From positions 1 through 64,000 of IMG/VR virus record IMGVR_UViG_3300003322_000968: 64,000 nucleotides of DNA; one strand, 5' to 3'. Within the stretch, counting starts at the first letter, position 1, and each line of letters opens with the position of its first letter. This DNA comes from a virus. The notes under the pieces were generated by a model. That model searched no databases, was not told where the DNA came from, and saw nothing but the letters and a program-made list of their open reading frames with translations. Position numbers and translations under genes: made by a program. Shown here one piece after another: positions 1 to 64,000 of the stretch.

Positions 1-149
1 CATTCATACACAAATGGCCAGCCATCGCAGATGTCGCCTAATGTTATCAATAGGTCATTTTCTTTATCGAAGCCGGATCGCTCCAGGCATTGTTGTAACG
101 GAATATGTGCGCCATGCGGATCCCCCATTACGAAAGTTCTATTTGCCAT
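1..149 (-). CDS. Calcineurin-like metallophosphoesterase (5' part; runs off the window)
   Basis: Manual translation MANRTFVMGDPHGAH...LITLGDICDGWP shows the DxH and GDxxD motifs. Confidence 0.85.
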   Translation of the reverse strand, partial: MANRTFVMGDPHGAHIPLQQCLERSGFDKENDLLITLGDICDGWPFVYE

Positions 150-435
150 AATAAGTTTCCTCCCACCACTTATTAAATTCTTCATCCTTTTGCTCTCTTT
201 GTTTACGCGCCCATTCGGTTTTGTATTCGCGTATCTGGTCTTTCTTCAGTTTTTCTTCTCTGACTTTTTTGAGATACCTATCATTGTGTTCTTTCTTTGT
301 TAATGGAGCTTTTTTAATCTGGCCCTTCTTTACAGGTACGATTTTACCTTCTTTTACCTTTTGACGGTAAATTTTTTTCGCTTCACGATCCTTCTTACGC
401 TTTTCTTCTATAGATTGCTTAGTGCCCTTTGCCAT
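139..435 (-). CDS. Basic, lysine-rich hypothetical protein
   Basis: 98-aa ORF overlapping the next gene of the operon. Confidence 0.6.
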   Translation of the reverse strand: MAKGTKQSIEEKRKKDREAKKIYRQKVKEGKIVPVKKGQIKKAPLTKKEHNDRYLKKVREEKLKKDQIREYKTEWARKQREQKDEEFNKWWEETYYGK

Positions 436-447
436 AATTAATAGTTT

Positions 448-678
448 TTATTTAAAGATTATGGTTGCCTTTTTATTTACGAGGTCATCAACCGACACAT
501 TGAAATATTTAGCAATTTGTTGTAACTCTTCATCTTTTATTTTAATGTTACGCGCGGGGGTTTCGATGTCGCCTATTCTGCGCTCAGATATTAGGTTTAG
601 TTCAATGCTAAGCTCCCTGGCGGATATATCGCGCTCCAACCGCAATAAACGCAAATTGTGGCCTATGTTATTAGACAT
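448..678 (-). CDS. XRE-family helix-turn-helix protein
   Basis: IGHNLRLLRLERDISARELS...LQQIAKYFNVSVDDL; start moved to ATG at 678. Confidence 0.85.
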   Translation of the reverse strand: MSNNIGHNLRLLRLERDISARELSIELNLISERRIGDIETPARNIKIKDEELQQIAKYFNVSVDDLVNKKATIIFK

Positions 679-679
679 A

Positions 680-877
680 TTAAGTTTTTTTGTTGTTGTA
701 TTTCTGTAATGCCAGCTCCATGGCAATAGGCGCATGGGGTATTTCTTTTAGAGCGGCGTAAAATAGATCTGTTAAATCCTGTGGCGTTAAGTTGTTGTGG
801 CGAACTGCTATCGCTTTGCCATTTGTAGATATGGCTATTCGGCGCCATTTGGGTGGCTTGTCGGAGGGAAAAGACAT
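680..877 (-). CDS. Hypothetical protein
   Basis: ORF from ATG 877 (MSFPSDKPPKW) abutting the HTH gene. Confidence 0.5.
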   Translation of the reverse strand: MSFPSDKPPKWRRIAISTNGKAIAVRHNNLTPQDLTDLFYAALKEIPHAPIAMELALQKYNNKKT

Positions 878-977
878 AGGATGAGGTTTACGGTTTAATG
901 ATTTTAATAGTAAATAGCGCAAAGATCATAAGCCGTCGGGGTGTTTAATTGTTAATTAATATCCCCTAATGTAGCAA

Positions 978-1379
978 TTATTCTGAATTATTATCCAATT
1001 TATTTTTACTTTTTTGAAGCATTTTTTCAAAAGGCGTGAGCGTATCGTATTGATCTTCAGGTTTATGTACTACTTCTGGGATGATCTCCGCCGGTATATC
1101 AATCTTAGCCGGCTCCGGCTCTACCGGTAACGCGGCTTCGCGAATAGCAGCATCAATCTTTAGCAGGTTATTATTATATTCTTCAGTTTCTTTTTTGGTG
1201 GCATACCGAAAATAATGGCCTTTAGCCTGCTTTGTTTTTCCATTGATGTTGTAGGATATAACGACCTGGGATAAATTATAAAAATCAGCAGCTGCCTTGC
1301 TCGACTCCCAGTAAGCTACCGGCTTACCGCCAGGTTTATCTAACTCTATAATTGGTTTTTTTAAATTAGGATTTGCCAT
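978..1379 (-). CDS. NUMOD1-like DNA-binding domain protein
   Basis: PVAYWESSKAAADFYNL...ISYNINGKTKQAKGHYFRY resembles the NUMOD1 HTH; start at ATG 1379. Confidence 0.6.
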   Translation of the reverse strand: MANPNLKKPIIELDKPGGKPVAYWESSKAAADFYNLSQVVISYNINGKTKQAKGHYFRYATKKETEEYNNNLLKIDAAIREAALPVEPEPAKIDIPAEIIPEVVHKPEDQYDTLTPFEKMLQKSKNKLDNNSE

Positions 1380-1953
1380 AATATATACATTCTGGTGGTA
1401 AAATTTTAGGATCACAGTTATAGTCAACCATTTGTTGTGCGTTGCTGCTCCAACCAGGGTGCTGAAGGGCGGCGAATGGCGCGCAGACGTAATAACTACC
1501 GACTATGGGCTGATCATCAATGTGTTTGTTTTCGGGTGTTGATAGGAATTTATCATAGTAAACCTCGCTAATTATATAACAGTGAAGGCCGGCAAATTTG
1601 CCAATTGGTATAGCTCCGGTCCTTTTGCCAACTTGCTGCAATGTTTGCTGGTCCAGACCATAAGCTCCTGCCAAATACAGATCAAAATACTCCGGCTTAT
1701 TCGCTAAGAAGTACTGCCAACCATCTGGCGCCGGGAACATTACATCTTCTTCCATGATGCAGATCTCAGGCAAATGGTGATCCACGGCAAATTGCACGAT
1801 TTGCTTATGGCTCAGATTAATGCTACGAACAACGTTAAGAGGGTCATATATCGGCTCCCAGAACTTAGCGTCGATGCCTTGGCGATCTAATTCCGCATAA
1901 AGGGTTTCATTTGGTCGCGGCCTTACCGGGTTTATTAATATATGCGCTATCAT
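1366..1953 (-). CDS. Glycosyltransferase, GT25-like
   Basis: SHKQIV..A, EICIMEEDV and GLHCYII motifs typical of family 25. Confidence 0.65.
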   Translation of the reverse strand: MIAHILINPVRPRPNETLYAELDRQGIDAKFWEPIYDPLNVVRSINLSHKQIVQFAVDHHLPEICIMEEDVMFPAPDGWQYFLANKPEYFDLYLAGAYGLDQQTLQQVGKRTGAIPIGKFAGLHCYIISEVYYDKFLSTPENKHIDDQPIVGSYYVCAPFAALQHPGWSSNAQQMVDYNCDPKILPPECIYYGKS

Positions 1954-1958
1954 GTAGT

Positions 1959-2096
1959 TTAATTTTCACTCCAATGATCGACCCAGCTCCTGAATGTATT
2001 GCTTTTGTTATACAGTATAACAGCGGCTAAGACGCCCAAACAAAACAGCCCCCACATAACCAAAATCGTAATTAAAACGTACAATAGATTGATCAT
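1959..2096 (-). CDS. Small membrane protein (45 aa)
   Basis: Manual translation MINLLYVLITILVMWGLFCLGVLAAVILYNK...; fills the gap in the operon. Confidence 0.55.
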   Translation of the reverse strand: MINLLYVLITILVMWGLFCLGVLAAVILYNKSNTFRSWVDHWSEN

Positions 2097-2743
2097 ATAA
2101 ATTTTATTTGATCATTAATAATTGTTTTCCAGTTATTGAATTCATACAAATTGCTCACTACCGTTGTATGTGGCGCGCCTTCCACAATAAGGTCACAACG
2201 AAACTTAAAAGAGTTTAGGATCTCACTAAGGCCATAAACATATTCGGCGTCCGGCTCCGTATCATGCACAATGATCAGCTTGGCAATATTGCTATGCTTA
2301 CTAATTAAATATTTGCGCAATTCTGCCGGCGCGCAATCAATGAATACAATTGATCCTTTCCAGACATTGACATGCATGTAATTGGGTTCATAAAACAAAG
2401 TATGGTTTTTATGAGCCCAGATATTGTCGTCATATTCAATTGCGTTATACGATTTGTCTTTAATTAATTCAAACCATTGGTAGTCGCTTTCATAACTGAT
2501 GCAGTCGTTTGCCGGGAATTTCTCAGCATATAATGATTGTAATAATGGTGTGCTTCCCTGCCCAGTTCCGAATTCAAAAAAGCCCATATGGTGCATGTTC
2601 ATAATGGCCCTATATAGCATTGGCCTATGTGATGAAAAATCATCAACCGGCATCCAACTATCCGGAATTTCCGGATGGTCTAATGGAAGCGGCACACCGC
2701 GTTCGATTATAGGTTCAGGTATCTTCTTTTTGCGTTTAGCCAT
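2093..2743 (-). CDS. Class I SAM-dependent methyltransferase-like protein
   Basis: FEFGTGQGST motif I, VFIDCAP, IIVHDTE; start at ATG 2743. Confidence 0.65.
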   Translation of the reverse strand: MAKRKKKIPEPIIERGVPLPLDHPEIPDSWMPVDDFSSHRPMLYRAIMNMHHMGFFEFGTGQGSTPLLQSLYAEKFPANDCISYESDYQWFELIKDKSYNAIEYDDNIWAHKNHTLFYEPNYMHVNVWKGSIVFIDCAPAELRKYLISKHSNIAKLIIVHDTEPDAEYVYGLSEILNSFKFRCDLIVEGAPHTTVVSNLYEFNNWKTIINDQIKFI

Positions 2744-2744
2744 A

Positions 2745-3329
2745 TTATTCAATTGTCCATATTCCGGTTTGCCAAGGATGGCCATCATGATCTTTATGAT
2801 CTTCTTGCAAATAAATGTTTCCTGTGAAACTCCTCAAGGCTTCTTCCGCAGCTGGGCATATAAACACATAATCCTGTTGCCAATTATCCACGATTAACGT
2901 TAGTGGGCGCAGTAACGTTAGCGCCTTTAAAATACATTCATAACGCAGAATACCATCTACGACAACAATATCGGGAGTATACCACGCCGGCACCTCCGTG
3001 TAAAAATCAATCTTTGTTTGATCTCCTTCATGAACATTTCGGTAATGTATCTCCACCTTTGACTGTAATCCTAATTCATTCTTGCGGGCAACTATATCGG
3101 CAAACCATTGCTGATTGGCTTCAATAGAAAACACATACTTACACTTATCGGCCCACCATAATGTAGATAGGCCAGCTCCCCACTCGAGCACGAGCTTATC
3201 GGCAAGATCCCAGGTTTTTATAGCATCCATGGCGCTGTTTACAAGCCACGGCTCTACTAAATTATTTGTAGGATCGAATCTTTGCCCGAAGGATAATCCT
3301 ATTCTACTTGTATGCCCATTTGAATCCAT
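2745..3329 (-). CDS. Class I SAM-dependent methyltransferase-like protein
   Basis: VLEWGAGLSTLWW, SIE, VVVDG, LIVDN motifs. Confidence 0.7.
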   Translation of the reverse strand: MDSNGHTSRIGLSFGQRFDPTNNLVEPWLVNSAMDAIKTWDLADKLVLEWGAGLSTLWWADKCKYVFSIEANQQWFADIVARKNELGLQSKVEIHYRNVHEGDQTKIDFYTEVPAWYTPDIVVVDGILRYECILKALTLLRPLTLIVDNWQQDYVFICPAAEEALRSFTGNIYLQEDHKDHDGHPWQTGIWTIE

Positions 3330-3897
3330 ATGCTGTTTTTCCTCTTTTTATGATGACTCTTGATATTGTTGATTTTTTGCCATTCACGGCTAATGCGGCG
3401 GCAGCTAATGACGAAAATTCACTGATTGTTTCTCCGTTCTCATTCAGCTGCAATGTAATGTTCTTCTGGCGCCACGGCTTTGCCTTGAAATGATTTGAAT
3501 TATTTTTAAACCTTCCATTGACAGCGGAATATAGAACATTATCGTGCTTCGTTTTGTATTCAAGATTGAGATAATAATTGTTTTGACGATTAAAGTCAAT
3601 ATGATTTATCTCAAGCTCATTTGAGTACCCGTCAATAAACAAAAAAGCCACAAGCCTATGAATTTTCCATCTTTGCGTTAAGCCATTAAAACATAGCGTT
3701 ACTTCAAGATAGTTATCAGCATTTCTGAACGGGGTTAATAGGCCAGCCCTTTTTGAATATTTTATGCCGTTTTTATCGATCCTGAAATTTGCAACTCTCC
3801 TTACTCTACCATGATTGCTGCATTCATAAGCCCCTTCGAACATTGGTATTGGCTTCCATGTTTCTTCTGTTTGTGTTAATTTACCAATATCAACCAT
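3304..3897 (-). CDS. NUMOD4-HNH homing endonuclease
   Basis: ETWKPIPMFEGAYECSNHGRVR (NUMOD4), IHRLVA..F, EINHIDFNRQNN...NLE (HNH), C-terminal NUMOD1 (AYGFKW). Confidence 0.9.
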   Translation of the reverse strand: MVDIGKLTQTEETWKPIPMFEGAYECSNHGRVRRVANFRIDKNGIKYSKRAGLLTPFRNADNYLEVTLCFNGLTQRWKIHRLVAFLFIDGYSNELEINHIDFNRQNNYYLNLEYKTKHDNVLYSAVNGRFKNNSNHFKAKPWRQKNITLQLNENGETISEFSSLAAAALAVNGKKSTISRVIIKRGKTAYGFKWAYK

Positions 3898-3899
3898 AA

Positions 3900-4166
3900 T
3901 CAGAATAATTTTCCATCCATGTATTTCTGTTCTACTTCATAAGGATTTGCAATGTATTGCGCAAGCAGGCTGATTAGCTGGCTTGCTTGTTCAATTGCAA
4001 TTGTTTGGCATCCGACCTCGACAAAAAAGCCTTTGTCAAGCTGCCTAATAGTTAGTTGTCGCATTTTGAAACTTAGCGGTGCGGCTCCGTGTTCGCTTAT
4101 CATTCTATTGGCCTGTTCTCTTGTGGCTGGTTGTTCATGTCCAGGCATCGGCGCTTGTGTATTCAT
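3900..4166 (-). CDS. Hypothetical protein
   Basis: 88-aa ORF in the operon; resembles its neighbour 4184-4399. Confidence 0.6.
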   Translation of the reverse strand: MNTQAPMPGHEQPATREQANRMISEHGAAPLSFKMRQLTIRQLDKGFFVEVGCQTIAIEQASQLISLLAQYIANPYEVEQKYMDGKLF

Positions 4167-4183
4167 TATATATATTTATTGGG

Positions 4184-4399
4184 TTATAAATTGTCTAAAT
4201 AGCTAAAAAAGGAATTACTGTAAAACTCTTTTTCGAATTCAGTTGGATCTTTAAGAAAACGTTCGGTAAATTTTAACACCTTCTCAAGGGCATGGATTGT
4301 AAAGGACCTTCGACCAATGGCGATTATATAACCCAGTGATCCGTCTTCAATAATAACTTTGCTAATTTCAATATTATTTACTTGGACTTTTGGTGTCAT
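4184..4399 (-). CDS. Hypothetical protein
   Basis: 71-aa ORF overlapping the upstream gene. Confidence 0.55.
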   Translation of the reverse strand: MTPKVQVNNIEISKVIIEDGSLGYIIAIGRRSFTIHALEKVLKFTERFLKDPTEFEKEFYSNSFFSYLDNL

Positions 4400-5208
4400 A
4401 AAAGCTTTACATATTCATTTCTGTAATCAATCATCCAATCGAAATTGTCATCGGGATACATGGTCTGAAATAGATCGAGAATTGATTTAAAATTATCTTC
4501 TGTATATCCAGGCCTTTTCATATGAGCATCTATGATACCAGGCGGTATTGCTTCCGGCCAGCCATCGCGATCAGCACGCCGTGTTGCGAATTGAGTGCCG
4601 GGCGCGGCGCGCAAATGTTCAAATACTAATTCATCGCTTTTTTTAAGTGCATTAAATATGGTTTCTTGGTCTTTGGACCATAAGTTTCCCCTAAAATGTT
4701 CGCATTCTATTGCGCCAAGTAAATCATCAAGCTTTTCCTGAGCAGAAACTCCAAGGGGAATATTCATTACCTCTCGCCAGATTTTGGCAGGCATTCCAAT
4801 GAAACATATTGGGTATTGATTTTCGGGAACCAGATCAGCTCCAGCAACGTGAACATAGCCATCATTGAATTGATTAAAATATCCCCTATTAAAAACCGCC
4901 ATATCAATATCTCCGGTGATTAATACTTCGTCATCCTGGAATAATGGCAATGCGGCACCGTATAAGCGAGAGCATTGGGCGTAGGTGGCTTCTTTGTCTT
5001 TAGGACAATTGTAAACAGCAAATCTATTATTGCCTTGGCTTTGAAAATAATTTCTCATGACTCTACGCCTCCTTTGTCTTACCACATCGCCACAATCATC
5101 TGGTATAAAGCAAACCACATCAATACCCAGCTTATTCCAGGCCCAGGTAGTTATGGGAAGGAAGAAAAGATATTGATTGTCATAGGTTGTGGAGAGAATT
5201 GCAGTCAT
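4396..5208 (-). CDS. GT-A fold glycosyltransferase-like protein
   Basis: LITGDIDM DxD motif and WSKDQ; located in the glycosyltransferase cluster. Confidence 0.55.
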   Translation of the reverse strand: MTAILSTTYDNQYLFFLPITTWAWNKLGIDVVCFIPDDCGDVVRQRRRRVMRNYFQSQGNNRFAVYNCPKDKEATYAQCSRLYGAALPLFQDDEVLITGDIDMAVFNRGYFNQFNDGYVHVAGADLVPENQYPICFIGMPAKIWREVMNIPLGVSAQEKLDDLLGAIECEHFRGNLWSKDQETIFNALKKSDELVFEHLRAAPGTQFATRRADRDGWPEAIPPGIIDAHMKRPGYTEDNFKSILDLFQTMYPDDNFDWMIDYRNEYVKLL

Positions 5209-5480
5209 TTTAGTACTTTTTCAATACTGAGTTCTTTTAAACAATGTTCGTACATCCCATTATCCTCTAAAAGCTTGTCTACATCTATTTTGGCTATTGC
5301 GCGTTGATCCATATCCACCATAACAATATTCTCAAGTATGATTCTGTATGGTATATGATTCATACTTAATTTATATTTCTTCAATTCTTGATTCAACTCC
5401 CATGCAAGATCCATTATCCTACATATTTCAAGTAGCTGAGTAGATTCAAAAAAGTTGACGGCATATAACTGCTGGCTCAT
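5205..5480 (-). CDS. Hypothetical protein
   Basis: 91-aa ORF coupled to the downstream gene. Confidence 0.5.
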   Translation of the reverse strand: MSQQLYAVNFFESTQLLEICRIMDLAWELNQELKKYKLSMNHIPYRIILENIVMVDMDQRAIAKIDVDKLLEDNGMYEHCLKELSIEKVLK

Positions 5481-5489
5481 AATAATTGT

Positions 5490-6182
5490 TTATCCTATTC
5501 CTTGTATCCAAAATATTAATTCATGTAAATTGTAATCGGTGCCATAATAGGCAACAAAATCCCTATCTTCCCCAGCTGTTTTAATCCCCATCTTATGTAG
5601 TATAACCGAGGCGGCGCTTTGGTCCTGGCGGCTGAATTTGAATAGCGGGTGATGACTGTCATTAGGATCATGAAACCTTGCTCCATTAAACATCCCATCA
5701 AGCATGTATTGCCGCCAGTTCTCAAAGAACTCTTTACCCTTAGGATTGTCGATATTTATTCCTACTAAACCGGTTGCAAACTCACTTACATCGGTAAGGT
5801 CATCTCGAACTAAACCGGCATAGTTCAATAAGGCGTCGGTAGTTGTCTCAGCTAGCGAATAGCCCGATTTAAAGAAGTATAAACCATGTTCGTTGATATA
5901 ATCAAATACTGGCATTATAGGCTTTATGGCGTATATGCTGGCATCAGCCCATAAGACTATCCTATAACCGCGCCGAAAGGCTTCCTCAAAGCAGTACACC
6001 TTAAAGGCATATGGATATTCATTTACCGGTGGGCAACCTGATGGTAATTCATCTTTCCAGGTTAATATATCGCCAGCCCAGCCGGTAAAGTTTAAGCTGC
6101 GCTCAAGCCGTTTAACACCAACGGGATAATGACCGCCGAAGCCGAATGAAATGACGCAAGCTTGATTATTGGTTAGATCCAT
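5490..6182 (-). CDS. GT-A fold glycosyltransferase-like protein (GT34/GT77-like)
   Basis: YAFK, IVLWADAS and RQDQS motifs. Confidence 0.6.
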   Translation of the reverse strand: MDLTNNQACVISFGFGGHYPVGVKRLERSLNFTGWAGDILTWKDELPSGCPPVNEYPYAFKVYCFEEAFRRGYRIVLWADASIYAIKPIMPVFDYINEHGLYFFKSGYSLAETTTDALLNYAGLVRDDLTDVSEFATGLVGINIDNPKGKEFFENWRQYMLDGMFNGARFHDPNDSHHPLFKFSRQDQSAASVILHKMGIKTAGEDRDFVAYYGTDYNLHELIFWIQGIG

Positions 6183-6191
6183 GTTGTTGAT

Positions 6192-6398
6192 TTATGCTGT
6201 TGCTGCTTTAACTGCCCACATTGCCGCCTCCTCAAAAGAGGTCTGTGCTAGGGATGCGAGACGAGCATCTTTCTGCTTAAATGATTCGCAGATATTTATA
6301 AGTTCTGCTGTTCTGAATTTAATATCATCAACAAATGTTGATCCGCTTACATTAAAGTCGGTGCGCACTCTTTGTTCGCCAATTGATTTTTCTGACAT
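6192..6398 (-). CDS. Acb2/Tad1-like helical-hairpin protein (candidate signalling-nucleotide sponge)
   Basis: RLASLAQTSFEEAAMWAVKA matches the R..a.a.T..ee..MW..ka signature of the Acb2/Tad1 hairpin. Confidence 0.55.
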   Translation of the reverse strand: MSEKSIGEQRVRTDFNVSGSTFVDDIKFRTAELINICESFKQKDARLASLAQTSFEEAAMWAVKAATA

Positions 6399-6414
6399 AA
6401 ATTATTATTAATAG

Positions 6415-7011
6415 TTATGAAATACCGTATCGTTGATTATGTGGTGTTGAGTTATACAAATAGTGATAAATGAATTCATCTATATAATTCTCCTTCTGCA
6501 GTAACGGATATATCGCTTGCGCGAAAGCGTGATCTTCGCCAAATCTGATGGGCGGTATGGGACACTGCAAACATAATCTCGTTTTAATAGGGGTTTTAAA
6601 AAATGGCGTTCTTACATGATTAAAACCATCTACATTATCGGCCCACCCACCATACCTAATACTGAAGTTTGAAGATTCAACACGCTTACCATCAAATATG
6701 CATAGCTCTTTAAAGCCTACACAGTCACAATCCATATCTTTGATCTCATCTATAATCAATGGGAGTGCTTGATAATGTAAAAAATCGTCATCGTCAACCT
6801 GCCATGAATATACGCCATTTGCCATACGATATAACCTATTACGCTTATCCCCGATCGTAATCTCTTTATTATCCTGAAGAAATAATATCTCTACAAGATC
6901 ATGCAAATCATAATCTATAATCTGGCGATTGATGAATTGCTTGAGCTTATGAAATTGCTCAGCTCGTTCAATGACAGTTGGGATTAATATTGATAAAAGT
7001 TTTTCGCTCAT
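6415..7011 (-). CDS. Glycosyltransferase family 2
   Basis: LLSILIPT, IGDKRNRL, WQVDDDD, FGED motifs. Confidence 0.85.
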   Translation of the reverse strand: MSEKLLSILIPTVIERAEQFHKLKQFINRQIIDYDLHDLVEILFLQDNKEITIGDKRNRLYRMANGVYSWQVDDDDFLHYQALPLIIDEIKDMDCDCVGFKELCIFDGKRVESSNFSIRYGGWADNVDGFNHVRTPFFKTPIKTRLCLQCPIPPIRFGEDHAFAQAIYPLLQKENYIDEFIYHYLYNSTPHNQRYGIS

Positions 7012-7679
7012 AAATCAAATCCAAAATTTGCTGCCTTTCTTCTATAATAAATTTTTTCATCATGCCCCCACATATTCTGTTGCCGATCAAATTGTTCATC
7101 TCTTGGAAGATGCCCATAGGCGGGATTTAAATGATTGATAATTTGAATACCATTATAGAAATACTTATTTCTTAATTTGGCGCAATCCATGCTTTCGTTA
7201 TCTGCAAAAACACTCCAATACAACGGATTATATATCCATAAATCACGTTCAAAATACTTGCGACCAGCAACATACAAAACTGGTACAGCCAGCTTTGCGT
7301 CGTTATCTAATACGTGCAGAAGACCATCTGTATCGGGGGCGTTTATTGCAAAATATTCCCTGATTAAATTGTCAAATCCGTAAACAATGAATCGTATATC
7401 GTCGCTAACCGCCACGCAAATATCCCAGCCGGTTATATCCTCCATATCACGATTAAACGCATCAATCTTTGTCCTGGATAATCCCCACATTGCAGTTGTA
7501 TGAGCATAGCCATTTATGCGCGCTTTCACCTCCTCGTTGTTCATTGTAGGATCATCAATATCTAATGTACAAACAATGTGGAAGTTCTCTTTATCCGCTA
7601 TCATTGAATGCAGATTATCCAGAGTTTGAAAGAACCGTTCGGGCCTCTGTCTACTTGGAAACTTAAAAAGTATCTTCAT
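7008..7679 (-). CDS. GT-A fold glycosyltransferase
   Basis: KFPSRQRP, DIDD, KIDAFNR, VSDD, YWSVFADNE motifs. Confidence 0.7.
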   Translation of the reverse strand: MKILFKFPSRQRPERFFQTLDNLHSMIADKENFHIVCTLDIDDPTMNNEEVKARINGYAHTTAMWGLSRTKIDAFNRDMEDITGWDICVAVSDDIRFIVYGFDNLIREYFAINAPDTDGLLHVLDNDAKLAVPVLYVAGRKYFERDLWIYNPLYWSVFADNESMDCAKLRNKYFYNGIQIINHLNPAYGHLPRDEQFDRQQNMWGHDEKIYYRRKAANFGFDL

Positions 7680-7888
7680 TAGAAATTAAATTCATTCTTT
7701 TTTATGCCATAAGTCTCATTGTGCCAGATCGTTACTTGGTCGGATGTAAAATGTTTTACTTCGCCACCTTTACATAGTACGATCGTATACATATCATTCT
7801 CCATCATGCCACCGTCTGTTATATACCATACATAACCTTCACCAAGAGGAGTCATGCACGGAACTGGTCTTCGACACTCGTGTATCAT
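7679..7888 (-). CDS. Hypothetical protein
   Basis: 69-aa ORF coupled on both sides. Confidence 0.6.
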   Translation of the reverse strand: MIHECRRPVPCMTPLGEGYVWYITDGGMMENDMYTIVLCKGGEVKHFTSDQVTIWHNETYGIKKNEFNF

Positions 7889-8163
7889 ATAATTGCTTTT
7901 ATGTCGCCGGGGTCTTTCTCTGTAGGACCGTTAATGAATTTGTAATTAACATCTTCGTGTAAAAGTGATACGCCAACCCGCGATGAGTACAACACCTTGT
8001 CACCGGGCTTAATGTTAATGACCGCTGTTGCTATTGCCATAACTTCACCCTCTTCCAGGTCTTTATTGATTACAGAAGGTATTATAAGGCCTGCTGTTGT
8101 TTTTTCCTGCTTCGGCAGGGGCTTCACTAATACCTGATTGCCAAGAGGTGTTATATTTACCAT
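7885..8163 (-). CDS. groES: Co-chaperonin GroES (Cpn10)
   Basis: ITPLGNQVLVKP..QEKTTAGLIIP mobile loop, EGEVMA, IKPGDKVLY. Confidence 0.85.
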   Translation of the reverse strand: MVNITPLGNQVLVKPLPKQEKTTAGLIIPSVINKDLEEGEVMAIATAVINIKPGDKVLYSSRVGVSLLHEDVNYKFINGPTEKDPGDIKAII

Positions 8164-8399
8164 TTACATTTTTTATCGAGATCAATAATGTCATTATAAG
8201 AAAGGGCCATTACGATTAAGAATACAATAAAGGCCAGCCAGCTACCAAAGCTCAATGCGGCTATAACGATATAATCTAGTAGGCAAATAGGCCCGTTGGC
8301 GCAGCGATCAATATGTCTAAAAGAAAAAAAACATATAACATAACCAAGTAAATATATAAGTATACCGACTGCGGTTATTGTTATGTGGTAGGTGACCAT
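8157..8399 (-). CDS. Two-helix membrane protein
   Basis: Two hydrophobic segments. Confidence 0.55.
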   Translation of the reverse strand: MVTYHITITAVGILIYLLGYVICFFSFRHIDRCANGPICLLDYIVIAALSFGSWLAFIVFLIVMALSYNDIIDLDKKCKW

Positions 8400-8454
8400 A
8401 CAAAAAACCTAAGAACATTTTTTTAATTAAAAAAATTATTTGTAGGTTTTTTGT

Positions 8455-9093
8455 ATGCACACGCCAATTAATAAGCTGATTGTTCAGTTAGAGAAAAAGC
8501 TGTACGATTCCAGAACTTTTGAATCAGGTCAAACCATATACTTCGATCCGTCTTGGCATCCAGAAGAATATGCCATGCTAAAGGCCACGGTGGTTTCAGT
8601 ACCACCTGGGGTGATTAATAGGCCTGATTATTATGGTTATAAAATAGAGCCAATTAGTCCCGGCGACGAGATCTTAATAAGATATGATGTGGTATTTGCA
8701 TATAATGACCAACCAGATCGCGATACACCCATATATAAGAATCTGATATTTAGCTACAACGAAAAGCTGGAACGGTTTGAAGAGCTTTGGCTATGTGACA
8801 TTCTTCAGGTGTTTGCGACCATTGACCCCGCAGGAGATTATAGTATGGTCAATGGTTTTGTAATGCTGTCTATAGTAGAAGAAAAAAGAGAATCGGGCAA
8901 TATTATAATACCGGACAGCTACAACAATCAGGAGCTTAAGAACATTGCGATTGTTCGTGCTGGAGGCAAAAGCCTTGGCTTACAATCCGGCGATAAGGTT
9001 TACATAAACCCACAAACCGTAATGCGATATCAGCTTAATCAATGGGCTTTCTTTATCATCAAAGAGCAATATATCCTTGGGCGTATTAAGTAA
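8455..9093 (+). CDS. Tandem GroES-like domain protein
   Basis: ATVVSVP...ISPGDEILI and ESGNIIIP...GLQSGDKVY repeat a GroES-like pattern. Confidence 0.55.
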   Translation: MHTPINKLIVQLEKKLYDSRTFESGQTIYFDPSWHPEEYAMLKATVVSVPPGVINRPDYYGYKIEPISPGDEILIRYDVVFAYNDQPDRDTPIYKNLIFSYNEKLERFEELWLCDILQVFATIDPAGDYSMVNGFVMLSIVEEKRESGNIIIPDSYNNQELKNIAIVRAGGKSLGLQSGDKVYINPQTVMRYQLNQWAFFIIKEQYILGRIK

Positions 9094-9146
9094 AAACTTA
9101 TCCTACTTTTCGGCCTCATTCATTGATCCTCCATAGATTAGGTGTA
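9091..9146 (+). promoter_or_regulatory. Bipartite late promoter, copy 1
   Basis: TAAAAACTTATCCTACTTT followed 43 nt after its start by TAGATTAGGTGTA; same arrangement at 24752 and 29201. Confidence 0.75.
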
Positions 9147-9169
9147 ACCCGGTCTCATCCGGCATCGCG

Positions 9170-9847
9170 ATGGATCTCAACGACGCTTACGAATTACTGA
9201 ATTTTTATATAAATAAATCTCAAGGCGGCTGGTTTGCGCCAGAGGAGATTACGCCTATCGTTGACCGGGCTCAACGCACTCTTTATAACACCTATTATAC
9301 AAAGTACTCAACTAGCCAGCGCCTTGATGATGCAATGGCGCCGTTCAAAGTAGACTTCCAGTTTACTACAGGAATTACGCCCGGCGGCTTAATTACAACG
9401 CCAGATAACTACCTGGATCTTCTTTCAATTTATACGGTTGTCACTGGTTCAGATAATATAACCAGAAAACGGCCAGTAGAAATTGTGAATGAAGAAGAAT
9501 TAGTAATCAGGCTGAATAGCCAGGTGGTACCAGTTACAATTGATGACCCAATTGGAATAATTAAGGTAGACTGGAATGTACAATTATATCCTGCGCAACC
9601 AATGGCCGGGGTAATGACATATTTGCGCGAACCTGTGGCGCCATTCTTCGCTTACTCGCTTATGAGCGGAAGGGTAATAGTATATGATCAGTTAAATAGC
9701 GTGCAGCTGGAGTGGTCAGATAAGGATATTCAAGAGATCTTATTTATTGCCCTTAATAGCCTTGGGATTAACCTGTCGGAGGCTGATATATTACAGTGGA
9801 GCGAAATGAAAAATCAGCAGAATTTCAACAGTACAATTAAGCAGTAA
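9170..9847 (+). CDS. Virion tail ring/adaptor protein (crAss-like)
   Basis: MDLNDAYELLNFYINKSQGG...YLREPVAP pattern; first of three similar-sized genes before the muzzle gene. Confidence 0.55.
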   Translation: MDLNDAYELLNFYINKSQGGWFAPEEITPIVDRAQRTLYNTYYTKYSTSQRLDDAMAPFKVDFQFTTGITPGGLITTPDNYLDLLSIYTVVTGSDNITRKRPVEIVNEEELVIRLNSQVVPVTIDDPIGIIKVDWNVQLYPAQPMAGVMTYLREPVAPFFAYSLMSGRVIVYDQLNSVQLEWSDKDIQEILFIALNSLGINLSEADILQWSEMKNQQNFNSTIKQ

Positions 9848-10515
9848 TGGCAACGACTAAATACAGACTTGCTGAACAGGTGGTGCGCATCCTTAATGGT
9901 GGTGAAATTCCTGTTTCAACCAAAGTAAAAATTAATGAGGCAAAACTGGCTGTTGAACAGGTATTGAACAAAATGCTAAAGATGGAATATCTGAATGTTA
10001 ATATTCCATCTGCTGAACTAATTCCTAATGGTGCCAGTGTGGCTACCTATGAAGGAATTGCCGTTACTCAATATAATACAACTCGCAGTAAGTCAACATT
10101 GCCGGCGATGCCATTGAAGTTGCCGCGAGGCATTGGGGTATACCAAATCTTTGATCCGGCTAATATGGATTGCCCATTTATACCCTTAGAGATGGGACAG
10201 CTGGGGCTTTTGAAAACGCAGCCGTTGATAAACGACCTCTTGGGTCAGGTTGGGTATGAATGGTATGGGACCGATATTATTTACACTAAGGACCTAACGC
10301 AGCCTAGCCCTATTACGGTAACCATGCGGCTGGTGGTGCTGGATATAAGCCAGTATAGCGATTACGATATTCTGCCAGTTCCCGCTGATATGGAATGGGA
10401 TGTAATAAATGAAGTAGTGAAGCTGTTTGCCGCCGAGCCGGTTGGCGATAAGCTCGTAGATCCGAACAGCAGCGATCAGGTTAATGTACCGGCACAACAA
10501 CAAATACAACCATGA
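9847..10515 (+). CDS. Virion tail ring/adaptor protein
   Basis: Size and gene order in the structural operon. Confidence 0.5.
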   Translation: MATTKYRLAEQVVRILNGGEIPVSTKVKINEAKLAVEQVLNKMLKMEYLNVNIPSAELIPNGASVATYEGIAVTQYNTTRSKSTLPAMPLKLPRGIGVYQIFDPANMDCPFIPLEMGQLGLLKTQPLINDLLGQVGYEWYGTDIIYTKDLTQPSPITVTMRLVVLDISQYSDYDILPVPADMEWDVINEVVKLFAAEPVGDKLVDPNSSDQVNVPAQQQIQP

Positions 10516-11357
10516 TAGAAAGAGATTATTATCAATACTACCTGTACCGCCATGTGAGATTGGATACTAATCAGGTATTTTATATAGGTCGAGGGAAGGC
10601 GTTTTGCAGGCCCTCCAGGCGCAGATGCGCAGATACTAATTCATACGCTGAAAGATATGCCCGAGCCTTCGATATGCACACCAGAAACAAGGCATGGAAA
10701 AACATAAAAAAACAAAGTGCGATTGAGGTAGAAATTTTATTTGAATCAGATAGTATGGATATTATTAATGAAAAGGAAAAAGAATTCATCGAATTATATG
10801 GAAGGATTTGTAAGGGAACCGGAAGTCTCATAAATATAACTGCTGGTGGAGAGGGTCAGGCCGGCATGAATGAAGCTGCGGTTGAAAAACTCATTGAATC
10901 TCAAAAGAAAATTGGGCTTTATGATAAACTGGCAAAAGAAAGAAGGCTACCGATTTATTTATACGATTTATCTGGAAGATTCTTGAGAAAATTCGAAACA
11001 AAAATTGAATGTGCTGATTTTCTAAATTGCAGCATTCATAGTATTCAAGCCTACATTACTAACAAAAAGGCACTAAATGATTGCTTATTGTCGCGGATGT
11101 TTTCTCCTTTGGGCATGAATGTTAGTGAATTCAATTGCAATCCGCCGAAAAGCAGAAGTATTATTAAATATGATTTGAATTTTAATGTTATTGCAATTTA
11201 TGGAAATCAAAAGGAGGCAATAGCAGCAGAAAAAGGCGCAACACCAGCAATATCAATATGGAGAGGCTGTAATCAAGAAAAGCCAATTAGGAATATCTAT
11301 TGGCGTTATGCTGATGCTGGCCATAAATTGAAAGGAGGTAGCTATGAAGTGGGCTAA
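10512..11357 (+). CDS. GIY-YIG-like homing endonuclease with NUMOD1 repeats
   Basis: YYLYRH...VFYIGRG, EKEKEFIELYGR, LINITAGGEG, two NUMOD1-like C-terminal repeats. Confidence 0.8.
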   Translation: MIERDYYQYYLYRHVRLDTNQVFYIGRGKAFCRPSRRRCADTNSYAERYARAFDMHTRNKAWKNIKKQSAIEVEILFESDSMDIINEKEKEFIELYGRICKGTGSLINITAGGEGQAGMNEAAVEKLIESQKKIGLYDKLAKERRLPIYLYDLSGRFLRKFETKIECADFLNCSIHSIQAYITNKKALNDCLLSRMFSPLGMNVSEFNCNPPKSRSIIKYDLNFNVIAIYGNQKEAIAAEKGATPAISIWRGCNQEKPIRNIYWRYADAGHKLKGGSYEVG

Positions 11358-12090
11358 ATTGGATTCGATAATTCGCAGGAATCTGTTGGCCAAACGTCAA
11401 CCGCTTCACTATTATATAGAGTACTTAGTACACGCTTCTTCGTGCCTACGCGAATTAACCTTCGACAGCCTGCGCATTATCAATACGGTGAAGCTTGAGC
11501 TGAATGATTATTTCGCGGCAGATCTGCCATGTGACTTTGTGGACTGGACTAAGGTAGGGATAATGATGGGGCAATTCGTTCAACCTATAACCCAACGGGA
11601 AAGCATTAATCGCCTGCATAATTATGACAGTCAGGGTCAAATAATAACATACCAGGATCCCGCGACCTTCAATATGGACTTCCCGTTTTGGCCAGGCTAC
11701 TGGATGTTCCAAAATATTGATGATTTGGGGGAGAATTTGGGGCGTCTGTATGGCTTCAATACCGGCCTTGCGCCCGATGGCTTCAAGATTCTGCCAGAAC
11801 GTAATCAGATCCAATTTCAGGAAACTGCCAGAACCACAACTTATATATTAGAGTATATCAGCGATGGTCAAACTTCTGATAATGCCAGCCAGATCGATCA
11901 ATACGCCTGGAGTGCAATTGAAGCCTATATAAATTGGAAACGAACGCCAAATGCAGATAACGATCATTCACCGGAAGCATTTAATTATAAAAACCAGCGC
12001 AGGTTATTGCGGGCAAGGATGAGTGAGATTACATTATATGATATAAGACAGACGCTGTATAGAAATTACAGGGCCAGTGTCAAGGAGTGA
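11344..12090 (+). CDS. Virion tail ring/adaptor protein
   Basis: ADLPCDFVDWTKVG and YILEYISDG patterns of crAss-like ring proteins; gene order. Confidence 0.55.
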   Translation: MKWAKLDSIIRRNLLAKRQPLHYYIEYLVHASSCLRELTFDSLRIINTVKLELNDYFAADLPCDFVDWTKVGIMMGQFVQPITQRESINRLHNYDSQGQIITYQDPATFNMDFPFWPGYWMFQNIDDLGENLGRLYGFNTGLAPDGFKILPERNQIQFQETARTTTYILEYISDGQTSDNASQIDQYAWSAIEAYINWKRTPNADNDHSPEAFNYKNQRRLLRARMSEITLYDIRQTLYRNYRASVKE

Positions 12091-12092
12091 TT

Positions 12093-12170
12093 TAAAAAAA
12101 CAACCTCCGCTGTAGAAACAGCGGAGGGGATAAATGAAGCCACAAAGACTTCACTTATGAAATCGCGTTC
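12093..12170 (-). ncRNA. Candidate ~75-nt antisense small RNA ending in an intrinsic terminator
   Basis: Minus strand: hairpin TGAAGTC/GGCTTCA, then CCTCCGCTGT-TTCT-ACAGCGGAGG + TTGTTTTTTT. Confidence 0.45.
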
Positions 12171-12184
12171 AAATTAATTAAAAA

Positions 12185-15100
12185 ATGTTAACCGAGAAAA
12201 AATATTTCGGCAATGGCAGAGGCAACTTTGATGATGTTGACTTTGTGTTGCAGTCAAATGAATGGGTGAACTTGGAGAACATGCGAGTGGGCTCTACTGA
12301 TAAAGGCGTTATTGGTACAGTAGAGTCTGTTGGCAGCAATGTGTTGCTGTCTTCTATTCAGCCCTCGGTAACATTTGTGCAAATTGGCAGTGTTGAGGAT
12401 CAGGAGCGCAACCAGATTATATATTTTCTAAAAGATCTTTATGGACCTTGGGATAAAATTGCAATGTATGATGTTGCAACCAATACATTTTATACGGTTC
12501 TTTTAGCCAGCCAAGTAAATGGTGGTTTGAATTTTGGTAAAAACAAATTAATTCATTCTGCCCGTATCGTACATGGGCTGTTATACTGGACAGATAATTT
12601 AAACCAACCGCGTAAGATTAATATTGATGCGGCTATTAAAATGAATGATCCGTCTTATGTCACGGACGCAACACCCTACATTAATCCTATAGATTGGCGC
12701 GAAATCACCATTATTAAGCCACCGCCGCCATTAGCGCCGAATATTACAAAAGACACGGATTCCGGCTTCAATAATAATTTCATTGCGAATGAAAGTTTTC
12801 GGTTTGTCTTTCAATATATTTACAACGATAATGAAACTACTGTTGTTGGCACTTATAGCAATGCTTCACGCTTAAATCATGTTACAAGCACCTTCAACAG
12901 AATTATTGTTTCCATGGATCCGCTTGAGCGCATTCCGCAGACCGTTCAAATTATTAATTTAATAGTGCTGATTGGAACGACTGATTTTATTATAAAAACA
13001 TGGGATCGGTCGATAACAAGCGAAGCCACGGAAATAAATAATCAAAATTCAGGGAGCACTCAGTTAACATATAATTTCTATAATAACGCTACGGGTCCGG
13101 TATTGAGCAGCGACTTAGTGCTTAAGCCATTTGACAGCGTCCCAATATATTCTGCTGCATTAGAGGTTGCGCGCAATCGGTTGTTTCTTGGCAATAACGT
13201 CGCTGGTTATGACGCGCCAACTTCCACATCATTGTCTTTTACCTTAAACACGGTTACACTGACTGGGACAAGCGTTAGTATCAACTTGGAGGAGATTTGG
13301 TTAAACGATGCAAATTTTGCCGCCACTCAAAGATATACCGGCTACTATGCTTATTTAACCATGGTTTCTCCAGTAGGGTATTATGCCCTTACTGCAACTG
13401 AACAATACTGCAGCGGATGTTTTTCGTTTCCCCCTTTTCCGCCAGCTCCCTCCTCCTTTACAATAGGAGACTGTACTTATAGGGGCGCCACCACTGCGGA
13501 TGTATTAGCAAGCGTTAATGCTGCGCATTCTGCAAGCATGAATTATATTCAACGATATGATTCAATATATTTCGCAACGCTTACAGGCGTTTCAGTGGCT
13601 ACCTATGATATTTTCAAAACCAGGTCTCAATATAAACTAGGAGTGGTTTTCTATGATTTTGCAATGCGGAAATGTGGCGTAATCACACCACCATTTAATA
13701 CAAGCGTTGCTGACCCAACATTGGTTACAATTCCCGTTAGAACGTTTGCGATGGGCACGGCGATTAACGCAATCAATTGGACGCTGAGCAATACGAATGC
13801 GCTAACAGAAATACCAGACTGGGCATATTATTATACTGTGGTAAGAACGCTTAATTTAAGGACAAGATATTTTATTCAGGCTGTTCAGCCAGCTTCCACC
13901 GCTAAATATGCGACAAAAGATACCGACGGCAACTATGTATTTACAAACAATACTTTCGTTGCAGGCGCGGTTGGAATTGGCCTCGATACAACATCGCTTA
14001 CTCAGGCCGGCTTGGGATATGCATTTACTCAAGGCGACGTTTGTATCTTAATTAAAGAAGACAATACAATATATACACTTGCTGTAATTGATCAAAGCGG
14101 TAAATATATTATCGTCAATACGCCAGAGGGCGGAATAGGCGATCTTACAGGCTTTAAGATAATTTATGAAATCTATACCCCATATCAGGCCAGCAGCCAA
14201 GAGCCTTATTACGAAATGGGCGAAATGTATATGGTTGCAAACCCAGGCACGAGTGCGCGGGCTTATAACTCCACCTCGGGAACCTTGCTACCAGATGCAT
14301 ATGCGCTGACCCGCAACTTTAATAGTATTACGTATTTCGCAGAGACAATGTCGCCTAATGACAGATTTTATAGCCGCTGGGATAATGATGCCGGGAAAAT
14401 AAATTACATTCTAAAACAAGGTCAAGTATCAAAGCCTGACTTTATAATATTCAGTAATGTTTATATACCAGGTACAGCAACAAATGGACTCTCAACATTT
14501 GAAGCTTTAAACGAAAAACCCGTTCCGCTTGAGAATGGGCCAATACAAAAACTACAGTTAACATCCAAGACGCAAGATGAGGGTACGGTAATGCTGGCAA
14601 TCTGTAATAATGAAACCGCATCGATTTATTTAGGCGAAACCAGGATATTAGACAATACAGGCACAACCCAGTTCATTGCCTCTTCGTCAGATGTCATTGG
14701 TACAATTAATAACCTAAAAGGCTCATTCGGCACCATCAACCCTGAAAGCGTTACCGAATTTCGTGGCAATGTATATTGGCTCGATATGCTCAATGGCAAG
14801 TTTATTCAATATTCTCTTAATGGACTATTCCCGATTTCCAATTATAAGATGACGCGTTATTGGAAGTTGTTCTGTGAACAATTCTTAAGCATGACACAGT
14901 CGCAGATAGAAGCTTTGGGCAGCCGGCCTTTTGTTTTTACAACAGTAGATCCGCATCACTGGGAATTATTGGTTACTGTGCCTAAGCTGTTGAATACGCC
15001 GCCGATGGGTTTTCTGCCGGATCCGCCCTACACATCATATGTATATCCATTCGATATTTGGGACGGTCAGGCGAAAACCCTCGTATACAAGATCAATGCC

Positions 15101-15616
15101 GAGCCAAATTTCTGGCAAGGGTCTTACTCTTATACGCAAGAGGGCTATATAACAATCCAGAATATTCTATACTCATTCAAATTTGGGCAGCTTTATAGAC
15201 ACAATGACACCAGTTCGTATTGTAATTTCAATGGCGTTCAATATAAATCAAGGTTGATGTTTATTTGCAATCAGCAGCCTGAGCGCGACAAGGTATATGA
15301 TAACGCAGCTGTTGAGGTTAATATGCGCCCGACGCTTACTTATTTCATGAGCTTATCTCCATATACACAAGTAAGTAATTTGCAGGATTTTGATTGGCAA
15401 CAAAAGGAATCAGCAATGTATAGCCAGATTTACCGCAATGTATTGACGCCAACGGCTACAGGCTTAAAGCCGAATGCCTTAGTTACGGGTGAAAAGATGC
15501 GAACCTATGCATTACGCGTTATGCTGGAGTTTACAGTTAGTTCGTTCCCCGTGGAACTGCGATTTGTGAGTTTAGGATATCAATTAAGTTTAGGTCATTC
15601 AATTCCAATACAATGA
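12185..15616 (+). CDS. Tail muzzle / stabilisation protein (P22 gp10-like, crAss muzzle-like)
   Basis: 1143 aa, beta-rich; LLYWTDNLNQPRKINI and FGTINPESV...VYWLD motifs; follows the ring genes. Confidence 0.7.
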   Translation: MLTEKKYFGNGRGNFDDVDFVLQSNEWVNLENMRVGSTDKGVIGTVESVGSNVLLSSIQPSVTFVQIGSVEDQERNQIIYFLKDLYGPWDKIAMYDVATNTFYTVLLASQVNGGLNFGKNKLIHSARIVHGLLYWTDNLNQPRKINIDAAIKMNDPSYVTDATPYINPIDWREITIIKPPPPLAPNITKDTDSGFNNNFIANESFRFVFQYIYNDNETTVVGTYSNASRLNHVTSTFNRIIVSMDPLERIPQTVQIINLIVLIGTTDFIIKTWDRSITSEATEINNQNSGSTQLTYNFYNNATGPVLSSDLVLKPFDSVPIYSAALEVARNRLFLGNNVAGYDAPTSTSLSFTLNTVTLTGTSVSINLEEIWLNDANFAATQRYTGYYAYLTMVSPVGYYALTATEQYCSGCFSFPPFPPAPSSFTIGDCTYRGATTADVLASVNAAHSASMNYIQRYDSIYFATLTGVSVATYDIFKTRSQYKLGVVFYDFAMRKCGVITPPFNTSVADPTLVTIPVRTFAMGTAINAINWTLSNTNALTEIPDWAYYYTVVRTLNLRTRYFIQAVQPASTAKYATKDTDGNYVFTNNTFVAGAVGIGLDTTSLTQAGLGYAFTQGDVCILIKEDNTIYTLAVIDQSGKYIIVNTPEGGIGDLTGFKIIYEIYTPYQASSQEPYYEMGEMYMVANPGTSARAYNSTSGTLLPDAYALTRNFNSITYFAETMSPNDRFYSRWDNDAGKINYILKQGQVSKPDFIIFSNVYIPGTATNGLSTFEALNEKPVPLENGPIQKLQLTSKTQDEGTVMLAICNNETASIYLGETRILDNTGTTQFIASSSDVIGTINNLKGSFGTINPESVTEFRGNVYWLDMLNGKFIQYSLNGLFPISNYKMTRYWKLFCEQFLSMTQSQIEALGSRPFVFTTVDPHHWELLVTVPKLLNTPPMGFLPDPPYTSYVYPFDIWDGQAKTLVYKINAEPNFWQGSYSYTQEGYITIQNILYSFKFGQLYRHNDTSSYCNFNGVQYKSRLMFICNQQPERDKVYDNAAVEVNMRPTLTYFMSLSPYTQVSNLQDFDWQQKESAMYSQIYRNVLTPTATGLKPNALVTGEKMRTYALRVMLEFTVSSFPVELRFVSLGYQLSLGHSIPIQ

Positions 15617-16410
15617 TAGCAGGATCACCATTATTTAAAAACCTTGGAATGGCATCCGGGCTTGATGGCCTTGATGAAGCAACAGGTGGCGGTAAGCCAA
15701 AGCCCAAAGCGGCAACACAGGCGCCATTGCCGGCGCCGGGTACAAAAGTGGTATTACCTGGTTTCGAAGATATGCCGTTATATGCACCAGAGGATACGAA
15801 CAAAGTAAAAATCCAAGATACCAGGACAATAAATCCTGCTACTGGCCAACCGTTTGCAAAAGGACGCCAAGGCGCTATGACAACAAGCATTAATCCTAAC
15901 AATGCCAAATTTGTAATTCAACACGCATTAAGTAAGGGGGTTGACCCAAACACTGCCCTGGCGATCGCCTTACAAGAAACGAAAATGGGCAACCTGAATG
16001 AAGATATGGGTACAGCCAATGAATACATGGCTGATCAGGGTATAGATAATCCATATGAGCAAGGCGCTAATGCATTAGTAAAGGCCTTGGCGGATAAATT
16101 AGCTTATGCAAAAAGGCTTGGTTTTGACAAAAAGGGTGAAGCATTCGCTTTGCAGGCATATAATGGATATGGCCGATTGACCCCGCAGAATACAGATCCA
16201 AATGCAACTGAAACTTTCTACGGCATACCGGTAACCCATCAAAGGCCTTTAGACATGAAACAGAATCCGGTTTATGGCAAAACAATTATGTCACTGAGGG
16301 ATGAGGTTATTAAGAAAAATCCTGAGCTACAGGAATTGATTCAAAAAGCAATGCAAGCAAGACAGGCAACACCAATGCAGTCACCTGCATTAGCATATAC
16401 ACCACAATAA
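15613..16410 (+). CDS. Lytic transglycosylase/lysozyme-like virion protein
   Basis: GVDPNTALAIALQET (catalytic Glu) and ALQAYNG motifs. Confidence 0.65.
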   Translation: MIAGSPLFKNLGMASGLDGLDEATGGGKPKPKAATQAPLPAPGTKVVLPGFEDMPLYAPEDTNKVKIQDTRTINPATGQPFAKGRQGAMTTSINPNNAKFVIQHALSKGVDPNTALAIALQETKMGNLNEDMGTANEYMADQGIDNPYEQGANALVKALADKLAYAKRLGFDKKGEAFALQAYNGYGRLTPQNTDPNATETFYGIPVTHQRPLDMKQNPVYGKTIMSLRDEVIKKNPELQELIQKAMQARQATPMQSPALAYTPQ

Positions 16411-16421
16411 AAATATACACT

Positions 16422-17099
16422 ATGGGAATGGATCCAATGTCAGCAGTAGGAATGGGCATAGGGCTTATAGGTGGGATTGGCGGCATATTCGGCAATAAGA
16501 AATCACAGCGGGAGCTGAATAGGTTAATCGGCCAGGATCCGCGCTATACGGCAAATCCCATTGCTGCTCAGCGAATGGGCCTAGCGCAAACTTTATTAAA
16601 TGCGCGGATGCCTGGCGCCGCTGCTGGTGAACGAAATATATATCAGAATCAGGCTAACATGATGGGCAATGTTAACCGTAATGCTACGGATGCGTCGCAA
16701 GCGCTTGCCTTAGCTGCTGCCGGACAGGGCCAGTCGAATCAGGCATTTGGCAACCTTGCCACACAGGAAGCACAGGATTACCAACGCCGTTATGGGAACT
16801 TGGTGCAAGCGCAAGAGGGCCAAATACAAGAAGGTGATAAAGTGTTCCAGGATCAGGTTCGTCGCTTTGGAGACCTTGCCCAGATCAAAGGCATGCAGGC
16901 TCAGAATAGGCAGGCCATGTGGCAGAGCTTAGGCAACCTGGGATTTGGCTTGATGGGGGTAGGTATGGCAAACGGCATGAATGGCGGTGGTGGTGGAAGC
17001 AATCCGCTCAGCAGCATGATGGGAGGTGGCGCTGGAGGTGCGGCTGGAGGAGGTGGTGCAAGTACCATTGTTAATAGCATGATGCCTTTTGTAGTTTAA
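16422..17099 (+). CDS. Internal virion (ejection) protein
   Basis: Gly/Ala/Gln-rich with hydrophobic Gly-rich termini, typical of podovirus ejection proteins. Confidence 0.6.
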   Translation: MGMDPMSAVGMGIGLIGGIGGIFGNKKSQRELNRLIGQDPRYTANPIAAQRMGLAQTLLNARMPGAAAGERNIYQNQANMMGNVNRNATDASQALALAAAGQGQSNQAFGNLATQEAQDYQRRYGNLVQAQEGQIQEGDKVFQDQVRRFGDLAQIKGMQAQNRQAMWQSLGNLGFGLMGVGMANGMNGGGGGSNPLSSMMGGGAGGAAGGGGASTIVNSMMPFVV

Positions 17100-17118
17100 C
17101 TTTTAATTATTTATTACT

Positions 17119-18711
17119 ATGCCACTTGACCTTAGCGGTTTTCGTTCTGAGCCGAACCAGTGGGCTGGTTTATATCACACGGCTGACATGCTGGAGAAAC
17201 GCAAGCTCCGGCAGGAGCAACTTGCGTACATGGGACAGTCGCGCAGGGCTGCCGCTGGCACATTCTTGCAGAATTATTTAGACCCTAAAGATTATTTATC
17301 CGGCACCACTTATGATCCTATGTTACTCCAGGGCTTGCAAACCGCTATGCAAAAGGGCTCCCAGCTGGCAGCTGCCGGCGCTGATGCTCCTACTCTTATG
17401 ATGGCGCTCGGGCCTATGGTGAATAAGATTACGCAGTACTCAACAAATGCAAAGAATATTAATAAACAGGTAGATGATCAAATAAAATTAATGCGCGAAA
17501 GCGGCTTAACGGGTTACGATTATTCAAAACTTAAAGATGAGGCGATGCGTCAGGCCTTTTTCAAAGAAGGCCCGAACGGCCAAACAATGGCGGATCCGGG
17601 CGAGATTGATCCATCGGTAAATTATATACAAAAGGCATTAGAGGCAAATCCGGAAAAGCTAACAACAGCCGCTGGCTTGGATTTGTTTGCAAAGAATTCA
17701 CCAATGACAAAGACGCTTTATGATCGACAGACTTATACTGGGTTTGGTGAGCAGGATAGGTCAAAAGTGCATTTGATAGGCCAGAATTGGCTTGTGCCCG
17801 AAAGAGACAGGTCAGGCAAAATAGTTGATTTGGTACCGGAACATGATATAGCAACCGAGGCCGGACAACCGCTATTTCACAACTTTATTGATGACAAAGG
17901 TCAACAGCAAAGATCGCCAGTACGGCTATTAAGCGAAAGCAGGTTTGATGATATGATGCAGCGGCGCCCTGATATAGCAGATTATTTGAAAGGCGTAGTT
18001 AAGCAGCATCTAAAAGAGTATACAGATCAGGGGGGCAAACCAATATCAATGCAGGATCCCAGAGCGAAATTAGTAGCAAGGGCTATTGCTTACGATGAAT
18101 TGAAGGCGCGAAAAGCTGCCACAATTGAACGAGCTGATATTGTTGATAAACCAAGTCCGCAACAAATATCTTTAAAAATTGGCGGAACAGACCAATATAT
18201 AAATAACATTAAGAAACAAACAGAGGCTAGAACACAGACGCGCTTAAATGTTACAAATCAGCTCAAATCAAATCCCGGAAAAGTATTTGATGAAATCCTA
18301 AGCGGTAATCCGGAATATTTGCAAGGCAATCACGTGCCTATAAATGGTAAAGATGTTATTGAGATAACGCCGGCCATGCCAGGAGGAGGTTTAAAAGCGG
18401 GTCGTGGTCAAAATTTCAAATATGGGAAATTATATTATGATCCCAGCGATCAATCATTCATTGTAGAAAAAAACAGCAAAGACAAATATGGAATTGCTAA
18501 AACCGAACTAGAGACTATTAAGCACGAAGATCTGGATAAATTTAAATTTCAAATAGGCGAAGCGAATGGCATAAAACTTCAAAGTGGCCAAGCGCCTACG
18601 CCGGCCGCCGATCCAGCTGCTGAAGATTTCAATAACCGGCAAAAGAAATGGAGGAATGCAACTAAAAGCAGCGCGAATTCTATATTGAGCCCATTTGGTA
18701 AACAACAATAA
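17119..18711 (+). CDS. Internal virion (ejection/cargo) protein
   Basis: 530 aa, lying between the small and giant cargo genes. Confidence 0.5.
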   Translation: MPLDLSGFRSEPNQWAGLYHTADMLEKRKLRQEQLAYMGQSRRAAAGTFLQNYLDPKDYLSGTTYDPMLLQGLQTAMQKGSQLAAAGADAPTLMMALGPMVNKITQYSTNAKNINKQVDDQIKLMRESGLTGYDYSKLKDEAMRQAFFKEGPNGQTMADPGEIDPSVNYIQKALEANPEKLTTAAGLDLFAKNSPMTKTLYDRQTYTGFGEQDRSKVHLIGQNWLVPERDRSGKIVDLVPEHDIATEAGQPLFHNFIDDKGQQQRSPVRLLSESRFDDMMQRRPDIADYLKGVVKQHLKEYTDQGGKPISMQDPRAKLVARAIAYDELKARKAATIERADIVDKPSPQQISLKIGGTDQYINNIKKQTEARTQTRLNVTNQLKSNPGKVFDEILSGNPEYLQGNHVPINGKDVIEITPAMPGGGLKAGRGQNFKYGKLYYDPSDQSFIVEKNSKDKYGIAKTELETIKHEDLDKFKFQIGEANGIKLQSGQAPTPAADPAAEDFNNRQKKWRNATKSSANSILSPFGKQQ

Positions 18712-18728
18712 TTTTAAATTCTTAATAA

Positions 18729-21700
18729 ATGCCACAAGGCCCAGGCGATGATATATTAGATGCCGTTGAAGCTGGTGAAAGCGATAGTGCTCTAGCCAGT
18801 AAGTTCAAATTGAATGCTGATGAAATAAAAGCATTCAAGTCCCTTCATTATGGGTTGTCAAATCAAAAGATGGCTTATGATGAAATAAGCGATTATTACC
18901 CAGAACTAAATAAATATTTTAAACTCGGGCCTTATATTGATGAACGCAACAGGACTGATAAACAACCTGAAAACGAAAGGCCTGACTTTACAAAACCCGT
19001 AAAACAAAAAACTGTTGCGGAGAGCGCTGGAACACCAGCGCAACTGCGAGCATCGCAGCAAATGGCCGAAGCAAAAACTTCTGGCACATTGCAGGATAAA
19101 TTTGATAAAAAAATCACGGCATCAAATAAAGTTATTGATGATGCTATGCGCGCAAACGATGATGTAGCGGAGCATATGATACGAGACCAACGTTATAAAG
19201 CAGCGGAGCAAAAGGGTTATAATGAGTTTGCGGCAGCGCCGCGCACCGACATGCCGGCTGCTAATATGCTTGCAGGGATTCGCAATAGAGTATTGCCGCC
19301 AGAGACGAAACCACAAGACCTGCCAGTAGCGCCTGAAGAGGTGCAGCAGCTGAAATCCGAAGTGCAATCAAATGAGCCACAGGCAAGGCAGTTCATTAAC
19401 CAAATTGTGGTAAGGAAACCTGAGCGGGCGAAAGAGCTTCAAAGCTCACTTTATATGCTTGATGCCGCGCAGCGTATGAAAGAAAATCCGGAAATAGGTC
19501 AGAAGGTTAACTCAAACCTTGAAAGCCTTGAGAAAGGTGAACTAAAATACAATGCGCAAACCGGACAGCTTATTAAAGAACAGGGGTTTTGGCCTGCGCT
19601 TGTTTCCGGTATTAAAGAGCGCACTCGCCAGTTGGAAATGTATAAAACCCTGGATCTTCCAAAAGCAGACGTTATTAAAATAATGGAAGATCGCCGGGCT
19701 AAATTTGATCCCGATGAACCTGTTGATGCTCCAACTACTGCCGGCGAGATTGCGCAAATGACCGGCATGGAATGGGCAGCATTATTAAAAGGCTCGGCAA
19801 CTGGAGTAGTAGCAACCTTGGCCGATAATCCCGAGGCGGCGCCTTATGTTTCTGCCGCCATCAATGCGCCCGAATATTACAAAAGAGGTTATTCTTCTGC
19901 GTTTGATGAAACATATAATCAGTTGCGCGGTGAGGGTAAATCGCCAGAAGAGTCGTATGATCTTGCAATGCAGCAAGCTGCTACCGAGGGAAAGTTAAGT
20001 GCAGCCGAAGGCGCTATAAGCTCCTTCATAGGCGGTCGTATAGGTATGAAAGAGTTGCCAAAATTTAATATTACCGGCAGCTTTAAGAATGCGGTTAAAA
20101 ATGTAATAACTAAATCAGGCCACTTTGCGGCTGAAACCGGTGTGGAGGGGTTAACCGACGGGCTCGTTGCGGCATACCTTCAGGACAAAAAGAATGATGC
20201 GGCTAGAGAGCACGGTATTTTCAGGCCAGATGATTATCAATTACGCGAGAACATACAGGGCGAATTAACATTTGCTTTTGCTGCTGGCGCTATGACGCAG
20301 GCAGGAAAAAAACTTATAGACCCCGGCACCTATAAGAAAATTTTGTATTGGATGGGCAGGCAGCCCAAAGAAACTGTTGATGCAAAGCTTGGTGACATGG
20401 TCATGGATGGTAGTATTTCGCAAGAAGAGGCGAAAGACATAAGAGATCAGGTTGTTACTCAGCGTGAAGTTGATGGCACCGTTCCTGATGATATTAAAGA
20501 TGTTTCCAGGATGGCCATGCTCGACAAGATTAAAGAACGCGATGAGCTTGAGGCAAAATTGAAAACCGTTGACAAAGCACTCCATCCCGAAATCAAAGAA
20601 CAGATTGATAAACTAAATGATGCAATTCTCGAACACTCCAAACATAAAAAAGAAAACAATGAAAGCGAAACCAACGCCGAAACCCAAGCCCAAGCCGAGC
20701 AACCCGATGTATTAAAGGGTGCGGAACAATCTTCGCCAGTGGAAGAAGGCGCAGCCGATAATAATACAGGGAAGGGTGAGGCTGCGCCAGCTGGCGAACT
20801 ACATTACACAAATCCGGAAGGAACAGAATATGTGCTACGGGACGACAAACTGTATTACAAAAACAAAAAAGGTGAAGAGGTTGCATTTTCTGACAAGGCA
20901 ATGCAAACAAAAGATACGAAAGCACTGATTGAAACTATTAAGCAGGCAAATCAATCAAACACTCAAACAGAACAAAATGCCGTTCAAGAGCCAAGCCCAG
21001 AGGGCATACCTGTACATGCACCATCCGGAAATAGCCAGGCGATGGAGCAAGGAAATGAAGGCCAAGGGCCAGTCACAGAAGAATCTGCCAAAGCACAAAA
21101 AGTAACGCCACAACAGCAAAGCTTTTATGAAAGCAACATGGGTGCTACGCCGGCGCAAACCGGCCGCGTAATGCCCGATCCCATCGTTGGTCAACAACCT
21201 AAAAAGCTACGGCAAATTATTGCCGATGTTTCAAAGGGATTAAAGCAGCGACTGATATATTCTAAGGCCGGCCGGCGTGGTGGAATTGGCGCTTACCTAC
21301 CAAGTTTTAAAGGTATTAAAATTCGCTTTAATGGAGATTTAGATACTACGGCGCATGAGCTTGGCCACGCCATTGATGATCACTTTGATCTATATACTAT
21401 TATAGCACAAGATCCACAAGCCCTACAGGAGCTGGATCAGTTTTCATCGCATGGAAGCACGCCGCCATCTGGTCACCCTAATCCCCGCACCTATATAGAT
21501 AAAGAGGGTTTTGCCGAATGGATGCGCGCATATATTGTCAATCCAGCTGAGGCAGAACGGATGGCGCCAAAAGTAACTGAATTATATAAAGCCAATACCA
21601 GCGATAAATTTCAGGATACTATACAACAGTTTTCAGATGACGTAAGAACGTTTGCGGGCTCTAATGGCGGCAATTTGATAATGGCTAATGTTGAATTTGA

Positions 21701-24182
21701 GCCAGAGAAACCAAAGGGAATTTTAGGCCAGCTTCTTAAGAAAGAGTTAACTAATAATGAATTCTCAGTGAATTGGGTTGATCGCATGGCTGCGAATTTC
21801 ATAAACCCTTTGCATGCCTTTGAGAAAGCCTTTCGCTATGCTCAAGGAATAAGGGGCATTGATGAGGTATTACCGGAAAAAGATCCAATTATATTATCAC
21901 GCATTCTGCTTGGAATTGATGGCAAATTTGGCGAAGTACTGAAAAGCGGAATGATCAATGGCAGAAGTGAAGTTCTTTCTGATGAGCAAGGAAATGTAAA
22001 AAATTTGCAATGGTTATTATCCCCTTTTGACAATACAGATATGGCTTCCATTGTGCAAGACATGAAGGACACAATAGCTTTAATGGTCGCAGAAAGAACT
22101 GTAGAGCTTGCGGGCAAATTCGAGCGCGGTAATCTATTAACTGGTATTGGCGGTGGTATATTTAGCGACTTTGAAGCTGCTCAAAAAGCACTGAATGATT
22201 TTCATAATGGAGACTCCGAGAGGCTGGCGCGTATTCAGGAGGCAGCAAGCCGTTATCGGGAATTTGCAGATGACATCCTTAAGTATGCTGTAGATAAAGG
22301 ACGGTTTAGTAAAGAACAATATGATCTAATAAAAGAAAATAATATTCAATATGTAGCGCTTTTTAGGTTATTAGAGACCGAACCAGATGAGGAGTTGACG
22401 GTTTTTAAAGGAAAGAGTGGCGCATTAGGCAGCACATCGGAAATCGTGCATTCAATAAAAGGTTCAACCAAGGCCATAGAAAACCCTTATATATCATTGC
22501 TTAACATGCTATATCGAACAATGCGCGAATCAGATCGCAATGAAACATTGCGAGCTTTTCGTGATATGTTGGTTGATCCGCGTTATAGCAATGAAGGCGA
22601 GCCAAAACGGCTATCGGATATTGGAATGATTGCGCAAGAGGGCGACAAGGAGACAATTTCCATTTTTGTTGATGGCAAACAAGAGAAATGGCGGTTTCAG
22701 AAAGATGTATATGAGCAGCTAAAAGCAATGGATAAGGACGCGTATAAGCTTCCGGCGCTCTTAACTGCGCCTGGGCAAGCGCTGCGATTCTTTACTACGC
22801 ACTTTCCGACTTTTGCAGTTCGCAACTGGGTTAAGGACTTACAAGATCGATTAATTAAATCTACAACTGGCTCGGGCTTCATGGATCTGATAGGCAATAA
22901 AGAAGACTGGAATACAATAGCGAGAGCTGGCGGTTTGAACAGCGGCTTTTATCTTAAATCTAAAGAGCATTATTATGGGCTTTTGACAGAAGCGATGGAT
23001 GTTATGGCTAAGGACAAGAAGTTTATTCTTGCAGACCCTGTGATGTTGAAACACGCTTGGAATAAATATTCTGACCTACTTTATAAAAGCGAAACATCTA
23101 ATCGTGTAGCGGAATACAGGTCTGCGTTTAAAGAAGCCAAAGAGAAGGGAATGGATGACTACAACGCCATGATGTACGGCGCCTATAAAGCAAGGAATTT
23201 AATTGACTTTGCAATCATGGGCCATTGGATGAAAATTGCCAACCAAATTATTCCGTTTAGTAATGCGGCGGTGCAGGGTTTAAGATCAGCGGCCTATAGT
23301 ATTAAAGAAAACCCTGGTGGTTTTATGGCGCGCACTGCTATTTACTCTATAATACCTGGCATAGCGGCTTGGATATGGAATCATCGCAACGATGATGATG
23401 AGAAATTATATGAGGAAATGCCGGCGTATCAACGCGACATGTTCTGGAATTTCAGAGTAGGCCCCAATAACTGGCTTTCAGTGCCGAAGCCTTATGAATT
23501 GGCCTTGCCGCAAGCCGGAATAGATAGGTGGTTAAGTTATAAATACTCTAAAAACGAGAAAGCATTTGAGGGCTACGGTACAGACATTAAAAAATTATTA
23601 TTACCATTTGATGAAGGCAACTTAGCGGGTCCATACCAAGGCGTTTTTGAAGGAATCACTAACTATGATTTTTTTAGAGAACGCAATATCATTCCGGTAG
23701 ATGAAGATCCTTTAAACCTTGCGCTCCGTCACACAGAAACAGCTTCACGGCTTGGCCAGTTGCTGCAAAAATATACAAGTATTGACGGTCGTAAATGGGA
23801 TCACTTCTTGCAACGTCAGTTTTCATATACCGGCTCATTCGCGCTAAAGCTATCGGATCTTGGTAAAGAAAACAGTCGCCATGAATTTGATTTCACGGAC
23901 ACTGGTTTATTTAAGCGCAGTCCGGCATACAATTCAGTATCAGTGCAAAAGATGATTGCTTATGCAAAAGAATTTGGTTTAACCAAAACTCCCGCTTATA
24001 AATCCTTTAACGGAATGGTAGCAGAATACTTTGCAGCTACAGATAATGAAAAACGTGAAGAAGTTGGAAAGCAATTAATCGATTACGGTAAAACGCTATA
24101 TGAAGATTGGGTAAGGAATAAGGTTGATGAACGCAAAATAGAGGCGGCTGAAGCCAAAAAAGCAGCACAACAAAAGAAATGA
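18729..24182 (+). CDS. Large polyvalent cargo protein with zincin-like HExxH and C-terminal LPD38-like domain
   Basis: AHELGHAID...EGFAE; IPFSNAAVQG and WLSVPKPYEL motifs; 1817 aa. Confidence 0.7.
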   Translation: MPQGPGDDILDAVEAGESDSALASKFKLNADEIKAFKSLHYGLSNQKMAYDEISDYYPELNKYFKLGPYIDERNRTDKQPENERPDFTKPVKQKTVAESAGTPAQLRASQQMAEAKTSGTLQDKFDKKITASNKVIDDAMRANDDVAEHMIRDQRYKAAEQKGYNEFAAAPRTDMPAANMLAGIRNRVLPPETKPQDLPVAPEEVQQLKSEVQSNEPQARQFINQIVVRKPERAKELQSSLYMLDAAQRMKENPEIGQKVNSNLESLEKGELKYNAQTGQLIKEQGFWPALVSGIKERTRQLEMYKTLDLPKADVIKIMEDRRAKFDPDEPVDAPTTAGEIAQMTGMEWAALLKGSATGVVATLADNPEAAPYVSAAINAPEYYKRGYSSAFDETYNQLRGEGKSPEESYDLAMQQAATEGKLSAAEGAISSFIGGRIGMKELPKFNITGSFKNAVKNVITKSGHFAAETGVEGLTDGLVAAYLQDKKNDAAREHGIFRPDDYQLRENIQGELTFAFAAGAMTQAGKKLIDPGTYKKILYWMGRQPKETVDAKLGDMVMDGSISQEEAKDIRDQVVTQREVDGTVPDDIKDVSRMAMLDKIKERDELEAKLKTVDKALHPEIKEQIDKLNDAILEHSKHKKENNESETNAETQAQAEQPDVLKGAEQSSPVEEGAADNNTGKGEAAPAGELHYTNPEGTEYVLRDDKLYYKNKKGEEVAFSDKAMQTKDTKALIETIKQANQSNTQTEQNAVQEPSPEGIPVHAPSGNSQAMEQGNEGQGPVTEESAKAQKVTPQQQSFYESNMGATPAQTGRVMPDPIVGQQPKKLRQIIADVSKGLKQRLIYSKAGRRGGIGAYLPSFKGIKIRFNGDLDTTAHELGHAIDDHFDLYTIIAQDPQALQELDQFSSHGSTPPSGHPNPRTYIDKEGFAEWMRAYIVNPAEAERMAPKVTELYKANTSDKFQDTIQQFSDDVRTFAGSNGGNLIMANVEFEPEKPKGILGQLLKKELTNNEFSVNWVDRMAANFINPLHAFEKAFRYAQGIRGIDEVLPEKDPIILSRILLGIDGKFGEVLKSGMINGRSEVLSDEQGNVKNLQWLLSPFDNTDMASIVQDMKDTIALMVAERTVELAGKFERGNLLTGIGGGIFSDFEAAQKALNDFHNGDSERLARIQEAASRYREFADDILKYAVDKGRFSKEQYDLIKENNIQYVALFRLLETEPDEELTVFKGKSGALGSTSEIVHSIKGSTKAIENPYISLLNMLYRTMRESDRNETLRAFRDMLVDPRYSNEGEPKRLSDIGMIAQEGDKETISIFVDGKQEKWRFQKDVYEQLKAMDKDAYKLPALLTAPGQALRFFTTHFPTFAVRNWVKDLQDRLIKSTTGSGFMDLIGNKEDWNTIARAGGLNSGFYLKSKEHYYGLLTEAMDVMAKDKKFILADPVMLKHAWNKYSDLLYKSETSNRVAEYRSAFKEAKEKGMDDYNAMMYGAYKARNLIDFAIMGHWMKIANQIIPFSNAAVQGLRSAAYSIKENPGGFMARTAIYSIIPGIAAWIWNHRNDDDEKLYEEMPAYQRDMFWNFRVGPNNWLSVPKPYELALPQAGIDRWLSYKYSKNEKAFEGYGTDIKKLLLPFDEGNLAGPYQGVFEGITNYDFFRERNIIPVDEDPLNLALRHTETASRLGQLLQKYTSIDGRKWDHFLQRQFSYTGSFALKLSDLGKENSRHEFDFTDTGLFKRSPAYNSVSVQKMIAYAKEFGLTKTPAYKSFNGMVAEYFAATDNEKREEVGKQLIDYGKTLYEDWVRNKVDERKIEAAEAKKAAQQKK

Positions 24183-24754
24183 TCTACAAACAAGCAGATT
24201 TCAATAATTGTCAATTCAATCCATTAGTAAAAGACCCATTGCTGAGCATGTTCCCGCGCCTAACAGAGATCATAGATCCCGAATGGCGAGATGAACACCT
24301 GGATAGCATTTTGCGCTATATGATCATGGTGTATGATCCAAAGTCACCCTTAGTTTTTAATGAGCGGGATTTGAATTATCGTAAGGGCATTGCAGTGGAG
24401 TTATCCCGGTTGGATGAAGAGGTATCGGAGGCTGTTATAAATTCTACACACAAATACAGTCTGAATCTGATCGTTAAATACCTCATACGCTTTGCCAGGT
24501 CTAAGGAGTGGGCTGCGATCTGTGCTTTCGAAAGCTCCTATAACGAATCCATTAAGGAGGTCATGGAGCCTATATCTGGTAAGAATAGCCGGGAGAAACT
24601 GGACTCGGTACAAAAGAAGGCGGTTATTAAGCAGGAAATAATTGAGGATATAAAACGCCTTGATATGCTTTACCGAACCTTCTTTGGGGAGGACGAGGAG
24701 CTTCAGAAGAACAAGAAGCGCCTAACGCCGGAAATGATAGCAAGCCCCCGCTAA
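24179..24754 (+). CDS. Putative terminase small subunit / hypothetical protein
   Basis: Directly upstream of TerL; helical; assigned by position only. Confidence 0.4.
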   Translation: MIYKQADFNNCQFNPLVKDPLLSMFPRLTEIIDPEWRDEHLDSILRYMIMVYDPKSPLVFNERDLNYRKGIAVELSRLDEEVSEAVINSTHKYSLNLIVKYLIRFARSKEWAAICAFESSYNESIKEVMEPISGKNSREKLDSVQKKAVIKQEIIEDIKRLDMLYRTFFGEDEELQKNKKRLTPEMIASPR

Positions 24755-24807
24755 AAACTTATCCTACTTTAGGGCTTATTACACTCCTTCCCGTTAGATT
24801 AGGTGTA
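24752..24807 (+). promoter_or_regulatory. Bipartite late promoter, copy 2 (probably leaderless terL mRNA)
   Basis: TAAAAACTTATCCTACTTT...TAGATTAGGTGT-ATG. Confidence 0.75.
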
Positions 24808-26822
24808 TGTTCTTACCTATAGAAGGCGGAAGTGTAGAAGTCATTCAGGGTTATGAGTGTCAGTTACCACCAGTTGGTTACGGTAAAAACCGGCTAACTG
24901 GGGAGCTGGAGCATATTGGTATTATAAAGTCATCCCCTCGCACTGAAGATCAGATTTGGAAGCGTATAACTCTACCTGTTGATTGGGATAAGCGTCGCAA
25001 GGCAGAACAAAAGCAGCAGGATAATGACCCGGATTACTTTGACCCTGATCTTGAGAAAATAAGAGAGCGCCACTGGCAATATCGACTTTGTGGTATTTGG
25101 GTTTATATTAACGGTAAGCCGGTTTATTTACCAGGTTCTTACTACATGTATCTTAATTGGTGTCAAATTGATATAGGTTATCCTTATTACCGTGACACCG
25201 ACCGCCGCTTCTATTATGTTTGGGAATATTGTGTTGAAGATCCCCGATGCGCCGGCTTAGTTGATATTGAGCGCCGGCGTATGGGCAAAACTTATAAATC
25301 CGGATCAATATTACTTGATCGTGCAAGCCTTTACCGCAACCATCATGGCGGCATACAGTCGAAAACAGGCGAAGATGCTAAGCAAGTATTCAAGAAAACG
25401 GTAGTAGCATTCTTCAAGAAAATTCCAGACTTCTTTCGGCCTATATATGATAAATCTAAGGGCATAACTCCGACGAGTGAATTAAGGTTCTTTCAGACTA
25501 CAGCTAAAGGTCGGAATGCGGAAAAGGTTTTAGAGGGCGATGAACTGGAATCGTGGATTGACTTCGGGACTTCTGAACCATTCTATTATGATGGCTCAAA
25601 GCTTAACTCTTATGTCTGCGATGAGTTTGGTAAAACAATGGATTGTAATGTCTGGGATCGTTGGGGTGTTGTTCGTTTCTGTTTGGATCAGGACGGCCAA
25701 TGGGTTGGCAAGGCTTTATTCACTACCACCATTGAAGAAATGGAGAATGGTGGCGAAAATGGCCAACGCGTTTGGGATAACTCCAACCAAGATGAACGCA
25801 ACGACAACGGTCGTACTAAGTCCGGCATGTATAGGTTTTTTCTTCCAGCATTTGAAACAACCTTCTTTGATAAGTATGGCATGCCAGAGGTTGAGCGCGC
25901 TAAGGATTATTACCTTAAAGAACGCGCCGGGCTACAACATGACCCACGCGCACTAAGTTCAATCATTCGCAAAAACCCCTTCGATATACATGAGGCATTT
26001 CGCATTGATGGCGATCGTTGCCTTTATGATTCAATGAAGCTCAACTACCAGCTTGATTCACTATCGTATAAACAAAACCTAACTACACGTGGCAATTTCG
26101 TTTGGGAGAATGGTGAGCCTTTTACTAAGGTAAGATTTGAGAAATCTTCTAACGGTCGCTGGGAAGTGGCGTATCTCATGGAGAATTTTGATAACGCAAA
26201 CCAGGTGGTTTGCCGCAATGGGAGATTTTTTCCAAATAACAATTTTGCTTTTACGATAGGCTGCGACCCCTTTAAATACGATGCCACCAAAGACAATCGC
26301 CGCTCCGATTGCGCCGCTTTTGTATATAAAAAGTTTGATGCGCTAAATCCCAGTCACCCATATAACGATGCCTTTGTTTGTTACTACCGTTACCGCGCGG
26401 CTACTACAGCTATGCAATATGAAGACATTCTAAAGATGGCATGGTATTATGGTTGCCAGGTATTATTTGAGCGCAATATTGATAACTGGCGAGATTACTT
26501 TTTTGCTAAGAACTGTGAGGGATTCTTAATGAAACTGCCGGGGGAGGATGATTTTGGTATTTATACTGATGGCCATAAAACTGTTCACCAAACATTAGCC
26601 GATTATACAGAAGCCTACATTAATGAGCATATTGAAAAAGTGTATTTCAGGAATTTAATTAAGGAGTGGCTTTTGTTCGAAATCTCACGTACAACAGCAT
26701 TCGATACTGCAATGGCCGCTGGTTTCACTTTAATAGCCGCAAGAAATAAATCCTATATAAGAAAAATTGAAGACACGAGAGATGTTTCAAATTATTTCAG
26801 AATAAGAAAAGCTACAGCATAA
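24807..26822 (+). CDS. terL: Terminase large subunit
   Basis: Walker A RRRMGKT, Walker B YVCDEFGK, nuclease IGCDP...FER...FDTAMAAG. Confidence 0.92.
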   Translation: MFLPIEGGSVEVIQGYECQLPPVGYGKNRLTGELEHIGIIKSSPRTEDQIWKRITLPVDWDKRRKAEQKQQDNDPDYFDPDLEKIRERHWQYRLCGIWVYINGKPVYLPGSYYMYLNWCQIDIGYPYYRDTDRRFYYVWEYCVEDPRCAGLVDIERRRMGKTYKSGSILLDRASLYRNHHGGIQSKTGEDAKQVFKKTVVAFFKKIPDFFRPIYDKSKGITPTSELRFFQTTAKGRNAEKVLEGDELESWIDFGTSEPFYYDGSKLNSYVCDEFGKTMDCNVWDRWGVVRFCLDQDGQWVGKALFTTTIEEMENGGENGQRVWDNSNQDERNDNGRTKSGMYRFFLPAFETTFFDKYGMPEVERAKDYYLKERAGLQHDPRALSSIIRKNPFDIHEAFRIDGDRCLYDSMKLNYQLDSLSYKQNLTTRGNFVWENGEPFTKVRFEKSSNGRWEVAYLMENFDNANQVVCRNGRFFPNNNFAFTIGCDPFKYDATKDNRRSDCAAFVYKKFDALNPSHPYNDAFVCYYRYRAATTAMQYEDILKMAWYYGCQVLFERNIDNWRDYFFAKNCEGFLMKLPGEDDFGIYTDGHKTVHQTLADYTEAYINEHIEKVYFRNLIKEWLLFEISRTTAFDTAMAAGFTLIAARNKSYIRKIEDTRDVSNYFRIRKATA

Positions 26823-26837
26823 AATTAACCCATATAT

Positions 26838-26948
26838 ATGAAAGAAATCTGGAAAGACATTAAAGGCTATGAAAGATTGTATCAAGCATTTAAATACGGC
26901 ATAATATGGAAGATCAACTCAGAGGCATTTATCCTCCTCATGATATAA
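26838..26948 (+). pseudogene. Remnant of a NUMOD4 homing endonuclease (internal deletion)
   Basis: Manual translation MKEIWKDIKGYERLYQ (NUMOD4 start) joined directly to AFKYGIIWK (NUMOD1-like end). Confidence 0.7.
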
Positions 26949-29203
26949 ACCCTAAGGACAAAGACATTAAATGGGGAATGAAATACGCAAGGGCCTGTTG
27001 GTCTGACTGGAGCTATACAGTACCAAGAACAATATTTTTTAACTCTAGCGATAAATACGAGGAGCTGCGATTATATGCTCAGGGCAAACAGCCTATAAAT
27101 AAATACAAGAAGCTTTTAGCGGTAGACGAACAAACTGACAATACATGGCTTACTGTGGACTGGAGCGTTCGCCCAATCATTCCTAAATTCCGCGATATAG
27201 CATTATCACGCCTCATGCAGCAGGAGTATAACATTGTTGCTACTCCCATAGACCCTCAGGCCAAAGGTGAATTAGATCAGTATTACGCTGACATGAAAGC
27301 GAAGATAGCTATACGCAAGTTAATGGAAGAACAGAATCAGGAATTAGCCAATCATCCCATGTTGCAGCCGCAGTCAGGTGAACCAATGGACTTCGAAGAA
27401 CTGGAAATGCGCATTGAGTTTGGGGAGCAATTCAATCGCAGCAAGGATGCAGAACAGGCTATTCAGCTCATGTTTTATGAGAATGATAGCAAGTTCGTTC
27501 GACGCCGTTTATTTGAATCAATGTTTGATTGCGGTACGGCTGGCTATAAAGCTTGGTTAGACAAAGACGGTAGACCGAAGTTTAGGGATGTAAATCCTGA
27601 AGCTGTCGTAACTAACTGGTGCCGTTTCCCCAATTTTAAAGACCTGATACACGCCGGCGAAGTAATTGATGTAAGCCTGATTGATCTGGCTACTATGAAG
27701 GATGATGATGGTCAGCCCTATTTTACACAGGAGGAAATTGATGAAATGCGCAATAACATCGCAGGCAAATGGAGCAACCCCGCCATGGTTGGGCGCAGCA
27801 CCAATTATTTTAAGAATTACGATCGGCAAACTGTTAAAGTATTAGACCTGCAATTCTTCTCCTACAACGAGTTGAACTTTGAGCGGAATGTAAATCGCCG
27901 GGGCAATGTAATGTTCAATGAGGCCGAATGGGACAAGCGCAATAACAAGAAAGATAAATACCTGCGCAAGAAAATTAAAGTAGTTTATGAGATTAAGTGG
28001 ATCATAGGCACTGATTATGCGTATGACTTTCGGCTTAAGAAAGACATGAAGCGCTCGGTTGACCCTAAAAAAATGGCTGAAACTACGCTCGATTACAAAT
28101 TCTTTGCGCCGAATTTTTATGAGATGCGCACCTTGTCAATGATGGAGCGCCTTGTACCATTAGCCGACGAATACCAAATGACCATATACCGCATTCAGAA
28201 CTTCATAAATCGCATGGTGCCGAACGGCTGGTGGATAGACCTTGACGCGCTGGAGAATGTTGCATTAAATAAAGGTGGCGAGAACATGAAGCCGCTTGAT
28301 CTCTTGCAGATGTTTTATGAAACCGGTGTGCTCGTTGGTCGCAGCAAAGATGTAATGGGGGATAACGTTAATTATAAGCCCATCATTCCCATTGACAATA
28401 ACGCATACAACCAGCTCCAGGCTTTATATGAGCATTTGCAATTATGTATAGCTCAGATGCAAAGCATTATCGGCCTCAATGAGCTAACCGATGCCTCTAC
28501 GCCAAATGCAAAAACACTGAACGGTGTGGCTTCCATGGCGGTTGAATCTACCAACAACGCGTTATATCAAATTCAATTTGGTGAGCGCTATTTGCTGGAG
28601 TCGCTGGCCAACGATATGTTAATGCTTACACAGCAGGCTGTTAAGAAGGGCGACATAGAAGGCTTTGCGAAGGCCCTTAACAGCAATACGCTGCAATTCA
28701 TTAAAGCTTCTGAGGACCTGCCTTTACGCGACTATGGGATTATGTTAGACGAACGCCCCACTGATGACCAGAAGCAACTTCTGCTAATGCAGATTCAGCA
28801 AGATCAGGCTCAAGGATTACTCGATACCGCCGATGCTCTTTATATATTAAATGTATATAATGTGAAGCAGGCGCAGCAAATGCTCGCCTATAAGGTTCGT
28901 AAGAATAAGGAGGCAGCACAGAAGAATGAAATGGCGAAAATACAACAAACCGTACAGGGCCAACAGCAGTCCGCCATGCTGGCCGAACAGGCGAAACAAC
29001 AAACCTTACAGGTTGAGTGGTCGCTTAAAATGCAATATATGGAACGGGAAAAGCAATTGGATTATATGATTAAGCAACAGGAGCTGCAGCTTAAGTATGG
29101 AATGAATTCCCAGAACAACCAGACAAAAATTGTTACCACGCAAATGGCCAATGAAAGCAAAGAGCGTATTGCAGAAAACGCAGAAGCCGAACCGGCCAAA
29201 TAA
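26906..29203 (+). CDS. Portal protein (crAss-like)
   Basis: 765 aa after TerL; LRLYAQGKQPINKYK, PIIPKFRDI, MFYETGVLVGRS, IGLNELTDASTP; Gln-rich C-terminal barrel. Confidence 0.88.
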   Translation: MEDQLRGIYPPHDINPKDKDIKWGMKYARACWSDWSYTVPRTIFFNSSDKYEELRLYAQGKQPINKYKKLLAVDEQTDNTWLTVDWSVRPIIPKFRDIALSRLMQQEYNIVATPIDPQAKGELDQYYADMKAKIAIRKLMEEQNQELANHPMLQPQSGEPMDFEELEMRIEFGEQFNRSKDAEQAIQLMFYENDSKFVRRRLFESMFDCGTAGYKAWLDKDGRPKFRDVNPEAVVTNWCRFPNFKDLIHAGEVIDVSLIDLATMKDDDGQPYFTQEEIDEMRNNIAGKWSNPAMVGRSTNYFKNYDRQTVKVLDLQFFSYNELNFERNVNRRGNVMFNEAEWDKRNNKKDKYLRKKIKVVYEIKWIIGTDYAYDFRLKKDMKRSVDPKKMAETTLDYKFFAPNFYEMRTLSMMERLVPLADEYQMTIYRIQNFINRMVPNGWWIDLDALENVALNKGGENMKPLDLLQMFYETGVLVGRSKDVMGDNVNYKPIIPIDNNAYNQLQALYEHLQLCIAQMQSIIGLNELTDASTPNAKTLNGVASMAVESTNNALYQIQFGERYLLESLANDMLMLTQQAVKKGDIEGFAKALNSNTLQFIKASEDLPLRDYGIMLDERPTDDQKQLLLMQIQQDQAQGLLDTADALYILNVYNVKQAQQMLAYKVRKNKEAAQKNEMAKIQQTVQGQQQSAMLAEQAKQQTLQVEWSLKMQYMEREKQLDYMIKQQELQLKYGMNSQNNQTKIVTTQMANESKERIAENAEAEPAK

Positions 29204-29256
29204 AAACTTATCCAACTTTTGATTAGTTAAAAAAAATCGCATTTACATTAGGTGTA
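29201..29256 (+). promoter_or_regulatory. Bipartite late promoter, copy 3 (capsid operon)
   Basis: TAAAAACTTATCCAACTTT...TACATTAGGTGT-ATG. Confidence 0.75.
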
Positions 29257-29591
29257 TGTCCTTTTATTTAAAAAAGGTTGATGCTGTCCAGTTTAAGTTG
29301 ACCGATCAGCAGCGGGAGCAAATTAGAAACCGTAAGGCGGTGTTTTTCGAAGGCGCCCCGATTAAGCATATTGGTGGTGATCAGTATATAGCCTTGTTGC
29401 AGCAAGGGGAAAACCTGATTAAGATAACTGAATCGCAATGGCTTGTGCGCCATCCCGATGGTCAATGGCAAATACTTTGGCCTGATAGCTTTAGTGCGAA
29501 TTTTATAAGGGGAAACGATTCTGATCTAATTGAAATAAAATACGATCCATTTAAGGCGAAGTCCTTTAGTCAGCCCAATACAATTATATGA
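29256..29591 (+). CDS. Hypothetical phage protein
   Basis: 111-aa ORF (KKVDAVQF...WLVRHPDG). Confidence 0.55.
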   Translation: MSFYLKKVDAVQFKLTDQQREQIRNRKAVFFEGAPIKHIGGDQYIALLQQGENLIKITESQWLVRHPDGQWQILWPDSFSANFIRGNDSDLIEIKYDPFKAKSFSQPNTII

Positions 29592-30730
29592 GCGAACCCA
29601 TTGTACAAGAAGCGCCCAACATTGCTGCCATGATGGCGAGCCAGGGCGTCAAGACAGATGATTCGCCGGTTAACATACCGGTTCAAGATACTTCAACATC
29701 GCAGACAGCTCAGTCTGTAGAGCCTCCAAAGGCAGAACCGGCAAAAACTGAAACAGCCGAGCCGGCGCCTGGGCCTGGAGCGGCCCCGGAGCCTCCGAAG
29801 TCGGAACCCGTAAAAGCTGAGCCAGCTGCAACACCTGTTACTCCGGTGCAGCAGCCCGCTCAGCCTGTTGATGTTGATTGGCGAGAGTTAATAAAAAAAC
29901 AACCCGAAGTAGAAGTGTTGAAATCCGTTGGCCTGGATGACAAGATGATCAATTTTCTGTCCAGGTGGAAGGGTGGCGAAGATCTTAAAGACTATTTCGA
30001 AGCTATTTCTACTGATTATTCCAAAATGGGACCTGAAGAATTGTTGAGACGACAGTTATTCAAGGAGTTTGGAAGTCTATCAGCGGAAGACTTTGAAGAA
30101 GTTTATAAGATGAAGGTAATTGAACATTATAAGCTTGATCCTGATGTGTATGACGAGAAGGATGTGCGCCGGGGAAGGCTTATGCTGGGCATTGATGCAG
30201 ATAGAATTCGCCAGGATTTTATAAAAAAACAGCAGGAGTTGCTGTTGTCAAAACCCCCGGAACCGGCTCCCTCAACGGCTGAACTGGAAGCGCAAGCACA
30301 ATTGGAGCAGCGCGAAAAGGATATATTATCCTACCGCGCTCAAGTGGATTCTAATCAGTACACAAAAGATCTGGTCAATACAAAATTGCTGAGGATCGGA
30401 GAAGGCGACAAGGCGTTTAATCTGGAAGTTTCCAATCCAAATGAGGTGTTGGATTTGTTATATGATCCATCTAAGTGGGCGCAAAAGCTTTGGAACGCCG
30501 ATGGCACCCCCAATATTCGAAAGCAATTAATTATTGGTGCAATTGCAAATGACGATGAATTGTTTTTTACCAATCTGACAAAGCATTACGAAAAGTTAGG
30601 TGCCAAGTCGCTGGTAGAGCAAATTCAAAATCCATCTGAGCCCGCAATCGGAGCCACATCAAAAGGATCCACAGAAGCCTCTGACCCAATAGCGCAATTA
30701 GCGCGTAATGGAGTGATTACTTCGGGGTGA
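29588..30730 (+). CDS. Scaffold-like protein preceding the capsid gene
   Basis: Pro/Glu-rich disordered N-terminus with helical C-terminus; occupies the position of the gene upstream of the MCP in crAss-like phages. Confidence 0.6.
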   Translation: MSEPIVQEAPNIAAMMASQGVKTDDSPVNIPVQDTSTSQTAQSVEPPKAEPAKTETAEPAPGPGAAPEPPKSEPVKAEPAATPVTPVQQPAQPVDVDWRELIKKQPEVEVLKSVGLDDKMINFLSRWKGGEDLKDYFEAISTDYSKMGPEELLRRQLFKEFGSLSAEDFEEVYKMKVIEHYKLDPDVYDEKDVRRGRLMLGIDADRIRQDFIKKQQELLLSKPPEPAPSTAELEAQAQLEQREKDILSYRAQVDSNQYTKDLVNTKLLRIGEGDKAFNLEVSNPNEVLDLLYDPSKWAQKLWNADGTPNIRKQLIIGAIANDDELFFTNLTKHYEKLGAKSLVEQIQNPSEPAIGATSKGSTEASDPIAQLARNGVITSG

Positions 30731-30761
30731 TATGTAATTCACCTATTAAACTTTAATTAAA

Positions 30762-32108
30762 ATGGCCGTTACACAAGGCACGTTGAACAAAGCCTATGTG
30801 AGTGCGATTGCATTCCTGGATCAACGTGACATAAATCCGAACTTAATTGATGTAGCCCGCGATAGCTACTTCACTGATATCATGAAGGTTGTAAACCGTT
30901 ATAAAGAGGCCAAGGTGCCCATTTACAATCACTTTGTAAATAACGACGTGTTCGCGACCGCAACAATCAGCAGTGTTTCGTCTGGTTATGGCACTTCCAG
31001 AATGACTGTTGTTCTTACTTCTGGCACTGGAGGTTATGCCCGTGTTGGCGATCTGGTGCGCATAAGTAATACCAACTCGGTGGGCCGGCAAGCGCGCATC
31101 ATGACCGTTACCTCTGTATCCGGTGTGGATACGATTGTATTGCAGTCTGTAGACAACACACCGCTGTTTGCCGCAACAAATGATACTATTACATTCCAAT
31201 CCAATTCATTCGGGGAAAAATCTGATTCCCCTGCCAGCCGCCGTTATCCTGTAACCCGGTACGTTAACCAGGTTCAGATTTTCCGCGAAGCCGATGAGAT
31301 CACTGACGTGCAGAAGGTATCTAAGATCGAGCTGACTGTTGAAGGACAACCCTACTATACGCCTATTCAGCACATTTATAAACTGAAGGCATTGAATGGT
31401 TTCATCTCTGCGCAGATGATCGCCGGCGTTCAGTCAACAACACTGTTCTCTGATTCGAATCCAGTCCTGGCTGATGCCAATGGCAATCCGATCCAAACAA
31501 CCATGGGGCTTGATCAGTATATAACGACCTACGGGATCAGCGATAGCGCCGCAACAGTCGGAACGATGACCTTCAGTGACGCAGATGCCATCATTGATAA
31601 TTTCCTGGCAAACAAGGCGCCGCTCCAGCAAATTGGTTGGATGGGCAGCCTGGCTCGCCGGCCATGGGATGTATGGCTTAAAAACCTGGGAAGCTCTGGC
31701 GTTAATAGTGTTCGTTTGAATATTGATGGCCGCGAAGTTGATCTCATGGTTGACAAGCTTTCATATGGCAATGCAGAATTTGAATTCGTTCATCTGCCCA
31801 TGTTCGATCACCCGGAATTATTTCCATACGGGATTGTGCCTGAAATGGTGGGCTCAACCTACTTCACGCCTAAGGATAAAGTGCAGGTTGAAGGCGGGGG
31901 CATGGAGCCACGTATCCAAATCCGTTATCTGCCCAAGCCAATGGCGGGCGGTAATACCACTTCTAACGGTATAATCTCCGAATGGAATACTGGCGCGTTG
32001 GCCCCTATTCCAACTAGCTCTGTAATGGTTTGGCATACTGACTGGTATACAAACCAAGGCTTAGAAGTGCTAGGAGCGAAACACATGCAACGTTTCCGTG
32101 TAGCATAA
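30762..32108 (+). CDS. Major capsid protein
   Basis: 448 aa; NQVQIFREADEIT and TTMGLDQYI motifs; followed by a strong hairpin; gene order. Confidence 0.82.
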   Translation: MAVTQGTLNKAYVSAIAFLDQRDINPNLIDVARDSYFTDIMKVVNRYKEAKVPIYNHFVNNDVFATATISSVSSGYGTSRMTVVLTSGTGGYARVGDLVRISNTNSVGRQARIMTVTSVSGVDTIVLQSVDNTPLFAATNDTITFQSNSFGEKSDSPASRRYPVTRYVNQVQIFREADEITDVQKVSKIELTVEGQPYYTPIQHIYKLKALNGFISAQMIAGVQSTTLFSDSNPVLADANGNPIQTTMGLDQYITTYGISDSAATVGTMTFSDADAIIDNFLANKAPLQQIGWMGSLARRPWDVWLKNLGSSGVNSVRLNIDGREVDLMVDKLSYGNAEFEFVHLPMFDHPELFPYGIVPEMVGSTYFTPKDKVQVEGGGMEPRIQIRYLPKPMAGGNTTSNGIISEWNTGALAPIPTSSVMVWHTDWYTNQGLEVLGAKHMQRFRVA

Positions 32109-32117
32109 TTATAAATC

Positions 32118-32144
32118 AGGGTGCAGCAAACTGCTGCACCCTTT
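32118..32144 (+). terminator. Hairpin/terminator after the capsid gene
   Basis: AGGGTGCAGC-AAACT-GCTGCACCCT followed by TT. Confidence 0.65.
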
Positions 32145-32156
32145 AACAAAACCCAT

Positions 32157-33047
32157 ATGTTAGATCAAATTGGAACAAAACCCGTATATAACAATTTGAC
32201 GCCTCAGCTTCGCGAACAACTTATGAAAAAAGCAAATGAAGCTGGCCGTTACGTGAAATACAAGTTCGCAATTGCAAAGCGTAACCCAGACGGCGAAATG
32301 AAAACTGGTGGTGAATACTTATATCCATTGCGCTGGGCACTGACGCCGGTTACTTTCTATATAACCGACCCCTTTGATAAGTTACGAAAGCGCATTGGGG
32401 TGGTCGATAAGCTGAAGGAGTTTGGCGCTCCCAGCGATAGCTTTAAGCGCGTGCATCTGGAAGAGCAGTTCAAAGGCATACTAACACTCGATATGGAACA
32501 TATGCCCGATCAGGATACATTCATTTATCTGGAGCTACATCCTAAGCTAGAAGGAGGCCAGTTTCGCGATAGTAATGAAATGGCCATATTCCGCAGGATT
32601 GATGAAGTGAAAGAAGCGAAAAGTTCACTATCAGCCAGGGAGAACAGAGCCAATGCCATGTTTGTAGCCTCTCAAATGACCATGCAGGAAGTAAAAGATT
32701 TTGCTTGTGCAATGGGTTGGAATGAGCATGAAGATATAAACATCATTAGGGATAAAGTGCTGGAAATTGCAGATAAAGACCCCGAATGGTTTAAAAACTT
32801 CATTGATAATAAAAGCATTGAATACAGGGCTGTTATTAAGCGCGCTCTTGACAATAATATAATTGCATGGCATCCTGTAGAGAACAAAATTGTTTGGGGC
32901 AGCAACAATCAAACCGTGGCCATCTTGGAGCGCTGCGAAGATGGAAAAGTCCTGGAGCGGTTTGGTGATTGGCTCGTTACAAGCAAGAACGGCCAGGAGG
33001 TCTATACTAAGCTTAAAGGATTGTTATTAAAGAACGCAACAGTTTGA
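32157..33047 (+). CDS. Conserved phage protein downstream of the capsid gene
   Basis: ATG 32157 preceded by AAAACCCAT; occupies the position of the crAss-like gene after the MCP. Confidence 0.6.
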   Translation: MLDQIGTKPVYNNLTPQLREQLMKKANEAGRYVKYKFAIAKRNPDGEMKTGGEYLYPLRWALTPVTFYITDPFDKLRKRIGVVDKLKEFGAPSDSFKRVHLEEQFKGILTLDMEHMPDQDTFIYLELHPKLEGGQFRDSNEMAIFRRIDEVKEAKSSLSARENRANAMFVASQMTMQEVKDFACAMGWNEHEDINIIRDKVLEIADKDPEWFKNFIDNKSIEYRAVIKRALDNNIIAWHPVENKIVWGSNNQTVAILERCEDGKVLERFGDWLVTSKNGQEVYTKLKGLLLKNATV

Positions 33048-33113
33048 TATTGTATATATGGGTTAGCGCTCTCGATATGTTCATGCGGGGGCTCTTAATT
33101 TAAACTTTAAGCA

Positions 33114-33887
33114 ATGAGGTCATATGTTGTTTATTTCCATAGAAACCCAGAAACGAAAACTATATTTTATGTAGGAATTGGAAATAACAAAAGACCCTTT
33201 CAATTTCAGGATAGAAATATCTTTTGGAAGAAATATGTTTTGAAATATGGCAATCCGGTTGTCGATGTGATCAAGATTGGTGTCTCAAAAGAGGAGGCAA
33301 TAGAAGCCGAGTTGCATTTCATATCTGTATTGGGCAGGCGCGGGATTGATAAAAATGGCATATTGGTAAATAGAACGATTGGTGGCGATGGAGTAAAAGG
33401 CGTACCGATGAGCGATATAACAAGAAAGAAACTATCCCTTATCAATAAAGGCAAAAAGCTTTCCGTTGAGCGGCGTTTAAAGATTTCAAATGGCCAAAGA
33501 GGAAGAAAGCTAACAGAAGAATGGAGAAAAAGTCTTTCAGAATCAAAAATGGGATCTAAGAACCCTTTTTATGGAAAAACCTTCTCGCGCGAGCATAGAG
33601 AAAAACTAAGCGGTAGGCGCGGACCTCTTCATCCGCGGTATGGAAAGAAAAATACAGAAGAAAGTAAGATCAAAAGGAGGGCAACAGTAGGCGATAGGTT
33701 TAAAAGAGGTGGTCACCCATATGCGCATAAAGTTATACATGAAGCCACCGGCGGAATTTGGCCCTGTGTTAAAGATGCATGGGAATTATCAGGCTTAAGA
33801 ATGACGTATATAAGCTTCGCTCGATGTCTAAGGAATGAACGCAAGAATAAAACAGGATATAAATTATTAATTAATGGCGAATCTTAA
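33114..33887 (+). CDS. GIY-YIG-like homing endonuclease with NUMOD3 repeats
   Basis: YVVYFH...IFYVGIG, LVNRTIGGDG, repeated S..TRKKLS / GSKNPFYGKT. Confidence 0.82.
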   Translation: MRSYVVYFHRNPETKTIFYVGIGNNKRPFQFQDRNIFWKKYVLKYGNPVVDVIKIGVSKEEAIEAELHFISVLGRRGIDKNGILVNRTIGGDGVKGVPMSDITRKKLSLINKGKKLSVERRLKISNGQRGRKLTEEWRKSLSESKMGSKNPFYGKTFSREHREKLSGRRGPLHPRYGKKNTEESKIKRRATVGDRFKRGGHPYAHKVIHEATGGIWPCVKDAWELSGLRMTYISFARCLRNERKNKTGYKLLINGES

Positions 33888-35079
33888 TGCCTATATAGAT
33901 TTTGAAATAATTCTTTCTAAAGATCAAGGCTCGTCATCTTTGGTTTTAAGAGACCCGGATAATTATCCGGCAGGTGTTGATGTAAATTTAAAAGGTATAT
34001 TTTCTATCACGCAACCGGATTCGGTGACAATTACCGGCAACTACCTTACGCCCGATATTTCATGGAATGGTTCACAGCTAACGATTGCCACAAAAGAGTT
34101 GCGCTTACGCTCAACAGGTAGTTTCCAGCAAGGAACCTATACAATCACATACAATATTACGGCGCCCGGATACGACGAAACGACATTGACTAAGACTTTT
34201 GACTTAAGCTATACTTCACCAACGCTTGTGGTTTCAGATAATTTCGATGTTTTTACACCGTCGCTATCTGTTACAGATAATACAGTTTATACGCAATCGG
34301 GAATGACTCTAAGCGGCGTTGTGCGCAGCTGGGAGGCGACAATAATAAGCGTTGAGGGCACCAATCAGGACATCTTAGGTTCTCTGCAAACATTTGACCT
34401 CTCTTACCTGGGCTCATATTATGATTCAAGATATGATGTTTCGTTAACTGCAACCGTCACCTACACTTTAGACTCCCCGGATGACTGGGTGCAGATATCA
34501 GATCAACAGGAATACGAACATACTTATTATGCATTTATTCCGCCCTCCATTATAGATCTATTGCAGTTATTAACTACCTACAAAGCTACTGTAGATGCGG
34601 CGCATTGCATTTGCGGAACTGGCTGTGTTGATAACTGCACAACCCTTAAAAACACTTATTCCCTGGCGGTTTCCATTTATACGCATATTGTAGAGCGTGG
34701 ACGCGCTGGTGAAACTGACGGGCTGGATGCTTATGTGCTGCAATTGCAGAAGCTGCTTAGTAATTGTGTAACACCCGCTTATACCAATACAAATGATGCG
34801 ATATTGCCCTATGATTGGGGAAGCACAATAACAGGATCGTTCGCATTCTTCAAGCAGATGATTGTCGGAAGCGGGGTAAATAATGCGCCAGCTGATGGCG
34901 CGACTACATACACTGATGCATTATTGATAAACAAAAGTGTTATGGTCTTTCTTGATAGTTTATTAATGGGAAATAATTTATCAGATCGAGTATCAATTAC
35001 CTATAACAATACAACCGGCACAATAACCTGGAATAGCCCATTATCCGCCCCGCAACTAATCTCAATATATACGTTCTGA
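33874..35079 (+). CDS. Virion structural (tail/fibre-associated) protein
   Basis: Thr/Ser-rich beta protein in the late operon, before the tail spike. Confidence 0.5.
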   Translation: MANLNAYIDFEIILSKDQGSSSLVLRDPDNYPAGVDVNLKGIFSITQPDSVTITGNYLTPDISWNGSQLTIATKELRLRSTGSFQQGTYTITYNITAPGYDETTLTKTFDLSYTSPTLVVSDNFDVFTPSLSVTDNTVYTQSGMTLSGVVRSWEATIISVEGTNQDILGSLQTFDLSYLGSYYDSRYDVSLTATVTYTLDSPDDWVQISDQQEYEHTYYAFIPPSIIDLLQLLTTYKATVDAAHCICGTGCVDNCTTLKNTYSLAVSIYTHIVERGRAGETDGLDAYVLQLQKLLSNCVTPAYTNTNDAILPYDWGSTITGSFAFFKQMIVGSGVNNAPADGATTYTDALLINKSVMVFLDSLLMGNNLSDRVSITYNNTTGTITWNSPLSAPQLISIYTF

Positions 35080-35080
35080 T

Positions 35081-37537
35081 ATGAAGTATTTAATTGTCAT
35101 ATTATCATTCTTTGCTATACTGGCATTTGCTAATAACACCGGCATTTCGGTAAAACCCATAAAGCAGGATACAGTTCCAACCGGAGCTGCGCCGCAATTG
35201 TTTGGCAGTAAATTATATGAATTTAGGAATTACGCTTTGATCGATTCGTTTCTTATGATTGCCGAGGGCGATACCTTTGCTTATCCACGCTGGCCAGCCA
35301 TAAAATTTAAAAGTTCTGATAAAAGGTGGTACGGTCACGATAAATCCAAATGGCAGCGGTTTTTATATGCCAGCGATACGAGCACTTTACTGGCGACGCG
35401 ATATGACTTAACACAATTGCCACAAACAATTCTTTCGAATGTGGGTTCGGGCTATCGCTTAGTTACAAACCCAAATGGCAGCATTAAAACAATCGCTAAC
35501 AGCAATACAGTAATCTGGGATAGCACAAGTAATGCAAACTCATTAACCGCAAAAGTAGATACCGCTGTAATTGCTACTCAATATGATATTGCCCAGTTGG
35601 GCGTATTTAATACCTACTATGCATATGTTGATACGTTAGGCAATGACGCCACCGGCGCGTTAAATAATGCCGCAAAGCCATTTAAGACCATAAATGCCGC
35701 ATTAGATGCACTACCCTCGCAGGGTGGCGTAATTCCGATTGGATTAGGCAAATTCAATAGTCCCGATTCGGCTAAGATGAAATCCAACGTTTGGTTTAAG
35801 GGTTCGGGCATGCCCGTAGCAAATGATACAATGACTGTGAATGCGTATTATAACAACACTATAAAGGTACCTACGCGGTTAATCGGCGGTACCATATTAA
35901 CCGGTTCTTTCATAGTGCCATATAATCGCGAACATATACATTGTACAGATCTGGGAGTTGATGTTGGGTCCGATTGGGTTGCTAACGTGAACGGTGGAGT
36001 GGAGGTAGATGGATTTATGTGCCCGCAATTTTATAATCCTGCCGGAGGTCTACCGTCAGCAGACGGAAAGCACCTCCTACAAACACAAACGAAGCCAAGG
36101 CGTGGGATGTTGTTTAAGAATATCAATGTCCTCCTTTCTTCCGCAACTTCGCCATACCACGCATTCTTACTTGAGAACATGACATTTGCTATTGCTGACA
36201 ATATCTATACAACGTATGGTTTTGCCGGAGTTGTGATAAAGACAATGGGAGGAATTTATACAAATCTACATACGCGTGGACACGGCACCTATCATATTAT
36301 ACCAAAGTCAAACGACTACAGTTATTGCTACGGAGTTGTTATAAATGGCTTCGAGTGCGGGCCGATCTTGGGTAATAATGGCACAGGGATAACGCTTGAT
36401 CAAAACGATCCAGGGAGCCCCGGTATTTATTGGTGTAATATAAGCAACGGCTTTATAAATCATGTAGGAACAGGAATGTCGTTGACGGGTGATAATATGA
36501 ACATTAGCAACATCAACATCGTCGATGTGGGAATTTCAGGCGTCGTTTCGGCTAATCTTATACGTTCTCATATTGATAACATAACCCAACGAATTGCCCC
36601 ACAACAGGGGTTTAGCATAGACCCCGGATCAATATTGTCAGACGGGGCAACCACATGGAGTAATTGTACTGCTATAGGAAATCTTGGCGACGGATTTCGT
36701 GTTTTAAATGGGACGGCAAAGAATTATTTCGAGAATATAATTTCTGGCGAGAATACGGGCTATGGATTTAATTCCAACGGTACGGCATGGGTGGGTAATC
36801 ATACATATTATAGTAATACAGCGGGCGCAACGACAGGAACAATGCATAATAGAGTTGCAGTTACTTCTTTGCTATCAGCCGGGACAGGTATATCCTTATC
36901 AGGAAGTGGAACCGAAGCCAGTCCGTACTCAATCAGTTCAAGCTATTCCGCGCCTATAACTTCAATAAACTCTCAAACGGGCCCAGCGATAACAATAACA
37001 GCTGGCACTGCTATAACAACAAGTACATTAAGTAATGACATCACTATTGCATATGATAAAACAAACAGTGAAGTATATCACACCTTGGCAAATTATTTAA
37101 TAGACGCGAATAATTCAGGCACAGCTGAAACTGATTTATATAGTACAACGGTTGGAGCTAATAAATTAATTAGCAATGGGCAGTCGTTGTCATTTGAAAT
37201 TTCAGGAACCTTCAATGATATCACCGCAACAGCAGACGTACAATTCTATTTCGCGGGAGCTTCTTTTGGTAATACTGGGGCCTTAACCATAAGCACAACC
37301 GGGGCATGGAGCGCAAGAGGCATGATAATAAGAACAACCTCTACGACTGCACGAGCATATGTTACAATAACCACACCGGGCGCATCAACAGCTGAGTATA
37401 CCAATGAACTTGATCTAACCGGATTGGATTTTACTACATCGAATGTTTTCAAAGTAACCGCGCAGGCTGGCGGCGCCGGAGGTGGCAGCAATGATATAAC
37501 CGCAAAGCTGGGTAAATTAAAATTCGAATCTAATTAA
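35081..37537 (+). CDS. Tail spike/fibre with parallel beta-helix (pectin-lyase-like) domain
   Basis: GNDATG...KPFKTINAALDAL..GG.I....G motif followed by Asn/Gly beta-helix repeats. Confidence 0.7.
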   Translation: MKYLIVILSFFAILAFANNTGISVKPIKQDTVPTGAAPQLFGSKLYEFRNYALIDSFLMIAEGDTFAYPRWPAIKFKSSDKRWYGHDKSKWQRFLYASDTSTLLATRYDLTQLPQTILSNVGSGYRLVTNPNGSIKTIANSNTVIWDSTSNANSLTAKVDTAVIATQYDIAQLGVFNTYYAYVDTLGNDATGALNNAAKPFKTINAALDALPSQGGVIPIGLGKFNSPDSAKMKSNVWFKGSGMPVANDTMTVNAYYNNTIKVPTRLIGGTILTGSFIVPYNREHIHCTDLGVDVGSDWVANVNGGVEVDGFMCPQFYNPAGGLPSADGKHLLQTQTKPRRGMLFKNINVLLSSATSPYHAFLLENMTFAIADNIYTTYGFAGVVIKTMGGIYTNLHTRGHGTYHIIPKSNDYSYCYGVVINGFECGPILGNNGTGITLDQNDPGSPGIYWCNISNGFINHVGTGMSLTGDNMNISNINIVDVGISGVVSANLIRSHIDNITQRIAPQQGFSIDPGSILSDGATTWSNCTAIGNLGDGFRVLNGTAKNYFENIISGENTGYGFNSNGTAWVGNHTYYSNTAGATTGTMHNRVAVTSLLSAGTGISLSGSGTEASPYSISSSYSAPITSINSQTGPAITITAGTAITTSTLSNDITIAYDKTNSEVYHTLANYLIDANNSGTAETDLYSTTVGANKLISNGQSLSFEISGTFNDITATADVQFYFAGASFGNTGALTISTTGAWSARGMIIRTTSTTARAYVTITTPGASTAEYTNELDLTGLDFTTSNVFKVTAQAGGAGGGSNDITAKLGKLKFESN

Positions 37538-37545
37538 TAGGTTCA

Positions 37546-37773
37546 ATGAACGAGAAAGCTCAAACTATAATTGTATCACTACTAACAGCAGCACTAATCG
37601 CATGTTTCGGGTTTTTGTGGAACCTGAATGGCACATTATCGCGTATGGAAGAGCGAGATGTAACGAGAGAGAAAGCGCTTAATGATATAAACCTGAAGAT
37701 AAACTCAATACAATTAGATCTCATTGATCTGCGCGACCGAATCATACGAATTGAAACCAAAACGCAAAAATGA
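37546..37773 (+). CDS. Holin-like membrane/coiled-coil protein
   Basis: One TM helix plus coiled coil, at the start of the lysis region. Confidence 0.5.
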   Translation: MNEKAQTIIVSLLTAALIACFGFLWNLNGTLSRMEERDVTREKALNDINLKINSIQLDLIDLRDRIIRIETKTQK

Positions 37774-38066
37774 TGAACTACTACGAACAGATATTATTAG
37801 CGGCTGGTGGTTACGCGCTTCACCTTCTAAAAATGTGGGGCGAATCAATTAAGCGCAAAGAGAGGTTTGTCAAAGAGACATTTTACATCAGCATCGCAAT
37901 GAATGTGATTTCTATATTCATTATGATTTATATAGGCGGTTCATTGCCGGCTGATATAATTGTAATGAGCCCGCTAACCTGCGTAATCATTGGGACGTTC
38001 GGCAGTTCAATGCTTTCGGGCATTATAAATATTAAGAAGCCTAAAGACATAAACGATACGGAATGA
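37770..38066 (+). CDS. Putative holin
   Basis: 98 aa, 2-3 TM helices, charged C-terminus. Confidence 0.55.
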   Translation: MMNYYEQILLAAGGYALHLLKMWGESIKRKERFVKETFYISIAMNVISIFIMIYIGGSLPADIIVMSPLTCVIIGTFGSSMLSGIINIKKPKDINDTE

Positions 38067-38809
38067 AGTTTGATTTCAAAGATATCGCTTGGGTAGCAGT
38101 TGTTACACTCATTGTGATATTCCTATCAAAATGCCATAGGGAAAAAACAGACCTGCAAGATGCGGAGCTTAATAAGCTAGGACTAAAGATTCATGAAGAT
38201 TCGATCGAGACCGCGCGGGTTATAAAACAATATGAAATTATTGTTGCAAACAAAGACACAATAGCAACACTGTACATAAACAGAAACAAAGCAATTGAGC
38301 AGCAGGCCGATAAGCAAGCCGCTACTGTGCTGCGCTTATCAGCGGCATTAAGGGCTTATCAATTACCGGGGGATTCGAACATAACAACTGTTAGTCACGA
38401 ATACATTGATTATTGCGATAGCCTTGCGCTTACCTCTAGTGACCTGGCTATAAACTTCAATAACTATAAACGGAATGCGGCTTTCATCATAGCGGCCAAA
38501 GACACTGCATTACTTGCTAAAGATAGCATCATCGCTGCGGAGCGTAAAGCGAAGTCTGACTGTAAGAATGGCTATAACGCGTTAATGCGGATCTACCAGC
38601 ATGATCAATCTGTTAATAAGCTGCATAGTCAATTATACATCGGAGCTGAATTAATCGGTAACCCTAATTACTTAATTAGCAATGTGGGCCTTGCGTTAAC
38701 CCTAAAAACAAAAGCCAACAAGCTTTGGCAATTATCTGGCGGCATAATGACAAGCGGCCAGTATTACGCGAGAATCAATGGCAACATATTGATATCACTA
38801 AAACGATAA
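38063..38809 (+). CDS. Spanin-like membrane-anchored coiled-coil protein
   Basis: N-terminal TM ending in LSKC, long coiled coil, beta-rich C-terminus. Confidence 0.45.
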   Translation: MKFDFKDIAWVAVVTLIVIFLSKCHREKTDLQDAELNKLGLKIHEDSIETARVIKQYEIIVANKDTIATLYINRNKAIEQQADKQAATVLRLSAALRAYQLPGDSNITTVSHEYIDYCDSLALTSSDLAINFNNYKRNAAFIIAAKDTALLAKDSIIAAERKAKSDCKNGYNALMRIYQHDQSVNKLHSQLYIGAELIGNPNYLISNVGLALTLKTKANKLWQLSGGIMTSGQYYARINGNILISLKR

Positions 38810-38810
38810 T

Positions 38811-39012
38811 TATGAAGTTCTTTAAAAAGTATTCGGGGTATATAGGTTTTGGCTCCCTGCTATCGGGAATGATTATAGGCGGTTGGGGTTGGGATAAATT
38901 TGAATCTACCATAACGGCCAGGACACATGGTTCAGTATTTATGATAATAGTTGGGGTGGCGCTGATCATAATCGGCTTATTGGCATTGAATTTAAGTTCT
39001 CAAAAAAGATGA
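38811..39012 (+). CDS. Two-helix membrane protein
   Basis: MKFFKKYSGYIGF... with two hydrophobic segments. Confidence 0.5.
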
Positions 39013-39335
39013 TCGGCTATGTATTCATAGCGTTGGCGGCATTCTTTAATGCCTGTATGGACGCATGGGAAAATGAACCCAACTTCAATGAGAGCATTTT
39101 TAGACATTGGAATCAGCGCTTTTGGTTAAAGGAGATTTCTTGGCAGTATGCCAGAAAGATATTCTCCTATAAAATTGACGCTTGGCATCTTGCAAAATCA
39201 TTAATGGTTATCTGCTTTGCTATTGCATTATGCTTCGATTATCGTGGCGCGTGGTATATAATAGTTATTAACTGCGGAGTTGTATGGAATTTCTCTTTCT
39301 GGCTTTACTACCATAAGATCTTTAAAATAAAATAG
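39009..39335 (+). CDS. Membrane protein
   Basis: AAFFNACMD...DAWHLAK; three hydrophobic segments. Confidence 0.55.
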   Translation: MIGYVFIALAAFFNACMDAWENEPNFNESIFRHWNQRFWLKEISWQYARKIFSYKIDAWHLAKSLMVICFAIALCFDYRGAWYIIVINCGVVWNFSFWLYYHKIFKIK

Positions 39336-39497
39336 CCCCTCTATAGACATAGACGAGCTATAGTTATAATATCTGATTAGCGAATACTAATATACGGCTT
39401 TTAATTAAAGCTCCAAATAAAAAACCCCGGTAGCTATCCGGGGCTCATGACAAAAAAAGGACACAAACCTTGCATTGATCCAAAAATACTCTTTTTT

Positions 39498-40031
39498 ATG
39501 AATCTCCCAAATGATTATGTGTGGCTTCTTAATGAGCCGGGCCCTAAGATGCTATTAGAGGCACTGAAGCTCTATGGCACTACGGAGGCGCCTGGAGAGG
39601 GCGACAATCCTGTCATTTTAGAGTGGGCTAAAGAGGTCGGCCTTGATAAGGTCTATAAGCATGATGCAACCGCTTGGTGCGGTTTGTTTATGGCGGTTGT
39701 CGCCAAAAGGGCTGGTAAGCAATTACCTCCTGGTGGCCCTCTTTGGGCACTCAACTGGGGGCAGTTTGGTGATAAGGTTGAGGACGGGCCAAAACTGGGC
39801 GACATTTTAGTGTTCAAACGAGCTGGGGGCGGCCATGTCACGCTTTACGTCGGGGAAGATGATGAATGCTATCATTGCCTAGGAGGCAATCAATCTGATA
39901 TGGTGAACATTGTAAGAAAACCATGGAGCCGCATTTACGCCATTCGCCGGCCTCATTATAACATACAGCCGGCAAATGTGCGTAAAATCATATTAGACAG
40001 TAATGGATCTATAGATGAAAAAGAATCATAA
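39498..40031 (+). CDS. Endolysin, TIGR02594 (NlpC/P60/CHAP-like) family
   Basis: TAWCGLF, GGGHV, LGGNQSD; start at ATG 39498. Confidence 0.85.
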   Translation: MNLPNDYVWLLNEPGPKMLLEALKLYGTTEAPGEGDNPVILEWAKEVGLDKVYKHDATAWCGLFMAVVAKRAGKQLPPGGPLWALNWGQFGDKVEDGPKLGDILVFKRAGGGHVTLYVGEDDECYHCLGGNQSDMVNIVRKPWSRIYAIRRPHYNIQPANVRKIILDSNGSIDEKES

Positions 40032-40274
40032 TGTATAAGGGAGCCCGCACTCTATTGCAATATTTTTCATGGTACTAAGGCGGATTTGTTTATCGCCACG
40101 ATTTCTCAATTCACGCTGCAATTGCCCCAGCGGCGTGCTGGGGTTTTCCTTAATTATCTTATAAGCAGCCGCAGTTGATTCCTCTTTCTGATATTTAATA
40201 TTATAAACCGCCATCTGGGCCTCAGCTAATAAGTCAGGGTGTATTCTTATTCCTATCATTACTCCTTTCGCCAT
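40026..40274 (-). CDS. Hypothetical DNA-binding protein
   Basis: 82 aa from ATG 40274, divergent from the integrase. Confidence 0.45.
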   Translation of the reverse strand: MAKGVMIGIRIHPDLLAEAQMAVYNIKYQKEESTAAAYKIIKENPSTPLGQLQRELRNRGDKQIRLSTMKNIAIECGLPYTL

Positions 40275-40354
40275 GGCCTCAAAGATAAATAACAAGGTAG
40301 TTTTAAACAAACTTAAACATGTTTAACATTTCCTTTACCTTAGCGGAATGGAAA

Positions 40355-40610
40355 TAAAAACAACGCACCAAACAACGCACCGAAGATTCAAAAATTACAT
40401 TCAAATAATTGTATATCAATGACATAAGCATATGTACAGAAATCCCCCTAAAGGGGATATTTTATTTTTAATGTAATTCATTGTAAATCTATTGAAATCG
40501 GCCATGGTATTGTGTTTTAGGGGTAAATTTCATAACGAATAACCTTAACCTATCTTAACCTACATTCACCCACCTTTACCTTAAATAACGCACCAAACTA
40601 CGCACCAAAA
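40355..40610. other. attP-like site: paired arm-type repeats around a palindromic core
   Basis: AACAACGCACC x2 (40359, 40371) and AATAACGCACC/AACTACGCACC (40584, 40596), each with a 12-bp period; ATCCCC-CTAAA-GGGGAT near 40442-40458; adjacent to the integrase. Confidence 0.7.
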
Positions 40611-40641
40611 TTTGCTATATTCGTTTAAAATAAACCCATAT

Positions 40642-41754
40642 ATGGCAAACTACAAAATCACATTCCGAGTGCGCTGGGACAAATATAGCGCCGCGCAACA
40701 AGGCTACCCAATTTGGTTAAGGTTTAAAGTGAAGGGGTGTAAAGAAAAGTTTAAGGAAACGGAGCTTTATATACAAAGCCGCGAGCAATGGAGCGGTAAA
40801 GAGGTTAAAAAACACCCCGATGCCCAGAAGATGAACATCCTGCTGGCAAAGAAGAAAATAGAATTGAATGCCCAGCTTATGAACGACAAAATAGCAGACA
40901 TTCCAATAACAGCAAACTCCCATAAGAAGCAGCGCGGCATCCCCAGTTTTTTTGAGTATATCAAAGAGGTTCGCGGCACGAACAGAAAAACCACCAACCT
41001 TATAAATAACATAAAAGAATATTTGGGTTACGAGCCCTCTATCCATGAAATTGACATTGCCTGGCTGCGTAAGTATGAAACTCATTTACGTAAGAAGCTA
41101 AAGTATAAGGATAATTCCATAAATACCATATTCAAGGTATTGCGTCGGGTAACCAACCAAGCCGTATTGGAGAAGCACATCAAAGAGAGGGTGATTGGCA
41201 AGGGGGCCTACCAAATGCCCGCTGCTGGTAAAACCACACCTGTTTTCCTTGTAAAAGAGGAGCGCGCAAGATGGATGAAGGGGCTTGTTGAAAATGAGAT
41301 TGCAAACCCTGTAACCCGGCGAGCGCTTCTGTATTTCATGCTATCTTGCTATAGTGGTTTGCGCCATAGTGATCTGCGTAAATTCAATACAGACAAGCAT
41401 GTGATAGATGATATGATTGTATTGCGAGCCACAAAAACCGGCGAATTAATCTGTTATCCGATAGGCGAATCTTTAAAAACAATCATTGCGCTAATTCGCA
41501 TTTTAGGCCCATTGTGCATGGAATATAAGGTTTATAATGCAGCATTGAAGGATATTGCTAAGCAGTTTGAGACCAAGAAAAATGTCTCGACACACGTAGG
41601 GCGTCATTCATTTGGCCGCTTCATGGCAGAACAAAATGTATCAGAATCAGATTGCGCATATTACATGGGAATTGGCATTAAGGTGGTGCAAATTTATTAT
41701 CATATAACAGGCAAAATTAGAAATGATCGCAATCAGCATTTGCGCGTAGCGTAG
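40642..41754 (+). CDS. int: Tyrosine integrase (Bacteroidota Arm-DNA-binding + SAM-like + catalytic domains)
   Basis: YPIWLR N-terminus; GLRHSD (R), ATKTG (K), HVGRHSF (HxxR), QIYY (Y). Confidence 0.9.
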   Translation: MANYKITFRVRWDKYSAAQQGYPIWLRFKVKGCKEKFKETELYIQSREQWSGKEVKKHPDAQKMNILLAKKKIELNAQLMNDKIADIPITANSHKKQRGIPSFFEYIKEVRGTNRKTTNLINNIKEYLGYEPSIHEIDIAWLRKYETHLRKKLKYKDNSINTIFKVLRRVTNQAVLEKHIKERVIGKGAYQMPAAGKTTPVFLVKEERARWMKGLVENEIANPVTRRALLYFMLSCYSGLRHSDLRKFNTDKHVIDDMIVLRATKTGELICYPIGESLKTIIALIRILGPLCMEYKVYNAALKDIAKQFETKKNVSTHVGRHSFGRFMAEQNVSESDCAYYMGIGIKVVQIYYHITGKIRNDRNQHLRVA

Positions 41755-41755
41755 A

Positions 41756-42400
41756 CTACTCTCCAGGGCCCAGTTCTTTTGGGCCCTTTTTGCTGTTCTT
41801 TTGTTCTAAAAGCCGCTTATCGAGGCCGAACATTTTTAAGGCGAGGTAGAACTGGTCTTTTCTCACAATCTTTCCTTTAATAAACTTATCAAGTAAATTA
41901 GCTATTTGTTTTGCCTGTTCGGTAAAGGCGGTGCCCGCTTGTCCGGATTTAAGATCCTTTAAATTCATTAAGGCCCTTTCTATTGTTTTATTCATTTCGG
42001 CTATATCGCCGCCCGATTCTTCCATAAAGGAAATGAACATGGTGCGAAGCTTTGTTAGTTGCTCATCTTCGAGACTTGGCTTGGGCGCTACCAGATCTGG
42101 ATTATCGGCGCCGGGCTGTGGCAAACCCAATTCAGCGCAAATGTGATCAAAGGCCTGAGCGCCCTCTTCATCGGTTACAGGTATCCAATGCCGTAAATAC
42201 TCTGGCATTTCTTCAAATTTTACATTGTACGGACGCGCTGATGTAAATAACCTTACAGTTTCATTATCATCCAGAATCTGGTACTTTATAAACCTTAATG
42301 GCAGGCCATCTATATTGTAAGTGCTATTGATCATCAACTTTAGATGTTCCTTCCATTTCGTTATCTGAGGAACTTCCTCGGGCAGATTGTTGTTGTTCAT
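41756..42400 (-). CDS. Hypothetical protein
   Basis: 214-aa ORF convergent with the integrase. Confidence 0.6.
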   Translation of the reverse strand: MNNNNLPEEVPQITKWKEHLKLMINSTYNIDGLPLRFIKYQILDDNETVRLFTSARPYNVKFEEMPEYLRHWIPVTDEEGAQAFDHICAELGLPQPGADNPDLVAPKPSLEDEQLTKLRTMFISFMEESGGDIAEMNKTIERALMNLKDLKSGQAGTAFTEQAKQIANLLDKFIKGKIVRKDQFYLALKMFGLDKRLLEQKNSKKGPKELGPGE

Positions 42401-43364
42401 TTTCTATGGCTTTTATGGCGCGTTTTAATTCTATGCTTTTGCGCATCATGTTAATAAGTGCCTGATCTTTTCTATTATCTTCTTTTGTATTAGGGTCAAT
42501 AACGTGTCTATTTATCACTCCGACTACATACCAATCGGTGAGGTTTTTAACGCCCTCATCAAAAACAGTTACACGAGTTAGTTGCAAATTCTCAATCTCG
42601 CTAGGGCCGTCTGGATTTATTTTCTCAACCCACATTCCAGGTGGAATTTCGCCTTTGTGTTTGCGCCATAGATACGGAAGCAATAATTGATACTCTCCCT
42701 CTCCAGTCTTTATTAGCTCTCTCTTTTTTCCATCGTGCTTCCAGGCAGTAATGCCGCCTATTGGTATAGTTTCTTTGACATACTTTATTAGTTGCAGATT
42801 GTCAACTGTAAGAGGCGCGTTTTCGTCTATCCAGTCAACTCGCATGCCAAATGGAATATGACCATGGGTTTGCTCCCATAGGTATTTTGCATAGGGTCTG
42901 TACTTTGCCTGATCTAATTTTATGAGCCACTGTTTTCTTTTTTTCCAGTCTCCATATACTATTGCGCCTATTTTTGGGCTCCTTGTTTCATGTGCCTTAT
43001 AAATTGCGGCCAATTTAATTTGTTTGTAATACGGTTGGGAGCGTATGAATTTACGATCCGCCTCAGTGCGCACTAATTGGTGGTGATATATTATTATAGA
43101 AATGTCTTTTTCCCTCATAAAAGAATAGCCCATTTCATTCAGCTTAATGGCCATTTCTCTATTCGCCATTTTTCGAAAGTTGTCTTTTACATATAACAAT
43201 ACTTCTTCAGGATAAATAATCGCCCCTTTGCCTTTAATGTTATATTTTCTGCGTCTTTTTCGTATTTCAGAAACTTTGCAGTTCAGCATAGCGGCCAACT
43301 CATGATCATAAATTTTCCCGGCGTATTTATCGAAGATTTCTATTGCTTCAGGAGTCCAGTTCAT
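42324..43364 (-). CDS. Protein with HTH-like N-terminal repeats and two degenerate HNH-like repeats
   Basis: YLWEQTHGHIPFGMRV...VDNLQL and YLWRKHKGEIPPGMWV...IENLQL. Confidence 0.6.
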   Translation of the reverse strand: MNWTPEAIEIFDKYAGKIYDHELAAMLNCKVSEIRKRRRKYNIKGKGAIIYPEEVLLYVKDNFRKMANREMAIKLNEMGYSFMREKDISIIIYHHQLVRTEADRKFIRSQPYYKQIKLAAIYKAHETRSPKIGAIVYGDWKKRKQWLIKLDQAKYRPYAKYLWEQTHGHIPFGMRVDWIDENAPLTVDNLQLIKYVKETIPIGGITAWKHDGKKRELIKTGEGEYQLLLPYLWRKHKGEIPPGMWVEKINPDGPSEIENLQLTRVTVFDEGVKNLTDWYVVGVINRHVIDPNTKEDNRKDQALINMMRKSIELKRAIKAIENEQQQSARGSSSDNEMEGTSKVDDQ

Positions 43365-43666
43365 GTGAATGCATTTGTTATGATTTCGCGTGCATCATAC
43401 CCGGCTTTGTCACGAGCATATAGGCTGTGTGGTTTATCGAGTTGTCGGCAATTGGCATGAAACCCCCTGCCGGTTTCTGTAGCTATATCTTTCACGCCCT
43501 CCAATGTGAAAAAATAATCATGCTCTCCTATTAGCCCTAGGTTGTGCATTTCCAATATTCTCTCAATGGTAATTTTATTGCGGCCGACCACCATTTCAAA
43601 ATGCGCTCTCGTAAAAGCCTTTTTCATAACGGGTTTGGCCCGCTTTGTTTTTGCCATTTCTAACAA
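43361..43666 (-). CDS. Hypothetical protein
   Basis: ~100-aa ORF in the operon. Confidence 0.5.
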   Translation of the reverse strand: MLEMAKTKRAKPVMKKAFTRAHFEMVVGRNKITIERILEMHNLGLIGEHDYFFTLEGVKDIATETGRGFHANCRQLDKPHSLYARDKAGYDAREIITNAFT

Positions 43667-43680
43667 TTAAAGGTTAAGGA

Positions 43681-44721
43681 TTAATAACGATAAATAGGCT
43701 TAAGGATTATTTGGCTATCCATGTCAACCTTGACGGTCTCTGATTTCTCTCTTCTTATACGCATATTCCAAGCTTCGATTAAATGCTTAACCTTTGTTGT
43801 TATAGAAACGATGTTAGAGCGATTGCGATTGCGGTTTTTTAGGTGTGAAAATTCTTTCTCAAAATAGCCGCGAACAACTTTGACGGGATCATTAGCTTTG
43901 AGTTCAACGCCGCTTGCAAAGCTATCGAGGAATTGTGCGGCTTCGGCCTTCATGCCAGGCAACTGGCCCAATATATACATCATAAAGGCCCACTGTGGGG
44001 CAGTTAGAAAGTTTTTGCTATCCTTCATCCATCTGGTCTTAGCTCTTGTTAAGTGAGCTACAACTTCAACCATCTGTGATTTCTTATTAACAAAAGCATT
44101 CACCTCATAGTTAGGAACATCTTTATCTCCAATTGAGCCCTTAACCATTGACCTGTTTTGGTATAATAGAATTAGCTTAATTGTTTGGGCGATCTGGCGG
44201 CTGTCATTTGCGAAGTTGCCAATCTTAACCATGTCCTCAGCGTTGCGACGTTCATTCAGATCGATATACGAGAATGCGTCATCATCCAAGCCGGTTACGA
44301 TAATATAATCTACAGAAACGCCGCTTAAGTAAATTGCCCAAAGCTTATGCTGCCCATCGATGAGCTTAAGTTTCTTTGTAATTCGTAGTGTATCACCATT
44401 TCGCTCTTTCCACTTCTTTGATTTCATTTGCTCTACATAGGAATTAATCGCCTTCCAGCGTAATTCTCTATTTTGATCATCATCGTTGAGTGTTAGGAGA
44501 TCAAGGGCGATTTCGGGAGTAATTTTTACATAGAAGGGCTTCTCAGGGTCCGCCCGCTTAATACGTTCTATTATGTCCGTTTGTAGTTTATGCCCTTTTA
44601 ATATATCAAGGTAATCGGGTCTATTTATTTTCATTCGAAAGTTGTTTTGGCTTTTTGGGTTGGCCATTCGTTCAGAAGAGGTGGGATTGCTTCTTGTAGG
44701 GGAGATAACAACATTAGCCAT
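43681..44721 (-). CDS. ParB/Srx-like N-terminal domain protein (DGQHR type)
   Basis: ITPEIA..LL...NR, W..NGD, LIDGQHKLWAI, D....R. Confidence 0.72.
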   Translation of the reverse strand: MANVVISPTRSNPTSSERMANPKSQNNFRMKINRPDYLDILKGHKLQTDIIERIKRADPEKPFYVKITPEIALDLLTLNDDDQNRELRWKAINSYVEQMKSKKWKERNGDTLRITKKLKLIDGQHKLWAIYLSGVSVDYIIVTGLDDDAFSYIDLNERRNAEDMVKIGNFANDSRQIAQTIKLILLYQNRSMVKGSIGDKDVPNYEVNAFVNKKSQMVEVVAHLTRAKTRWMKDSKNFLTAPQWAFMMYILGQLPGMKAEAAQFLDSFASGVELKANDPVKVVRGYFEKEFSHLKNRNRNRSNIVSITTKVKHLIEAWNMRIRREKSETVKVDMDSQIILKPIYRY

Positions 44722-44895
44722 ACGCTGTCAGGGTGTTTAGTTTATTAGTTAATGATTTTAACGTCTCGAATTTAACAGAAATAATTTTATTCAAAAAAAT
44801 TAATTATTAATTTTATTAGCACTGTATTTGTATTAAGAATTGCAGTAATTGGTAGATAACATTAACTAACAATCTAAAAACCCTGACAGCGTATG
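44719..44895. repeat. 36-bp inverted repeat (33/36 identical); each arm ends in a start codon
   Basis: CATTAACTAAYAAWCTAAAMACCCTGACAGCGTATG at 44719-44754 (-) and 44860-44895 (+); third copy at 46125-46160 (+). Confidence 0.85.
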
Positions 44896-45039
44896 AAGCA
44901 CAAGACCAGGCCTAAAGCAGCTAACCCCAAACCTCCGCTCCTTTTGCGACTTATTGATCCTCAGCTAATAACACTAACGGGCAAACATGATCCGGCTATA
45001 AATAATAAAATCAAGAAAATTATTTCACGATCTTCTTAG
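44893..45039 (+). CDS. Small basic protein (48 aa)
   Basis: Manual translation MKHKTRPKAANPKPP...; preceded by the conserved 36-bp leader. Confidence 0.4.
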   Translation: MKHKTRPKAANPKPPLLLRLIDPQLITLTGKHDPAINNKIKKIISRSS

Positions 45040-45456
45040 TGACTTCTTGGTTCGCAACTCTCCAACTTCTTTCTGTAGTTTTAGCAACTGTTTGTTTATA
45101 TCAACAAGCTTATCTAAAATAAGCTGCTGACTGGCTTCTATTATTGTCAGCTGTGTTCCCATTATTAATTCAACTGAACCAGCAGCAAGCTTTGCTTGGT
45201 TCAGCAAATAGGGTTTTTCAAAATCCTCCAGATTATGTTTGTGGCGCTTTAGATAATCATTAAAGTGCAGGGCAAACTCCATGCTAATAGGGCGTTTCAT
45301 GTTCATATAGGCGCTAATAAGGCCCGGGGAAACCTTCAGCGCTTTGGCGAGTGCCGCGCTCGTTTTAATATACTTATTTACTCTTAACCAGTTAAAGGCA
45401 TTAATGAACTGATTATTCAGTTTATAGCGATCTCTATGTGGTCTACGCTCGTTCAT
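45025..45456 (-). CDS. CI-like HTH repressor
   Basis: SAALAKALKVSPGLISAYMNMKRPIS HTH with coiled-coil C-terminus; divergent from the Cro-like gene. Confidence 0.7.
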   Translation of the reverse strand: MNERRPHRDRYKLNNQFINAFNWLRVNKYIKTSAALAKALKVSPGLISAYMNMKRPISMEFALHFNDYLKRHKHNLEDFEKPYLLNQAKLAAGSVELIMGTQLTIIEASQQLILDKLVDINKQLLKLQKEVGELRTKKSLRRS

Positions 45457-45600
45457 GGATGTTATATTTTTTTGTTGTTATGATATATGCGAATAGTGTT
45501 GTAGATATTTCGTTTGCTGAATAATCTTCACTTTTTTTGAATAAAATTTACAAGCCCTCTTAAGAGTCGCTAAGATTGTTCAAAAAAACTACAACTCCAA

Positions 45601-45834
45601 ATGGCGATGAATGGCCAACGAATAAAGATAGCCCAAGCATTAATAAAGATAGCTCCAGAGGTTACCGCCAAGGACAGAACAGACTGCGCAAAAAAACTGA
45701 AGCTATCAAAGGAAACTATATGCTATTACCTGGGCGGAAAGGTGTCAAATAATGACAAGGCATTAAAGGTGCTCGAATTCCTAAAGGACCGCATAAAATG
45801 GCGTGAACAAGAAATTCAAAAACTATGCAAGTAG
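45601..45834 (+). CDS. Cro-like HTH protein
   Basis: DRTDCAKKLKLSKETICYYLGG; first gene of the rightward early operon. Confidence 0.65.
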   Translation: MAMNGQRIKIAQALIKIAPEVTAKDRTDCAKKLKLSKETICYYLGGKVSNNDKALKVLEFLKDRIKWREQEIQKLCK

Positions 45835-46118
45835 ATCAACTTAAGAGAATGGAGAGCAGGCTACTGCGGATCGAAAAAATGCTAACAGAGGTGCTTGATA
45901 AAGTGCCGCCGCCCCAAAAAGCGCGTATGACTGAAAAAGAAGTCATGGCAGAGTATAACGTTAGCAAGAATGTGTTGCGCCGTTTGCGGCTTGGCTATAA
46001 GAATAATGATGGCATTGAAGTGCCTGCTGTTCTGTTTAAATGGGGGCATCGGCATGGGAAGAACTTTGATTATGATCGCGAAGAGGTTGAGCGCGTATTG
46101 CGCAGAACGCTTATATAA
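45825..46118 (+). CDS. Excisionase-like / HTH_17-type DNA-binding protein
   Basis: MTEKEVMAEYNVSKNVLRRLR...FDYDREEVERVL. Confidence 0.55.
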   Translation: MQVDQLKRMESRLLRIEKMLTEVLDKVPPPQKARMTEKEVMAEYNVSKNVLRRLRLGYKNNDGIEVPAVLFKWGHRHGKNFDYDREEVERVLRRTLI

Positions 46119-46157
46119 CCACTCAATTAACTAACAAACTAAATACATTGACAGCGT

Positions 46158-46616
46158 ATGAATGATAACACACAATTAGCAGTAGTTGATTCTGAGCAAC
46201 ATCTTCCAGCAAGAAATGAAGGTTTGCAGCCGGTTGAACTTGAGAACATTGCGGCATTACAAAATGCTGAGCCGGCTCCGTTTGACCTTATGAGCGATTA
46301 TTGGAGCCCCGTGAATGCCGGTGAATCAAGGCGCGTACTTTTTGACCGAATTCAAACAATGGCCACGGTTGACCAGACCTCTGGAGAGATTATTGACCTG
46401 GAATGTGCTTTCTTTTTCTATCAGGAACAGCCGGGCGGCTTAACTAAACAGATTCGCAATGGCTCAAAGCGACTTGTTGGCGCCTTACAGGCCTTTAACC
46501 TCCAGCGCCTTACCCCGCTGCTTATAAAATACATGGGCAAAACCAGGAACAAAACCAACGCCAACCTATCTGATAACTGGAGCATAACCCCTTTACGCGT
46601 CGATGTCACCAAATAA
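46158..46616 (+). CDS. Putative OB-fold ssDNA-binding/recombination protein
   Basis: YWSP..GE...LIKYMGK.RNK pattern; upstream of the Gp157-like gene. Confidence 0.45.
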   Translation: MNDNTQLAVVDSEQHLPARNEGLQPVELENIAALQNAEPAPFDLMSDYWSPVNAGESRRVLFDRIQTMATVDQTSGEIIDLECAFFFYQEQPGGLTKQIRNGSKRLVGALQAFNLQRLTPLLIKYMGKTRNKTNANLSDNWSITPLRVDVTK

Positions 46617-47097
46617 GCTATTTAACATCCAGTACGAATATGCGCAATTGTTGGGTAAGATAGAAGAGGCTGAAGGTGAGATTACCCCGGAGATTGATCA
46701 GGCCTTACAGTTTACAGAAAACAGGATGCATGAAGCCGGCGAGAACATCGGTATGAGCATTAAGGCGCTTGAATACTGGGAAGATGACATTGAAGCGGAG
46801 TTAAAGCGCTTAGAAAAAATGCGCAATAGTACACGCAAGGGCATTGAATTATTGAAAAACCGACTAGCCCAGGCCATGCAGCAGTTTGGCATAGAACGCA
46901 TTTCCAGCCCTACAATCACCGTTTCATTTCGTAAATCTGAAGCGGTCGAGATCCTGGATGAGTCTGTTATACCTGCTGCATATTTTGAACCTCAACCGCC
47001 AAAACTGCGTAAGTCCTTAATTAAGGAGACCATTAAAGCGGGCCGCGATGTACCAGGGGCAGAAATAGTACAACGCCAGAATTTACAAATCCGGTAA
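46603..47097 (+). CDS. Siphovirus Gp157-family protein
   Basis: E.KRL...LKNRL...VSFRKSEAVEILDESVIP...IKAGRDVPGAEIV..NLQIR. Confidence 0.88.
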   Translation: MSPNKLFNIQYEYAQLLGKIEEAEGEITPEIDQALQFTENRMHEAGENIGMSIKALEYWEDDIEAELKRLEKMRNSTRKGIELLKNRLAQAMQQFGIERISSPTITVSFRKSEAVEILDESVIPAAYFEPQPPKLRKSLIKETIKAGRDVPGAEIVQRQNLQIR

Positions 47098-47098
47098 A

Positions 47099-47461
47099 AT
47101 GTTAATTATCACTACAGGCCGAACTCCAGATAGAACACCGACTGTGTTTACGGATATTTTCAAGGTAGCCTATCGGGAGCGGTTGCCTATTGATCTGCTT
47201 GTTAAGAAGGTTATAGATGATGGTTATGTTATTGACTGGGATGCGGAGATTGAAGGCGCTTTAAAGCTTGGAATAACACAGGAAACAATATTGAAAGGAT
47301 TAGGCACAGCATATAAATACCTCTACCCCGATCTGCATTTGTACTACCTGGAAAAAGCGAAATGGTATTTACGCTTAAGGCCTAAGAAAGTTGGTAACCC
47401 AGATCACACCATTAAAACCTATATCAATGATTCAAAATCTTCAGCTTCAGGCAATACTTGA
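47099..47461 (+). CDS. Hypothetical protein
   Basis: 120-aa ORF in the early operon. Confidence 0.55.
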   Translation: MLIITTGRTPDRTPTVFTDIFKVAYRERLPIDLLVKKVIDDGYVIDWDAEIEGALKLGITQETILKGLGTAYKYLYPDLHLYYLEKAKWYLRLRPKKVGNPDHTIKTYINDSKSSASGNT

Positions 47462-47810
47462 TACAATAGAGGGAACTGGCTTTGATCAGGTGCAATCTAT
47501 TACGCTCCTAATTGACTGGGGCTTTAAATTACAACAATGGATGGCCTTCGCCGGTAGCCAACAGGCCGAATGCAAACGCGCCTTGCACGTTGCTCGAAGG
47601 CAGGCGATGGTCAACCTTGTTGCAAGCTTGCAGGCCAATGGCGCTGATATGGCAATCTCATTACAAAAACAATATGTGGATGATTTGTGCGCAGAGGAGA
47701 ATTACAACTATGAATTAGCGCAGCGCTGTAATAGGGCATGCGTACACGCCATTGATCTGGTTAGAACAGTAATCACAACACTTCGGACCGAAATTCAGAT
47801 GATCAAATGA
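47427..47810 (+). CDS. Helical hypothetical protein
   Basis: From ATG 47427; ends HAIDLVRTVIT. Confidence 0.55.
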   Translation: MIQNLQLQAILDTIEGTGFDQVQSITLLIDWGFKLQQWMAFAGSQQAECKRALHVARRQAMVNLVASLQANGADMAISLQKQYVDDLCAEENYNYELAQRCNRACVHAIDLVRTVITTLRTEIQMIK

Positions 47811-48475
47811 GTAGACTTATTGATATAACAGGTGTAAGATTCGGAAGAATACAAGTGGTGAGCATGTATACTTTCAAAGGAGGAAGAACTTATTGGTATT
47901 GGAGGTGCGATTGCGGCAGAATTAATTTAAGTGAAGCGTATAGCCTAAAATCCGGAGGTACTAAATCATGCGGCTGTTTCAGGGTCGAGCAAACATCTAA
48001 AAGGAAAATTACACACGGGCTACGCAAACATCCACTGTACGATATATGGAGTAAAATAAAAGAGCGCTGTAATAATAGCAAAAATATAGCCTATAAGAAT
48101 TATGGAGGGAGGGGAATTTCGGTTTTCAAACAATGGGAATGTTCATTTGATTCTTTCTATAAATGGTGTATTGAAAATAAATGGGAAAAGGGACTAGAAA
48201 TTGATCGGATTAATAATAACGGAAATTATGAGCCCCATAATTGCAGAATTGTAACAAGAAAAATAAACTCGCGAAATCGTCGCACAAACAAGCCGATTCA
48301 TTATATGGGGAAATTATATTGGTCTTGGGAACTAGAGGAGATTTATGGAATTCCTAAAATAATAATTCAACGACGGCTGCGCGATTATAAATGGCCAATC
48401 GAAAAAGCCTTAACAATGCCAGTATTAAAAAGAAATCGAAAACTCGTTAATTATGACACAGCTACCGTTGTTTAA
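47807..48475 (+). CDS. Homing endonuclease-like protein (CDCG/SCGC, HNH-related)
   Basis: ITGVRFGRI, WRCDCG, TKSCGC, YGGRGI, EIDRINNNGNYEPHNCR. Confidence 0.85.
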   Translation: MSRLIDITGVRFGRIQVVSMYTFKGGRTYWYWRCDCGRINLSEAYSLKSGGTKSCGCFRVEQTSKRKITHGLRKHPLYDIWSKIKERCNNSKNIAYKNYGGRGISVFKQWECSFDSFYKWCIENKWEKGLEIDRINNNGNYEPHNCRIVTRKINSRNRRTNKPIHYMGKLYWSWELEEIYGIPKIIIQRRLRDYKWPIEKALTMPVLKRNRKLVNYDTATVV

Positions 48476-48767
48476 TGATGAAGAAACCCCACAGCAGCCT
48501 GATAAGAAAACCAGGCCGATGAGTATCCGCGCAAAGGCGCGTAAGATCATACGGGAAGAAGGGCTATACAATTATGCAATGGTGATTAAAGCGGTTTTTG
48601 AAGCTGATGAAAAACACATAGAAGCGAAATACAACATACCAAAATCTGGCTTATGTGACTTATTGATTCGTGAGTTTGATATGGCAGTAGGCTATCAAGA
48701 GTCACTGATTGATTTCCTTCATCATGTAAAAAATATTCCGGGTTACGGTTTACAAAAAATCGAATAA
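48453..48767 (+). CDS. Hypothetical protein
   Basis: 104-aa ORF. Confidence 0.55.
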   Translation: MTQLPLFNDEETPQQPDKKTRPMSIRAKARKIIREEGLYNYAMVIKAVFEADEKHIEAKYNIPKSGLCDLLIREFDMAVGYQESLIDFLHHVKNIPGYGLQKIE

Positions 48768-48768
48768 C

Positions 48769-49023
48769 ATGAATAGGCTCAATACACGTAGCGCAACCAC
48801 TGCTACACCGCACTATCTCTATGATTTGTCTATGCCATTGCCTGAACGGCAATATAAGCGCATGCTTTTCCCAAGCGCTATTGCCGCCGCTGCATTTTTA
48901 GGAGTGCCCCCACAACGCATTTATCTCAGTCGTTCTTCTCGGCATCGTATCTGGTCAGAGGCGCAAGGGCGCTGGTTCGCTGTAAGGATTGCAAATACCA
49001 AAACCATTACAACCAATGAATGA
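48769..49023 (+). CDS. Small HTH-like protein
   Basis: FPSAIAAAAFLGVPPQRI. Confidence 0.5.
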   Translation: MNRLNTRSATTATPHYLYDLSMPLPERQYKRMLFPSAIAAAAFLGVPPQRIYLSRSSRHRIWSEAQGRWFAVRIANTKTITTNE

Positions 49024-49369
49024 TCGCTATCTACTGCAACAGATGCTGCAGCGCGTAAAGGCTATCAATCCTGACTATCCGGCAGATATGCAGATTGACG
49101 GTAGGCATCTTTTAAAAGCAGCCGAATTCGTTTATAAGCAAATGTCCTTAGATCGCGGCGTTGAGAATAATGCCTATGAAATTATACCGGTTTGGGATCA
49201 GCTCTATACCGCCGCCTATAACGACCCTTTCTATAAGGATAAATCCCTGGCGACTATTTGTAACCATATACAAGAATTCTATCAAAAGGTTAAGAACGGC
49301 AATGGAAAACAAATCTCTGGTACCAAGCTCAAGCAAAAGCTTGCTGCCCGCCTTAAGAACAGGAAATAA
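49016..49369 (+). CDS. Hypothetical protein (possibly replication-related)
   Basis: From ATG 49016; DPFYKDKSLATI.N resembles phage initiator C-termini. Confidence 0.45.
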   Translation: MNDRYLLQQMLQRVKAINPDYPADMQIDGRHLLKAAEFVYKQMSLDRGVENNAYEIIPVWDQLYTAAYNDPFYKDKSLATICNHIQEFYQKVKNGNGKQISGTKLKQKLAARLKNRK

Positions 49370-49928
49370 GCAGGCCATCAATTGGCACTTACAACTATTT
49401 AAACAGCATGGCGCTATACGCCATGACCTGACACTACAAATACCAAGCGCAGAACGCATACCAGCCCTAACAAGGACCGATGCTGGATATGATGAGATCA
49501 ATACTATTCTTGCAATATACCTCACCCAAACGTTTAATAATCTCAATTTAAGAAAGGGCTTTAATGAGGATCAGGTGCTCGATTTAGCAGAAATGATTAT
49601 TGAAGAAGCGAAGGAGGATAACTTAAGCCTGGAGGACGTAATGCTGTTTCTTCAGCAATTAGTAACAGGTAAGGCTGGTAAGATATTTGACCGGCTGGAT
49701 ATACCAACCTTTTTTGAGCTATTTGAGGGCTATAGGCAGGATCGACACCTAGCATTACAATATATACACTATGAGGCCGAAGTGCAGTTTAAAGGGATGG
49801 GCGACACGACACGGACCAGCGATGGCAATATGGAGAACGATGAAAATACAAGACGGGTTATGGCCGATTACTATAAAAACTCTATGAATAATGAAAGTCA
49901 ACCCATTCAGCCGCCGCCTGCGCCCTGA
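49302..49928 (+). CDS. Hypothetical protein (possible helicase-loader type)
   Basis: From ATG 49302; LSLEDVMLF.....GK.GKIFDRLD. Confidence 0.5.
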   Translation: MENKSLVPSSSKSLLPALRTGNKQAINWHLQLFKQHGAIRHDLTLQIPSAERIPALTRTDAGYDEINTILAIYLTQTFNNLNLRKGFNEDQVLDLAEMIIEEAKEDNLSLEDVMLFLQQLVTGKAGKIFDRLDIPTFFELFEGYRQDRHLALQYIHYEAEVQFKGMGDTTRTSDGNMENDENTRRVMADYYKNSMNNESQPIQPPPAP

Positions 49929-50253
49929 GGATAAGTTACACGCAAGCGTTTGCGACTATATACTTTGGACCTATCCCGGAGCCGTTATACACCACTCGCC
50001 TAATGAAGGAAAACGTACGGCATTTGAGCGGTATTTAATGAAGGTCCTGCGCGTCTCCAGTGGCTTTCCTGACCTGCTAATATTTTACCGTGGCCAAACG
50101 ATCGCCATTGAATTAAAGGCCGGTAAAAACTGTATGACGGTCAATCAACAACGATGGATTGCGTTGCTCAAGGAATACTTCCCTGCGTCCTGTTGTACGG
50201 GCTTTGATGAGGCAACTGCTTTTATTGATGAGTATTTTAAAAACCTTAAATAA
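49891..50253 (+). CDS. VRR-NUC domain nuclease
   Basis: EDKLH, HSPNEG, GFPDL, IELKAGKN..T.NQ..W. Confidence 0.85.
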   Translation: MKVNPFSRRLRPEDKLHASVCDYILWTYPGAVIHHSPNEGKRTAFERYLMKVLRVSSGFPDLLIFYRGQTIAIELKAGKNCMTVNQQRWIALLKEYFPASCCTGFDEATAFIDEYFKNLK

Positions 50254-50329
50254 ACAAAAAACCACGCCTTATGGGGCGTGGCAATTGCCAGTATCTATAT
50301 GTAACAAAAAAGGAGGTACACCTAATCTA
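50253..50329 (-). ncRNA. Candidate small RNA driven by a late-type promoter
   Basis: Minus-strand TAGATTAGGTGTA (50317-50329), then ~30 nt later CCACGCC-CCATAA-GGCGTGG + TTTTTG. Confidence 0.5.
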
Positions 50330-50342
50330 CTCATTAAATTTC

Positions 50343-50732
50343 ATGTATCCAACAAAAATTCCCTTGCGAGAAATTGAACGCTCAATATCAATTAATTGTG
50401 CAATTGACAAATCCTCCCCAAAAACGCTGCAGCTCATGAAGTGGCAAGGCCAGAACCAGTATCTAAGACAAGGTTTAGGCCGGTGCCTATTTGTGTACAT
50501 TGCCTTAAAATCAGGCTACAATCAAGAGGAGATTTGCGACTATTTGACTATGAGCGAACAGGAGTACTTGCAGCAATCCGGGATCCTGGATGAATACTAC
50601 AATAACGGGCGCTTATTGTTTGAATCAGTTGGCACAAAAGCCGGCTATTTAGAAACTAAAGACGCCTGCTTATTCTTTTACCGCAAGCTAGTATTAGCGG
50701 AGAACTATTTGCGGTATAGGTTTGGGTTATAA
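50343..50732 (+). CDS. Protein with a DnaA domain IV-like HTH; candidate late activator
   Basis: GRCLFVYIALKSGYNQEEICDYL resembles the DnaA C-terminal HTH; last gene of the early operon. Confidence 0.45.
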   Translation: MYPTKIPLREIERSISINCAIDKSSPKTLQLMKWQGQNQYLRQGLGRCLFVYIALKSGYNQEEICDYLTMSEQEYLQQSGILDEYYNNGRLLFESVGTKAGYLETKDACLFFYRKLVLAENYLRYRFGL

Positions 50733-50735
50733 ACT

Positions 50736-50764
50736 AAAAAGCCCCAGTGTTGAAACACCAGGGC
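50736..50764 (-). terminator. Intrinsic terminator at the convergence of two operons
   Basis: GCCCTGGTGT-TTCA-ACACTGGGGC + TTTTT on the minus strand. Confidence 0.7.
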
Positions 50765-50844
50765 CCGAGCTAATAGCTACTTGCTATTTGGAAGAAAAGC
50801 CCAAGCGGGCAAAAAACACTATATATGAAAAGACAAAATCATTA

Positions 50845-51501
50845 TTAAAAGTATCCCTTAATATAATCCCAAATTCGCTCTTTTATAGCTAACATTCCTT
50901 TATCGGATGGGTGAGAGCATATACCGGGATCAGCATAAAGCCCCTTCGCAGTATTTGTTTCATCTTTTTGTAAATCAGAATTTAAAATGAAAGCATATTT
51001 TTCCCGGTAAGCCCACTTTCTTATTTCCATATTAAGTGCTTTATTCCAAAATCCATCTACAATTACAACAACAGCATTTGAGGTGTTAAGGTAATTTATC
51101 AACCTTTCGTAATATTCAATGAAATCAATAGCTCCTTCTGGTACATTCTCAGATATTCGGAAAATATACAAATCAGCTCCTTTTAATAAATCCAATTGCT
51201 GAAGATCATAGGTTTTAAATTCTCTTTCAAATGCTGCTATGTTTTTAAACTCAATTGATGTACCGGGGGATTTGTCTTTGATGCTTTTAATCAGTAGATG
51301 AACAAAATCTGAATCTAAAGCGGAAGCTGCCATTCCCCAATCATGTTCCCATCCAATAGAAGGTAGCGGAGCATGTTGTACAATACTGTTACCTAAGATT
51401 ACTACCTTTTGAATTTTCCCAACCTTAGCATTGATTATAGGATTGGGTTGATTACAGGCAAAAAGATATAATGTAAAGATTAGTAAGCTAATGCGGCGCA
51501 T
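50845..51501 (-). CDS. SGNH/GDSL hydrolase lipoprotein (moron)
   Basis: Lipobox LFAC, ILGNSI block I, EN block III, HPSDKG block V. Confidence 0.82.
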   Translation of the reverse strand: MRRISLLIFTLYLFACNQPNPIINAKVGKIQKVVILGNSIVQHAPLPSIGWEHDWGMAASALDSDFVHLLIKSIKDKSPGTSIEFKNIAAFEREFKTYDLQQLDLLKGADLYIFRISENVPEGAIDFIEYYERLINYLNTSNAVVVIVDGFWNKALNMEIRKWAYREKYAFILNSDLQKDETNTAKGLYADPGICSHPSDKGMLAIKERIWDYIKGYF

Positions 51502-51559
51502 AGATTAAATTTAAAAATGGCCAGGATATTTAGTAGTATCCTGGCCGCGATGCACATAT

Positions 51560-51567
51560 CAAATATA
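51560..51567 (-). promoter_or_regulatory. Bacteroidota sigmaA-type -7 element upstream of the SGNH gene
   Basis: TATATTTG matches TAnnTTTG. Confidence 0.45.
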
Positions 51568-51620
51568 AATTACCGCGACGAATGTAAAGAAAAGTCCAAA
51601 AATGTCAATATAATTTGCGA

Positions 51621-51848
51621 CTATTTTGCCTTACGGTTATAATTACGCATTTCAAATCTGATAACGCCGCTTCGGTCACGCCACGCATAAAGCGTATCGG
51701 GGCGTAGGCTGTCGAATGAAACAACTTCCAACTCTTCTGGTAAGTCAATTTGCGAGAGCTTGTGTGCGGTAAAGGTAAGGCCGGAGATAATAAATAAAAC
51801 CAGGACACTGAGCGCTATAGTGAGCGCGGTTACGTTTCGTTTATACAT
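51621..51848 (-). CDS. Array gene: membrane-anchored small protein
   Basis: MYKRNVTALTIALSVLVLFII... Confidence 0.6.
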   Translation of the reverse strand: MYKRNVTALTIALSVLVLFIISGLTFTAHKLSQIDLPEELEVVSFDSLRPDTLYAWRDRSGVIRFEMRNYNRKAK

Positions 51849-51883
51849 TTGGTTTAGTTTGTTTATATAAAACAAAAGCCCGG

Positions 51884-52429
51884 CTATTTGCCGGGCTTAG
51901 TAACAACCTGATCTATTGCAGTTTTTATCTGTTCTTTTGTAAGATACCATGAGCTTACTTTAATACAATTCTTACCATTAAATGTTATCACTGACACTTC
52001 GCAGGTATCCCCTATGAGCGCGGTAAGCGCCTGCGCCAATCTGTTAATTTCGCTCAAGTCTTTTGAGCTGCTTGACCTGATTACCTCTGATCGTTTATCA
52101 AGCCTTGGCGGTCTTTTTTTCATAACCAATCGCTCCGGTCCGGGGCTATGAGCCTCAAGATAGGCCGCTAATTTTGCGACTATTTCAGGGTCATTTGAAG
52201 GATATTCCCGCAAAGAAGAGGCCGTAATGATGTGTGTGGCCCCTTTTATTTGCGTATTCAGGAACCAAAATTCATGATCAAGGCTGCCGGCATTTGCTAC
52301 TATTTGGTTATTATGCAGGGCGCAGGTTGTAATAGCCTCATTCCTGCAATTGGCTGCCCAATCGGCCATTTCTGTAACCAAGGGCTGTCTGTAACGGCAA
52401 AGGGTTATTTTCGAAGGCTTTTTTGACAT
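51884..52429 (-). CDS. Array gene: hypothetical protein
   Basis: Start MSKKPSK at 52429; stop codon lies in the next hairpin. Confidence 0.6.
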   Translation of the reverse strand: MSKKPSKITLCRYRQPLVTEMADWAANCRNEAITTCALHNNQIVANAGSLDHEFWFLNTQIKGATHIITASSLREYPSNDPEIVAKLAAYLEAHSPGPERLVMKKRPPRLDKRSEVIRSSSSKDLSEINRLAQALTALIGDTCEVSVITFNGKNCIKVSSWYLTKEQIKTAIDQVVTKPGK

Positions 52430-52571
52430 AACAGTGTTTTTGTTTTTAACTATATCATACCATAAATAGCAAAGCCCGCAAAAGCGGGCAGTAAACGTAA
52501 ATTTCAATTCATAGGCGAATTCTTTTTATGTTTTGCGACTATTTTAGTCAGCAATGATCAGTAATACGATC

Positions 52572-52841
52572 CTACGCTTTGCGATCCTGGTGAAACCGGC
52601 AGCGCTCACCAGGTTTTGCGACTATTTGTTGGCACTTGCCACCCTTGGCCTTATCGGCCCCGCAGCGCAGCGTGTTGGGATCGTGAAACCGGCAATAGCC
52701 AGACGGTAATACAAACGGCGACATACATTGTACAGAATCTTTCAGTTTCTTGTCGTAGCGCTTGCCCTTACATTGGGGGTTCTGGGCTATTACGGTAAGT
52801 GTTACCAGTAATAGCCCCAAAATAACGGTTAGAGTTTTCAT
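52572..52841 (-). CDS. Array gene: exported protein with two C-x-C-C-H zinc-knuckle-like repeats
   Basis: Signal peptide; QCKG...QC...YCRFH and RCGA..KGGKC...RCRFH. Confidence 0.6.
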   Translation of the reverse strand: MKTLTVILGLLLVTLTVIAQNPQCKGKRYDKKLKDSVQCMSPFVLPSGYCRFHDPNTLRCGADKAKGGKCQQIVAKPGERCRFHQDRKA

Positions 52842-52903
52842 GTTAATTGTTTATAATAAAAAACCCCGCATTTGCGGGGTTGGTAGGGATTAATAAACGG
52901 GGC

Positions 52904-53146
52904 CTATTTGTTGTTTTCTTTGAATGCTTTATATTCCGCCTTGCACCATTGCTTATAGTCGGTTTTTGTGACGCCTGCCTCTTTGTCTCTTTGTTCTTCA
53001 TACCCGTTTCTGTTTTCCCAATAGCTTTTAGCGGTTGCCTCGGTCATGAATTTTGCAGCCTTGGGGGTTTTATAATCTTCTGGGTAAAGCCTCATATTCT
53101 CTCTGAACAATTCCTTTATTATTTGCTCAATGTTATGTTTTTGCAT
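52904..53146 (-). CDS. Array gene: hypothetical protein
   Basis: Preceded by the array unit. Confidence 0.65.
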   Translation of the reverse strand: MQKHNIEQIIKELFRENMRLYPEDYKTPKAAKFMTEATAKSYWENRNGYEEQRDKEAGVTKTDYKQWCKAEYKAFKENNK

Positions 53147-53172
53147 ATTGAGTGTTTTAAATACAAAAGCCC

Positions 53173-53473
53173 CTATTCGGGGCTATGCATTGTGGTTAAA
53201 ACTTCATTCATTTCTTCACCAGGAATAAACAGCACTTCCGCGCTGTCGTCATTGTCGTTTTGCTGCGTAATTTTTAGGCTATTGTCACGATAAACGATAT
53301 AAATGCGTCCCTCGTAATTAATGCTTGAAATAGCGCATTTAATAGGCTCTGAAGGCAGTTCGTCAATTGAGGTCTGCTTAATAATGCGGGCCCAATTTTA
53401 AAAGTTCTTCATGATCCCATTCGCCATGCAGGCGCGCTTGAATTGCTCGTAATGCTTGAACTGTGTTATACAT
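53173..53473 (-). pseudogene. Array gene interrupted by a frameshift
   Basis: MYNTVQ...LKLGPHY* continues in the +1 frame as ...RIIKQTSIDELP...MHSPE*; 301 nt from ATG to the stop in the next hairpin. Confidence 0.6.
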
Positions 53474-53567
53474 ATAAGTGTTTTTAAATACAAAAACCCC
53501 GCCCAGCAACCTGGAACGGGGTAAACACTCTGTCCAACGAAAAAGAGGGTTTAACGTTTTCCCGATG

Positions 53568-53921
53568 TCAGGAAAACGCTTCAATAAATTCTTTATCCCA
53601 GTCGCCGTTTTCGTCAAATACGGTGTATTCGCAATTATCATATGCGCAATATAACGGATAGCCTGAGCGTGAATTTAAATTCGTTGCAAAGATTACCGGT
53701 TTGCCGTTAACGGTTATATTATAATTTGCAACATAAATATCCCCGCTGCTATCGTCTTTTTCGATCCTGAACGGCTCACCATTTTCTACTATTTGTATTG
53801 TAATACCCTCGGGCCGGTCATGCTGATCGCTTTTGATTAAAAGGTGCCCCATGCAGCGTAATAATTTTGCTTCATTGAAAAAATCGCGGGGTATAACGCG
53901 TAAATAGCTACTATTTGTCAT
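53568..53921 (-). CDS. Array gene: conserved phage hypothetical protein
   Basis: YLRVIPRDFFNEAKLL.C.G...LNSRSGYPLY. Confidence 0.7.
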   Translation of the reverse strand: MTNSSYLRVIPRDFFNEAKLLRCMGHLLIKSDQHDRPEGITIQIVENGEPFRIEKDDSSGDIYVANYNITVNGKPVIFATNLNSRSGYPLYCAYDNCEYTVFDENGDWDKEFIEAFS

Positions 53922-53992
53922 ATAAGTGTTTTAACTAAAAAGCCCCGCGCAATTGCTTGCAACGGGGCCGCTTTCCATCTAAAACCAAATAG

Positions 53993-54430
53993 TTAAACGC
54001 GCATAAACTCCTTCAGATCGTATTGAGTGCTACCATGTGTGAAATAGGCTCCGCCCTCCTCGTGCTCAATCTCCGCCTCATAAATTTCTTCATGCTCCAT
54101 ATCCTGCCCGTAATTAAACCGGTAATACACCCCGTCATTGCTATGATTAAACATAATTTCAATGCCGCCATGATTGCAAATTGTAAGTGTTGCATCTGGC
54201 TTGAATCTATCGGGGCTTATATCTGCAACCTTCCCCACTATTAATTCAAATTCGCGCCACCAATCGCCAATGGTATGTTTTTCGCCCATATCATTAATGG
54301 TTTGGCAGTCCATTAACGCCGCCTCGGTGTCAATACGGCGACCGGTTTCAACTGTGTAGATTTTGCCTTTAGTAAAGCAGCCGCCGCCATTGTGCAGGTT
54401 ACTTTTTGCTTTAATTTGATAAGTATTCAT
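53993..54430 (-). CDS. Array gene: hypothetical protein, probably two domains
   Basis: 145 aa; preceded by the array unit. Confidence 0.65.
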   Translation of the reverse strand: MNTYQIKAKSNLHNGGGCFTKGKIYTVETGRRIDTEAALMDCQTINDMGEKHTIGDWWREFELIVGKVADISPDRFKPDATLTICNHGGIEIMFNHSNDGVYYRFNYGQDMEHEEIYEAEIEHEEGGAYFTHGSTQYDLKEFMRV

Positions 54431-54488
54431 GTTATGAGTGTTTATTAATAGAAAAGCCCCAATGAGGGGCTAAATTTGCTACTATTTG

Positions 54489-54713
54489 TTACAGATCATC
54501 GGGGCCAAATGTATGCCAGCTAATGTAGCTATAGAGCCTATTTAATACAATCATAGCGCGCAAAGATTCCGCCGTAAATGATTTTAGTGTATTGTCAGCG
54601 CCGTGAAGCGTATTATATAACAATTTGGCTTCTGTGCCATGGGGATCAATTTTTCCCTCTTTAATGCGCTTAACAAACTGCTTGACCTGATTGTTTAATT
54701 CTGCTTTTGTCAT
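54489..54713 (-). CDS. Array gene: hypothetical protein
   Basis: Preceded by the array unit. Confidence 0.65.
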   Translation of the reverse strand: MTKAELNNQVKQFVKRIKEGKIDPHGTEAKLLYNTLHGADNTLKSFTAESLRAMIVLNRLYSYISWHTFGPDDL

Positions 54714-54743
54714 TGTATGAGTGTTTATTAATACAAAACCCCG

Positions 54744-55010
54744 CTATTTGCGGGGTTTTAGCTTTTGGAATGTATCTGTAATTATATAATAACAATCCTT
54801 TCCTTCTGCATGGCCTATTATGACAAAACCGTTTTGTTGCAACCAATATTCAGCGATCTCACAACTATCTTTGCCGTAATCAGCATCAAAGGGTATGATA
54901 ACAGACTGCTTAAATCTTTCGCTTTTAATAGAAATACGCGCCGGTTGCGTGTTAGTCTGTCCAACGTATTTAACTATCAGAATGTGGTAATTAGGTATTT
55001 TAGTATTCAT
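54744..55010 (-). CDS. Array gene: conserved phage hypothetical protein
   Basis: VKYVGQTNTQPARISI motif; stop codon in the next hairpin. Confidence 0.7.
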   Translation of the reverse strand: MNTKIPNYHILIVKYVGQTNTQPARISIKSERFKQSVIIPFDADYGKDSCEIAEYWLQQNGFVIIGHAEGKDCYYIITDTFQKLKPRK

Positions 55011-55086
55011 ATAAGTGTTTTATAAATACAAAAGCCGGCCAGGGCGAAACCTGAACCGGCTAACGTGTACCTATGAAAAACCGACC

Positions 55087-55338
55087 TTAATAAGCGCTAA
55101 TAATTTCCAATTTATTGCTTTCGCAAAAATCATTGACCTTATAAAAATCAGCAAGATTAGATGTTTTCACCAACGAATACCCTAATGAATTAATAGATTC
55201 TGTCAAGTCTTGTAATCTGTATTTATCTACCCTGGTAAGCAGGTGTGAATATTCATCAATTTCTTTAATGGCATTTTCTAAGCGCTCTAAATCTTGTTGC
55301 AATTTTATTTGTGCAGCTTTTTTAGTTTGTTTTCTCAT
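55087..55338 (-). CDS. Array gene: hypothetical protein
   Basis: Preceded by the array unit. Confidence 0.65.
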   Translation of the reverse strand: MRKQTKKAAQIKLQQDLERLENAIKEIDEYSHLLTRVDKYRLQDLTESINSLGYSLVKTSNLADFYKVNDFCESNKLEIISAY

Positions 55339-55422
55339 TGTATTAAGTGTTTTTAACTAAAAAACCCCGCTGGAACGAAACCAGACGGGGCTATGTGCTC
55401 TATCGGCTATAACAGAGATAAG

Positions 55423-55662
55423 CTAGTCAGCTATTTGGTTTGCTTGCTGTATTGCAAATTTCGTTTCGTGGATACGGCTTAAATTACCAGTTACTATTTC
55501 ACCAGTTGCCGCCCCAACTGCATTGCATAGTTGCTGCCGTATATTATCATCCTGCACATGCAGCCCTAACAATTGGGCCTGCGCTTTAATGTTAAAGTAA
55601 GCAATTGCATTATTGGCGGCCGCAACTAAATCGGCCATTATTTTAGTCTCTTTGTTTGTCAT
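55423..55662 (-). CDS. Array gene: hypothetical protein
   Basis: Preceded by the array unit. Confidence 0.6.
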   Translation of the reverse strand: MTNKETKIMADLVAAANNAIAYFNIKAQAQLLGLHVQDDNIRQQLCNAVGAATGEIVTGNLSRIHETKFAIQQANQIAD

Positions 55663-55691
55663 ACAAGTGTTTTATAAATACAAAAGCCCGG

Positions 55692-56165
55692 TTATTTGCC
55701 GGGCCTGTAAAATTCAACATAACTTAAGTCTTTGGTGTACCTTACTCGAACATTGTTCGGCAAACCCCAGTAAGCGCCACCTTTATCATATGCGGGTTCG
55801 CTCATTGGTATGTATTCATCAAATATCTTTGTACCAGCTGGTGGCGGCACTCCTATATTTGATCTGCCCATTGGAGCGCCATGTTTACCATTAACGGGGG
55901 TTATGATCTGGTTAACCAGCCGTTTACCGTTCAGGACATATAGGTCATAGCCCTGGCTTTTTAGCTCCCGTTGCAAGGTTATATAATCGGCCCTGCGCGC
56001 TCGTTTAAGTTTCTTGCAATATTCAACTTTTGCAGTACTGTGTTGCCCAATATGGCTATAGCAATATATGTCAAGGCCCGGGTTAACCCAGTCACTGCCG
56101 GGAAATACAGCTAATACACCACGGGGGTTTTCTTCAATCAGGAATAATACGGTTGTTTTGCTCAT
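55692..56165 (-). CDS. Array gene: two-domain phage hypothetical protein
   Basis: VLAVFP..CYSHIGQHS domain fused to a GAPMGR...YDKGGAYWG domain. Confidence 0.7.
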   Translation of the reverse strand: MSKTTVLFLIEENPRGVLAVFPGSDWVNPGLDIYCYSHIGQHSTAKVEYCKKLKRARRADYITLQRELKSQGYDLYVLNGKRLVNQIITPVNGKHGAPMGRSNIGVPPPAGTKIFDEYIPMSEPAYDKGGAYWGLPNNVRVRYTKDLSYVEFYRPGK

Positions 56166-56219
56166 ACAAGTGTTTTAAATAATAAAGCCCGCATGCATAG
56201 AAATGCAGCGGGCATTTAA

Positions 56220-56372
56220 TTAGTCTGGTTGTAATTCAATTGCAGCAGGAACATAATCGCCGTCATTTAGCCAGTATTCTGAATGGGCGCTATTTTCGTC
56301 TAACTGCCTGATTATTGCGCCCATTACTTTAATTAAGTCAAGCGCTTCAATCAACTTTTGTTTGTCATCCAT
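56220..56372 (-). CDS. Array gene: 50-aa protein without its own hairpin unit
   Basis: Manual translation MDDKQKLIEALDLIK...ELQPD*. Confidence 0.55.
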   Translation of the reverse strand: MDDKQKLIEALDLIKVMGAIIRQLDENSAHSEYWLNDGDYVPAAIELQPD

Positions 56373-56394
56373 AAATAAAAAAGTTTTTGAATGA

Positions 56395-56586
56395 TTAGTC
56401 GGGTTTAACCCATGCTGAAACCGTCAGGGAAATAGCTTTACCGTTTGCTTTAACATCTGTGCGCTTAGCGCCGTTACTGCTAGCTACAATAAGCGTTTTG
56501 CCGCTGCCGCTCATTTTAGGCGCCTCTAAGGGCAATGTGATTACAAGATGTTGCCTGCCTTCGATTGTCTTGAGTTCAGTTTGCAT
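56395..56586 (-). CDS. Array gene: small conserved protein
   Basis: SGSGKTLIVASSNG motif. Confidence 0.7.
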   Translation of the reverse strand: MQTELKTIEGRQHLVITLPLEAPKMSGSGKTLIVASSNGAKRTDVKANGKAISLTVSAWVKPD

Positions 56587-56613
56587 ATAAAGTGTTTTAA
56601 ATAAGAAAAGCCC

Positions 56614-56943
56614 TTAACGGGCTTTCTTGTTAGCGAATTCACGGGCTTTTAACCAGTATTTTGCAGCGTTGGGAGCATTGTCTGGGTGGTAATGTATGTT
56701 TTCCTCCCGCTCTGTATTGGTGCCATAGTCTTTTATATAAAATCCTGTACTATACCACGAACTAATGCTTGCGCTGTCAGGGCTCTGAGAGGCATGTATG
56801 TGTGTTTTCATTAATGCAACCAACTCCCTAAATGTTACTTGCTGCTTTTCTTCAATAAAGCCAGTATCTGAATAATCCCCTATTGCAGCGCTTTCGGGTG
56901 TAGTTTCAGCGTATGTGCGCGAAATGATTATGTAGTTGTTCAT
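56614..56943 (-). CDS. Array gene: hypothetical protein
   Basis: Start MNNYIII at 56943; TPESAAIGD..DTGF. Confidence 0.65.
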   Translation of the reverse strand: MNNYIIISRTYAETTPESAAIGDYSDTGFIEEKQQVTFRELVALMKTHIHASQSPDSASISSWYSTGFYIKDYGTNTEREENIHYHPDNAPNAAKYWLKAREFANKKAR

Positions 56944-57000
56944 GATATGAGTGTTTATAAAACAAAACCCCCATACAACTAAATGCATGGGGGTTAATAT

Positions 57001-57207
57001 TTAAAAATCCGGGGTATGTTCAACCTGTTCCCCGTTTGCTTTTTCACATAAGTGAACACTTACCATGTGCTCCTTACTCTTTTTGGGCTTAAAGTAGGCA
57101 ATAGCTTTCTGTTTTGCTTCATATAAATCATTAGCCCAAATGTCGGTTTCTTTGTCATTGTAAAATGCCTTATAGCCATTTAGGCCATTTGTTTTATTGT
57201 TTTCCAT
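57001..57207 (-). CDS. Array gene: conserved small phage early protein
   Basis: NGYKAFYN.K...A..LYEAKQKA...VHLCEK.NGEQV.H. Confidence 0.7.
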   Translation of the reverse strand: MENNKTNGLNGYKAFYNDKETDIWANDLYEAKQKAIAYFKPKKSKEHMVSVHLCEKANGEQVEHTPDF

Positions 57208-57260
57208 TGTAAAGTGTTTTAATTAAAAATGCCCGACTAATTAAAGTCAGGCATTGGTAA

Positions 57261-57338
57261 TTAATGAGTACGTATAAATTGCGCGACAATGTTTGCCAGC
57301 ACAACAAAGGAGCTGATCAAATAATTTACATATTTCAT
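57261..57338 (-). CDS. Array gene: 25-aa hydrophobic peptide
   Basis: MKYVNYLISSFVVLANIVAQFIRTH*, with its own hairpin unit. Confidence 0.5.
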   Translation of the reverse strand: MKYVNYLISSFVVLANIVAQFIRTH

Positions 57339-57382
57339 ATCGTTAACAAGTTTATATAATAACAAAACCCGCATTAAGCGGG

Positions 57383-57820
57383 TTAATCTTCAATTACGTG
57401 ACCATCTAAATTTAAAAGGAACAGGTGAATGTCTAAATCATTTCCCCTGAATATTTTACAACACTCATTCATTAAAAAGTCCATATGATGCGCATCCTGC
57501 TCATGTATTCCTTTTAAACAATCTGCCGCGCTATCGTCCGGGTTGTAAAGCTCACCGTTATTATATAACTCGGTCAGATACGTTTTGGCCTGTTCTAATG
57601 TTGTAATACCCTCAGGTAGTGTTGTTTTAATAAGTCGGGGCGCTGGCTTTTTGAGTTCCGTTAGTTTCCTTTTAGCAAGGGCCGTAACCACTTGTATTAT
57701 GTCGCATATTTCAAGGTCATTTAATTGCGCAGCGGCAGCAACTTCATTTGCCGCTTTAGCAATTGCAGCCGCTTTATTTATTTCAGCCAACTGTTCCGGC
57801 GTTAAATCTTTGTATTGCAT
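57383..57820 (-). CDS. Array gene: hypothetical protein
   Basis: 145 aa; YNPDDSAAD motif. Confidence 0.65.
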   Translation of the reverse strand: MQYKDLTPEQLAEINKAAAIAKAANEVAAAAQLNDLEICDIIQVVTALAKRKLTELKKPAPRLIKTTLPEGITTLEQAKTYLTELYNNGELYNPDDSAADCLKGIHEQDAHHMDFLMNECCKIFRGNDLDIHLFLLNLDGHVIED

Positions 57821-57870
57821 AAGAGTGTTTTATAAATAAAAAAACCCGCTTTAATGCGGGTTAATTGCTT

Positions 57871-57972
57871 TTAAAATAACAGAATCAATGTCATAATTAC
57901 CAACAAGGGAATAAGAGAACAATAAAGGACTATAAGCAACCGTGAATAGCATTCAGCAAATAATTGTTTCAT
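57871..57972 (-). CDS. Array gene: 33-aa membrane peptide (first gene of the array)
   Basis: MKQLFAECYSRLLIVLYCSLIPLLVIMTLILLF*. Confidence 0.55.
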   Translation of the reverse strand: MKQLFAECYSRLLIVLYCSLIPLLVIMTLILLF

Positions 57973-58021
57973 ACAAGTGTTTATAAAACAAAACCCCCGA
58001 ATACATTGCTGCAAACGGGGG

Positions 58022-58543
58022 CTTAAAACACTAGAGCAGGCAAAAGCCTGCCAAAAAACACTATAATTAACTAATAACAAACTTCTTATGGTTATAGCGT
58101 GTTATCTTCACAGCGTAACAGCGCTATAATAATTATATTGCTCGTTAGTCATTCAAATACAATCTCATTTAACCTAACTATTCAGCAAATGCATCTTACT
58201 GCAATGCTATTGTTCCACACAAATAAATGAGTATTGTAACCCGATTGCTATAATGTATAATTGAGCCATTATAGCGCGTAATGTATTACGCTTGCGCAGC
58301 AGTAGCGGTCAGTAGAGTGGAAACTCATTGGAGAGGCAATATTGCTATTGTCCCCGTCGCGCCCCTGGTAGGTGTTTATTGACCTGGATTTACAGGTGCT
58401 AGCCCATTACGGGCAACTAGCTGGCCAGCACTAACAAAATGTTAGCTTATTTACTGGCAATCGGTAATTAGAGCAATCCCTGGCTTGATCTATGTCAAAT
58501 AGCTAATTGTTATAGCAAGGTTTGAGCGCCTTTGCTGTAACAA
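58022..58543 (-). ncRNA. Candidate large structured leader / ncRNA
   Basis: No credible ORF; at least 8 helices including a multibranch domain closed by CCGATT(58241)/AATCGG(58464). Confidence 0.55.
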
Positions 58544-58546
58544 CAA

Positions 58547-58592
58547 TGCTAAGATAGTACATTTGTTACAATTGCAATACATTTGTAACAAA
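58547..58592 (-). promoter_or_regulatory. Promoter for the leader/array with an overlapping operator-like inverted repeat
   Basis: Minus-strand TTG-N18-TATCTTAGCA; TTTGTTACAA (58562)/TTGTAACAAA (58583) inverted repeat. Confidence 0.55.
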
Positions 58593-58641
58593 ATAAAATG
58601 TTAAATAGGTAAATAGTTGTAGTGAAGGTAGTTATAAAGCG

Positions 58642-59004
58642 TTATTGATCTGCATTAAAACCATTGCCATATTTACTGATCTTTATTTTCACAAGATGGT
58701 CAATTGTGTAATTAAATTGCTCTATAGTTTTAATTCCGTCAGTAGTTATTGCATACACTACATTTAATCCAACTTGATTGCGGGTTATGTTGTGGTTACC
58801 AACTAACCTGTTTATAGATTGCTGGTAAGAGCGTTTACTGATTACTCCATATTCTAAGCAAATAGTGTCATATAAAGCCCCGTAACTGTAATTGCTGAGC
58901 GGGAATGATAAGCATTGAAGCAGTAAGAGATCGATCTTTGTTGAGCCCCTCATTGCCCTAAGGGCCTGGTTTTGTGCCTGGGTGTATAGTGTACCAAAAT
59001 ACAT
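58642..59004 (-). CDS. Winged-helix (MarR/PadR-like) DNA-binding protein
   Basis: SYQQSINRLVGNHNITR.....VYAITTDG. Confidence 0.55.
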   Translation of the reverse strand: MYFGTLYTQAQNQALRAMRGSTKIDLLLLQCLSFPLSNYSYGALYDTICLEYGVISKRSYQQSINRLVGNHNITRNQVGLNVVYAITTDGIKTIEQFNYTIDHLVKIKISKYGNGFNADQ

Positions 59005-59306
59005 AGGTGATTAAGTAAATGATCGTTCACTTATGAGGGCGATTATTGTTCGTTATCGGATGTAACCAATCGGTTACGCATTATGCAATTGCCTGGTTTT
59101 CAATGGGGTGGGGGAGGGGCTAAAATTCTATTTAACATAAGATATATTATGACTTTGATTGTGAGTTTCGCCAGCTTTTGCGCAATATACAATATTATGG
59201 CCAAATCGCACCGAAACGGGGCAAATTGGACCCCACCCCATCTGAAAATTCGCGTTTTCCCCGGCAATTGCGGCCCGTATCATAATGTAATTAACACACC
59301 CTCTCG

Positions 59307-59843
59307 TCATTCTCCCTTGTTTTTAGGATATAACATATTCCAGATCAGCATCGCTCCCTGTCTTACTCCATTAGCCTGCCCTAATTTGTAGGGATCCTCC
59401 GTTTCGCTATTCTCAAATATAATTGTTTTAATCCATAGCTCTATATGTTCATTATACGCTGTCCAGTCCTGTACCTGAGCCTTGCTGGTTGGCGAATATA
59501 CTCGCCCAGGATTGATGCGCACCAGGTCTTTTACGATTTCATAAACTATTACATCTGCAGAATAGTTACTTGGCAGTTTTTTCTGTAGTAATACTAGCAA
59601 TGATTGTTTAAACTCCTTTGTTATATTACGCTTAGCGTCTGTCGAAAATAGTTGTGATATATATGTTTTGAGCCTAATTCGGTTTTTGTCATACACTTCC
59701 CTTGCAGTAGCAAGTGTATAATATTGAGAGTCAGGATCGTTTAGTAATTGATCTACCAAATCAGATTGGCTTTCAAATAGGGGGCCATTGCCAAAATTAT
59801 ACTCAAATAGTACAGCAAAAGCATTTGTTGGAAACTCGGTCAT
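59307..59843 (-). CDS. Hypothetical protein
   Basis: 178 aa; AAAACCCATATATG start context. Confidence 0.6.
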   Translation of the reverse strand: MTEFPTNAFAVLFEYNFGNGPLFESQSDLVDQLLNDPDSQYYTLATAREVYDKNRIRLKTYISQLFSTDAKRNITKEFKQSLLVLLQKKLPSNYSADVIVYEIVKDLVRINPGRVYSPTSKAQVQDWTAYNEHIELWIKTIIFENSETEDPYKLGQANGVRQGAMLIWNMLYPKNKGE

Positions 59844-59852
59844 ATATGGGTT

Positions 59853-60173
59853 TTATTGTAACAGGTCTCTTATATCAATAATTTCTGGTTTTACCCACTC
59901 GTCTTCAAATTGTCTTAATTGCCGGTCTTGGTTACACTTAAAACAGGCTAACACTTTAGTCTTTCTGCGCTCCAGGTTACGCCTTAGATCTACTTTGCTA
60001 TACAAGTGATCTGTTGTAGCCATAGTAGGAAATGGCTTGTAGTCACTCTGATTTACGCCTTTAGGCGGTGGTACAGTTTTAACCCCGCACCAATGACAAC
60101 GAAAACCAACTTTGTAGGCATGTCTTTTCCGCCATCTGGCATTGTTTCTTGTATCAACCCTGTATTTAGCCAT
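59853..60173 (-). CDS. Small HNH endonuclease
   Basis: CHWCG...ATTDHL...VLACFKCN. Confidence 0.8.
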   Translation of the reverse strand: MAKYRVDTRNNARWRKRHAYKVGFRCHWCGVKTVPPPKGVNQSDYKPFPTMATTDHLYSKVDLRRNLERRKTKVLACFKCNQDRQLRQFEDEWVKPEIIDIRDLLQ

Positions 60174-60254
60174 TCATTCTCTTTGCAATTGCATTACAAA
60201 ACGCATTCCAGGCAGTTGGTTACATATTGCTGTATTTCAAGGCCTTCCATAAGC

Positions 60255-60632
60255 CTAGGTTTTATCTTGCAGCTGCTCCAGCAGTTCTTTAACAGCAGAT
60301 CTAAAGGCCTTTTCTTCAAACAATGTCTTATAAACGCTATGCTTTAGTATGTTTGCAAAGCCCTCCCGGTCCTTAAATTGCCATTGCGTTAAAATCCCAT
60401 GAAGTATAGCAAATCTAACAGTTTCTGCGGCTTCATTAGAATTGGCTGGCTTTTGTTCTACTTCTTTTGCGTACCCCTCAAAATCTGGAGCTGGCATGCC
60501 CCATTTCTCTAGCAGAGGCAGTAGATCCCTTTCAGCGTATACAATCCTATTCGGGTCTTGCTCGTATACAATTTCAGCGTGGGAATGAATGGCAAATAGC
60601 TCTTTAGCCACTTCAACAGGTGTTAGCTTCAT
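60255..60632 (-). CDS. Hypothetical protein
   Basis: 125 aa; preceded by a hairpin and AAAACCCATATATG. Confidence 0.6.
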   Translation of the reverse strand: MKLTPVEVAKELFAIHSHAEIVYEQDPNRIVYAERDLLPLLEKWGMPAPDFEGYAKEVEQKPANSNEAAETVRFAILHGILTQWQFKDREGFANILKHSVYKTLFEEKAFRSAVKELLEQLQDKT

Positions 60633-60678
60633 ATATGGGTTTTAAATAGCCCCAGCTGTCACACCAGGGCTTTAATGT

Positions 60679-60897
60679 TTACTCTTCTTCAAAGTACAGG
60701 AAATAGTTTTTCTGCGGCTTAAAGAAGTTCGCTGCAGGCACCTCATTATCTATGCCGATATTGAGGGTGCCATTAGGCGTTGCCTTCGCAAAATCCTCAT
60801 TGCCTTCTCCTGTACCATATACTGCCGTAAGGTTGGCGCTTTTATTGTAACCGTTGTCAGTCACAGAGTTGCACCGGAATTTAGCTTTTACTTGCAT
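60679..60897 (-). CDS. Conserved small phage protein
   Basis: VKAKFRC...FAKATPNG...IDN..AA.FF. Confidence 0.7.
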   Translation of the reverse strand: MQVKAKFRCNSVTDNGYNKSANLTAVYGTGEGNEDFAKATPNGTLNIGIDNEVPAANFFKPQKNYFLYFEEE

Positions 60898-60956
60898 TAT
60901 AGGCTGTATGAACAGTTATAGAATGGGTATTGTACATACACCTAATGTAAGGAATT

Positions 60957-61295
60957 TTAGCTAACCTCTATCCATTGGCCATAAGCTTGCTTTATTTCCG
61001 GTATTATCGCTATTGCATATGGCCTACAGTTATTTTTAGCTGGCGAATCTTTGGATGCCAGTTTTATGCGCGCCATAGATGTAAACAGGTTTTTCATAGA
61101 GTAGGCGTATTTGTGGTTTCTGTTCTTTGTTATGAGCGCGCATATGTATGTTTGACCATTGCCAGCCCTACACTCTATTCGACTGGTGAGCCGCTTACCG
61201 TTTTCGTCGAAGGCAGTGTACTCCCATCTGTATTCTTCTATTTGTTTTACCTCAAGCGTAATGGCCTTGAGTTTGGCTTTTGTAATTACAGGCAT
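60957..61295 (-). CDS. Hypothetical protein
   Basis: 112-aa ORF. Confidence 0.55.
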   Translation of the reverse strand: MPVITKAKLKAITLEVKQIEEYRWEYTAFDENGKRLTSRIECRAGNGQTYICALITKNRNHKYAYSMKNLFTSMARIKLASKDSPAKNNCRPYAIAIIPEIKQAYGQWIEVS

Positions 61296-61408
61296 ATAAT
61301 GGGTTTAATTTTTGCGTTTAATTTTACTTAGGCGGAGTTTCACCACTATCAATCAATTCCCTAATACACCATTTAGTATTTTATATCTGAATTATCATAT
61401 ATCATGCC

Positions 61409-61693
61409 TTAGAGAATGCTAAAAACACAGCACCTTGGAAACCATATGATGTCATTATAGCGTAGTTTATCCATGATTAAATCATTGTCAATTCTCGCTT
61501 CAATGATCTCTTTATCAACACTTATCACTTGGGTCCAGAACCGCTCTCTATCTACACATACCTTTACGCTGTCACCTGATTTAATTTGATCAAGCTCTTC
61601 TTTGCTAGGCGCCTCAAAGGTTTCAGGATGCCTTATGGCCATAGCCTGCGCATCTATAAAGGTGATGTCATTGAAAGTAATAGAAGTATTCAT
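61409..61693 (-). CDS. DUF2314-like protein
   Basis: GDSVKV...ERFW..V......ARIDND. Confidence 0.55.
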   Translation of the reverse strand: MNTSITFNDITFIDAQAMAIRHPETFEAPSKEELDQIKSGDSVKVCVDRERFWTQVISVDKEIIEARIDNDLIMDKLRYNDIIWFPRCCVFSIL

Positions 61694-61905
61694 CGGCTAA
61701 TATTCTCTTTTAGCTCAAATATCGCAATAATGGTCTCCGTAAAACAGTCAGGGGTAGGGGTAGTGTAGATTTTCCAGTCCTTAAGCTTATAACCCCGCTG
61801 ATTATTACGGTTGATAATAGCCTCAAACTGTTGGCAGAGCAGGTTTGTCATTGGCGTATCCGCCTTCCAGCTCTTTGAAACCTCTGCAACTATGAATTTT
61901 TCCAT
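61690..61905 (-). CDS. Hypothetical protein
   Basis: 71-aa ORF coupled to the next gene. Confidence 0.55.
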   Translation of the reverse strand: MEKFIVAEVSKSWKADTPMTNLLCQQFEAIINRNNQRGYKLKDWKIYTTPTPDCFTETIIAIFELKENISR

Positions 61906-61956
61906 ATATGTTCTACATTATTTGTCTAAACCCGGGAAATTTGGCATTTTGGAGGA

Positions 61957-62343
61957 TTATGTATGACTTAATTTCGGCAAAACACCATCCTCAAATACTA
62001 CCAGCCAATATATGTTCTTGTCATCAATAAGCTCAGACTCAGCCGGATAGTATTCTACAGCCGTAGTCTCGGCCCCAAAGATCTCATTCTTTATTCTTTG
62101 TAGCTCACTCCAATGGTTTACAATAGGGGCGTCAAAATGGTTTTGTATAAGGACAAGCGTTACGGGTGATTTATCGGTAGGGTAGTTATCATAGATCATG
62201 ACCGTGTACCGATTATTACGGAAAGCTCGTGTCATACCAGGCGGAACAAAGGGATGAGCTTTCATATCAATCGGCTCAAACTTGCCTTCTGGCAGCTTTA
62301 ATAATTTCTGCGCGGCTAAGCGGCGCTGGCGTTTGGAATCCAT
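61957..62343 (-). CDS. Conserved phage hypothetical protein
   Basis: WSELQRIKNEIFG.E..AVEYYPAESELID..N. Confidence 0.7.
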   Translation of the reverse strand: MDSKRQRRLAAQKLLKLPEGKFEPIDMKAHPFVPPGMTRAFRNNRYTVMIYDNYPTDKSPVTLVLIQNHFDAPIVNHWSELQRIKNEIFGAETTAVEYYPAESELIDDKNIYWLVVFEDGVLPKLSHT

Positions 62344-62356
62344 GATAAGATTATAT

Positions 62357-62812
62357 TTACCTACTAACTTCAATTATAGCCTCTGGCCACTCTTGGCAGG
62401 CCGCTAAATATCTTGTTACAAACATAACCAGCCCCTCATAATTACCCCAGTTGTTTTTAGGGTTTAATTGTTTATAGTGCCCCGGCTTAGAAACCAATTC
62501 CCCAAGACCTAAGGTTAGGGGTTTTATCAGCTCCTTAGCAACATTGATCATAAGCTCTTCCGGAAACCACAATGCTTTATGAAGACCCGCCTCTTTTGCC
62601 ATTGGCATCAATTTGTGTGTTATGTTATAATGGAGCACTATATCAGTTAAGTTTTCACCTGGCTCAAATGTTACCGGTTCCCGACCTGGATGCAGTTCAT
62701 CCCACTCCTCCCGACTGATCTCAATAGTGGATCCGTCCCGCCGTATAAAAATACCACTGGAGGTTTTTGGCCTCAATATGCCCGGTGTCTTAAGATATAC
62801 ATCTAAGCTCAT
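62357..62812 (-). CDS. Conserved phage hypothetical protein
   Basis: MSLDVYL...NITH.L..MA..AG...NPKNNWGNYEG. Confidence 0.7.
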   Translation of the reverse strand: MSLDVYLKTPGILRPKTSSGIFIRRDGSTIEISREEWDELHPGREPVTFEPGENLTDIVLHYNITHKLMPMAKEAGLHKALWFPEELMINVAKELIKPLTLGLGELVSKPGHYKQLNPKNNWGNYEGLVMFVTRYLAACQEWPEAIIEVSR

Positions 62813-62990
62813 GCGCTTCTTATTGACTATATTTTAATAACAATTTTGGCATCCTATCAGATTTGCCACCCTCTTCAAAAAGCACCGTTTTAATAATTTC
62901 AGCTACATTATTAGTAATTTAATTCACTGAGGCCGCCTTTGTTGGCTTCAATGAATTGTTTAGTGAAATCAGGTGTCATAAATGATTGCT

Positions 62991-63344
62991 TTAAAAACTC
63001 CCCTTATACTCCAGCTGATACTCGCCCTTTAGAATATCGGGAATATTCTCAGGGCTATTGTACTTCTTGAACAGTTTTATGGCCCTATTAATGGACTTCT
63101 TTGCCTCATCAATAGTGTCACCGGCGCCATATATGCCTTTTACGTTATCTGCATAGGCGCTGTAGAAATCATCTATTTTCTCAATAACTATGGTTATGGT
63201 TTGCATATTGAATAGTTTGTCGAGCCGTTCTTTGGTTTCATAGGTGTAATCCTTATTAACATAACGCACATACGCGCACTCAGATGGCCAGCAGTCGCAT
63301 GTTAAACACTCGCCATTATGGTCAAAGCGGCAGGGGTGCATCAT
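62991..63344 (-). CDS. HicB-like antitoxin domain with a Cys-rich N-terminal extension
   Basis: IVIEK..D.YSAY...V.GIYGAGDTIDEAK.SI..AI; N-terminal CRFDHNGECLTCDC. Confidence 0.7.
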   Translation of the reverse strand: MMHPCRFDHNGECLTCDCWPSECAYVRYVNKDYTYETKERLDKLFNMQTITIVIEKIDDFYSAYADNVKGIYGAGDTIDEAKKSINRAIKLFKKYNSPENIPDILKGEYQLEYKGSF

Positions 63345-63880
63345 TTTATTTCCGGTTTATTCCTGCTATGCCATAACCTGGCACTTAATACATCAGCCGC
63401 GTGGCAAAGTGCGCCCAGTTCATTCATAACACGTTTATAGGGCGAATAATCGGCGCCTTCGCCTTCAATATACGTAAGCGCTAAAAGCTCCTCCTTTGTT
63501 AGCGTTATGTCATATTTAGAAATCATGTTCATCCTGAATTGCATTCTTTCCTTTTTTGACCATGGCTTATAATCGCCCATATCTCCAATAGCCAGCTGCA
63601 ATTGCATAAACGGCTTCTCGATATCATGCAGAAATAGCACCGATACCACGCTCGACCATGTGAAAGGCATCGGCCATGGGTCGTTCATCATCCTTCTGGC
63701 TATAGTCAAACAATCCGCCACATGCTGCAAATACCCGCCCTCCCAATCCTGGTGTTTATATAAGGATCCTTTTGCTATTGCCAGGGTGCCGGCATGATCA
63801 TCTAGGATCTTTTGTAGTTTAGGTGCGTTTTCGCCGGTGGATTTAATATAGCGGGTTATAAGGTAGAGCGGGTGCGGCAT
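63341..63880 (-). CDS. HD-domain phosphohydrolase
   Basis: HQDWEGGYLQH, LFLHDIEK, HAAD. Confidence 0.78.
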   Translation of the reverse strand: MPHPLYLITRYIKSTGENAPKLQKILDDHAGTLAIAKGSLYKHQDWEGGYLQHVADCLTIARRMMNDPWPMPFTWSSVVSVLFLHDIEKPFMQLQLAIGDMGDYKPWSKKERMQFRMNMISKYDITLTKEELLALTYIEGEGADYSPYKRVMNELGALCHAADVLSARLWHSRNKPEIK

Positions 63881-64000
63881 AAATTACCTGGTTTTATGAT
63901 ACTCGTCGGCTATTTTGTACCATTTATTATTACAAGGAACGAGCATTATAACCCCCTCGCTAAACAAATAACAGAATTTCTCGCCATTGTTAACAGCCAT

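Follow-up and report, generated by a model that had tools for sequence, protein, structure and literature searches.

Occurrence of the 13-bp word

The locus studied here raises the question of why a 13-bp word, TTTGCGACTATTT, should recur on a single strand of a phage genome, through coding and non-coding DNA alike, and which protein, if any, might read it. The window analyzed is a stretch of 64,000 nucleotides, and it was considered together with the whole genome of the phage (77,572 bp, hereafter G). The phage is temperate, with an integrase gene, and comes from root metagenomes; its genome has 41% GC and its cassette leaders are Bacteroidota-style. Among the sequencing runs listed, the DNA occurred in four DNA runs, all of them assembled contigs of a single study, and in no RNA run. 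An initial annotation of the window had proposed that the word is a DNA-level protein-binding signal, a claim which is supported by a codon-preserving shuffle, by conserved positions that include non-coding ones, and by a constant orientation.

The five exact copies of TTTGCGACTATTT and the two copies of TTTGCTACTATTT are all on the + strand and span 50533–54487. All seven had been reported in the initial annotation and were recovered, as was a partial copy at 49949 (+); a second partial copy, placed at 49249, in fact starts at 49247. The statement that no exact copy lies elsewhere held for both strands of the 77.6-kb genome, in which neither TTTGCGACTATTT nor TTTGCTACTATTT was found again, and no exact or one-mismatch copy was found outside 49949–54487 on either strand. 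The encoded peptides were also as described (ICDY at 50533 and 49949, and IVAK/IVAN at 52173, 52615, and 52293). The tally is seven strong and about four weak copies of an asymmetric, non-palindromic word, occupying about 5 kb of the genome, and most are inside open reading frames (ORFs). Spacing between copies is 83–1167 bp with no tandem array, and the conserved part is only 13–14 nt, the flanks carrying no information. Additional weak copies are at 54398 and 55490. The features of the region are as follows:

49247–49259, + strand: two-mismatch copy CTGGCGACTATTT, in gene 48989–49369
49949–49961, + strand: one-mismatch copy TTTGCGACTATAT, in a VRR-NUC gene (VCDYI)
50261–50282, − strand: intrinsic terminator on the far side of the candidate binder gene, with equivalents in L003
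50343–50732, + strand: candidate binder gene, last gene of the early operon, encoding a 129-residue stand-alone helix-turn-helix (HTH) protein with a predicted fold like that of DnaA domain IV
50533–50545, + strand: exact 13-mer inside the candidate binder gene, at the invariant EEICDYL codons (first HTH helix)
50739–50766, − strand: intrinsic terminator marking the end of the cassette operon, immediately past the stop codon of the candidate binder gene, with equivalents in L003
51614–51626, + strand: exact 13-mer overlapping the TAG stop of minus-strand gene 51621–51875
52173–52185, + strand: exact 13-mer within minus-strand gene 51884–52429 (EIVAKL)
52293–52305, + strand: TTTGCTACTATTT within minus-strand gene 51884–52429 (QIVANA)
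52532–52544, + strand: exact 13-mer, intergenic, between the stop of 52572–52841 and a minus-strand hairpin (52489–52474)
52615–52627, + strand: exact 13-mer within minus-strand gene 52572–52841 (QQIVAKPG)
53782–53794, + strand: weaker copy TTTTCTACTATTT (17 bits) within minus-strand gene 53568–53921
53904–53917, + strand: weaker copy ATAGCTACTATTTG, two bases past the start codon of 53568–53921
54475–54487, + strand: TTTGCTACTATTT, intergenic, one base past the stop of 54489–54713 and before a minus-strand hairpin (54471–54455)

The number of copies was far above expectation. TTTGCGACTATTT was expected 0.01 times, and none of 100 dinucleotide shuffles reached five copies. The coding copies numbered three exact and five with at most one mismatch, compared to means of 0.15 and 0.90 in 1000 codon-preserving shuffles of 12 genes (4,642 nt), none of which reached the observed counts. 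The enrichment over such a shuffle that the initial annotation implied was thus found, and it lies in synonymous codon choice together with the intergenic copies. The rest of the bin holding the relative G001 was not enriched in the motif (133 forward and 132 reverse matches; 144 and 165 for the control), which indicates that it is no general feature of that bin's sequence.

Conservation of the array in related phages

Relatives of G were REL, which is syntenic and 79 kb in length, and L001, L002, and L003, which were obtained from metagenome and genome scans. These scans yielded nothing beyond the latter three, and four genomes are therefore the basis of the comparison. In G and three relatives about ten copies of the word in a single direction begin within the small gene and continue downstream of it. 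Similar DNA was not found among 50,697 GenBank phage records, nor were relatives found in IMG/VR by single-protein and profile scans.

In all four genomes a relaxed core, G[CT][GT]ACT[AT]TT, has a density of about one per kb from the conserved gene (50343–50732 in G) to 8 kb downstream of it, with 29 occurrences on the same strand versus one on the opposite strand. Elsewhere in two whole genomes its density is 0.02–0.03 per kb, such that it is 40–50 times higher in the array. A site matrix built from the G sites only was used for scanning relatives; at more than 12 bits it identified 12 sites on the strand of the gene in REL versus three on the other strand, and 11 of these 12 were in the 14 kb that follow the homologous gene. 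The same matrix identified six sites on the strand of the gene in L002 and none opposite. L001 carries its own variant of the motif, GCC-G[CT]TACTTTTT, and its in-gene copy is altered in step with that variant (ICDFL, TGTGACTTTTTG). The in-gene copy of REL has bases identical to those of G, and that of L002 differs by one base.

As the initial annotation's idea of conservation in relatives would have it, homologous positions were kept in diverged genomes and a single orientation was seen in four of them. Sites are retained at homologous places of cassette genes whose products have 34–42% amino acid identity, and the conserved bases include non-coding ones just after a stop codon. The L002 homologue of 51621–51875 (41% identity), for example, likewise has its site on the stop codon, and the REL homologue of 52572–52841 (34% identity) has ATA GTC GCA AA in the equivalent place (REL 12071). 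The EEICDYL residues are invariant in the close family and vary in the wider family, a pattern that would fit an extra constraint at the DNA level. By the same comparison, two copies are doubtful as sites: the 49949 copy, as it is not conserved in REL, and the 49247 copy, as the homologous place in REL has no scoring site. Together, these data show that the sites exist, are co-oriented, are under DNA-level selection, and are linked to a gene of the 50343–50732 type in four genomes.

A candidate binder with a DnaA-like predicted fold

The array begins inside gene 50343–50732, and the product of this gene, which was among the suspects of the initial annotation, is by its modeled fold the best candidate binder. 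Forty homologues of 122–146 residues begin at the same ATG. Of the 38–40 family members found, all but one are stand-alone proteins of 92–146 residues, the lone exception in size being a marginal 470-residue match. Other members of the family sit on contigs of 75–78 kb.

Sequence searches gave no match to DnaA. Pfam and PHROGs searches returned nothing, a profile search of PDB sequences returned only a spurious designed protein, PF08299 had no match in the phage, and the ESM Atlas gave generic HTH leads only (below 0.9). An hhalign comparison of the protein with the DnaA C-terminus had an E-value of 0.38, with the expected stretch aligned. The AlphaFold (AF2) model of the 129-residue protein had a pLDDT of 83, and in a VIA fold search the top four matches were all DnaA DNA-binding domains: 3pvp_A (Z 9.5, rmsd 2.6, 92/96 residues), 1j1v_A (Z 8.8), 8btg_A (Z 8.5), and 1l8q_A (Z 7.6). 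The next match had a Z of 4.9, and no repressor structure was among the top fold matches. The match to DnaA is tempered by the ability of helical models to reach middling Z scores by chance. Foldseek searches of the model against the PDB and BFVD gave no significant match; weak BFVD matches (E 0.5–2.6) included small phage proteins named “DnaA C-terminal”. The protein is therefore predicted, by fold only, to resemble the DNA-binding domain of DnaA.

Domain IV of DnaA acts as a monomer on asymmetric boxes. Given the DnaA-like predicted fold, we consider one-way protein-binding sites of putative function the most likely identity of the 13-mer copies. That the product of 50343–50732 is their putative binder seems to us somewhat better than an even chance. 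This assignment is weakened by the predicted recognition helix, whose N-terminal part differs between G (SEQEYLQQ) and REL (TLDEYRHK) while the 13-mers are the same in both, and the binder could instead be another of the conserved early proteins.

Gene layout and a possible polar block to transcription

Converging on the candidate binder gene is a long minus-strand operon, which consists of small accessory-gene cassettes and is rich in intrinsic terminator hairpins; the gene meets this operon at its 3' end. Minus-strand terminators flank the gene on both sides in G and L003, and all the genes downstream of it in G, REL, and L001 are on the minus strand. The array copies have a single orientation relative to these minus-strand genes in four genomes, and the copy within the + strand binder gene has the opposite relation to its own gene. 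The neighboring gene 49371–49928 had an atlas match to DUF6633 only.

Based on the uniform orientation of the sites relative to minus-strand transcription, and on their highest density near the junction, we propose that they could form a polar block. An asymmetric monomeric protein would occupy the 13-mers as double-stranded DNA, the likely occupant being the product of 50343–50732, whose own coding sequence holds the best site. The bound protein might then stop RNA polymerase elongating from one direction, as stoperators do. The cassette operon would thereby be shut down or insulated in its distal part, and minus-strand cassette transcription would be kept out of the converging early operon. 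The complete proposal, of monomer sites for a DnaA-DNA-binding-domain-like protein that act as stoperator-like polar transcription blocks, is plausible but has, in our estimation, somewhat less than an even chance of being correct. The effect on transcription, taken by itself, is put forward tentatively. Three observations count against a block: most sites are inside ORFs, unlike the short intergenic gaps of stoperators; a device for shutting the operon off should be close to its promoter and the array sits at the 3' end; and the REL sites spread across 14 kb, beyond the junction.

Comparison with known site arrays

L5-type repressors bind as monomers to more than 20 asymmetric 13-mers and block elongation in one orientation only (PMC9283540). 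The stoperators of Cluster A mycobacteriophages, read by the L5 gp71 and TipsytheTRex repressors (PMC9283540, PMC6550527), resemble the array of G in being many asymmetric 13-bp words, in having a monomer reader, as would be the case here, and in a consensus that drifts with phage lineage. Stoperator orientation is tied to the direction of transcription; in G the array copies have one orientation relative to the minus-strand genes, and the in-gene copy has the opposite relation to its own gene. However, stoperators occur in promoters and short intergenic gaps genome-wide, whereas the sites here occupy 4–14 kb beside one gene and are mostly inside ORFs. In addition, the stoperator binder is the immunity repressor, with an HTH and a stoperator domain, whereas the candidate here is a 129-residue protein with a DnaA-like predicted fold, which is encoded last in the early operon and shows no similarity with gp71. 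The stoperator phages also have a host lineage that differs from that of G, which has a separate CI-like HTH gene at 45025–45456, at a divergent switch.

DnaA boxes are asymmetric and monomer-sized, as are the 13-mers, and box clusters away from the origin are known (datA). The predicted fold of the candidate binder covers the whole of DnaA domain IV (PDB 1j1v, 3pvp), and as in DnaA, a nearly invariant Arg in the family precedes the helix leading into the HTH. In contrast to DnaA, the candidate is phage-encoded, lacks the AAA+ domain III and the helicase-loading domain I, and has no sequence homology to it, and the 13-mer is unrelated to the DnaA box, TTATCCACA. Also comparable are small phage proteins that carry the annotation “Chromosomal replication initiator, DnaA C-terminal” (such as I6RTB7 of Nonlabens phage P12024L), which are stand-alone proteins of 90–200 residues from tailed phages, some of Bacteroidota, and are weak structural neighbors of our model. 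In the literature on these proteins we found no described function or target sites.

In Tus-Ter, as in the polar roadblock formed by MTERF1 (PMC13646843; roadblocks reviewed in PMC10310618), a monomer bound to an asymmetric site stops a translocating machine that arrives from one side only, and Ter sites are grouped in a co-oriented manner, as are the 13-mers. The binder fold is unrelated to either, arrest is a proposal here, and there is one orientation group only, versus two opposed groups of Ter sites.

We speculate, tentatively, that these temperate phages are a family in which a protein consisting of DnaA domain IV only and a co-evolving one-way 13-bp array form a programmable polar barrier. 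Such a barrier would be either a phage-made terminator or insulator against terminator-resistant RNA polymerase where two operons converge, or a Tus-like fork trap with a new fold, and the site variants would be lineage-specific specificities, like those of stoperators. To our knowledge, orientation-dependent arrays of protein sites are rare and mechanistically informative, with stoperators and Ter sites as the main examples. If the proposal is correct, the array would be a second, unrelated phage example, its binder would have been borrowed from the DNA-binding-domain fold of a replication initiator, and the small phage “DnaA C-terminal” proteins would gain a first testable function. The compact pair (129 residues, 13 bp), with its natural specificity variants, could provide one-way blocks to transcription or replication, and it is relevant to the question of how long accessory-gene operons studded with terminators are ended or silenced in phages.

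Alternative explanations

The initial annotation had named a polar replication signal, which is possible, and origin iterons, which do not agree with copies 83–1167 bp apart. More generally, the sites could serve replication, either as polar Ter-like fork arrest sites (in one-directional replication or at a terminus) or as dispersed initiator boxes of a phage origin that the candidate binder would organize. Their asymmetry and strict co-orientation are like those of Tus-Ter clusters, the candidate binder has the predicted fold of an origin-binding domain, and one site is within the binder's own gene, much as the lambda ori is located within gene O. No recognizable replication gene was found among the ORFs scanned, meaning that an unrecognized initiator is needed somewhere. 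We nevertheless regard a replication role as unlikely: there is no tandem iteron cluster, no AT-rich unwinding stretch in 49–55 kb (the window richest in AT is at 44781), and no host DnaA box cluster in the phage, the 129-residue protein has neither AAA+ nor helicase-loading domains, and the sites move with individual cassette genes rather than keeping a fixed place. It is rather less probable still that the array is a titration or operator set that buffers or times free protein, as datA does, for a job elsewhere such as late-promoter activation. The gene of the candidate binder is the last early one, a position typical of late activators, the upstream box of the late promoters, CTTATCC[TA]ACTTTT, has CTACT.TTT in common with the 13-mer, and the late boxes at 9091, 24752, and 29201 resemble the DnaA box and the TTTGCTACTATTT variant. 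However, the late box is CTTATCCTACTTTT in G and GTCAATCCGCTTTTT, which has no ACT core, in REL, whereas the 13-mer is identical in both, and pure titration would not need strict co-orientation.

The remaining explanations are each improbable. Single-block promoters or sigma-dependent pause sites, which would drive or modulate antisense transcription on the + strand across the cassette operon, would suit the single orientation if co-directional antisense RNAs were made, and the 3' part of the word, ACTATTTG, is loosely like the Bacteroidota −7 box (TAnnTTTG). Against this, there is no conservation at any fixed distance up- or downstream, + strand ORFs are absent after the sites, most of which are inside minus-strand ORFs, and one copy is well inside a + strand gene. 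Sigma-54 and −33/−7 promoters were rejected by eye because the flanks are not conserved. A signal at the RNA level, in which AAAUAGUCGCAAA in the minus-strand polycistronic RNA would be recognized by a protein or an RNase, or would pair with the mRNA of 50343–50732, is more doubtful again. All the array copies are in one direction of transcription, some are at start or stop codons, and in both G and REL the complementarity of the in-gene copy is exact; yet the three dispersed copies of L002 are mutually identical and have two mismatches to the in-gene copy, which indicates that they follow a common reader rather than pairing with the gene. Flanking structure or conservation was not found, and 13 exact bases are long for a linear RNA-protein site. 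The least probable explanation is a centromere or packaging site. The initial annotation had suggested parS sites for a ParB-like protein (43681–44721), whose gene is conserved alongside the array in REL and L001, and the plasmid prophage N15, which has dispersed centromere sites, is a precedent. This suggestion was not borne out: the word is non-palindromic, no copy is in or adjoining the ParB-like gene and the strong copies are at least 5.8 kb from it, the ParB assignment is weak (PHROG E 3e-4, with no Pfam ParB domain), and the phage has an integrase and no ParA among the proteins scanned. Terminase pac sites fare no better, as terL and the portal gene are 22–25 kb away and the array spans kilobases, while known pac sites span hundreds of bases.

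The 13-mer was absent from the spacers of the phage's dCas12f CRISPR array, one of which has 9 nt in common with it (p of about 0.03).

Genome setting

The source of the window is a single virus contig of 77,572 bp with 41% GC, and the window covers its first 64 kb. The phage (here called G) is temperate. Its early operon and a long run of small minus-strand genes are convergent, and each of the latter is followed by a minus-strand terminator hairpin. Features of the genome are the following:

3304-3897, 42324-43364 and 47807-48475, HNH genes
10512-11357 and 33114-33887, homing-endonuclease-like genes (phrog_314) within the structural-gene block
26906-29203, portal gene
40612-41754, integrase gene
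45025-45456, CI-like HTH gene, which adjoins the divergent control region
about 45.6 to 50.7 kb, plus strand, early operon with Mu Gam-like, HNH and VRR-NUC genes, its last gene being 50343-50732

A leader of 35-36 nt with the ATG at its end (ATTAACTAACAA.CTAAA.AC..TGACAGCGTATG) is common to the ParB-like gene, a 48-aa ORF and gene 46158-46616, at 44719-44754 (minus), 44860-44895 (plus) and 46126-46160 (plus). It may represent a common translational or transcriptional operator of the lysis-lysogeny switch region.

A one-way array of 13-mers

The word TTTGCGACTATTT was present in five exact copies and TTTGCTACTATTT in two, all on the plus strand within 50533-54487, and neither was found elsewhere in the whole genome, which upheld the co-oriented array described in the initial annotation. 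A position matrix showed the information to be confined to 13-14 positions and added weaker copies at 49247, 49949, 53782 and 53904. Three copies fall between genes or across a stop codon and the others lie in ORFs; a protein repeat was ruled out because the reading frames of the ORF copies differ. The coding copies (three exact, five with at most one mismatch) compare with means of 0.15 and 0.90 in codon-preserving shuffles, and the observed counts were reached in 0 of 1000 of these. The array therefore survived a comparison that had been set beforehand as its possible refutation.

Conservation in relatives

For the 129-aa protein encoded by 50343-50732 there are about 40 homologues, each of them small and metagenomic, and some lie on 75-78-kb contigs. 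Three loci with DNA were available for comparison:

L002, a metagenome contig of 2.1 kb
L001, 16.9 kb
L003, part of a 79-kb contig collinear with G, with 65-73% nucleotide identity in shared genes (its reverse complement is called REL)

A matrix trained solely on the G sites identified six sites in L002, every one on the gene's strand, and in REL 12 sites above 12 bits on the gene's strand versus three on the opposite one, with 11 of the 12 between the gene and 14 kb downstream. The variant word of L001, GCC-G[CT]TACTTTTT, again lies downstream of the gene and on a single strand. The core G[CT][GT]ACT[AT]TT occurs about once per kb in the four genomes between the gene and 8 kb beyond it, 29 times on the gene's strand and once on the other, versus 0.02-0.03 per kb per strand elsewhere in the two whole genomes. 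There was no motif enrichment in the remainder of the bin holding REL.

Sequence comparisons indicated that selection acts on the DNA itself at these sites. Cassette gene 51621-51875 (cassettes being the small minus-strand accessory genes downstream of 50343-50732) has a homologue in L002 with 41% protein identity, and in both genomes a site overlaps the TAG stop and extends into non-coding bases. The REL homologue of 52572-52841 (34% identity) retains ATA GTC GCA AA in the same place, with its cassette 7.6 kb from the candidate binder gene 50343-50732 versus 1.8 kb in G. In G, REL and L002, members of the 50343-50732 family share the codons ATT TGC GAC TAT base for base, against a background of scrambled synonymous positions elsewhere. 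In L001, the dispersed motif has T for the A of the others, and the in-gene copy is TGT GAC TTT TTG, encoding ICDFL. The close family shows no variation in the peptide EEICDYL, which does vary in the wider one. Sites also turn over: REL has no counterpart to either site in 51884-52429 or to the weak copies at 49247 and 49949.

The C-terminal NYLRY codons of 50343-50732 (50697-50711, AAC TAT TTG CGG TAT) join the 3' half of the motif (ACTATTTG) to its 5' half (TTTGCG), with a similar overlap at L002 1665-1684; these junctions are probably coincidence. In sibling phages, seen as contigs from the same root-metagenome study, cassettes are swapped or absent, and one variant has 83 other bases in place of 50831-51578. 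Sibling contigs break at 46132-46161, 50705-50734, 51846-51875 and 56694-56723, coinciding with hairpin junctions and not with 13-mers.

A candidate binder

An AlphaFold model of the 50343-50732 product, built from 23 sequences, was all-helical with a pLDDT of 83. Foldseek returned nothing significant with this model; in an exhaustive VIA search, four hits stood well clear of the remainder (the fifth had Z 4.9), and each of the four is a DNA-binding domain of DnaA:

3pvp_A, Z 9.5, rmsd 2.6 Å, 92/96 residues aligned
1j1v_A, Z 8.8
8btg_A, Z 8.5
1l8q_A, Z 7.6

Sequence methods did not detect the relationship to DnaA. An hhalign comparison with DnaA, not significant at E 0.38, paired the nearly invariant GxGR...F.YIA...GY..EIC.YL with a 27-residue DnaA stretch, and small phage proteins with the annotation 'DnaA C-terminal' are among the weak BFVD neighbors. 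We conclude that the array is real, conserved and one-way, and tied to a small phage protein whose predicted fold resembles the DnaA DNA-binding domain.

DnaA domain IV binds as a monomer to an asymmetric box, using an HTH and an arginine in the minor groove, a mode that an asymmetric 13-bp word would fit. DNA-binding proteins with a site in their own gene recur, as in lambda ori in gene O and parS in spo0J. We infer that the product of 50343-50732 binds the 13-mers. G and REL have the same word but not the same residues at the start of the predicted recognition helix, and since the whole early module is conserved together with the array, another early-module protein could be its reader.

Proposed function and alternatives

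Monomer sites that keep strictly to one orientation across kilobases suggest a directional process. The array lies entirely inside the minus-strand cassette operon in G, REL and L001, its density is highest next to the convergent junction, and a strong minus-strand terminator stands on each side of the binder gene (50261-50282 and 50739-50766), likewise in L003. For these reasons we favor a reading in which bound sites would be orientation-dependent blocks to elongating RNA polymerase. Such a block was shown for L5-type stoperators (PMC9283540), and other polar roadblocks also provide precedent; the logic is alike, but the array differs from stoperators in protein, placement and host. Counting against an elongation block, most sites are within ORFs, and they are at the far end of the operon, not near its promoter. 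The bracketing looks as if minus-strand transcription normally crosses the DnaA-like gene antisense. L001 instead has a plus-strand terminator upstream of the gene (9709-9737), which suggests a separate transcription unit for the gene.

A role in replication, with the sites as a Ter-like barrier or dispersed initiator boxes, seems rather unlikely, as tandem iterons, an AT-rich stretch and host DnaA boxes are all missing from the cluster; the origin iterons first suggested do not fit. The parS reading, proposed for the ParB-like protein, found no support, nor did a pac reading. Pairing of RNA with the gene's mRNA is unlikely because the dispersed copies in L002 match each other and not the in-gene copy. 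We consider it quite improbable that the 50343-50732 product has a late-activator or titration role, because the late-promoter box has diverged between G and REL and the 13-mer has not. The upstream box, CTTATCCTACTTTT in G, and the downstream element both differ between the late promoters of G (9091, 24752 and 29201; CTTATCC[TA]ACTTTT ... TAGATTAGGTGTA) and those of REL (40.7, 55.9 and 60.3 kb; GTCAATCCGCTTTTT ... TAGTTTAGG); identity in the flanking genes is about 70%.

Additional observations

The late-type element (TAG/TAC)ATTAGGTGTA is also found on the minus strand, at 50314-50326, 60934-60946 and 76160-76172. The copy at 50326 is directly upstream of the start of the DnaA-like gene and ~30 nt before the terminator at 50282-50261; the full upstream box TAAAAACTTATCC accompanies the one at 76172.

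Beyond the window, a dCas12f CRISPR spacer at genome 69526-69556 (minus; TTCAAATAGTCAGCC...) has 9 nt in common with the motif core in reverse complement, a marginal match (p about 0.03), and the spacer could be derived from a sibling phage's site. CRISPR-repeat-like sequence is also present at REL 73643-73811, in the integrase/lysogeny region, a different position from that of the CRISPR array at genome 69735-69903 in G.

Follow-up and report, generated by a model that had tools for sequence, protein, structure and literature searches.

Integron arrays consist of tandem, co-oriented single-gene cassettes that are promoterless and separated by hairpin-forming sites. In T4-type phages, PeSL units made of a terminator-type stem-loop and a promoter flank small ORFans in one variable region, where single genes are lost, inserted or replaced when units recombine with each other, a situation the authors compared to integrons (PMC2839356, PMC4122927). 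The PeSL promoters are strong host sigma-70 promoters with -35/-10 elements, an A/T-rich upstream stretch and a Shine-Dalgarno sequence, and the position of the stem-loop varies (PMC2839356, PMC4122927). Morons, described in HK97 and HK022, are genes of temperate phages with their own promoter and terminator, usually accessory or unknown functions and horizontal spread (PMC3594210). Cluster K mycobacteriophages carry SAS, asymmetric short boxes located 3-7 bp before the ATG of non-structural genes, of one orientation with rare inverted copies; these are 13-bp GGGATAGGAGCCC-type boxes with a Shine-Dalgarno-like AGGAG, and about half of them follow, at a variable spacing, an inverted repeat (ESAS) of 17 bp that is conserved in sequence and is not a terminator (PMC3203893).

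Here, we describe an array of 19 small genes in a row on the minus strand (51.6-58.0 kb) of a 77.6-kb genome, that of a temperate-type podophage of Bacteroidota-like bacteria. The window is the whole stretch of DNA analyzed, 64,000 nucleotides in length.

Architecture of the array and its surroundings

A sequence-only reading had described 18 genes, each preceded by the same unit. The hairpin part of this description stands, as a strong GC hairpin followed by a T-tract precedes 18 of the 19 genes, while the sameness of the unit has to be relaxed: the AAACACT box is exact in 15 units and variant in three (units 3, 17 and 19), and gene 7 has neither hairpin nor box. All units and genes lie on the minus strand. 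The array opens with unit 1 (hairpin 58024-57991, box 57982-57976) and gene 1 (57871-57972), which encodes a 33-aa hydrophobic peptide. Unit 2 (hairpin 57862-57843, box 57830-57824) precedes gene 2 (57383-57820, 145 aa), and unit 3 (hairpin 57384-57366, variant box ATAAACTTG) precedes gene 3 (57261-57338, 25 aa). Then come unit 4 (hairpin 57255-57228, box 57219-57213) with gene 4 (57001-57207, 68 aa), unit 5 (hairpin 56995-56966, box 56956-56950) with gene 5 (56614-56943, 109 aa) and unit 6 (hairpin 56626-56606, box 56597-56591) with gene 6 (56395-56586, 63 aa), which is probably co-transcribed with gene 7 (56220-56372, 50 aa). Unit 8 (hairpin 56213-56187, box 56175-56169) leads to gene 8 (55692-56165, 157 aa), whose C-terminal half has homologs in cassette arrays of other phages.

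Further along, unit 9 (hairpin 55706-55684, box 55672-55666) is joined to gene 9 (55423-55662, 79 aa), unit 10 (hairpin 55391-55364, box 55352-55346) to gene 10 (55087-55338, 83 aa), unit 11 (hairpin 55061-55033, box 55020-55014) to gene 11 (54744-55010, 88 aa), unit 12 (hairpin 54757-54737, box 54726-54720) to gene 12 (54489-54713, 74 aa), unit 13 (hairpin 54471-54455, box 54443-54437) to gene 13 (53993-54430, 145 aa) and unit 14 (hairpin 53969-53941, box 53931-53925) to gene 14 (53568-53921, 117 aa). Unit 15 (hairpin 53522-53496, box 53483-53477), gene 15 (53378-53473, 31 aa) and a +1 open frame that follows this gene together occupy 53190-53522; the frame is about 70 codons long and has no ATG close to its beginning. 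Three of the array "genes" (1, 3 and 15) comprise only 25-33 codons. The last four units are unit 16 (hairpin 53184-53168, box 53157-53151; gene 16, 52904-53146, 80 aa), unit 17 (hairpin 52881-52862, variant box AAACAAT; gene 17, 52572-52841, 89 aa), unit 18 (hairpin 52489-52474, box 52439-52433; gene 18, 51884-52429, 181 aa) and unit 19 (hairpin 51898-51876, variant box AAACAAAC; gene 19, 51621-51848, 75 aa). The product of gene 17 has a signal peptide and six cysteines, with a homolog in the array of a relative (G002), and that of gene 19 has one hydrophobic segment. No array protein received an assignment from Pfam, PHROG or PADLOC, leaving all of them as ORFans.

The block ends on the same strand (50739-51578) with a sigma-A-like box (TATATTTG, 51567-51560) and a hairpin (51546-51519), which precede a gene for a 218-aa lipoprotein-like product (50845-51501). 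At the other end, a 611-nt non-coding region (58.0-58.6 kb) is structured on both strands (z = -3.7 minus, -5.0 plus), and directly upstream of this head lies a gene for a DUF4364 winged-helix regulator (58642-59004). The lifestyle of the phage looks temperate, judging from its integrase and a CI-like HTH protein (45025-45456; weak HTH_3 match, E = 0.005). The integrase, of the Phage_int_SAM_5 type, is the sole tyrosine recombinase found and is encoded about 10 kb from the array (40642-41754). Searches of the proteome found no sigma factor, RNA polymerase, known activator or known antiterminator family, and Rfam had no match within the window.

Terminator-like hairpins, a common box and strain breakpoints

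The 18 hairpins have short, perfect GC stems and loops of 4-7 nt, with energies of -11 to -20 kcal/mol and 5-7 Ts in the 8 nt that follow. Terminator-like sites on the minus strand reach 2.2 per kb in the array vs 0.28 per kb elsewhere. The stems had been said to diverge while keeping their pairing, with G-U pairs working mostly on the mRNA strand, and this was borne out: sequences vary, all fold, and 12 G-U pairs occur in the minus-strand RNA vs 1 in the plus-strand RNA, with summed energies of -274.5 vs -243.6 kcal/mol. Their identification as intrinsic-terminator-like on the mRNA strand is thus supported, and termination is predicted there.

The window has 26 copies of AAACACT where 8.7 +/- 2.2 would be expected, and 0 of 100 shuffles reached that number; 15 of these are minus-strand copies located from 52433 to 57982. 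Each of the 18 hairpins is followed by the box or a variant of it, 3-9 nt before the ATG, and the sole gene without a hairpin also lacks a box. Hairpin end and ATG are 13-27 nt apart (44 nt in unit 18). The register from hairpin to box is fixed (13-16 nt) while the ATG floats by 3-7 nt, and aligning the units on the box brings the 3' arm of the hairpin into line (1.5-2.3 bits), showing that the terminator and its T-tract, rather than the start codon, set the position of the box. Genome-wide, the combination of a T-rich stretch, AAACA[CA]T and ATG forms a cluster on the minus strand at 51.8-58.0 kb and nowhere else, and because no other gene start of the 77.6-kb genome has the box, it is no general translation signal.

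The core is not palindromic and nearly always has one orientation. Each of four inverted copies lies directly against a terminator hairpin on its 5' side. At the array head, two plus-strand AAACACT copies (58026-58032 and 58056-58062; AGUGUUU in the minus-strand RNA) lie on either side of a small hairpin 0 (58052-58035) and next to hairpin 1, and the minimum-energy fold predicted for the minus strand leaves the first of these anti-boxes unpaired. The third copy (53523-53529) closes the 3' UTR of gene 14 and abuts hairpin 15, and the fourth (50814-50820) abuts hairpin 50801-50790, which is followed by a convergent terminator (50766-50739). Gene 14 and the block's last gene thus both have a 3' UTR that finishes with the anti-box. 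The inverted copies come without the A/T-rich part and without any real ORF, which indicates that the core has some role besides being part of a promoter.

Co-occurring strains were compared in short-read contigs of root metagenomes from a single study. Five of the nine listed loose ends fall within the unit footprint, which makes up 14% of the sequence (P about 0.005). Breakpoints coincide with the 5' edges of hairpin 16 (53183) and hairpin 18 (52489), and in a variant strain with a loose end at 57246 the loop of the unit 4 hairpin alone is changed. One strain is devoid of gene 12: its contig joins 54459 to 54743 as an exact unit 12/13 hybrid within about 24 nt of unit homology, the sole fully resolved junction. 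The proposal that the unit serves as a recombination handle thus gains direct support. Changes elsewhere include the loss of gene 7 in one strain via a direct repeat (ACCnGACTAAT), SNPs in gene 8 that fall mostly at third codon positions, and the replacement of 50832-51577 by 83 nt in variant strains.

Promoter activity, read-through and other readings of the unit

As the sequence-only reading had noted, no unit has a TAnnTTTG-type promoter on the minus strand. The Bacteroidota -33/-7 pattern (TTG ... TAnnTTTG) had no match in any array unit, a sigma-70 consensus scan was not enriched (21 found vs 29 expected), and the AAACACT box is unlike the Bacteroidota sigma-A -33/-7 reference consensus (PMC9723704). 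The conclusion drawn earlier, a promoterless series needing processive antitermination, is not the one we prefer, as the box is the best promoter candidate and always comes with a terminator.

We infer promoter activity, start site and factor identity from the arrangement of these elements, and give somewhat better than even chances to the unit being an overlapping terminator-promoter module that would make each gene an autonomous, insulated transcription unit with its own promoter. The transcript of the upstream gene would stop at the GC hairpin and U-tract; the T-tract passes into an A/T-rich stretch and the box (T4-7 (G) TATTTA(TA) AAAACACT), which together would form a promoter of a non-host-consensus type. 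Where 3 nt separate box and ATG, the -12 to -7 hexamer would read (T/A)AAAAC, and transcription might start at the ATG or a few nucleotides before it, giving leaderless or very short-leader mRNAs. Shine-Dalgarno pairing is not used by the host group, so leaderless mRNAs would fit. The box could be read by a host alternative sigma factor or an unrecognised phage protein and, being common to the units, would allow one factor to switch all ~18 genes at once. With a terminator and a common box before nearly every gene, each gene looks like its own switchable, swappable unit; over evolutionary time, the 20-45-nt units would act as homology patches where single-gene cassettes are lost, gained and swapped.

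Other phage sequences bear on this promoter reading in both directions. An unrelated phage contig of Bacteroidota type, with a cassette-gene domain in common with gene 8, carries 29 one-strand ECF-type promoters (GTAAC-N17-CGTAAC), with the ATG exactly 6 nt downstream in 19 of the 29 and a hairpin and T-tract ahead of several; we count this promoter-at-ATG layout in its favor. Within our phage, a second motif class, clearly bipartite (AAAAACTTATCC ... TAGATTAGGTGTA), runs into the start codon of three genes, its last A being that of the ATG, pointing to leaderless design as a habit of this phage. Against the promoter reading, the spacing from box to ATG ranges from 3 to 7 nt and is looser than in clear leaderless designs. 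The mismatch of the box to the Bacteroidota sigma-A consensus, the proteome searches that found no sigma factor, RNA polymerase or known activator, and the inverted copies of the core also weigh against it, and no RNA run was found to contain this DNA. Conservation of the array region does not extend to relatives G001 and G002. Of the relatives that have an analogous array, G002 is the nearest, and its structured, terminator-free intercistronic units look to act at the RNA level, which also counts against one promoter per gene.

A single read-through transcript would have to run past 18 strong terminators one after another, which speaks against it, and we regard an operon of this kind as fairly unlikely. 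Such an operon would start from or before the 58.0-58.6 kb leader and involve a termination-resistant RNA polymerase, or its hairpins would be 3' stabilizers after processing, and the box would be an RNA element: a processing site, a translational operator or the target of the two leader AGUGUUU anti-boxes. It would account for units free of host-type promoters, for the strongly structured head, for the AGUGUUU that directly precedes hairpins 0, 1 and 15 and the final terminator in the minus-strand RNA (the first copy predicted to be unpaired) and for the RNA-structure-type units of G002. However, all 18 hairpins bear a full U-tract, a feature dispensable for stabilizers and processing sites, the proteome yielded no antiterminator family, processive antitermination needs no repeated box, gene 7 is translated without one, and box position is set by the hairpin, not the ATG. 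The 58.0-58.6 kb RNA, which would finish with two single-stranded AGUGUUU(U) motifs on the two sides of a small hairpin and ahead of a terminator, may have the layout of a trans-acting small RNA. A circuit of box and anti-box, in which this leader RNA or a core-reading protein controls the ~18 cassettes, is a speculative and rather doubtful option, as is a box that represents the specificity of a sigma-like factor of soil Bacteroidota or of the phage.

Quite unlikely, too, is that the core serves chiefly as a DNA target of a phage regulator, such as the CI-like or DUF4364 protein, that switches or silences all units, with the adjoining weak A/T-rich stretch as the actual promoter. This would refine the preferred terminator-promoter module and is compatible with it, and we liken it to the "stoperator" sites of cluster A mycobacteriophages. 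A non-palindromic core in nearly always one orientation and the weakness of the HTH_3 match fit it poorly; the temperate look of the phage, the DUF4364 gene directly upstream of the head and the inverted cores that lack the A/T-rich part, always beside a hairpin, fit it well. That the hairpins are attC-like sites from which the phage tyrosine recombinase moves single-gene circles, as in an integron, appears highly improbable. The cassettes are indeed co-oriented single genes with a hairpin at each junction, strain breakpoints lie at hairpin edges and a tyrosine integrase is encoded, but the stems are short, perfect and GC-rich with U-tracts rather than long and imperfect with R/L boxes, the GTTRRRY core is absent from the hairpins, and the integrase is an ordinary Phage_int_SAM_5 enzyme that is encoded 10 kb from the array and lacks an attI or Pc layout. 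A resolved junction within about 24 nt of unit homology is as expected for homologous recombination, which argues against this reading, and no circle junctions were seen in the short-read contigs of that single study.

Comparison with known systems

The array shares with integrons its tandem, co-oriented single-gene cassettes divided by hairpin-forming sites, although these cassettes look self-promoted. The integron analogy drawn in the sequence-only reading fails on its attC and IntI features: there is no adjacent IntI-type integrase, attI or Pc at the array, and no attC R/L boxes in the alignment. For processive antitermination of the lambda N/Q or HK022 put type, a structured 0.6-kb leader is present and no antiterminator family is found in the proteome. 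SAS/ESAS follow the same position rule (3-7 nt before the start), but the array box is unrelated in sequence and has no Shine-Dalgarno core, and its stems vary freely and carry U-tracts. Set beside morons, the genes come with terminator-like hairpins in a phage with temperate-type genes, and with a putative promoter; morons are isolated insertions and have unrelated promoters, whereas about 18 genes here stand in tandem behind one common box. As in both PeSL and moron regions, the array proteins are all ORFans.

The likeness to PeSL lies in the terminating-type stem-loop inside each unit (18 predicted hairpins) and in units that flank ORFans in a strain-variable region. PeSL promoter activity and mini-circles were shown experimentally (PMC2839356, PMC4122927), and the present array is known from its sequence. 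It differs in that the hairpin always comes first, in fixed register and with a full U-tract, that the box matches no host consensus and is followed within 3-7 nt by the ATG without a Shine-Dalgarno sequence, and that the array sits in a temperate-type Bacteroidota podophage. To call it an undescribed system, as had been proposed, is too strong given the close precedents of PeSL cassettes, morons and the SAS/ESAS layout: cassette designs are known from T4-type phages, and this array is a variant of them rather than a new kind of system.

Structure of the cassette array

Nineteen consecutive minus-strand ORFs of 25-181 codons lie between 51.6 and 58.0 kb (genes 1 to 19, counted from the 58.0 kb end). 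In front of eighteen of them stands a hairpin (-11 to -20 kcal/mol) with 5-7 T in the 8 nt behind it, and then the box AAACACT or a variant; only gene 7 lacks both. AAACACT occurs 26 times in the window against 8.7 expected, with 15 copies on the minus strand at 52433-57982, and a whole-genome scan for a T-rich stretch, AAACA[CA]T and an ATG within 9 nt finds this pattern clustered nowhere but on the minus strand at 51.8-58.0 kb. Terminator-like elements are about 8 times as dense in the array as on the rest of the minus strand, and a further scan found 24 against 8.8 expected. The hairpin-T-tract-box-ATG units proposed in a sequence-only reading are therefore real, and the array is a statistically solid set of self-contained cassettes.

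The same reading held that the stems vary in sequence while their G-U pairs mostly work on the mRNA strand, which our counts bear out: stem sequences differ, and 12 G-U pairs form in minus-strand RNA versus 1 in plus-strand RNA. As T-tracts also adjoin the hairpins on the minus strand only, the hairpins are intrinsic-terminator-like elements of the mRNA strand. Aligned on the box, the units yield the consensus GGGG(C/T), T4-7, (G), TATTTA(TA), AAAACACT, 3-7 nt, ATG, with the 3' arm of the hairpin sharply in register; when they are aligned on the ATG this information is smeared. Hairpin, T-tract and box thus form a single rigid module behind which the start codon floats. Unit 18 carries a 28-nt insertion separating hairpin and box, and units 3, 17 and 19 have box variants that keep a TATAAAC-like sequence.

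A PADLOC search of the array proteins returned no credible defence-family match. The ORFs are under coding constraint, since 10 of 17 SNPs in the gene 8 variant hit third codon positions (manual count). Within 53190-53473 (minus strand), gene 15 stops after 31 codons, and beyond it the +1 frame stays open for about 70 codons without an ATG close to where it begins; just ahead of the stop is a T-TTA-AAA heptamer, and the region could be a frameshifted gene, a broken gene or a case of recoding. The product of gene 17 (52572-52841, minus strand) is a small secreted protein in which a C-x-F-H motif recurs, with 6 Cys. A 13-mer, AAATAGTCGCAAA, recurs co-oriented on the minus strand at 49.2-54.5 kb, in coding and non-coding sequence of the lower array half and beyond.

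A probable promoter per gene, with a processed transcript as the rival reading

The source record (77,572 bp, complete by CheckV) has a large terminase and a portal protein matching PHROGs, and its closest isolates are Flavobacterium and Cellulophaga podophages (terminase identity 27-31%). It encodes a tyrosine integrase of ordinary phage type (40642-41754), a CI-like HTH protein (45025-45456, weak match), a DUF4364 winged-helix protein (58642-59004), two Cpn10-like proteins, Sipho_Gp157, VRR-NUC and several HNH/NUMOD homing endonucleases. Neither a sigma factor or RNA polymerase (Pfam, PHROGs) nor a known antiterminator was found in the proteome. This gene content points to a temperate phage that relies on the polymerase of its host. 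An 1817-aa virion protein, an LPD-type "large polyvalent protein" (LPD38), was rejected as an RNA polymerase candidate, since it lacks a DFDxD motif and matched nothing in PDB. Rfam and tRNA scans of the window gave zero matches; tRNA-Ile(TAT) and tRNA-Met genes (L121 8022-8268, genome 68.0-68.3 kb) adjoin a phage-borne CRISPR-like array with a 373-aa Cas12f/TnpB-like ORF beside it (genome 68.9-71.6 kb). The spacers of this array match no cassette unit, their sole self-match being at 71785-71815.

We read each unit as, most plausibly, an overlapping terminator-promoter module that doubles as a recombination joint, and prefer one promoter per array gene, because box and terminator always co-occur and gene 7, which no terminator cuts off, is boxless. 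The whole-genome scan finds no box at any other gene start, which also counts for this reading. Co-occurrence of the box with terminators is what re-initiation would call for, and is at odds with a role in translation. Bacteroidota have unusual promoters and do not use Shine-Dalgarno sequences. With 3-nt spacing, the -12 to -7 hexamer of the array would be (T/A)AAAAC. The primary sigma factor of Bacteroidota has TAnnTTTG, at -12 to -5, as its -7 element (PMC9723704), and, as had been noted from the sequence, no unit has such a promoter on its coding strand. The TTTTG of the T-tract was considered as a -33 element and discarded: the matching -7 box would lie within coding sequence, and is absent there.

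A second, bipartite motif class counts for promoters in the array as well. It consists of AAAAACTTATCC, about 43 nt, then TAGATTAGGTGTA, also written TA(G/C)ATTAGGTGTA, and occurs at 9091-9146, 24752-24807 and 29201-29256 on the plus strand and at 60946, 50326 and genome 76172 on the minus strand. It resembles a late or middle promoter for leaderless mRNAs. At terL (24807), 29256 and 60937 the A that ends the motif also opens the ATG, and on this ground the phage evidently builds leaderless messages. A comparable layout is seen in L235 (WBZT01000151.1), a metagenome contig with a homolog of the C-terminal half of gene 8. Its plus strand carries, at 0.5-20 kb, 29 co-oriented ECF-type motifs, GTAAC-N17-CGTAAC (GTAACAAA-N14-CGTAAC), with none on the opposite strand, and in 19 of the 29 cases an ATG lies exactly 6 nt 3' of the motif. 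This is the spacing that a canonical -12 to -7 element would have if transcription began at the A, and it suggests a leaderless promoter-cassette array. Several of the motifs have a hairpin and T-tract ahead, and the 20 kb yielded no sigma factor, only DUF932. Given this spacing and these hairpins, a terminator plus a phage-specific promoter abutting the ATG would be a design recurring within the phage group.

Against promoters stand the box itself, which fits no known promoter consensus, its loose spacing to the ATG (3-7 nt), and the lack of any factor identified in the phage proteome that could read it. The inverted box copies, which a promoter reading leaves unaccounted for, also count toward its rivals. 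There are four plus-strand core copies in 50-59 kb (50814, 53523, 58026 and 58056), each at a distance of 0-3 nt from where a minus-strand terminator hairpin has its 5' edge. None of them has the A/T-rich part or precedes a real ORF; in minus-strand RNA they read AGUGUUU, complementary to the box. Two of them flank a small hairpin before terminator 1, at the 3' end of a structured non-coding region of 0.6 kb, and one of these two is unpaired in the predicted fold. Divergent promoters, small-RNA-like seeds and operator sites are all possible roles. The region itself (58030-58640) contains no ORF and shows strong structure on either strand (z = -3.7 and -5.0), and its folding does not single out the functional strand. 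It also holds an inverted repeat, TTGTTACAAATGTA / TTGTAACAAATGTA, at 58.55-58.60 kb and two plus-strand TACATTTG boxes.

The alternative that the array is a read-through transcript with processing is kept alive by a relative. IMG/VR holds only two near ones, of which G001 (terL identity 77%) is a fragment ending before the syntenic region; the other, G002 (56%; L233, IMGVR_UViG_3300012956_000020), has an analogous small-gene array at 58.2-67.1 kb built on a different unit. There, a stop codon within ACTAAC is followed by a short hairpin and then AAACGAAA and ATG, with no terminator; the hairpin loop (GCCTA) can pair with downstream TAGGC / AGGCAT, and ahead of some units lie tRNA T-arm-like GGTTCGATTCC stems, where no full tRNA was called. 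In G002, regulation of the array seems to act on the RNA. For the phage studied here we still prefer a promoter in each unit. Gene 17 is the sole array protein with a homolog in G002 (L151 6373-6636, minus strand; 37-43% identity by method), and an alignment search with it matched G002 only.

AAACACT does not cluster in G001, G002 or five distant terL relatives, the strict 25-nt unit pattern hits no other IMG/VR contig, and a loose pattern gives single chance matches only, among the matches listed. Searches found no relatives of gene 13 in viral contigs or of a 252-aa neighbour gene in metagenomes, and a terL alignment against 185k genomes gave one distant match.

Probable cassette turnover at the units

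Strain variants were taken from short-read contigs of four DNA runs of one root-metagenome study, covering the phage and co-occurring variants; among RNA runs, none was found to contain this DNA. Contigs run on into unlike sequence at nine listed places in the array, five of which fall within units, which make up 14% of the sequence (P ~0.005); two of the five coincide exactly with the 5' edge of a hairpin (16 and 18), and one lies directly after the gene 8 ATG. One contig joins 54459 to 54743, fusing the unit 12 hairpin exactly to the unit 13 T-tract and box with loss of gene 12; the crossover is where the roughly 24 nt common to both units end. Such breakpoints and this hybrid support the proposal that the units are a recombination handle. 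Another contig lacks gene 7, via an 11-nt direct repeat. In variant strains 50832-51577, comprising a 218-aa lipoprotein-like gene and a sigma-A-like promoter, is exchanged for 83 nt, with the left breakpoint 4 nt past a plus-strand box-ATG (50814-50827). These strain-level indels suggest that cassette turnover is ongoing inside a single plant-root community.

Comparison with known systems

The suggested likeness to an integron did not hold up: the hairpins do not resemble attC sites, the integrase, of an ordinary phage type, is encoded 10 kb off, and the resolved junction lies within homology. The breakpoints and the unit hybrid follow the pattern of PeSLs, the promoter-early stem-loop cassettes of T4-type phages (PMC2839356, PMC4122927), on the basis of one study's short-read contigs. 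The array is best read as a PeSL/moron-type organisation, new here in belonging to a temperate-type Bacteroidota phage and in having a box outside the known consensus. If the units work as terminator-promoter pairs, they would be compact insulated expression modules of about 45 nt for Bacteroidota, with a promoter specificity outside current consensus models. The PeSL principle, in which regulatory units are the recombination joints of ORFan genes, would then reach temperate-type phages of soil and root Bacteroidota and no longer be limited to virulent T4-type phages of Proteobacteria.

Follow-up and report, generated by a model that had tools for sequence, protein, structure and literature searches.

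A structured non-coding element at the head of a terminator-punctuated gene array in a putative Bacteroidota phage

At the head of an array of small genes and terminator-like hairpins, a phage genome carries a structured non-coding element, as supported by folding beyond that of shuffled controls, by natural variation that preserves the structure, and by a position at the boundary of the array. We consider it a hairpin-rich element that is selectively maintained and is most likely a minus-strand RNA; its transcription, strand, and ends, together with any effect on read-through, are what we infer. The features on which the following paragraphs draw are collected in Table 1.

Table 1. Coordinates of the predicted structures, candidate signals, and flanking genes
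Feature	Position	Strand	Remarks
DUF4364-like gene, upstream	58642-59004	minus	120 aa; Pfam scan
Palindrome of two direct 14-mers	58556-58592		TACATTTGTTACAA and TACATTTGTAACAA, 20 bp apart; operator- or promoter-like
-7-like box of the earlier note	58547-58556	minus	TATCTTAGCA; candidate
Hairpin C	58507-58543	minus	arms 58507-20/58529-43
Central multibranch domain	58241-58464	minus	GC-richer; fold z -4.09 (minus), -1.69 (plus)
Helix P1	58241-46/58459-64		CCGATT/AATCGG, 6 bp; closes the domain
Hairpin	58424-58458	minus	arms 58424-28/58454-58
Hairpin	58398-58421	minus	
Hairpin	58330-58356	minus	minus-strand GCAA tetraloop
Hairpin	58315-58326		4 bp; loop GGAA (plus) or UUCC (minus); GAAA in the minor allele
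Helix	58307-16/58375-84		two G-T pairs
Hairpin	58276-58291	minus	6-7 bp; arms 58276-82/58285-91; compensated in the minor allele
Hairpin	58247-58275	minus	9-bp stem, 11-nt loop; GCTATAATG/CATTATAGC, arms 58247-55/58267-75
Hairpin A	58092-58129	minus	ca. 13 bp, one bulge; AT-rich 3' part
T1	58035-58052	minus	7-bp GC hairpin, interrupted U tail
T2	57985-58024	minus	CCCCCG/CGGGGG core, ca. 9 bp plus inner stem, then UUUUGUUUU
First array ORF	57871-57972	minus	33 aa, hydrophobic; preceded by the conserved start context

The window, that is, the whole stretch of DNA analyzed (64,000 nucleotides), corresponds to bases 1 to 64000 of a 77,572-bp IMG/VR virus record with a completeness rating of 100%, and near-identical DNA is present in four root-metagenome runs (X1 to X4), all of one study. 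Compared with cultured phages, mainly those of Flavobacterium and Cellulophaga, the large terminase (TerL) reaches just 27 to 31% identity, and these matches, together with an integrase gene at 40612-41754, point to a temperate phage with a host in the Bacteroidota. Nearly every gene between ca. 77.4 and 50.8 kb is on the minus strand. The genes flanking the region are ca. 620 bp apart, the upstream one encoding a DUF4364-like protein, of a family that resembles PadR-type winged-helix regulators.

A contig of run X2 (depth of 6.4, 89% identity over 58583-58638) joins position 58638 straight to 59011, and therefore that relative lacks the gene of the 120-aa DUF4364-like protein and would have its two non-coding gaps side by side. 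The second of these gaps (59005-59306), also ORF free and located directly upstream of the DUF4364-like gene, contains an imperfect inverted repeat of ca. 35 nt, the arms of which (59086-59121 and 59229-59272) include G runs and C runs, and the fold z of the gap was -3.4 on the minus strand and -2.8 on the plus strand. In runs X1 and X2, its summed contig depth exceeded that of the flanks, and parts of it were matched by foreign contigs. It may be a repeat or MITE-like element common to other genomes.

When ORFs of at least 50 aa were considered in six frames, the 561 bp between 58081 and 58641 made up the longest ORF-free gap of the 77.6-kb genome, the next longest being 327 nt. The statement of the earlier note that there is no credible ORF holds, as no frame across this interval reaches 50 aa. 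Stops are found in all six frames of the region, no remnant reading frame is visible in them, and the recoding of TGA as W (table 4) or of TAG as Q gave no convincing frame, those that were opened needing one to four read-through codons. Furthermore, the minor allele described below removes the ATG of the only 33-codon plus-strand frame of the region, and five of its seven changes would alter the corresponding protein. Six-frame stops, alternative-code frames, and allele changes together rule out a protein-coding gene, including a recoded one, as far as sequence can show. The GC content is 0.51 to 0.52 in the core versus ca. 0.30 in the flanks.

Folding energies were compared with those of dinucleotide shuffles (n = 100 for the 571-nt stretch 58022-58592). 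The z values of this stretch were -4.44 (minus) and -4.14 (plus), with 0 of 100 shuffles as good on either strand, and the comparison with shuffled sequence, which the earlier note had named as a check, came out in favor of structure on both strands. The two parts of the region differed in this respect. The GC-richer core (58236-58470) had a z of -4.09 on the minus strand versus -1.69 on the plus strand, significant on the minus strand only, while the AT-rich part (58030-58240) had -4.15 on the plus strand versus -2.79 on the minus strand. In a GC-corrected scan of the genome with 200-nt windows, those of the region lay ca. 2 to 3 standard deviations (sd) under the trend, among the best 15 of ca. 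775 and not the most extreme. The strongest fold of the genome on the plus strand (-4.5 sd), which was also the second strongest on the minus strand (-3.8 sd), was that of the 200-nt window starting at 44701, largely inside a 303-nt ORF-free gap (44722-45024) near a ParB-like gene.

Every helix listed in the earlier note was recovered at its position. Hairpins A and C have a common TTATAGC arm and a similar left flank and, judging from this likeness, may be paralogues. The 7-mer GCTATAA/TTATAGC forms arms of both of them and of hairpin 58247-75, and 5 of its 27 copies in the genome fall within the region (binomial p = 2e-6 before correction). GNRA loops, with just one per strand, showed no strand bias, and a tetraloop receptor sought in the region was not found.

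Natural variation was assessed from the contigs of the four root-metagenome runs aligned on positions 57000-60000. A single minor allele was detected, in run X3, as a 116-nt contig with a depth of 5.2 beside the reference allele at a depth of 10.6. It has seven differences, all of them transitions, inside 56 nt. Four of these (58277 C>T with 58290 G>A, and 58280 A>G with 58287 T>C) replace two pairs of hairpin 58276-58291 and keep them Watson-Crick, two others (58283 and 58320) sit in hairpin loops, and the number of predicted pairs hit on one side only was zero. The last one (58332 A>G, in hairpin 58330-58356) creates a G-C pair, in place of a G-U pair when read on the minus strand and of an A-C mismatch when read on the plus strand. 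The probability of obtaining at least two double-hit pairs with at most one single hit by random placement was about 0.0002 to 0.005; for seven sites placed at random, it was 0.003 when they were confined to the 56-nt patch, 0.001 for the 116-nt contig, and 0.0002 for the 235-nt domain. By folding energy alone, 27 of 400 random variants with seven transitions each did as well as the allele on the minus strand and 39 of 400 on the plus strand, which is not significant. The clustering of the changes suggests recombination import from a more diverged relative with the hairpin kept, and templated mutation in a DNA palindrome could be an alternative source. The compensating swaps in hairpin 58276-58291 carry no strand information.

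Altogether, we favor the minus strand, not strongly, on the grounds of the core z, the change from G-U to G-C at 58332, the orientation of the neighboring genes, and the T1/T2 hairpins at the 3' end. Signs of the plus strand are the two G-U pairs in helix 58307-16/58375-84, the one in hairpin C, where a plus-strand U-G pair is an A-C mismatch on the minus strand, and the z of the 3' part. The caveat of the earlier note about G-T pairs is borne out here, since both this helix and hairpin C have G-U pairs on the plus strand only.

The same note had proposed a minus-strand promoter at the head of the region. The motif TTG-N18-TATCTTAGCA is indeed present, but when its -7 box was scored against the Bacteroidota consensus TAnnTTTG, it matched five of the six fixed positions, a score that is frequent by chance. 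Perfect TAnnTTTG boxes occur nearby on the plus strand only, each 14-mer of the palindrome at 58556-58592 holding one. There is also a full -33/-7 match (TTTG-N17-23-TAnnTTTG) on the plus strand at 58531-58565, one of only six genome-wide, which points rightwards, away from the region and antisense to the DUF4364-like gene. Given these perfect boxes and the full match on the opposite strand, a dedicated minus-strand promoter is not demonstrable. A 14-mer inside the palindrome (CATTTGTTACAATT, 58560-58573) is found again at 73683-73696, in the start codon context of gene 73362-73685. Here, a 19-codon ORF (58562-58503) spanning hairpin C would come after this 14-mer.

The position of the region stands out along the genome. 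Minus-strand terminator-like hairpins between 50 and 64 kb all lie at or below 58052, with 14 to 17 of them downstream of the region and none upstream, and a stricter script found 11 in 50.3-57.9 kb and none in 57.9-77.5 kb. Therefore, the region marks a sharp change in gene organization, and its description in the earlier note as the head of the array is accurate, as the terminator-like hairpins begin exactly there. T1 and T2 taken together had a fold z of -4.9, and no terminator was found between the region and the upstream DUF4364-like gene.

Units of the array combine a GC hairpin and a U tract with a conserved context (TTTATAAAACACTTRT) ahead of the ATG. T2 is the first regular unit, followed by the conserved start context, and T1 read on the plus strand resembles a decayed, inverted unit whose 14-mer CAAAAAACACTATA recurs at 50810. 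An inverted array unit, in which AAAAAACACTATA comes after a hairpin on the plus strand, lies at both ends of the array (50800-50846 and 58036-58067), and a 7-codon ORF follows the copy at 50800. The units at 57807-57848 and 57976-57998 recur in other contigs of the same samples with unrelated flanks, indicating that cassettes shuffle. A search with the array-unit motif retrieved one unrelated contig with a single copy, and cis pairing of the UAGUGUUUU motifs with the start region of the first gene was not predicted.

We looked for relatives of the region in Rfam 15, GenBank phages, IMG/VR, JGI metagenomes, GTDB genomes, and the two nearest phage relatives, and no homologue was found in any of them. 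Given the lack of homologues, there is no covariation across them. A search of Rfam, also named as a check in the earlier note, gave no family at the gathering score and only subthreshold matches up to an E value of 10. At the gathering score, Rfam 15 had no match in the whole window, and this includes ROOL, GOLLD, the C4/CI-type immunity RNAs, and the leader and antiterminator motifs. At E values up to 10, the only hits in 58022-58600 were to ACA59, PrrF, Teg49, and, over T1/T2, to terminator-type sRNAs, all far under their gathering scores. Similarly, blastn against GenBank phages gave no match to the region, and scans of IMG/VR with two core 19- to 24-mers and the operator-like repeat gave nothing.

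Close relatives of the flanking proteins are absent from IMG/VR, and the 120-aa DUF4364-like protein, carried by three contigs, had its own sequence as the sole match in a set of 5.8 billion proteins. Through TerL we found two phage relatives (77 and 56% identity), both fragments, neither of which matched the region by BLAST or by our covariance model R1. The nearer of them (G001, 77% TerL identity), whose record is 67% complete, has tightly packed genes at the corresponding end, with neither array nor gap, and a 566-nt gap in relative G002 was rejected as an analogue, as it holds a tRNA-Met. No prophage relatives were found in 400 genomes sampled from the phylum, and 400 genomes sampled from the order of genome G004 yielded one distant relative (31 to 32% TerL identity), which had no R1 match.

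One lead, a 21-mer match to an ORF-free phage region (JGI contigs L012 and L013, with five IMG/VR copies), was rejected as chance; only a 19-nt hairpin is common to both, and the same 19-mer occurs in ca. 10 unrelated coding sequences. The matched stretch (L012, Ga0181355_1000073, positions 3911-4678, identical in five IMG/VR contigs) belongs to an unrelated phage and is an ORF-poor sequence of ca. 770 nt, flanked by an anti-restriction-like gene cluster on one side and RecE/RecT-like genes on the other. With several GCAA-capped hairpins and a long hairpin terminator on its minus strand and a fold z of -2.4 for 3915-4545, it may itself be a structured RNA.

Among the possible explanations, a minus-strand RNA is the simplest, since it accounts for the core z as well as for the terminators and the position. 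RNA polymerase would come in from the DUF4364-like gene, which we propose because there is no terminator in between, or would start locally near 58545-58600. The RNA of ca. 0.5 kb would fold as a series of modules. Hairpin C would come first, then the GC-richer domain of seven hairpins with its closing 6-bp helix, and last the AT-rich 3' domain, to which hairpin A belongs. The tandem T1/T2 would end most transcripts and so give a discrete noncoding RNA, and a fraction reading through would carry the region as the 5' leader of the terminator-punctuated small-gene array. The element would thus be a leftward-transcribed string of folded RNA modules serving both as a terminated noncoding RNA and as the array leader, a reading that we advance tentatively and to which we give nearly an even chance. 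Against it stands that compensation is limited to one hairpin of one allele, and strings of seven hairpins are not typical of ornate RNAs.

Alternatively, the region could be a non-functional spacer of decayed gene cassettes left by shuffling, with hairpins that are relics of unit hairpins. The resemblance of T1 and its flank to a decayed inverted unit, repeated as the same 14-mer and hairpin near 50810 at the array tail, is what would be expected in such a case, as are the array units with different flanks in other contigs of the same samples and the orphan status of the region, which is absent from the available part of the nearest relative. A relic would not be expected to fold ca. 4 sd better than shuffles, nor to keep two compensated pairs and no disruptive change in the sole variant seen, and the core has a GC content above that of its flanks with no remnant frame in any frame. 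On balance, we regard a mere spacer as possible though rather unlikely.

The function suggested in the earlier note was that of an antiterminator RNA acting in cis, with put and EAR as its examples. Such an RNA would be processive, in the manner of these two or of conAn2, and the nascent leader would stay with the polymerase past T1, T2, and ca. 18 downstream hairpin-U-tract sites. The element is placed exactly where the terminator-like hairpins start, its layout and GC-rich core are conAn-like, and with so many terminators in series the distal genes would need either read-through or internal promoters. The latter could be provided by the conserved 20- to 25-nt motif before the ATG of each unit, which could hold start signals of its own, and the 5' edge of the region has no demonstrable promoter. 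Moreover, no Rfam family appeared up to an E value of 10, and the upstream genes gave no hit to ConAn1 (PF17362), NusG/KOW, or any other antiterminator family. Pfam scans of nine upstream proteins at E values up to 1 returned DUF4364 alone, for the adjacent gene, with no PF17362, and NusG/KOW and other antiterminator families were likewise absent from the hits of the neighboring proteins. No N-like factor was found either, although N-like proteins are too small and diverse for exclusion; on the minus strand, the loop sequence of hairpin C, CGCUCAAA, bears a loose likeness to boxA. Two terminators at the element's own end fit a terminated noncoding RNA at least as well as an antiterminator. Since nothing beyond position speaks in its favor, we consider antitermination unlikely. 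Its most specific form, in which the RNA, possibly with the DUF4364-like protein, would make the host polymerase resist ca. 18 intrinsic terminators by means unrelated to put, EAR, or conAn2, we judge improbable. To our knowledge, no processive antitermination RNA has been described in Bacteroidota, and this would be the first in the phylum.

It is also improbable, in our opinion, that the element acts at the level of DNA, either through protein-binding sites or through hairpins of single-stranded DNA, for example at an origin, at a recombination or partition site, or in a non-autonomous element of the IS200/IS605 type with similar end hairpins. The enrichment of the 7-mer in the arms of hairpins A, C, and 58247-75 would suit such a role, several helices favor the plus strand, and compensated palindrome arms fit DNA hairpins equally well. 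However, the half-site spacing of 15, 17, and 24 nt varies in a way unusual for a dimeric DNA binder, and there is no second copy of the element in the genome. A replication origin has no support, as there is no GC-skew change and there are neither iterons nor adjoining replication genes. An IS200/IS605-type non-autonomous element (PATE) is not supported either; hairpins A and C are alike, but the element is single copy, no Y1 transposase was detected among the proteins scanned, and no foreign junction was reported inside 58022-58582 in the four metagenome runs, an absence of report that proves nothing by itself.

Coming back to the minus-strand RNA, the element would join the very few long structured noncoding RNAs known in Bacteroidota phages; the transcription signals of this phylum are unlike those of the model systems. 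Its position would let it control access to the array, in which small accessory genes are shuffled. If it were an antiterminator, a rare RNA-based mechanism would be extended to a new phylum. We regard it as a real and unusual orphan locus with modest evolutionary support, from one hairpin, the value of which is that of a well-defined candidate and not of a finding in itself.

The leader RNAs to which the region may be compared differ in size and conservation. The put RNA is ca. 70 nt and EAR is ca. 120 nt, each with defined conserved stems. Like the region, HK022 put (PMC9378689) and Bacillus EAR occupy a leader position before the terminators of an early or long operon, where they act in cis. 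Unlike them, the region has ca. 500 nt, gave no match to an Rfam family, and ends in two terminators of its own. For the antitermination hypothesis, the best analogue in terms of layout is neither of these but conAn2 of pLS20. In the conjugative plasmids of this type, conAn is a bipartite antitermination system made up of the conAn1 protein and the conAn2 RNA, and conAn2 regions are intergenic stretches of 260 to 600 bp with just 30 to 40% sequence identity among themselves (PMC8191782). Given this low identity, the orphan status of our region is no disqualification. Both have a small gene followed by a poorly conserved intergenic stretch with a GC-rich part and stem-loops and then by a long operon rich in terminators, and the 561-bp gap falls within the conAn2 size range, a likeness that is architectural only. 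The differences are the ConAn1 (PF17362) protein, which has no homologue here, and the setting, Gram-positive plasmids versus a Bacteroidota-type phage.

Lambdoid prophages have leader noncoding RNA arrays, such as the DicF precursor of the Qin dicBF operon. These are ORF-free stretches of 450 to 800 nt located after a regulator gene in an early operon, with a chain of folded modules ending in a terminator hairpin. The region would differ from them in that the lambdoid modules are conserved across many enterobacterial phages, some of them being in Rfam, while it has neither relatives nor an Rfam match. As for the array itself and not its leader, the promoter/stem-loop (PeSL) cassettes of T4-type phages (PMC2839356, PMC4122927) have a similar design, with small accessory genes flanked by a conserved hairpin and motif. 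The motif, the host, and the phage type are different, and the array motif is only a candidate holder of a promoter. The recurrence of array units with other flanks in co-occurring phages is what would be expected from modular shuffling of the PeSL kind.
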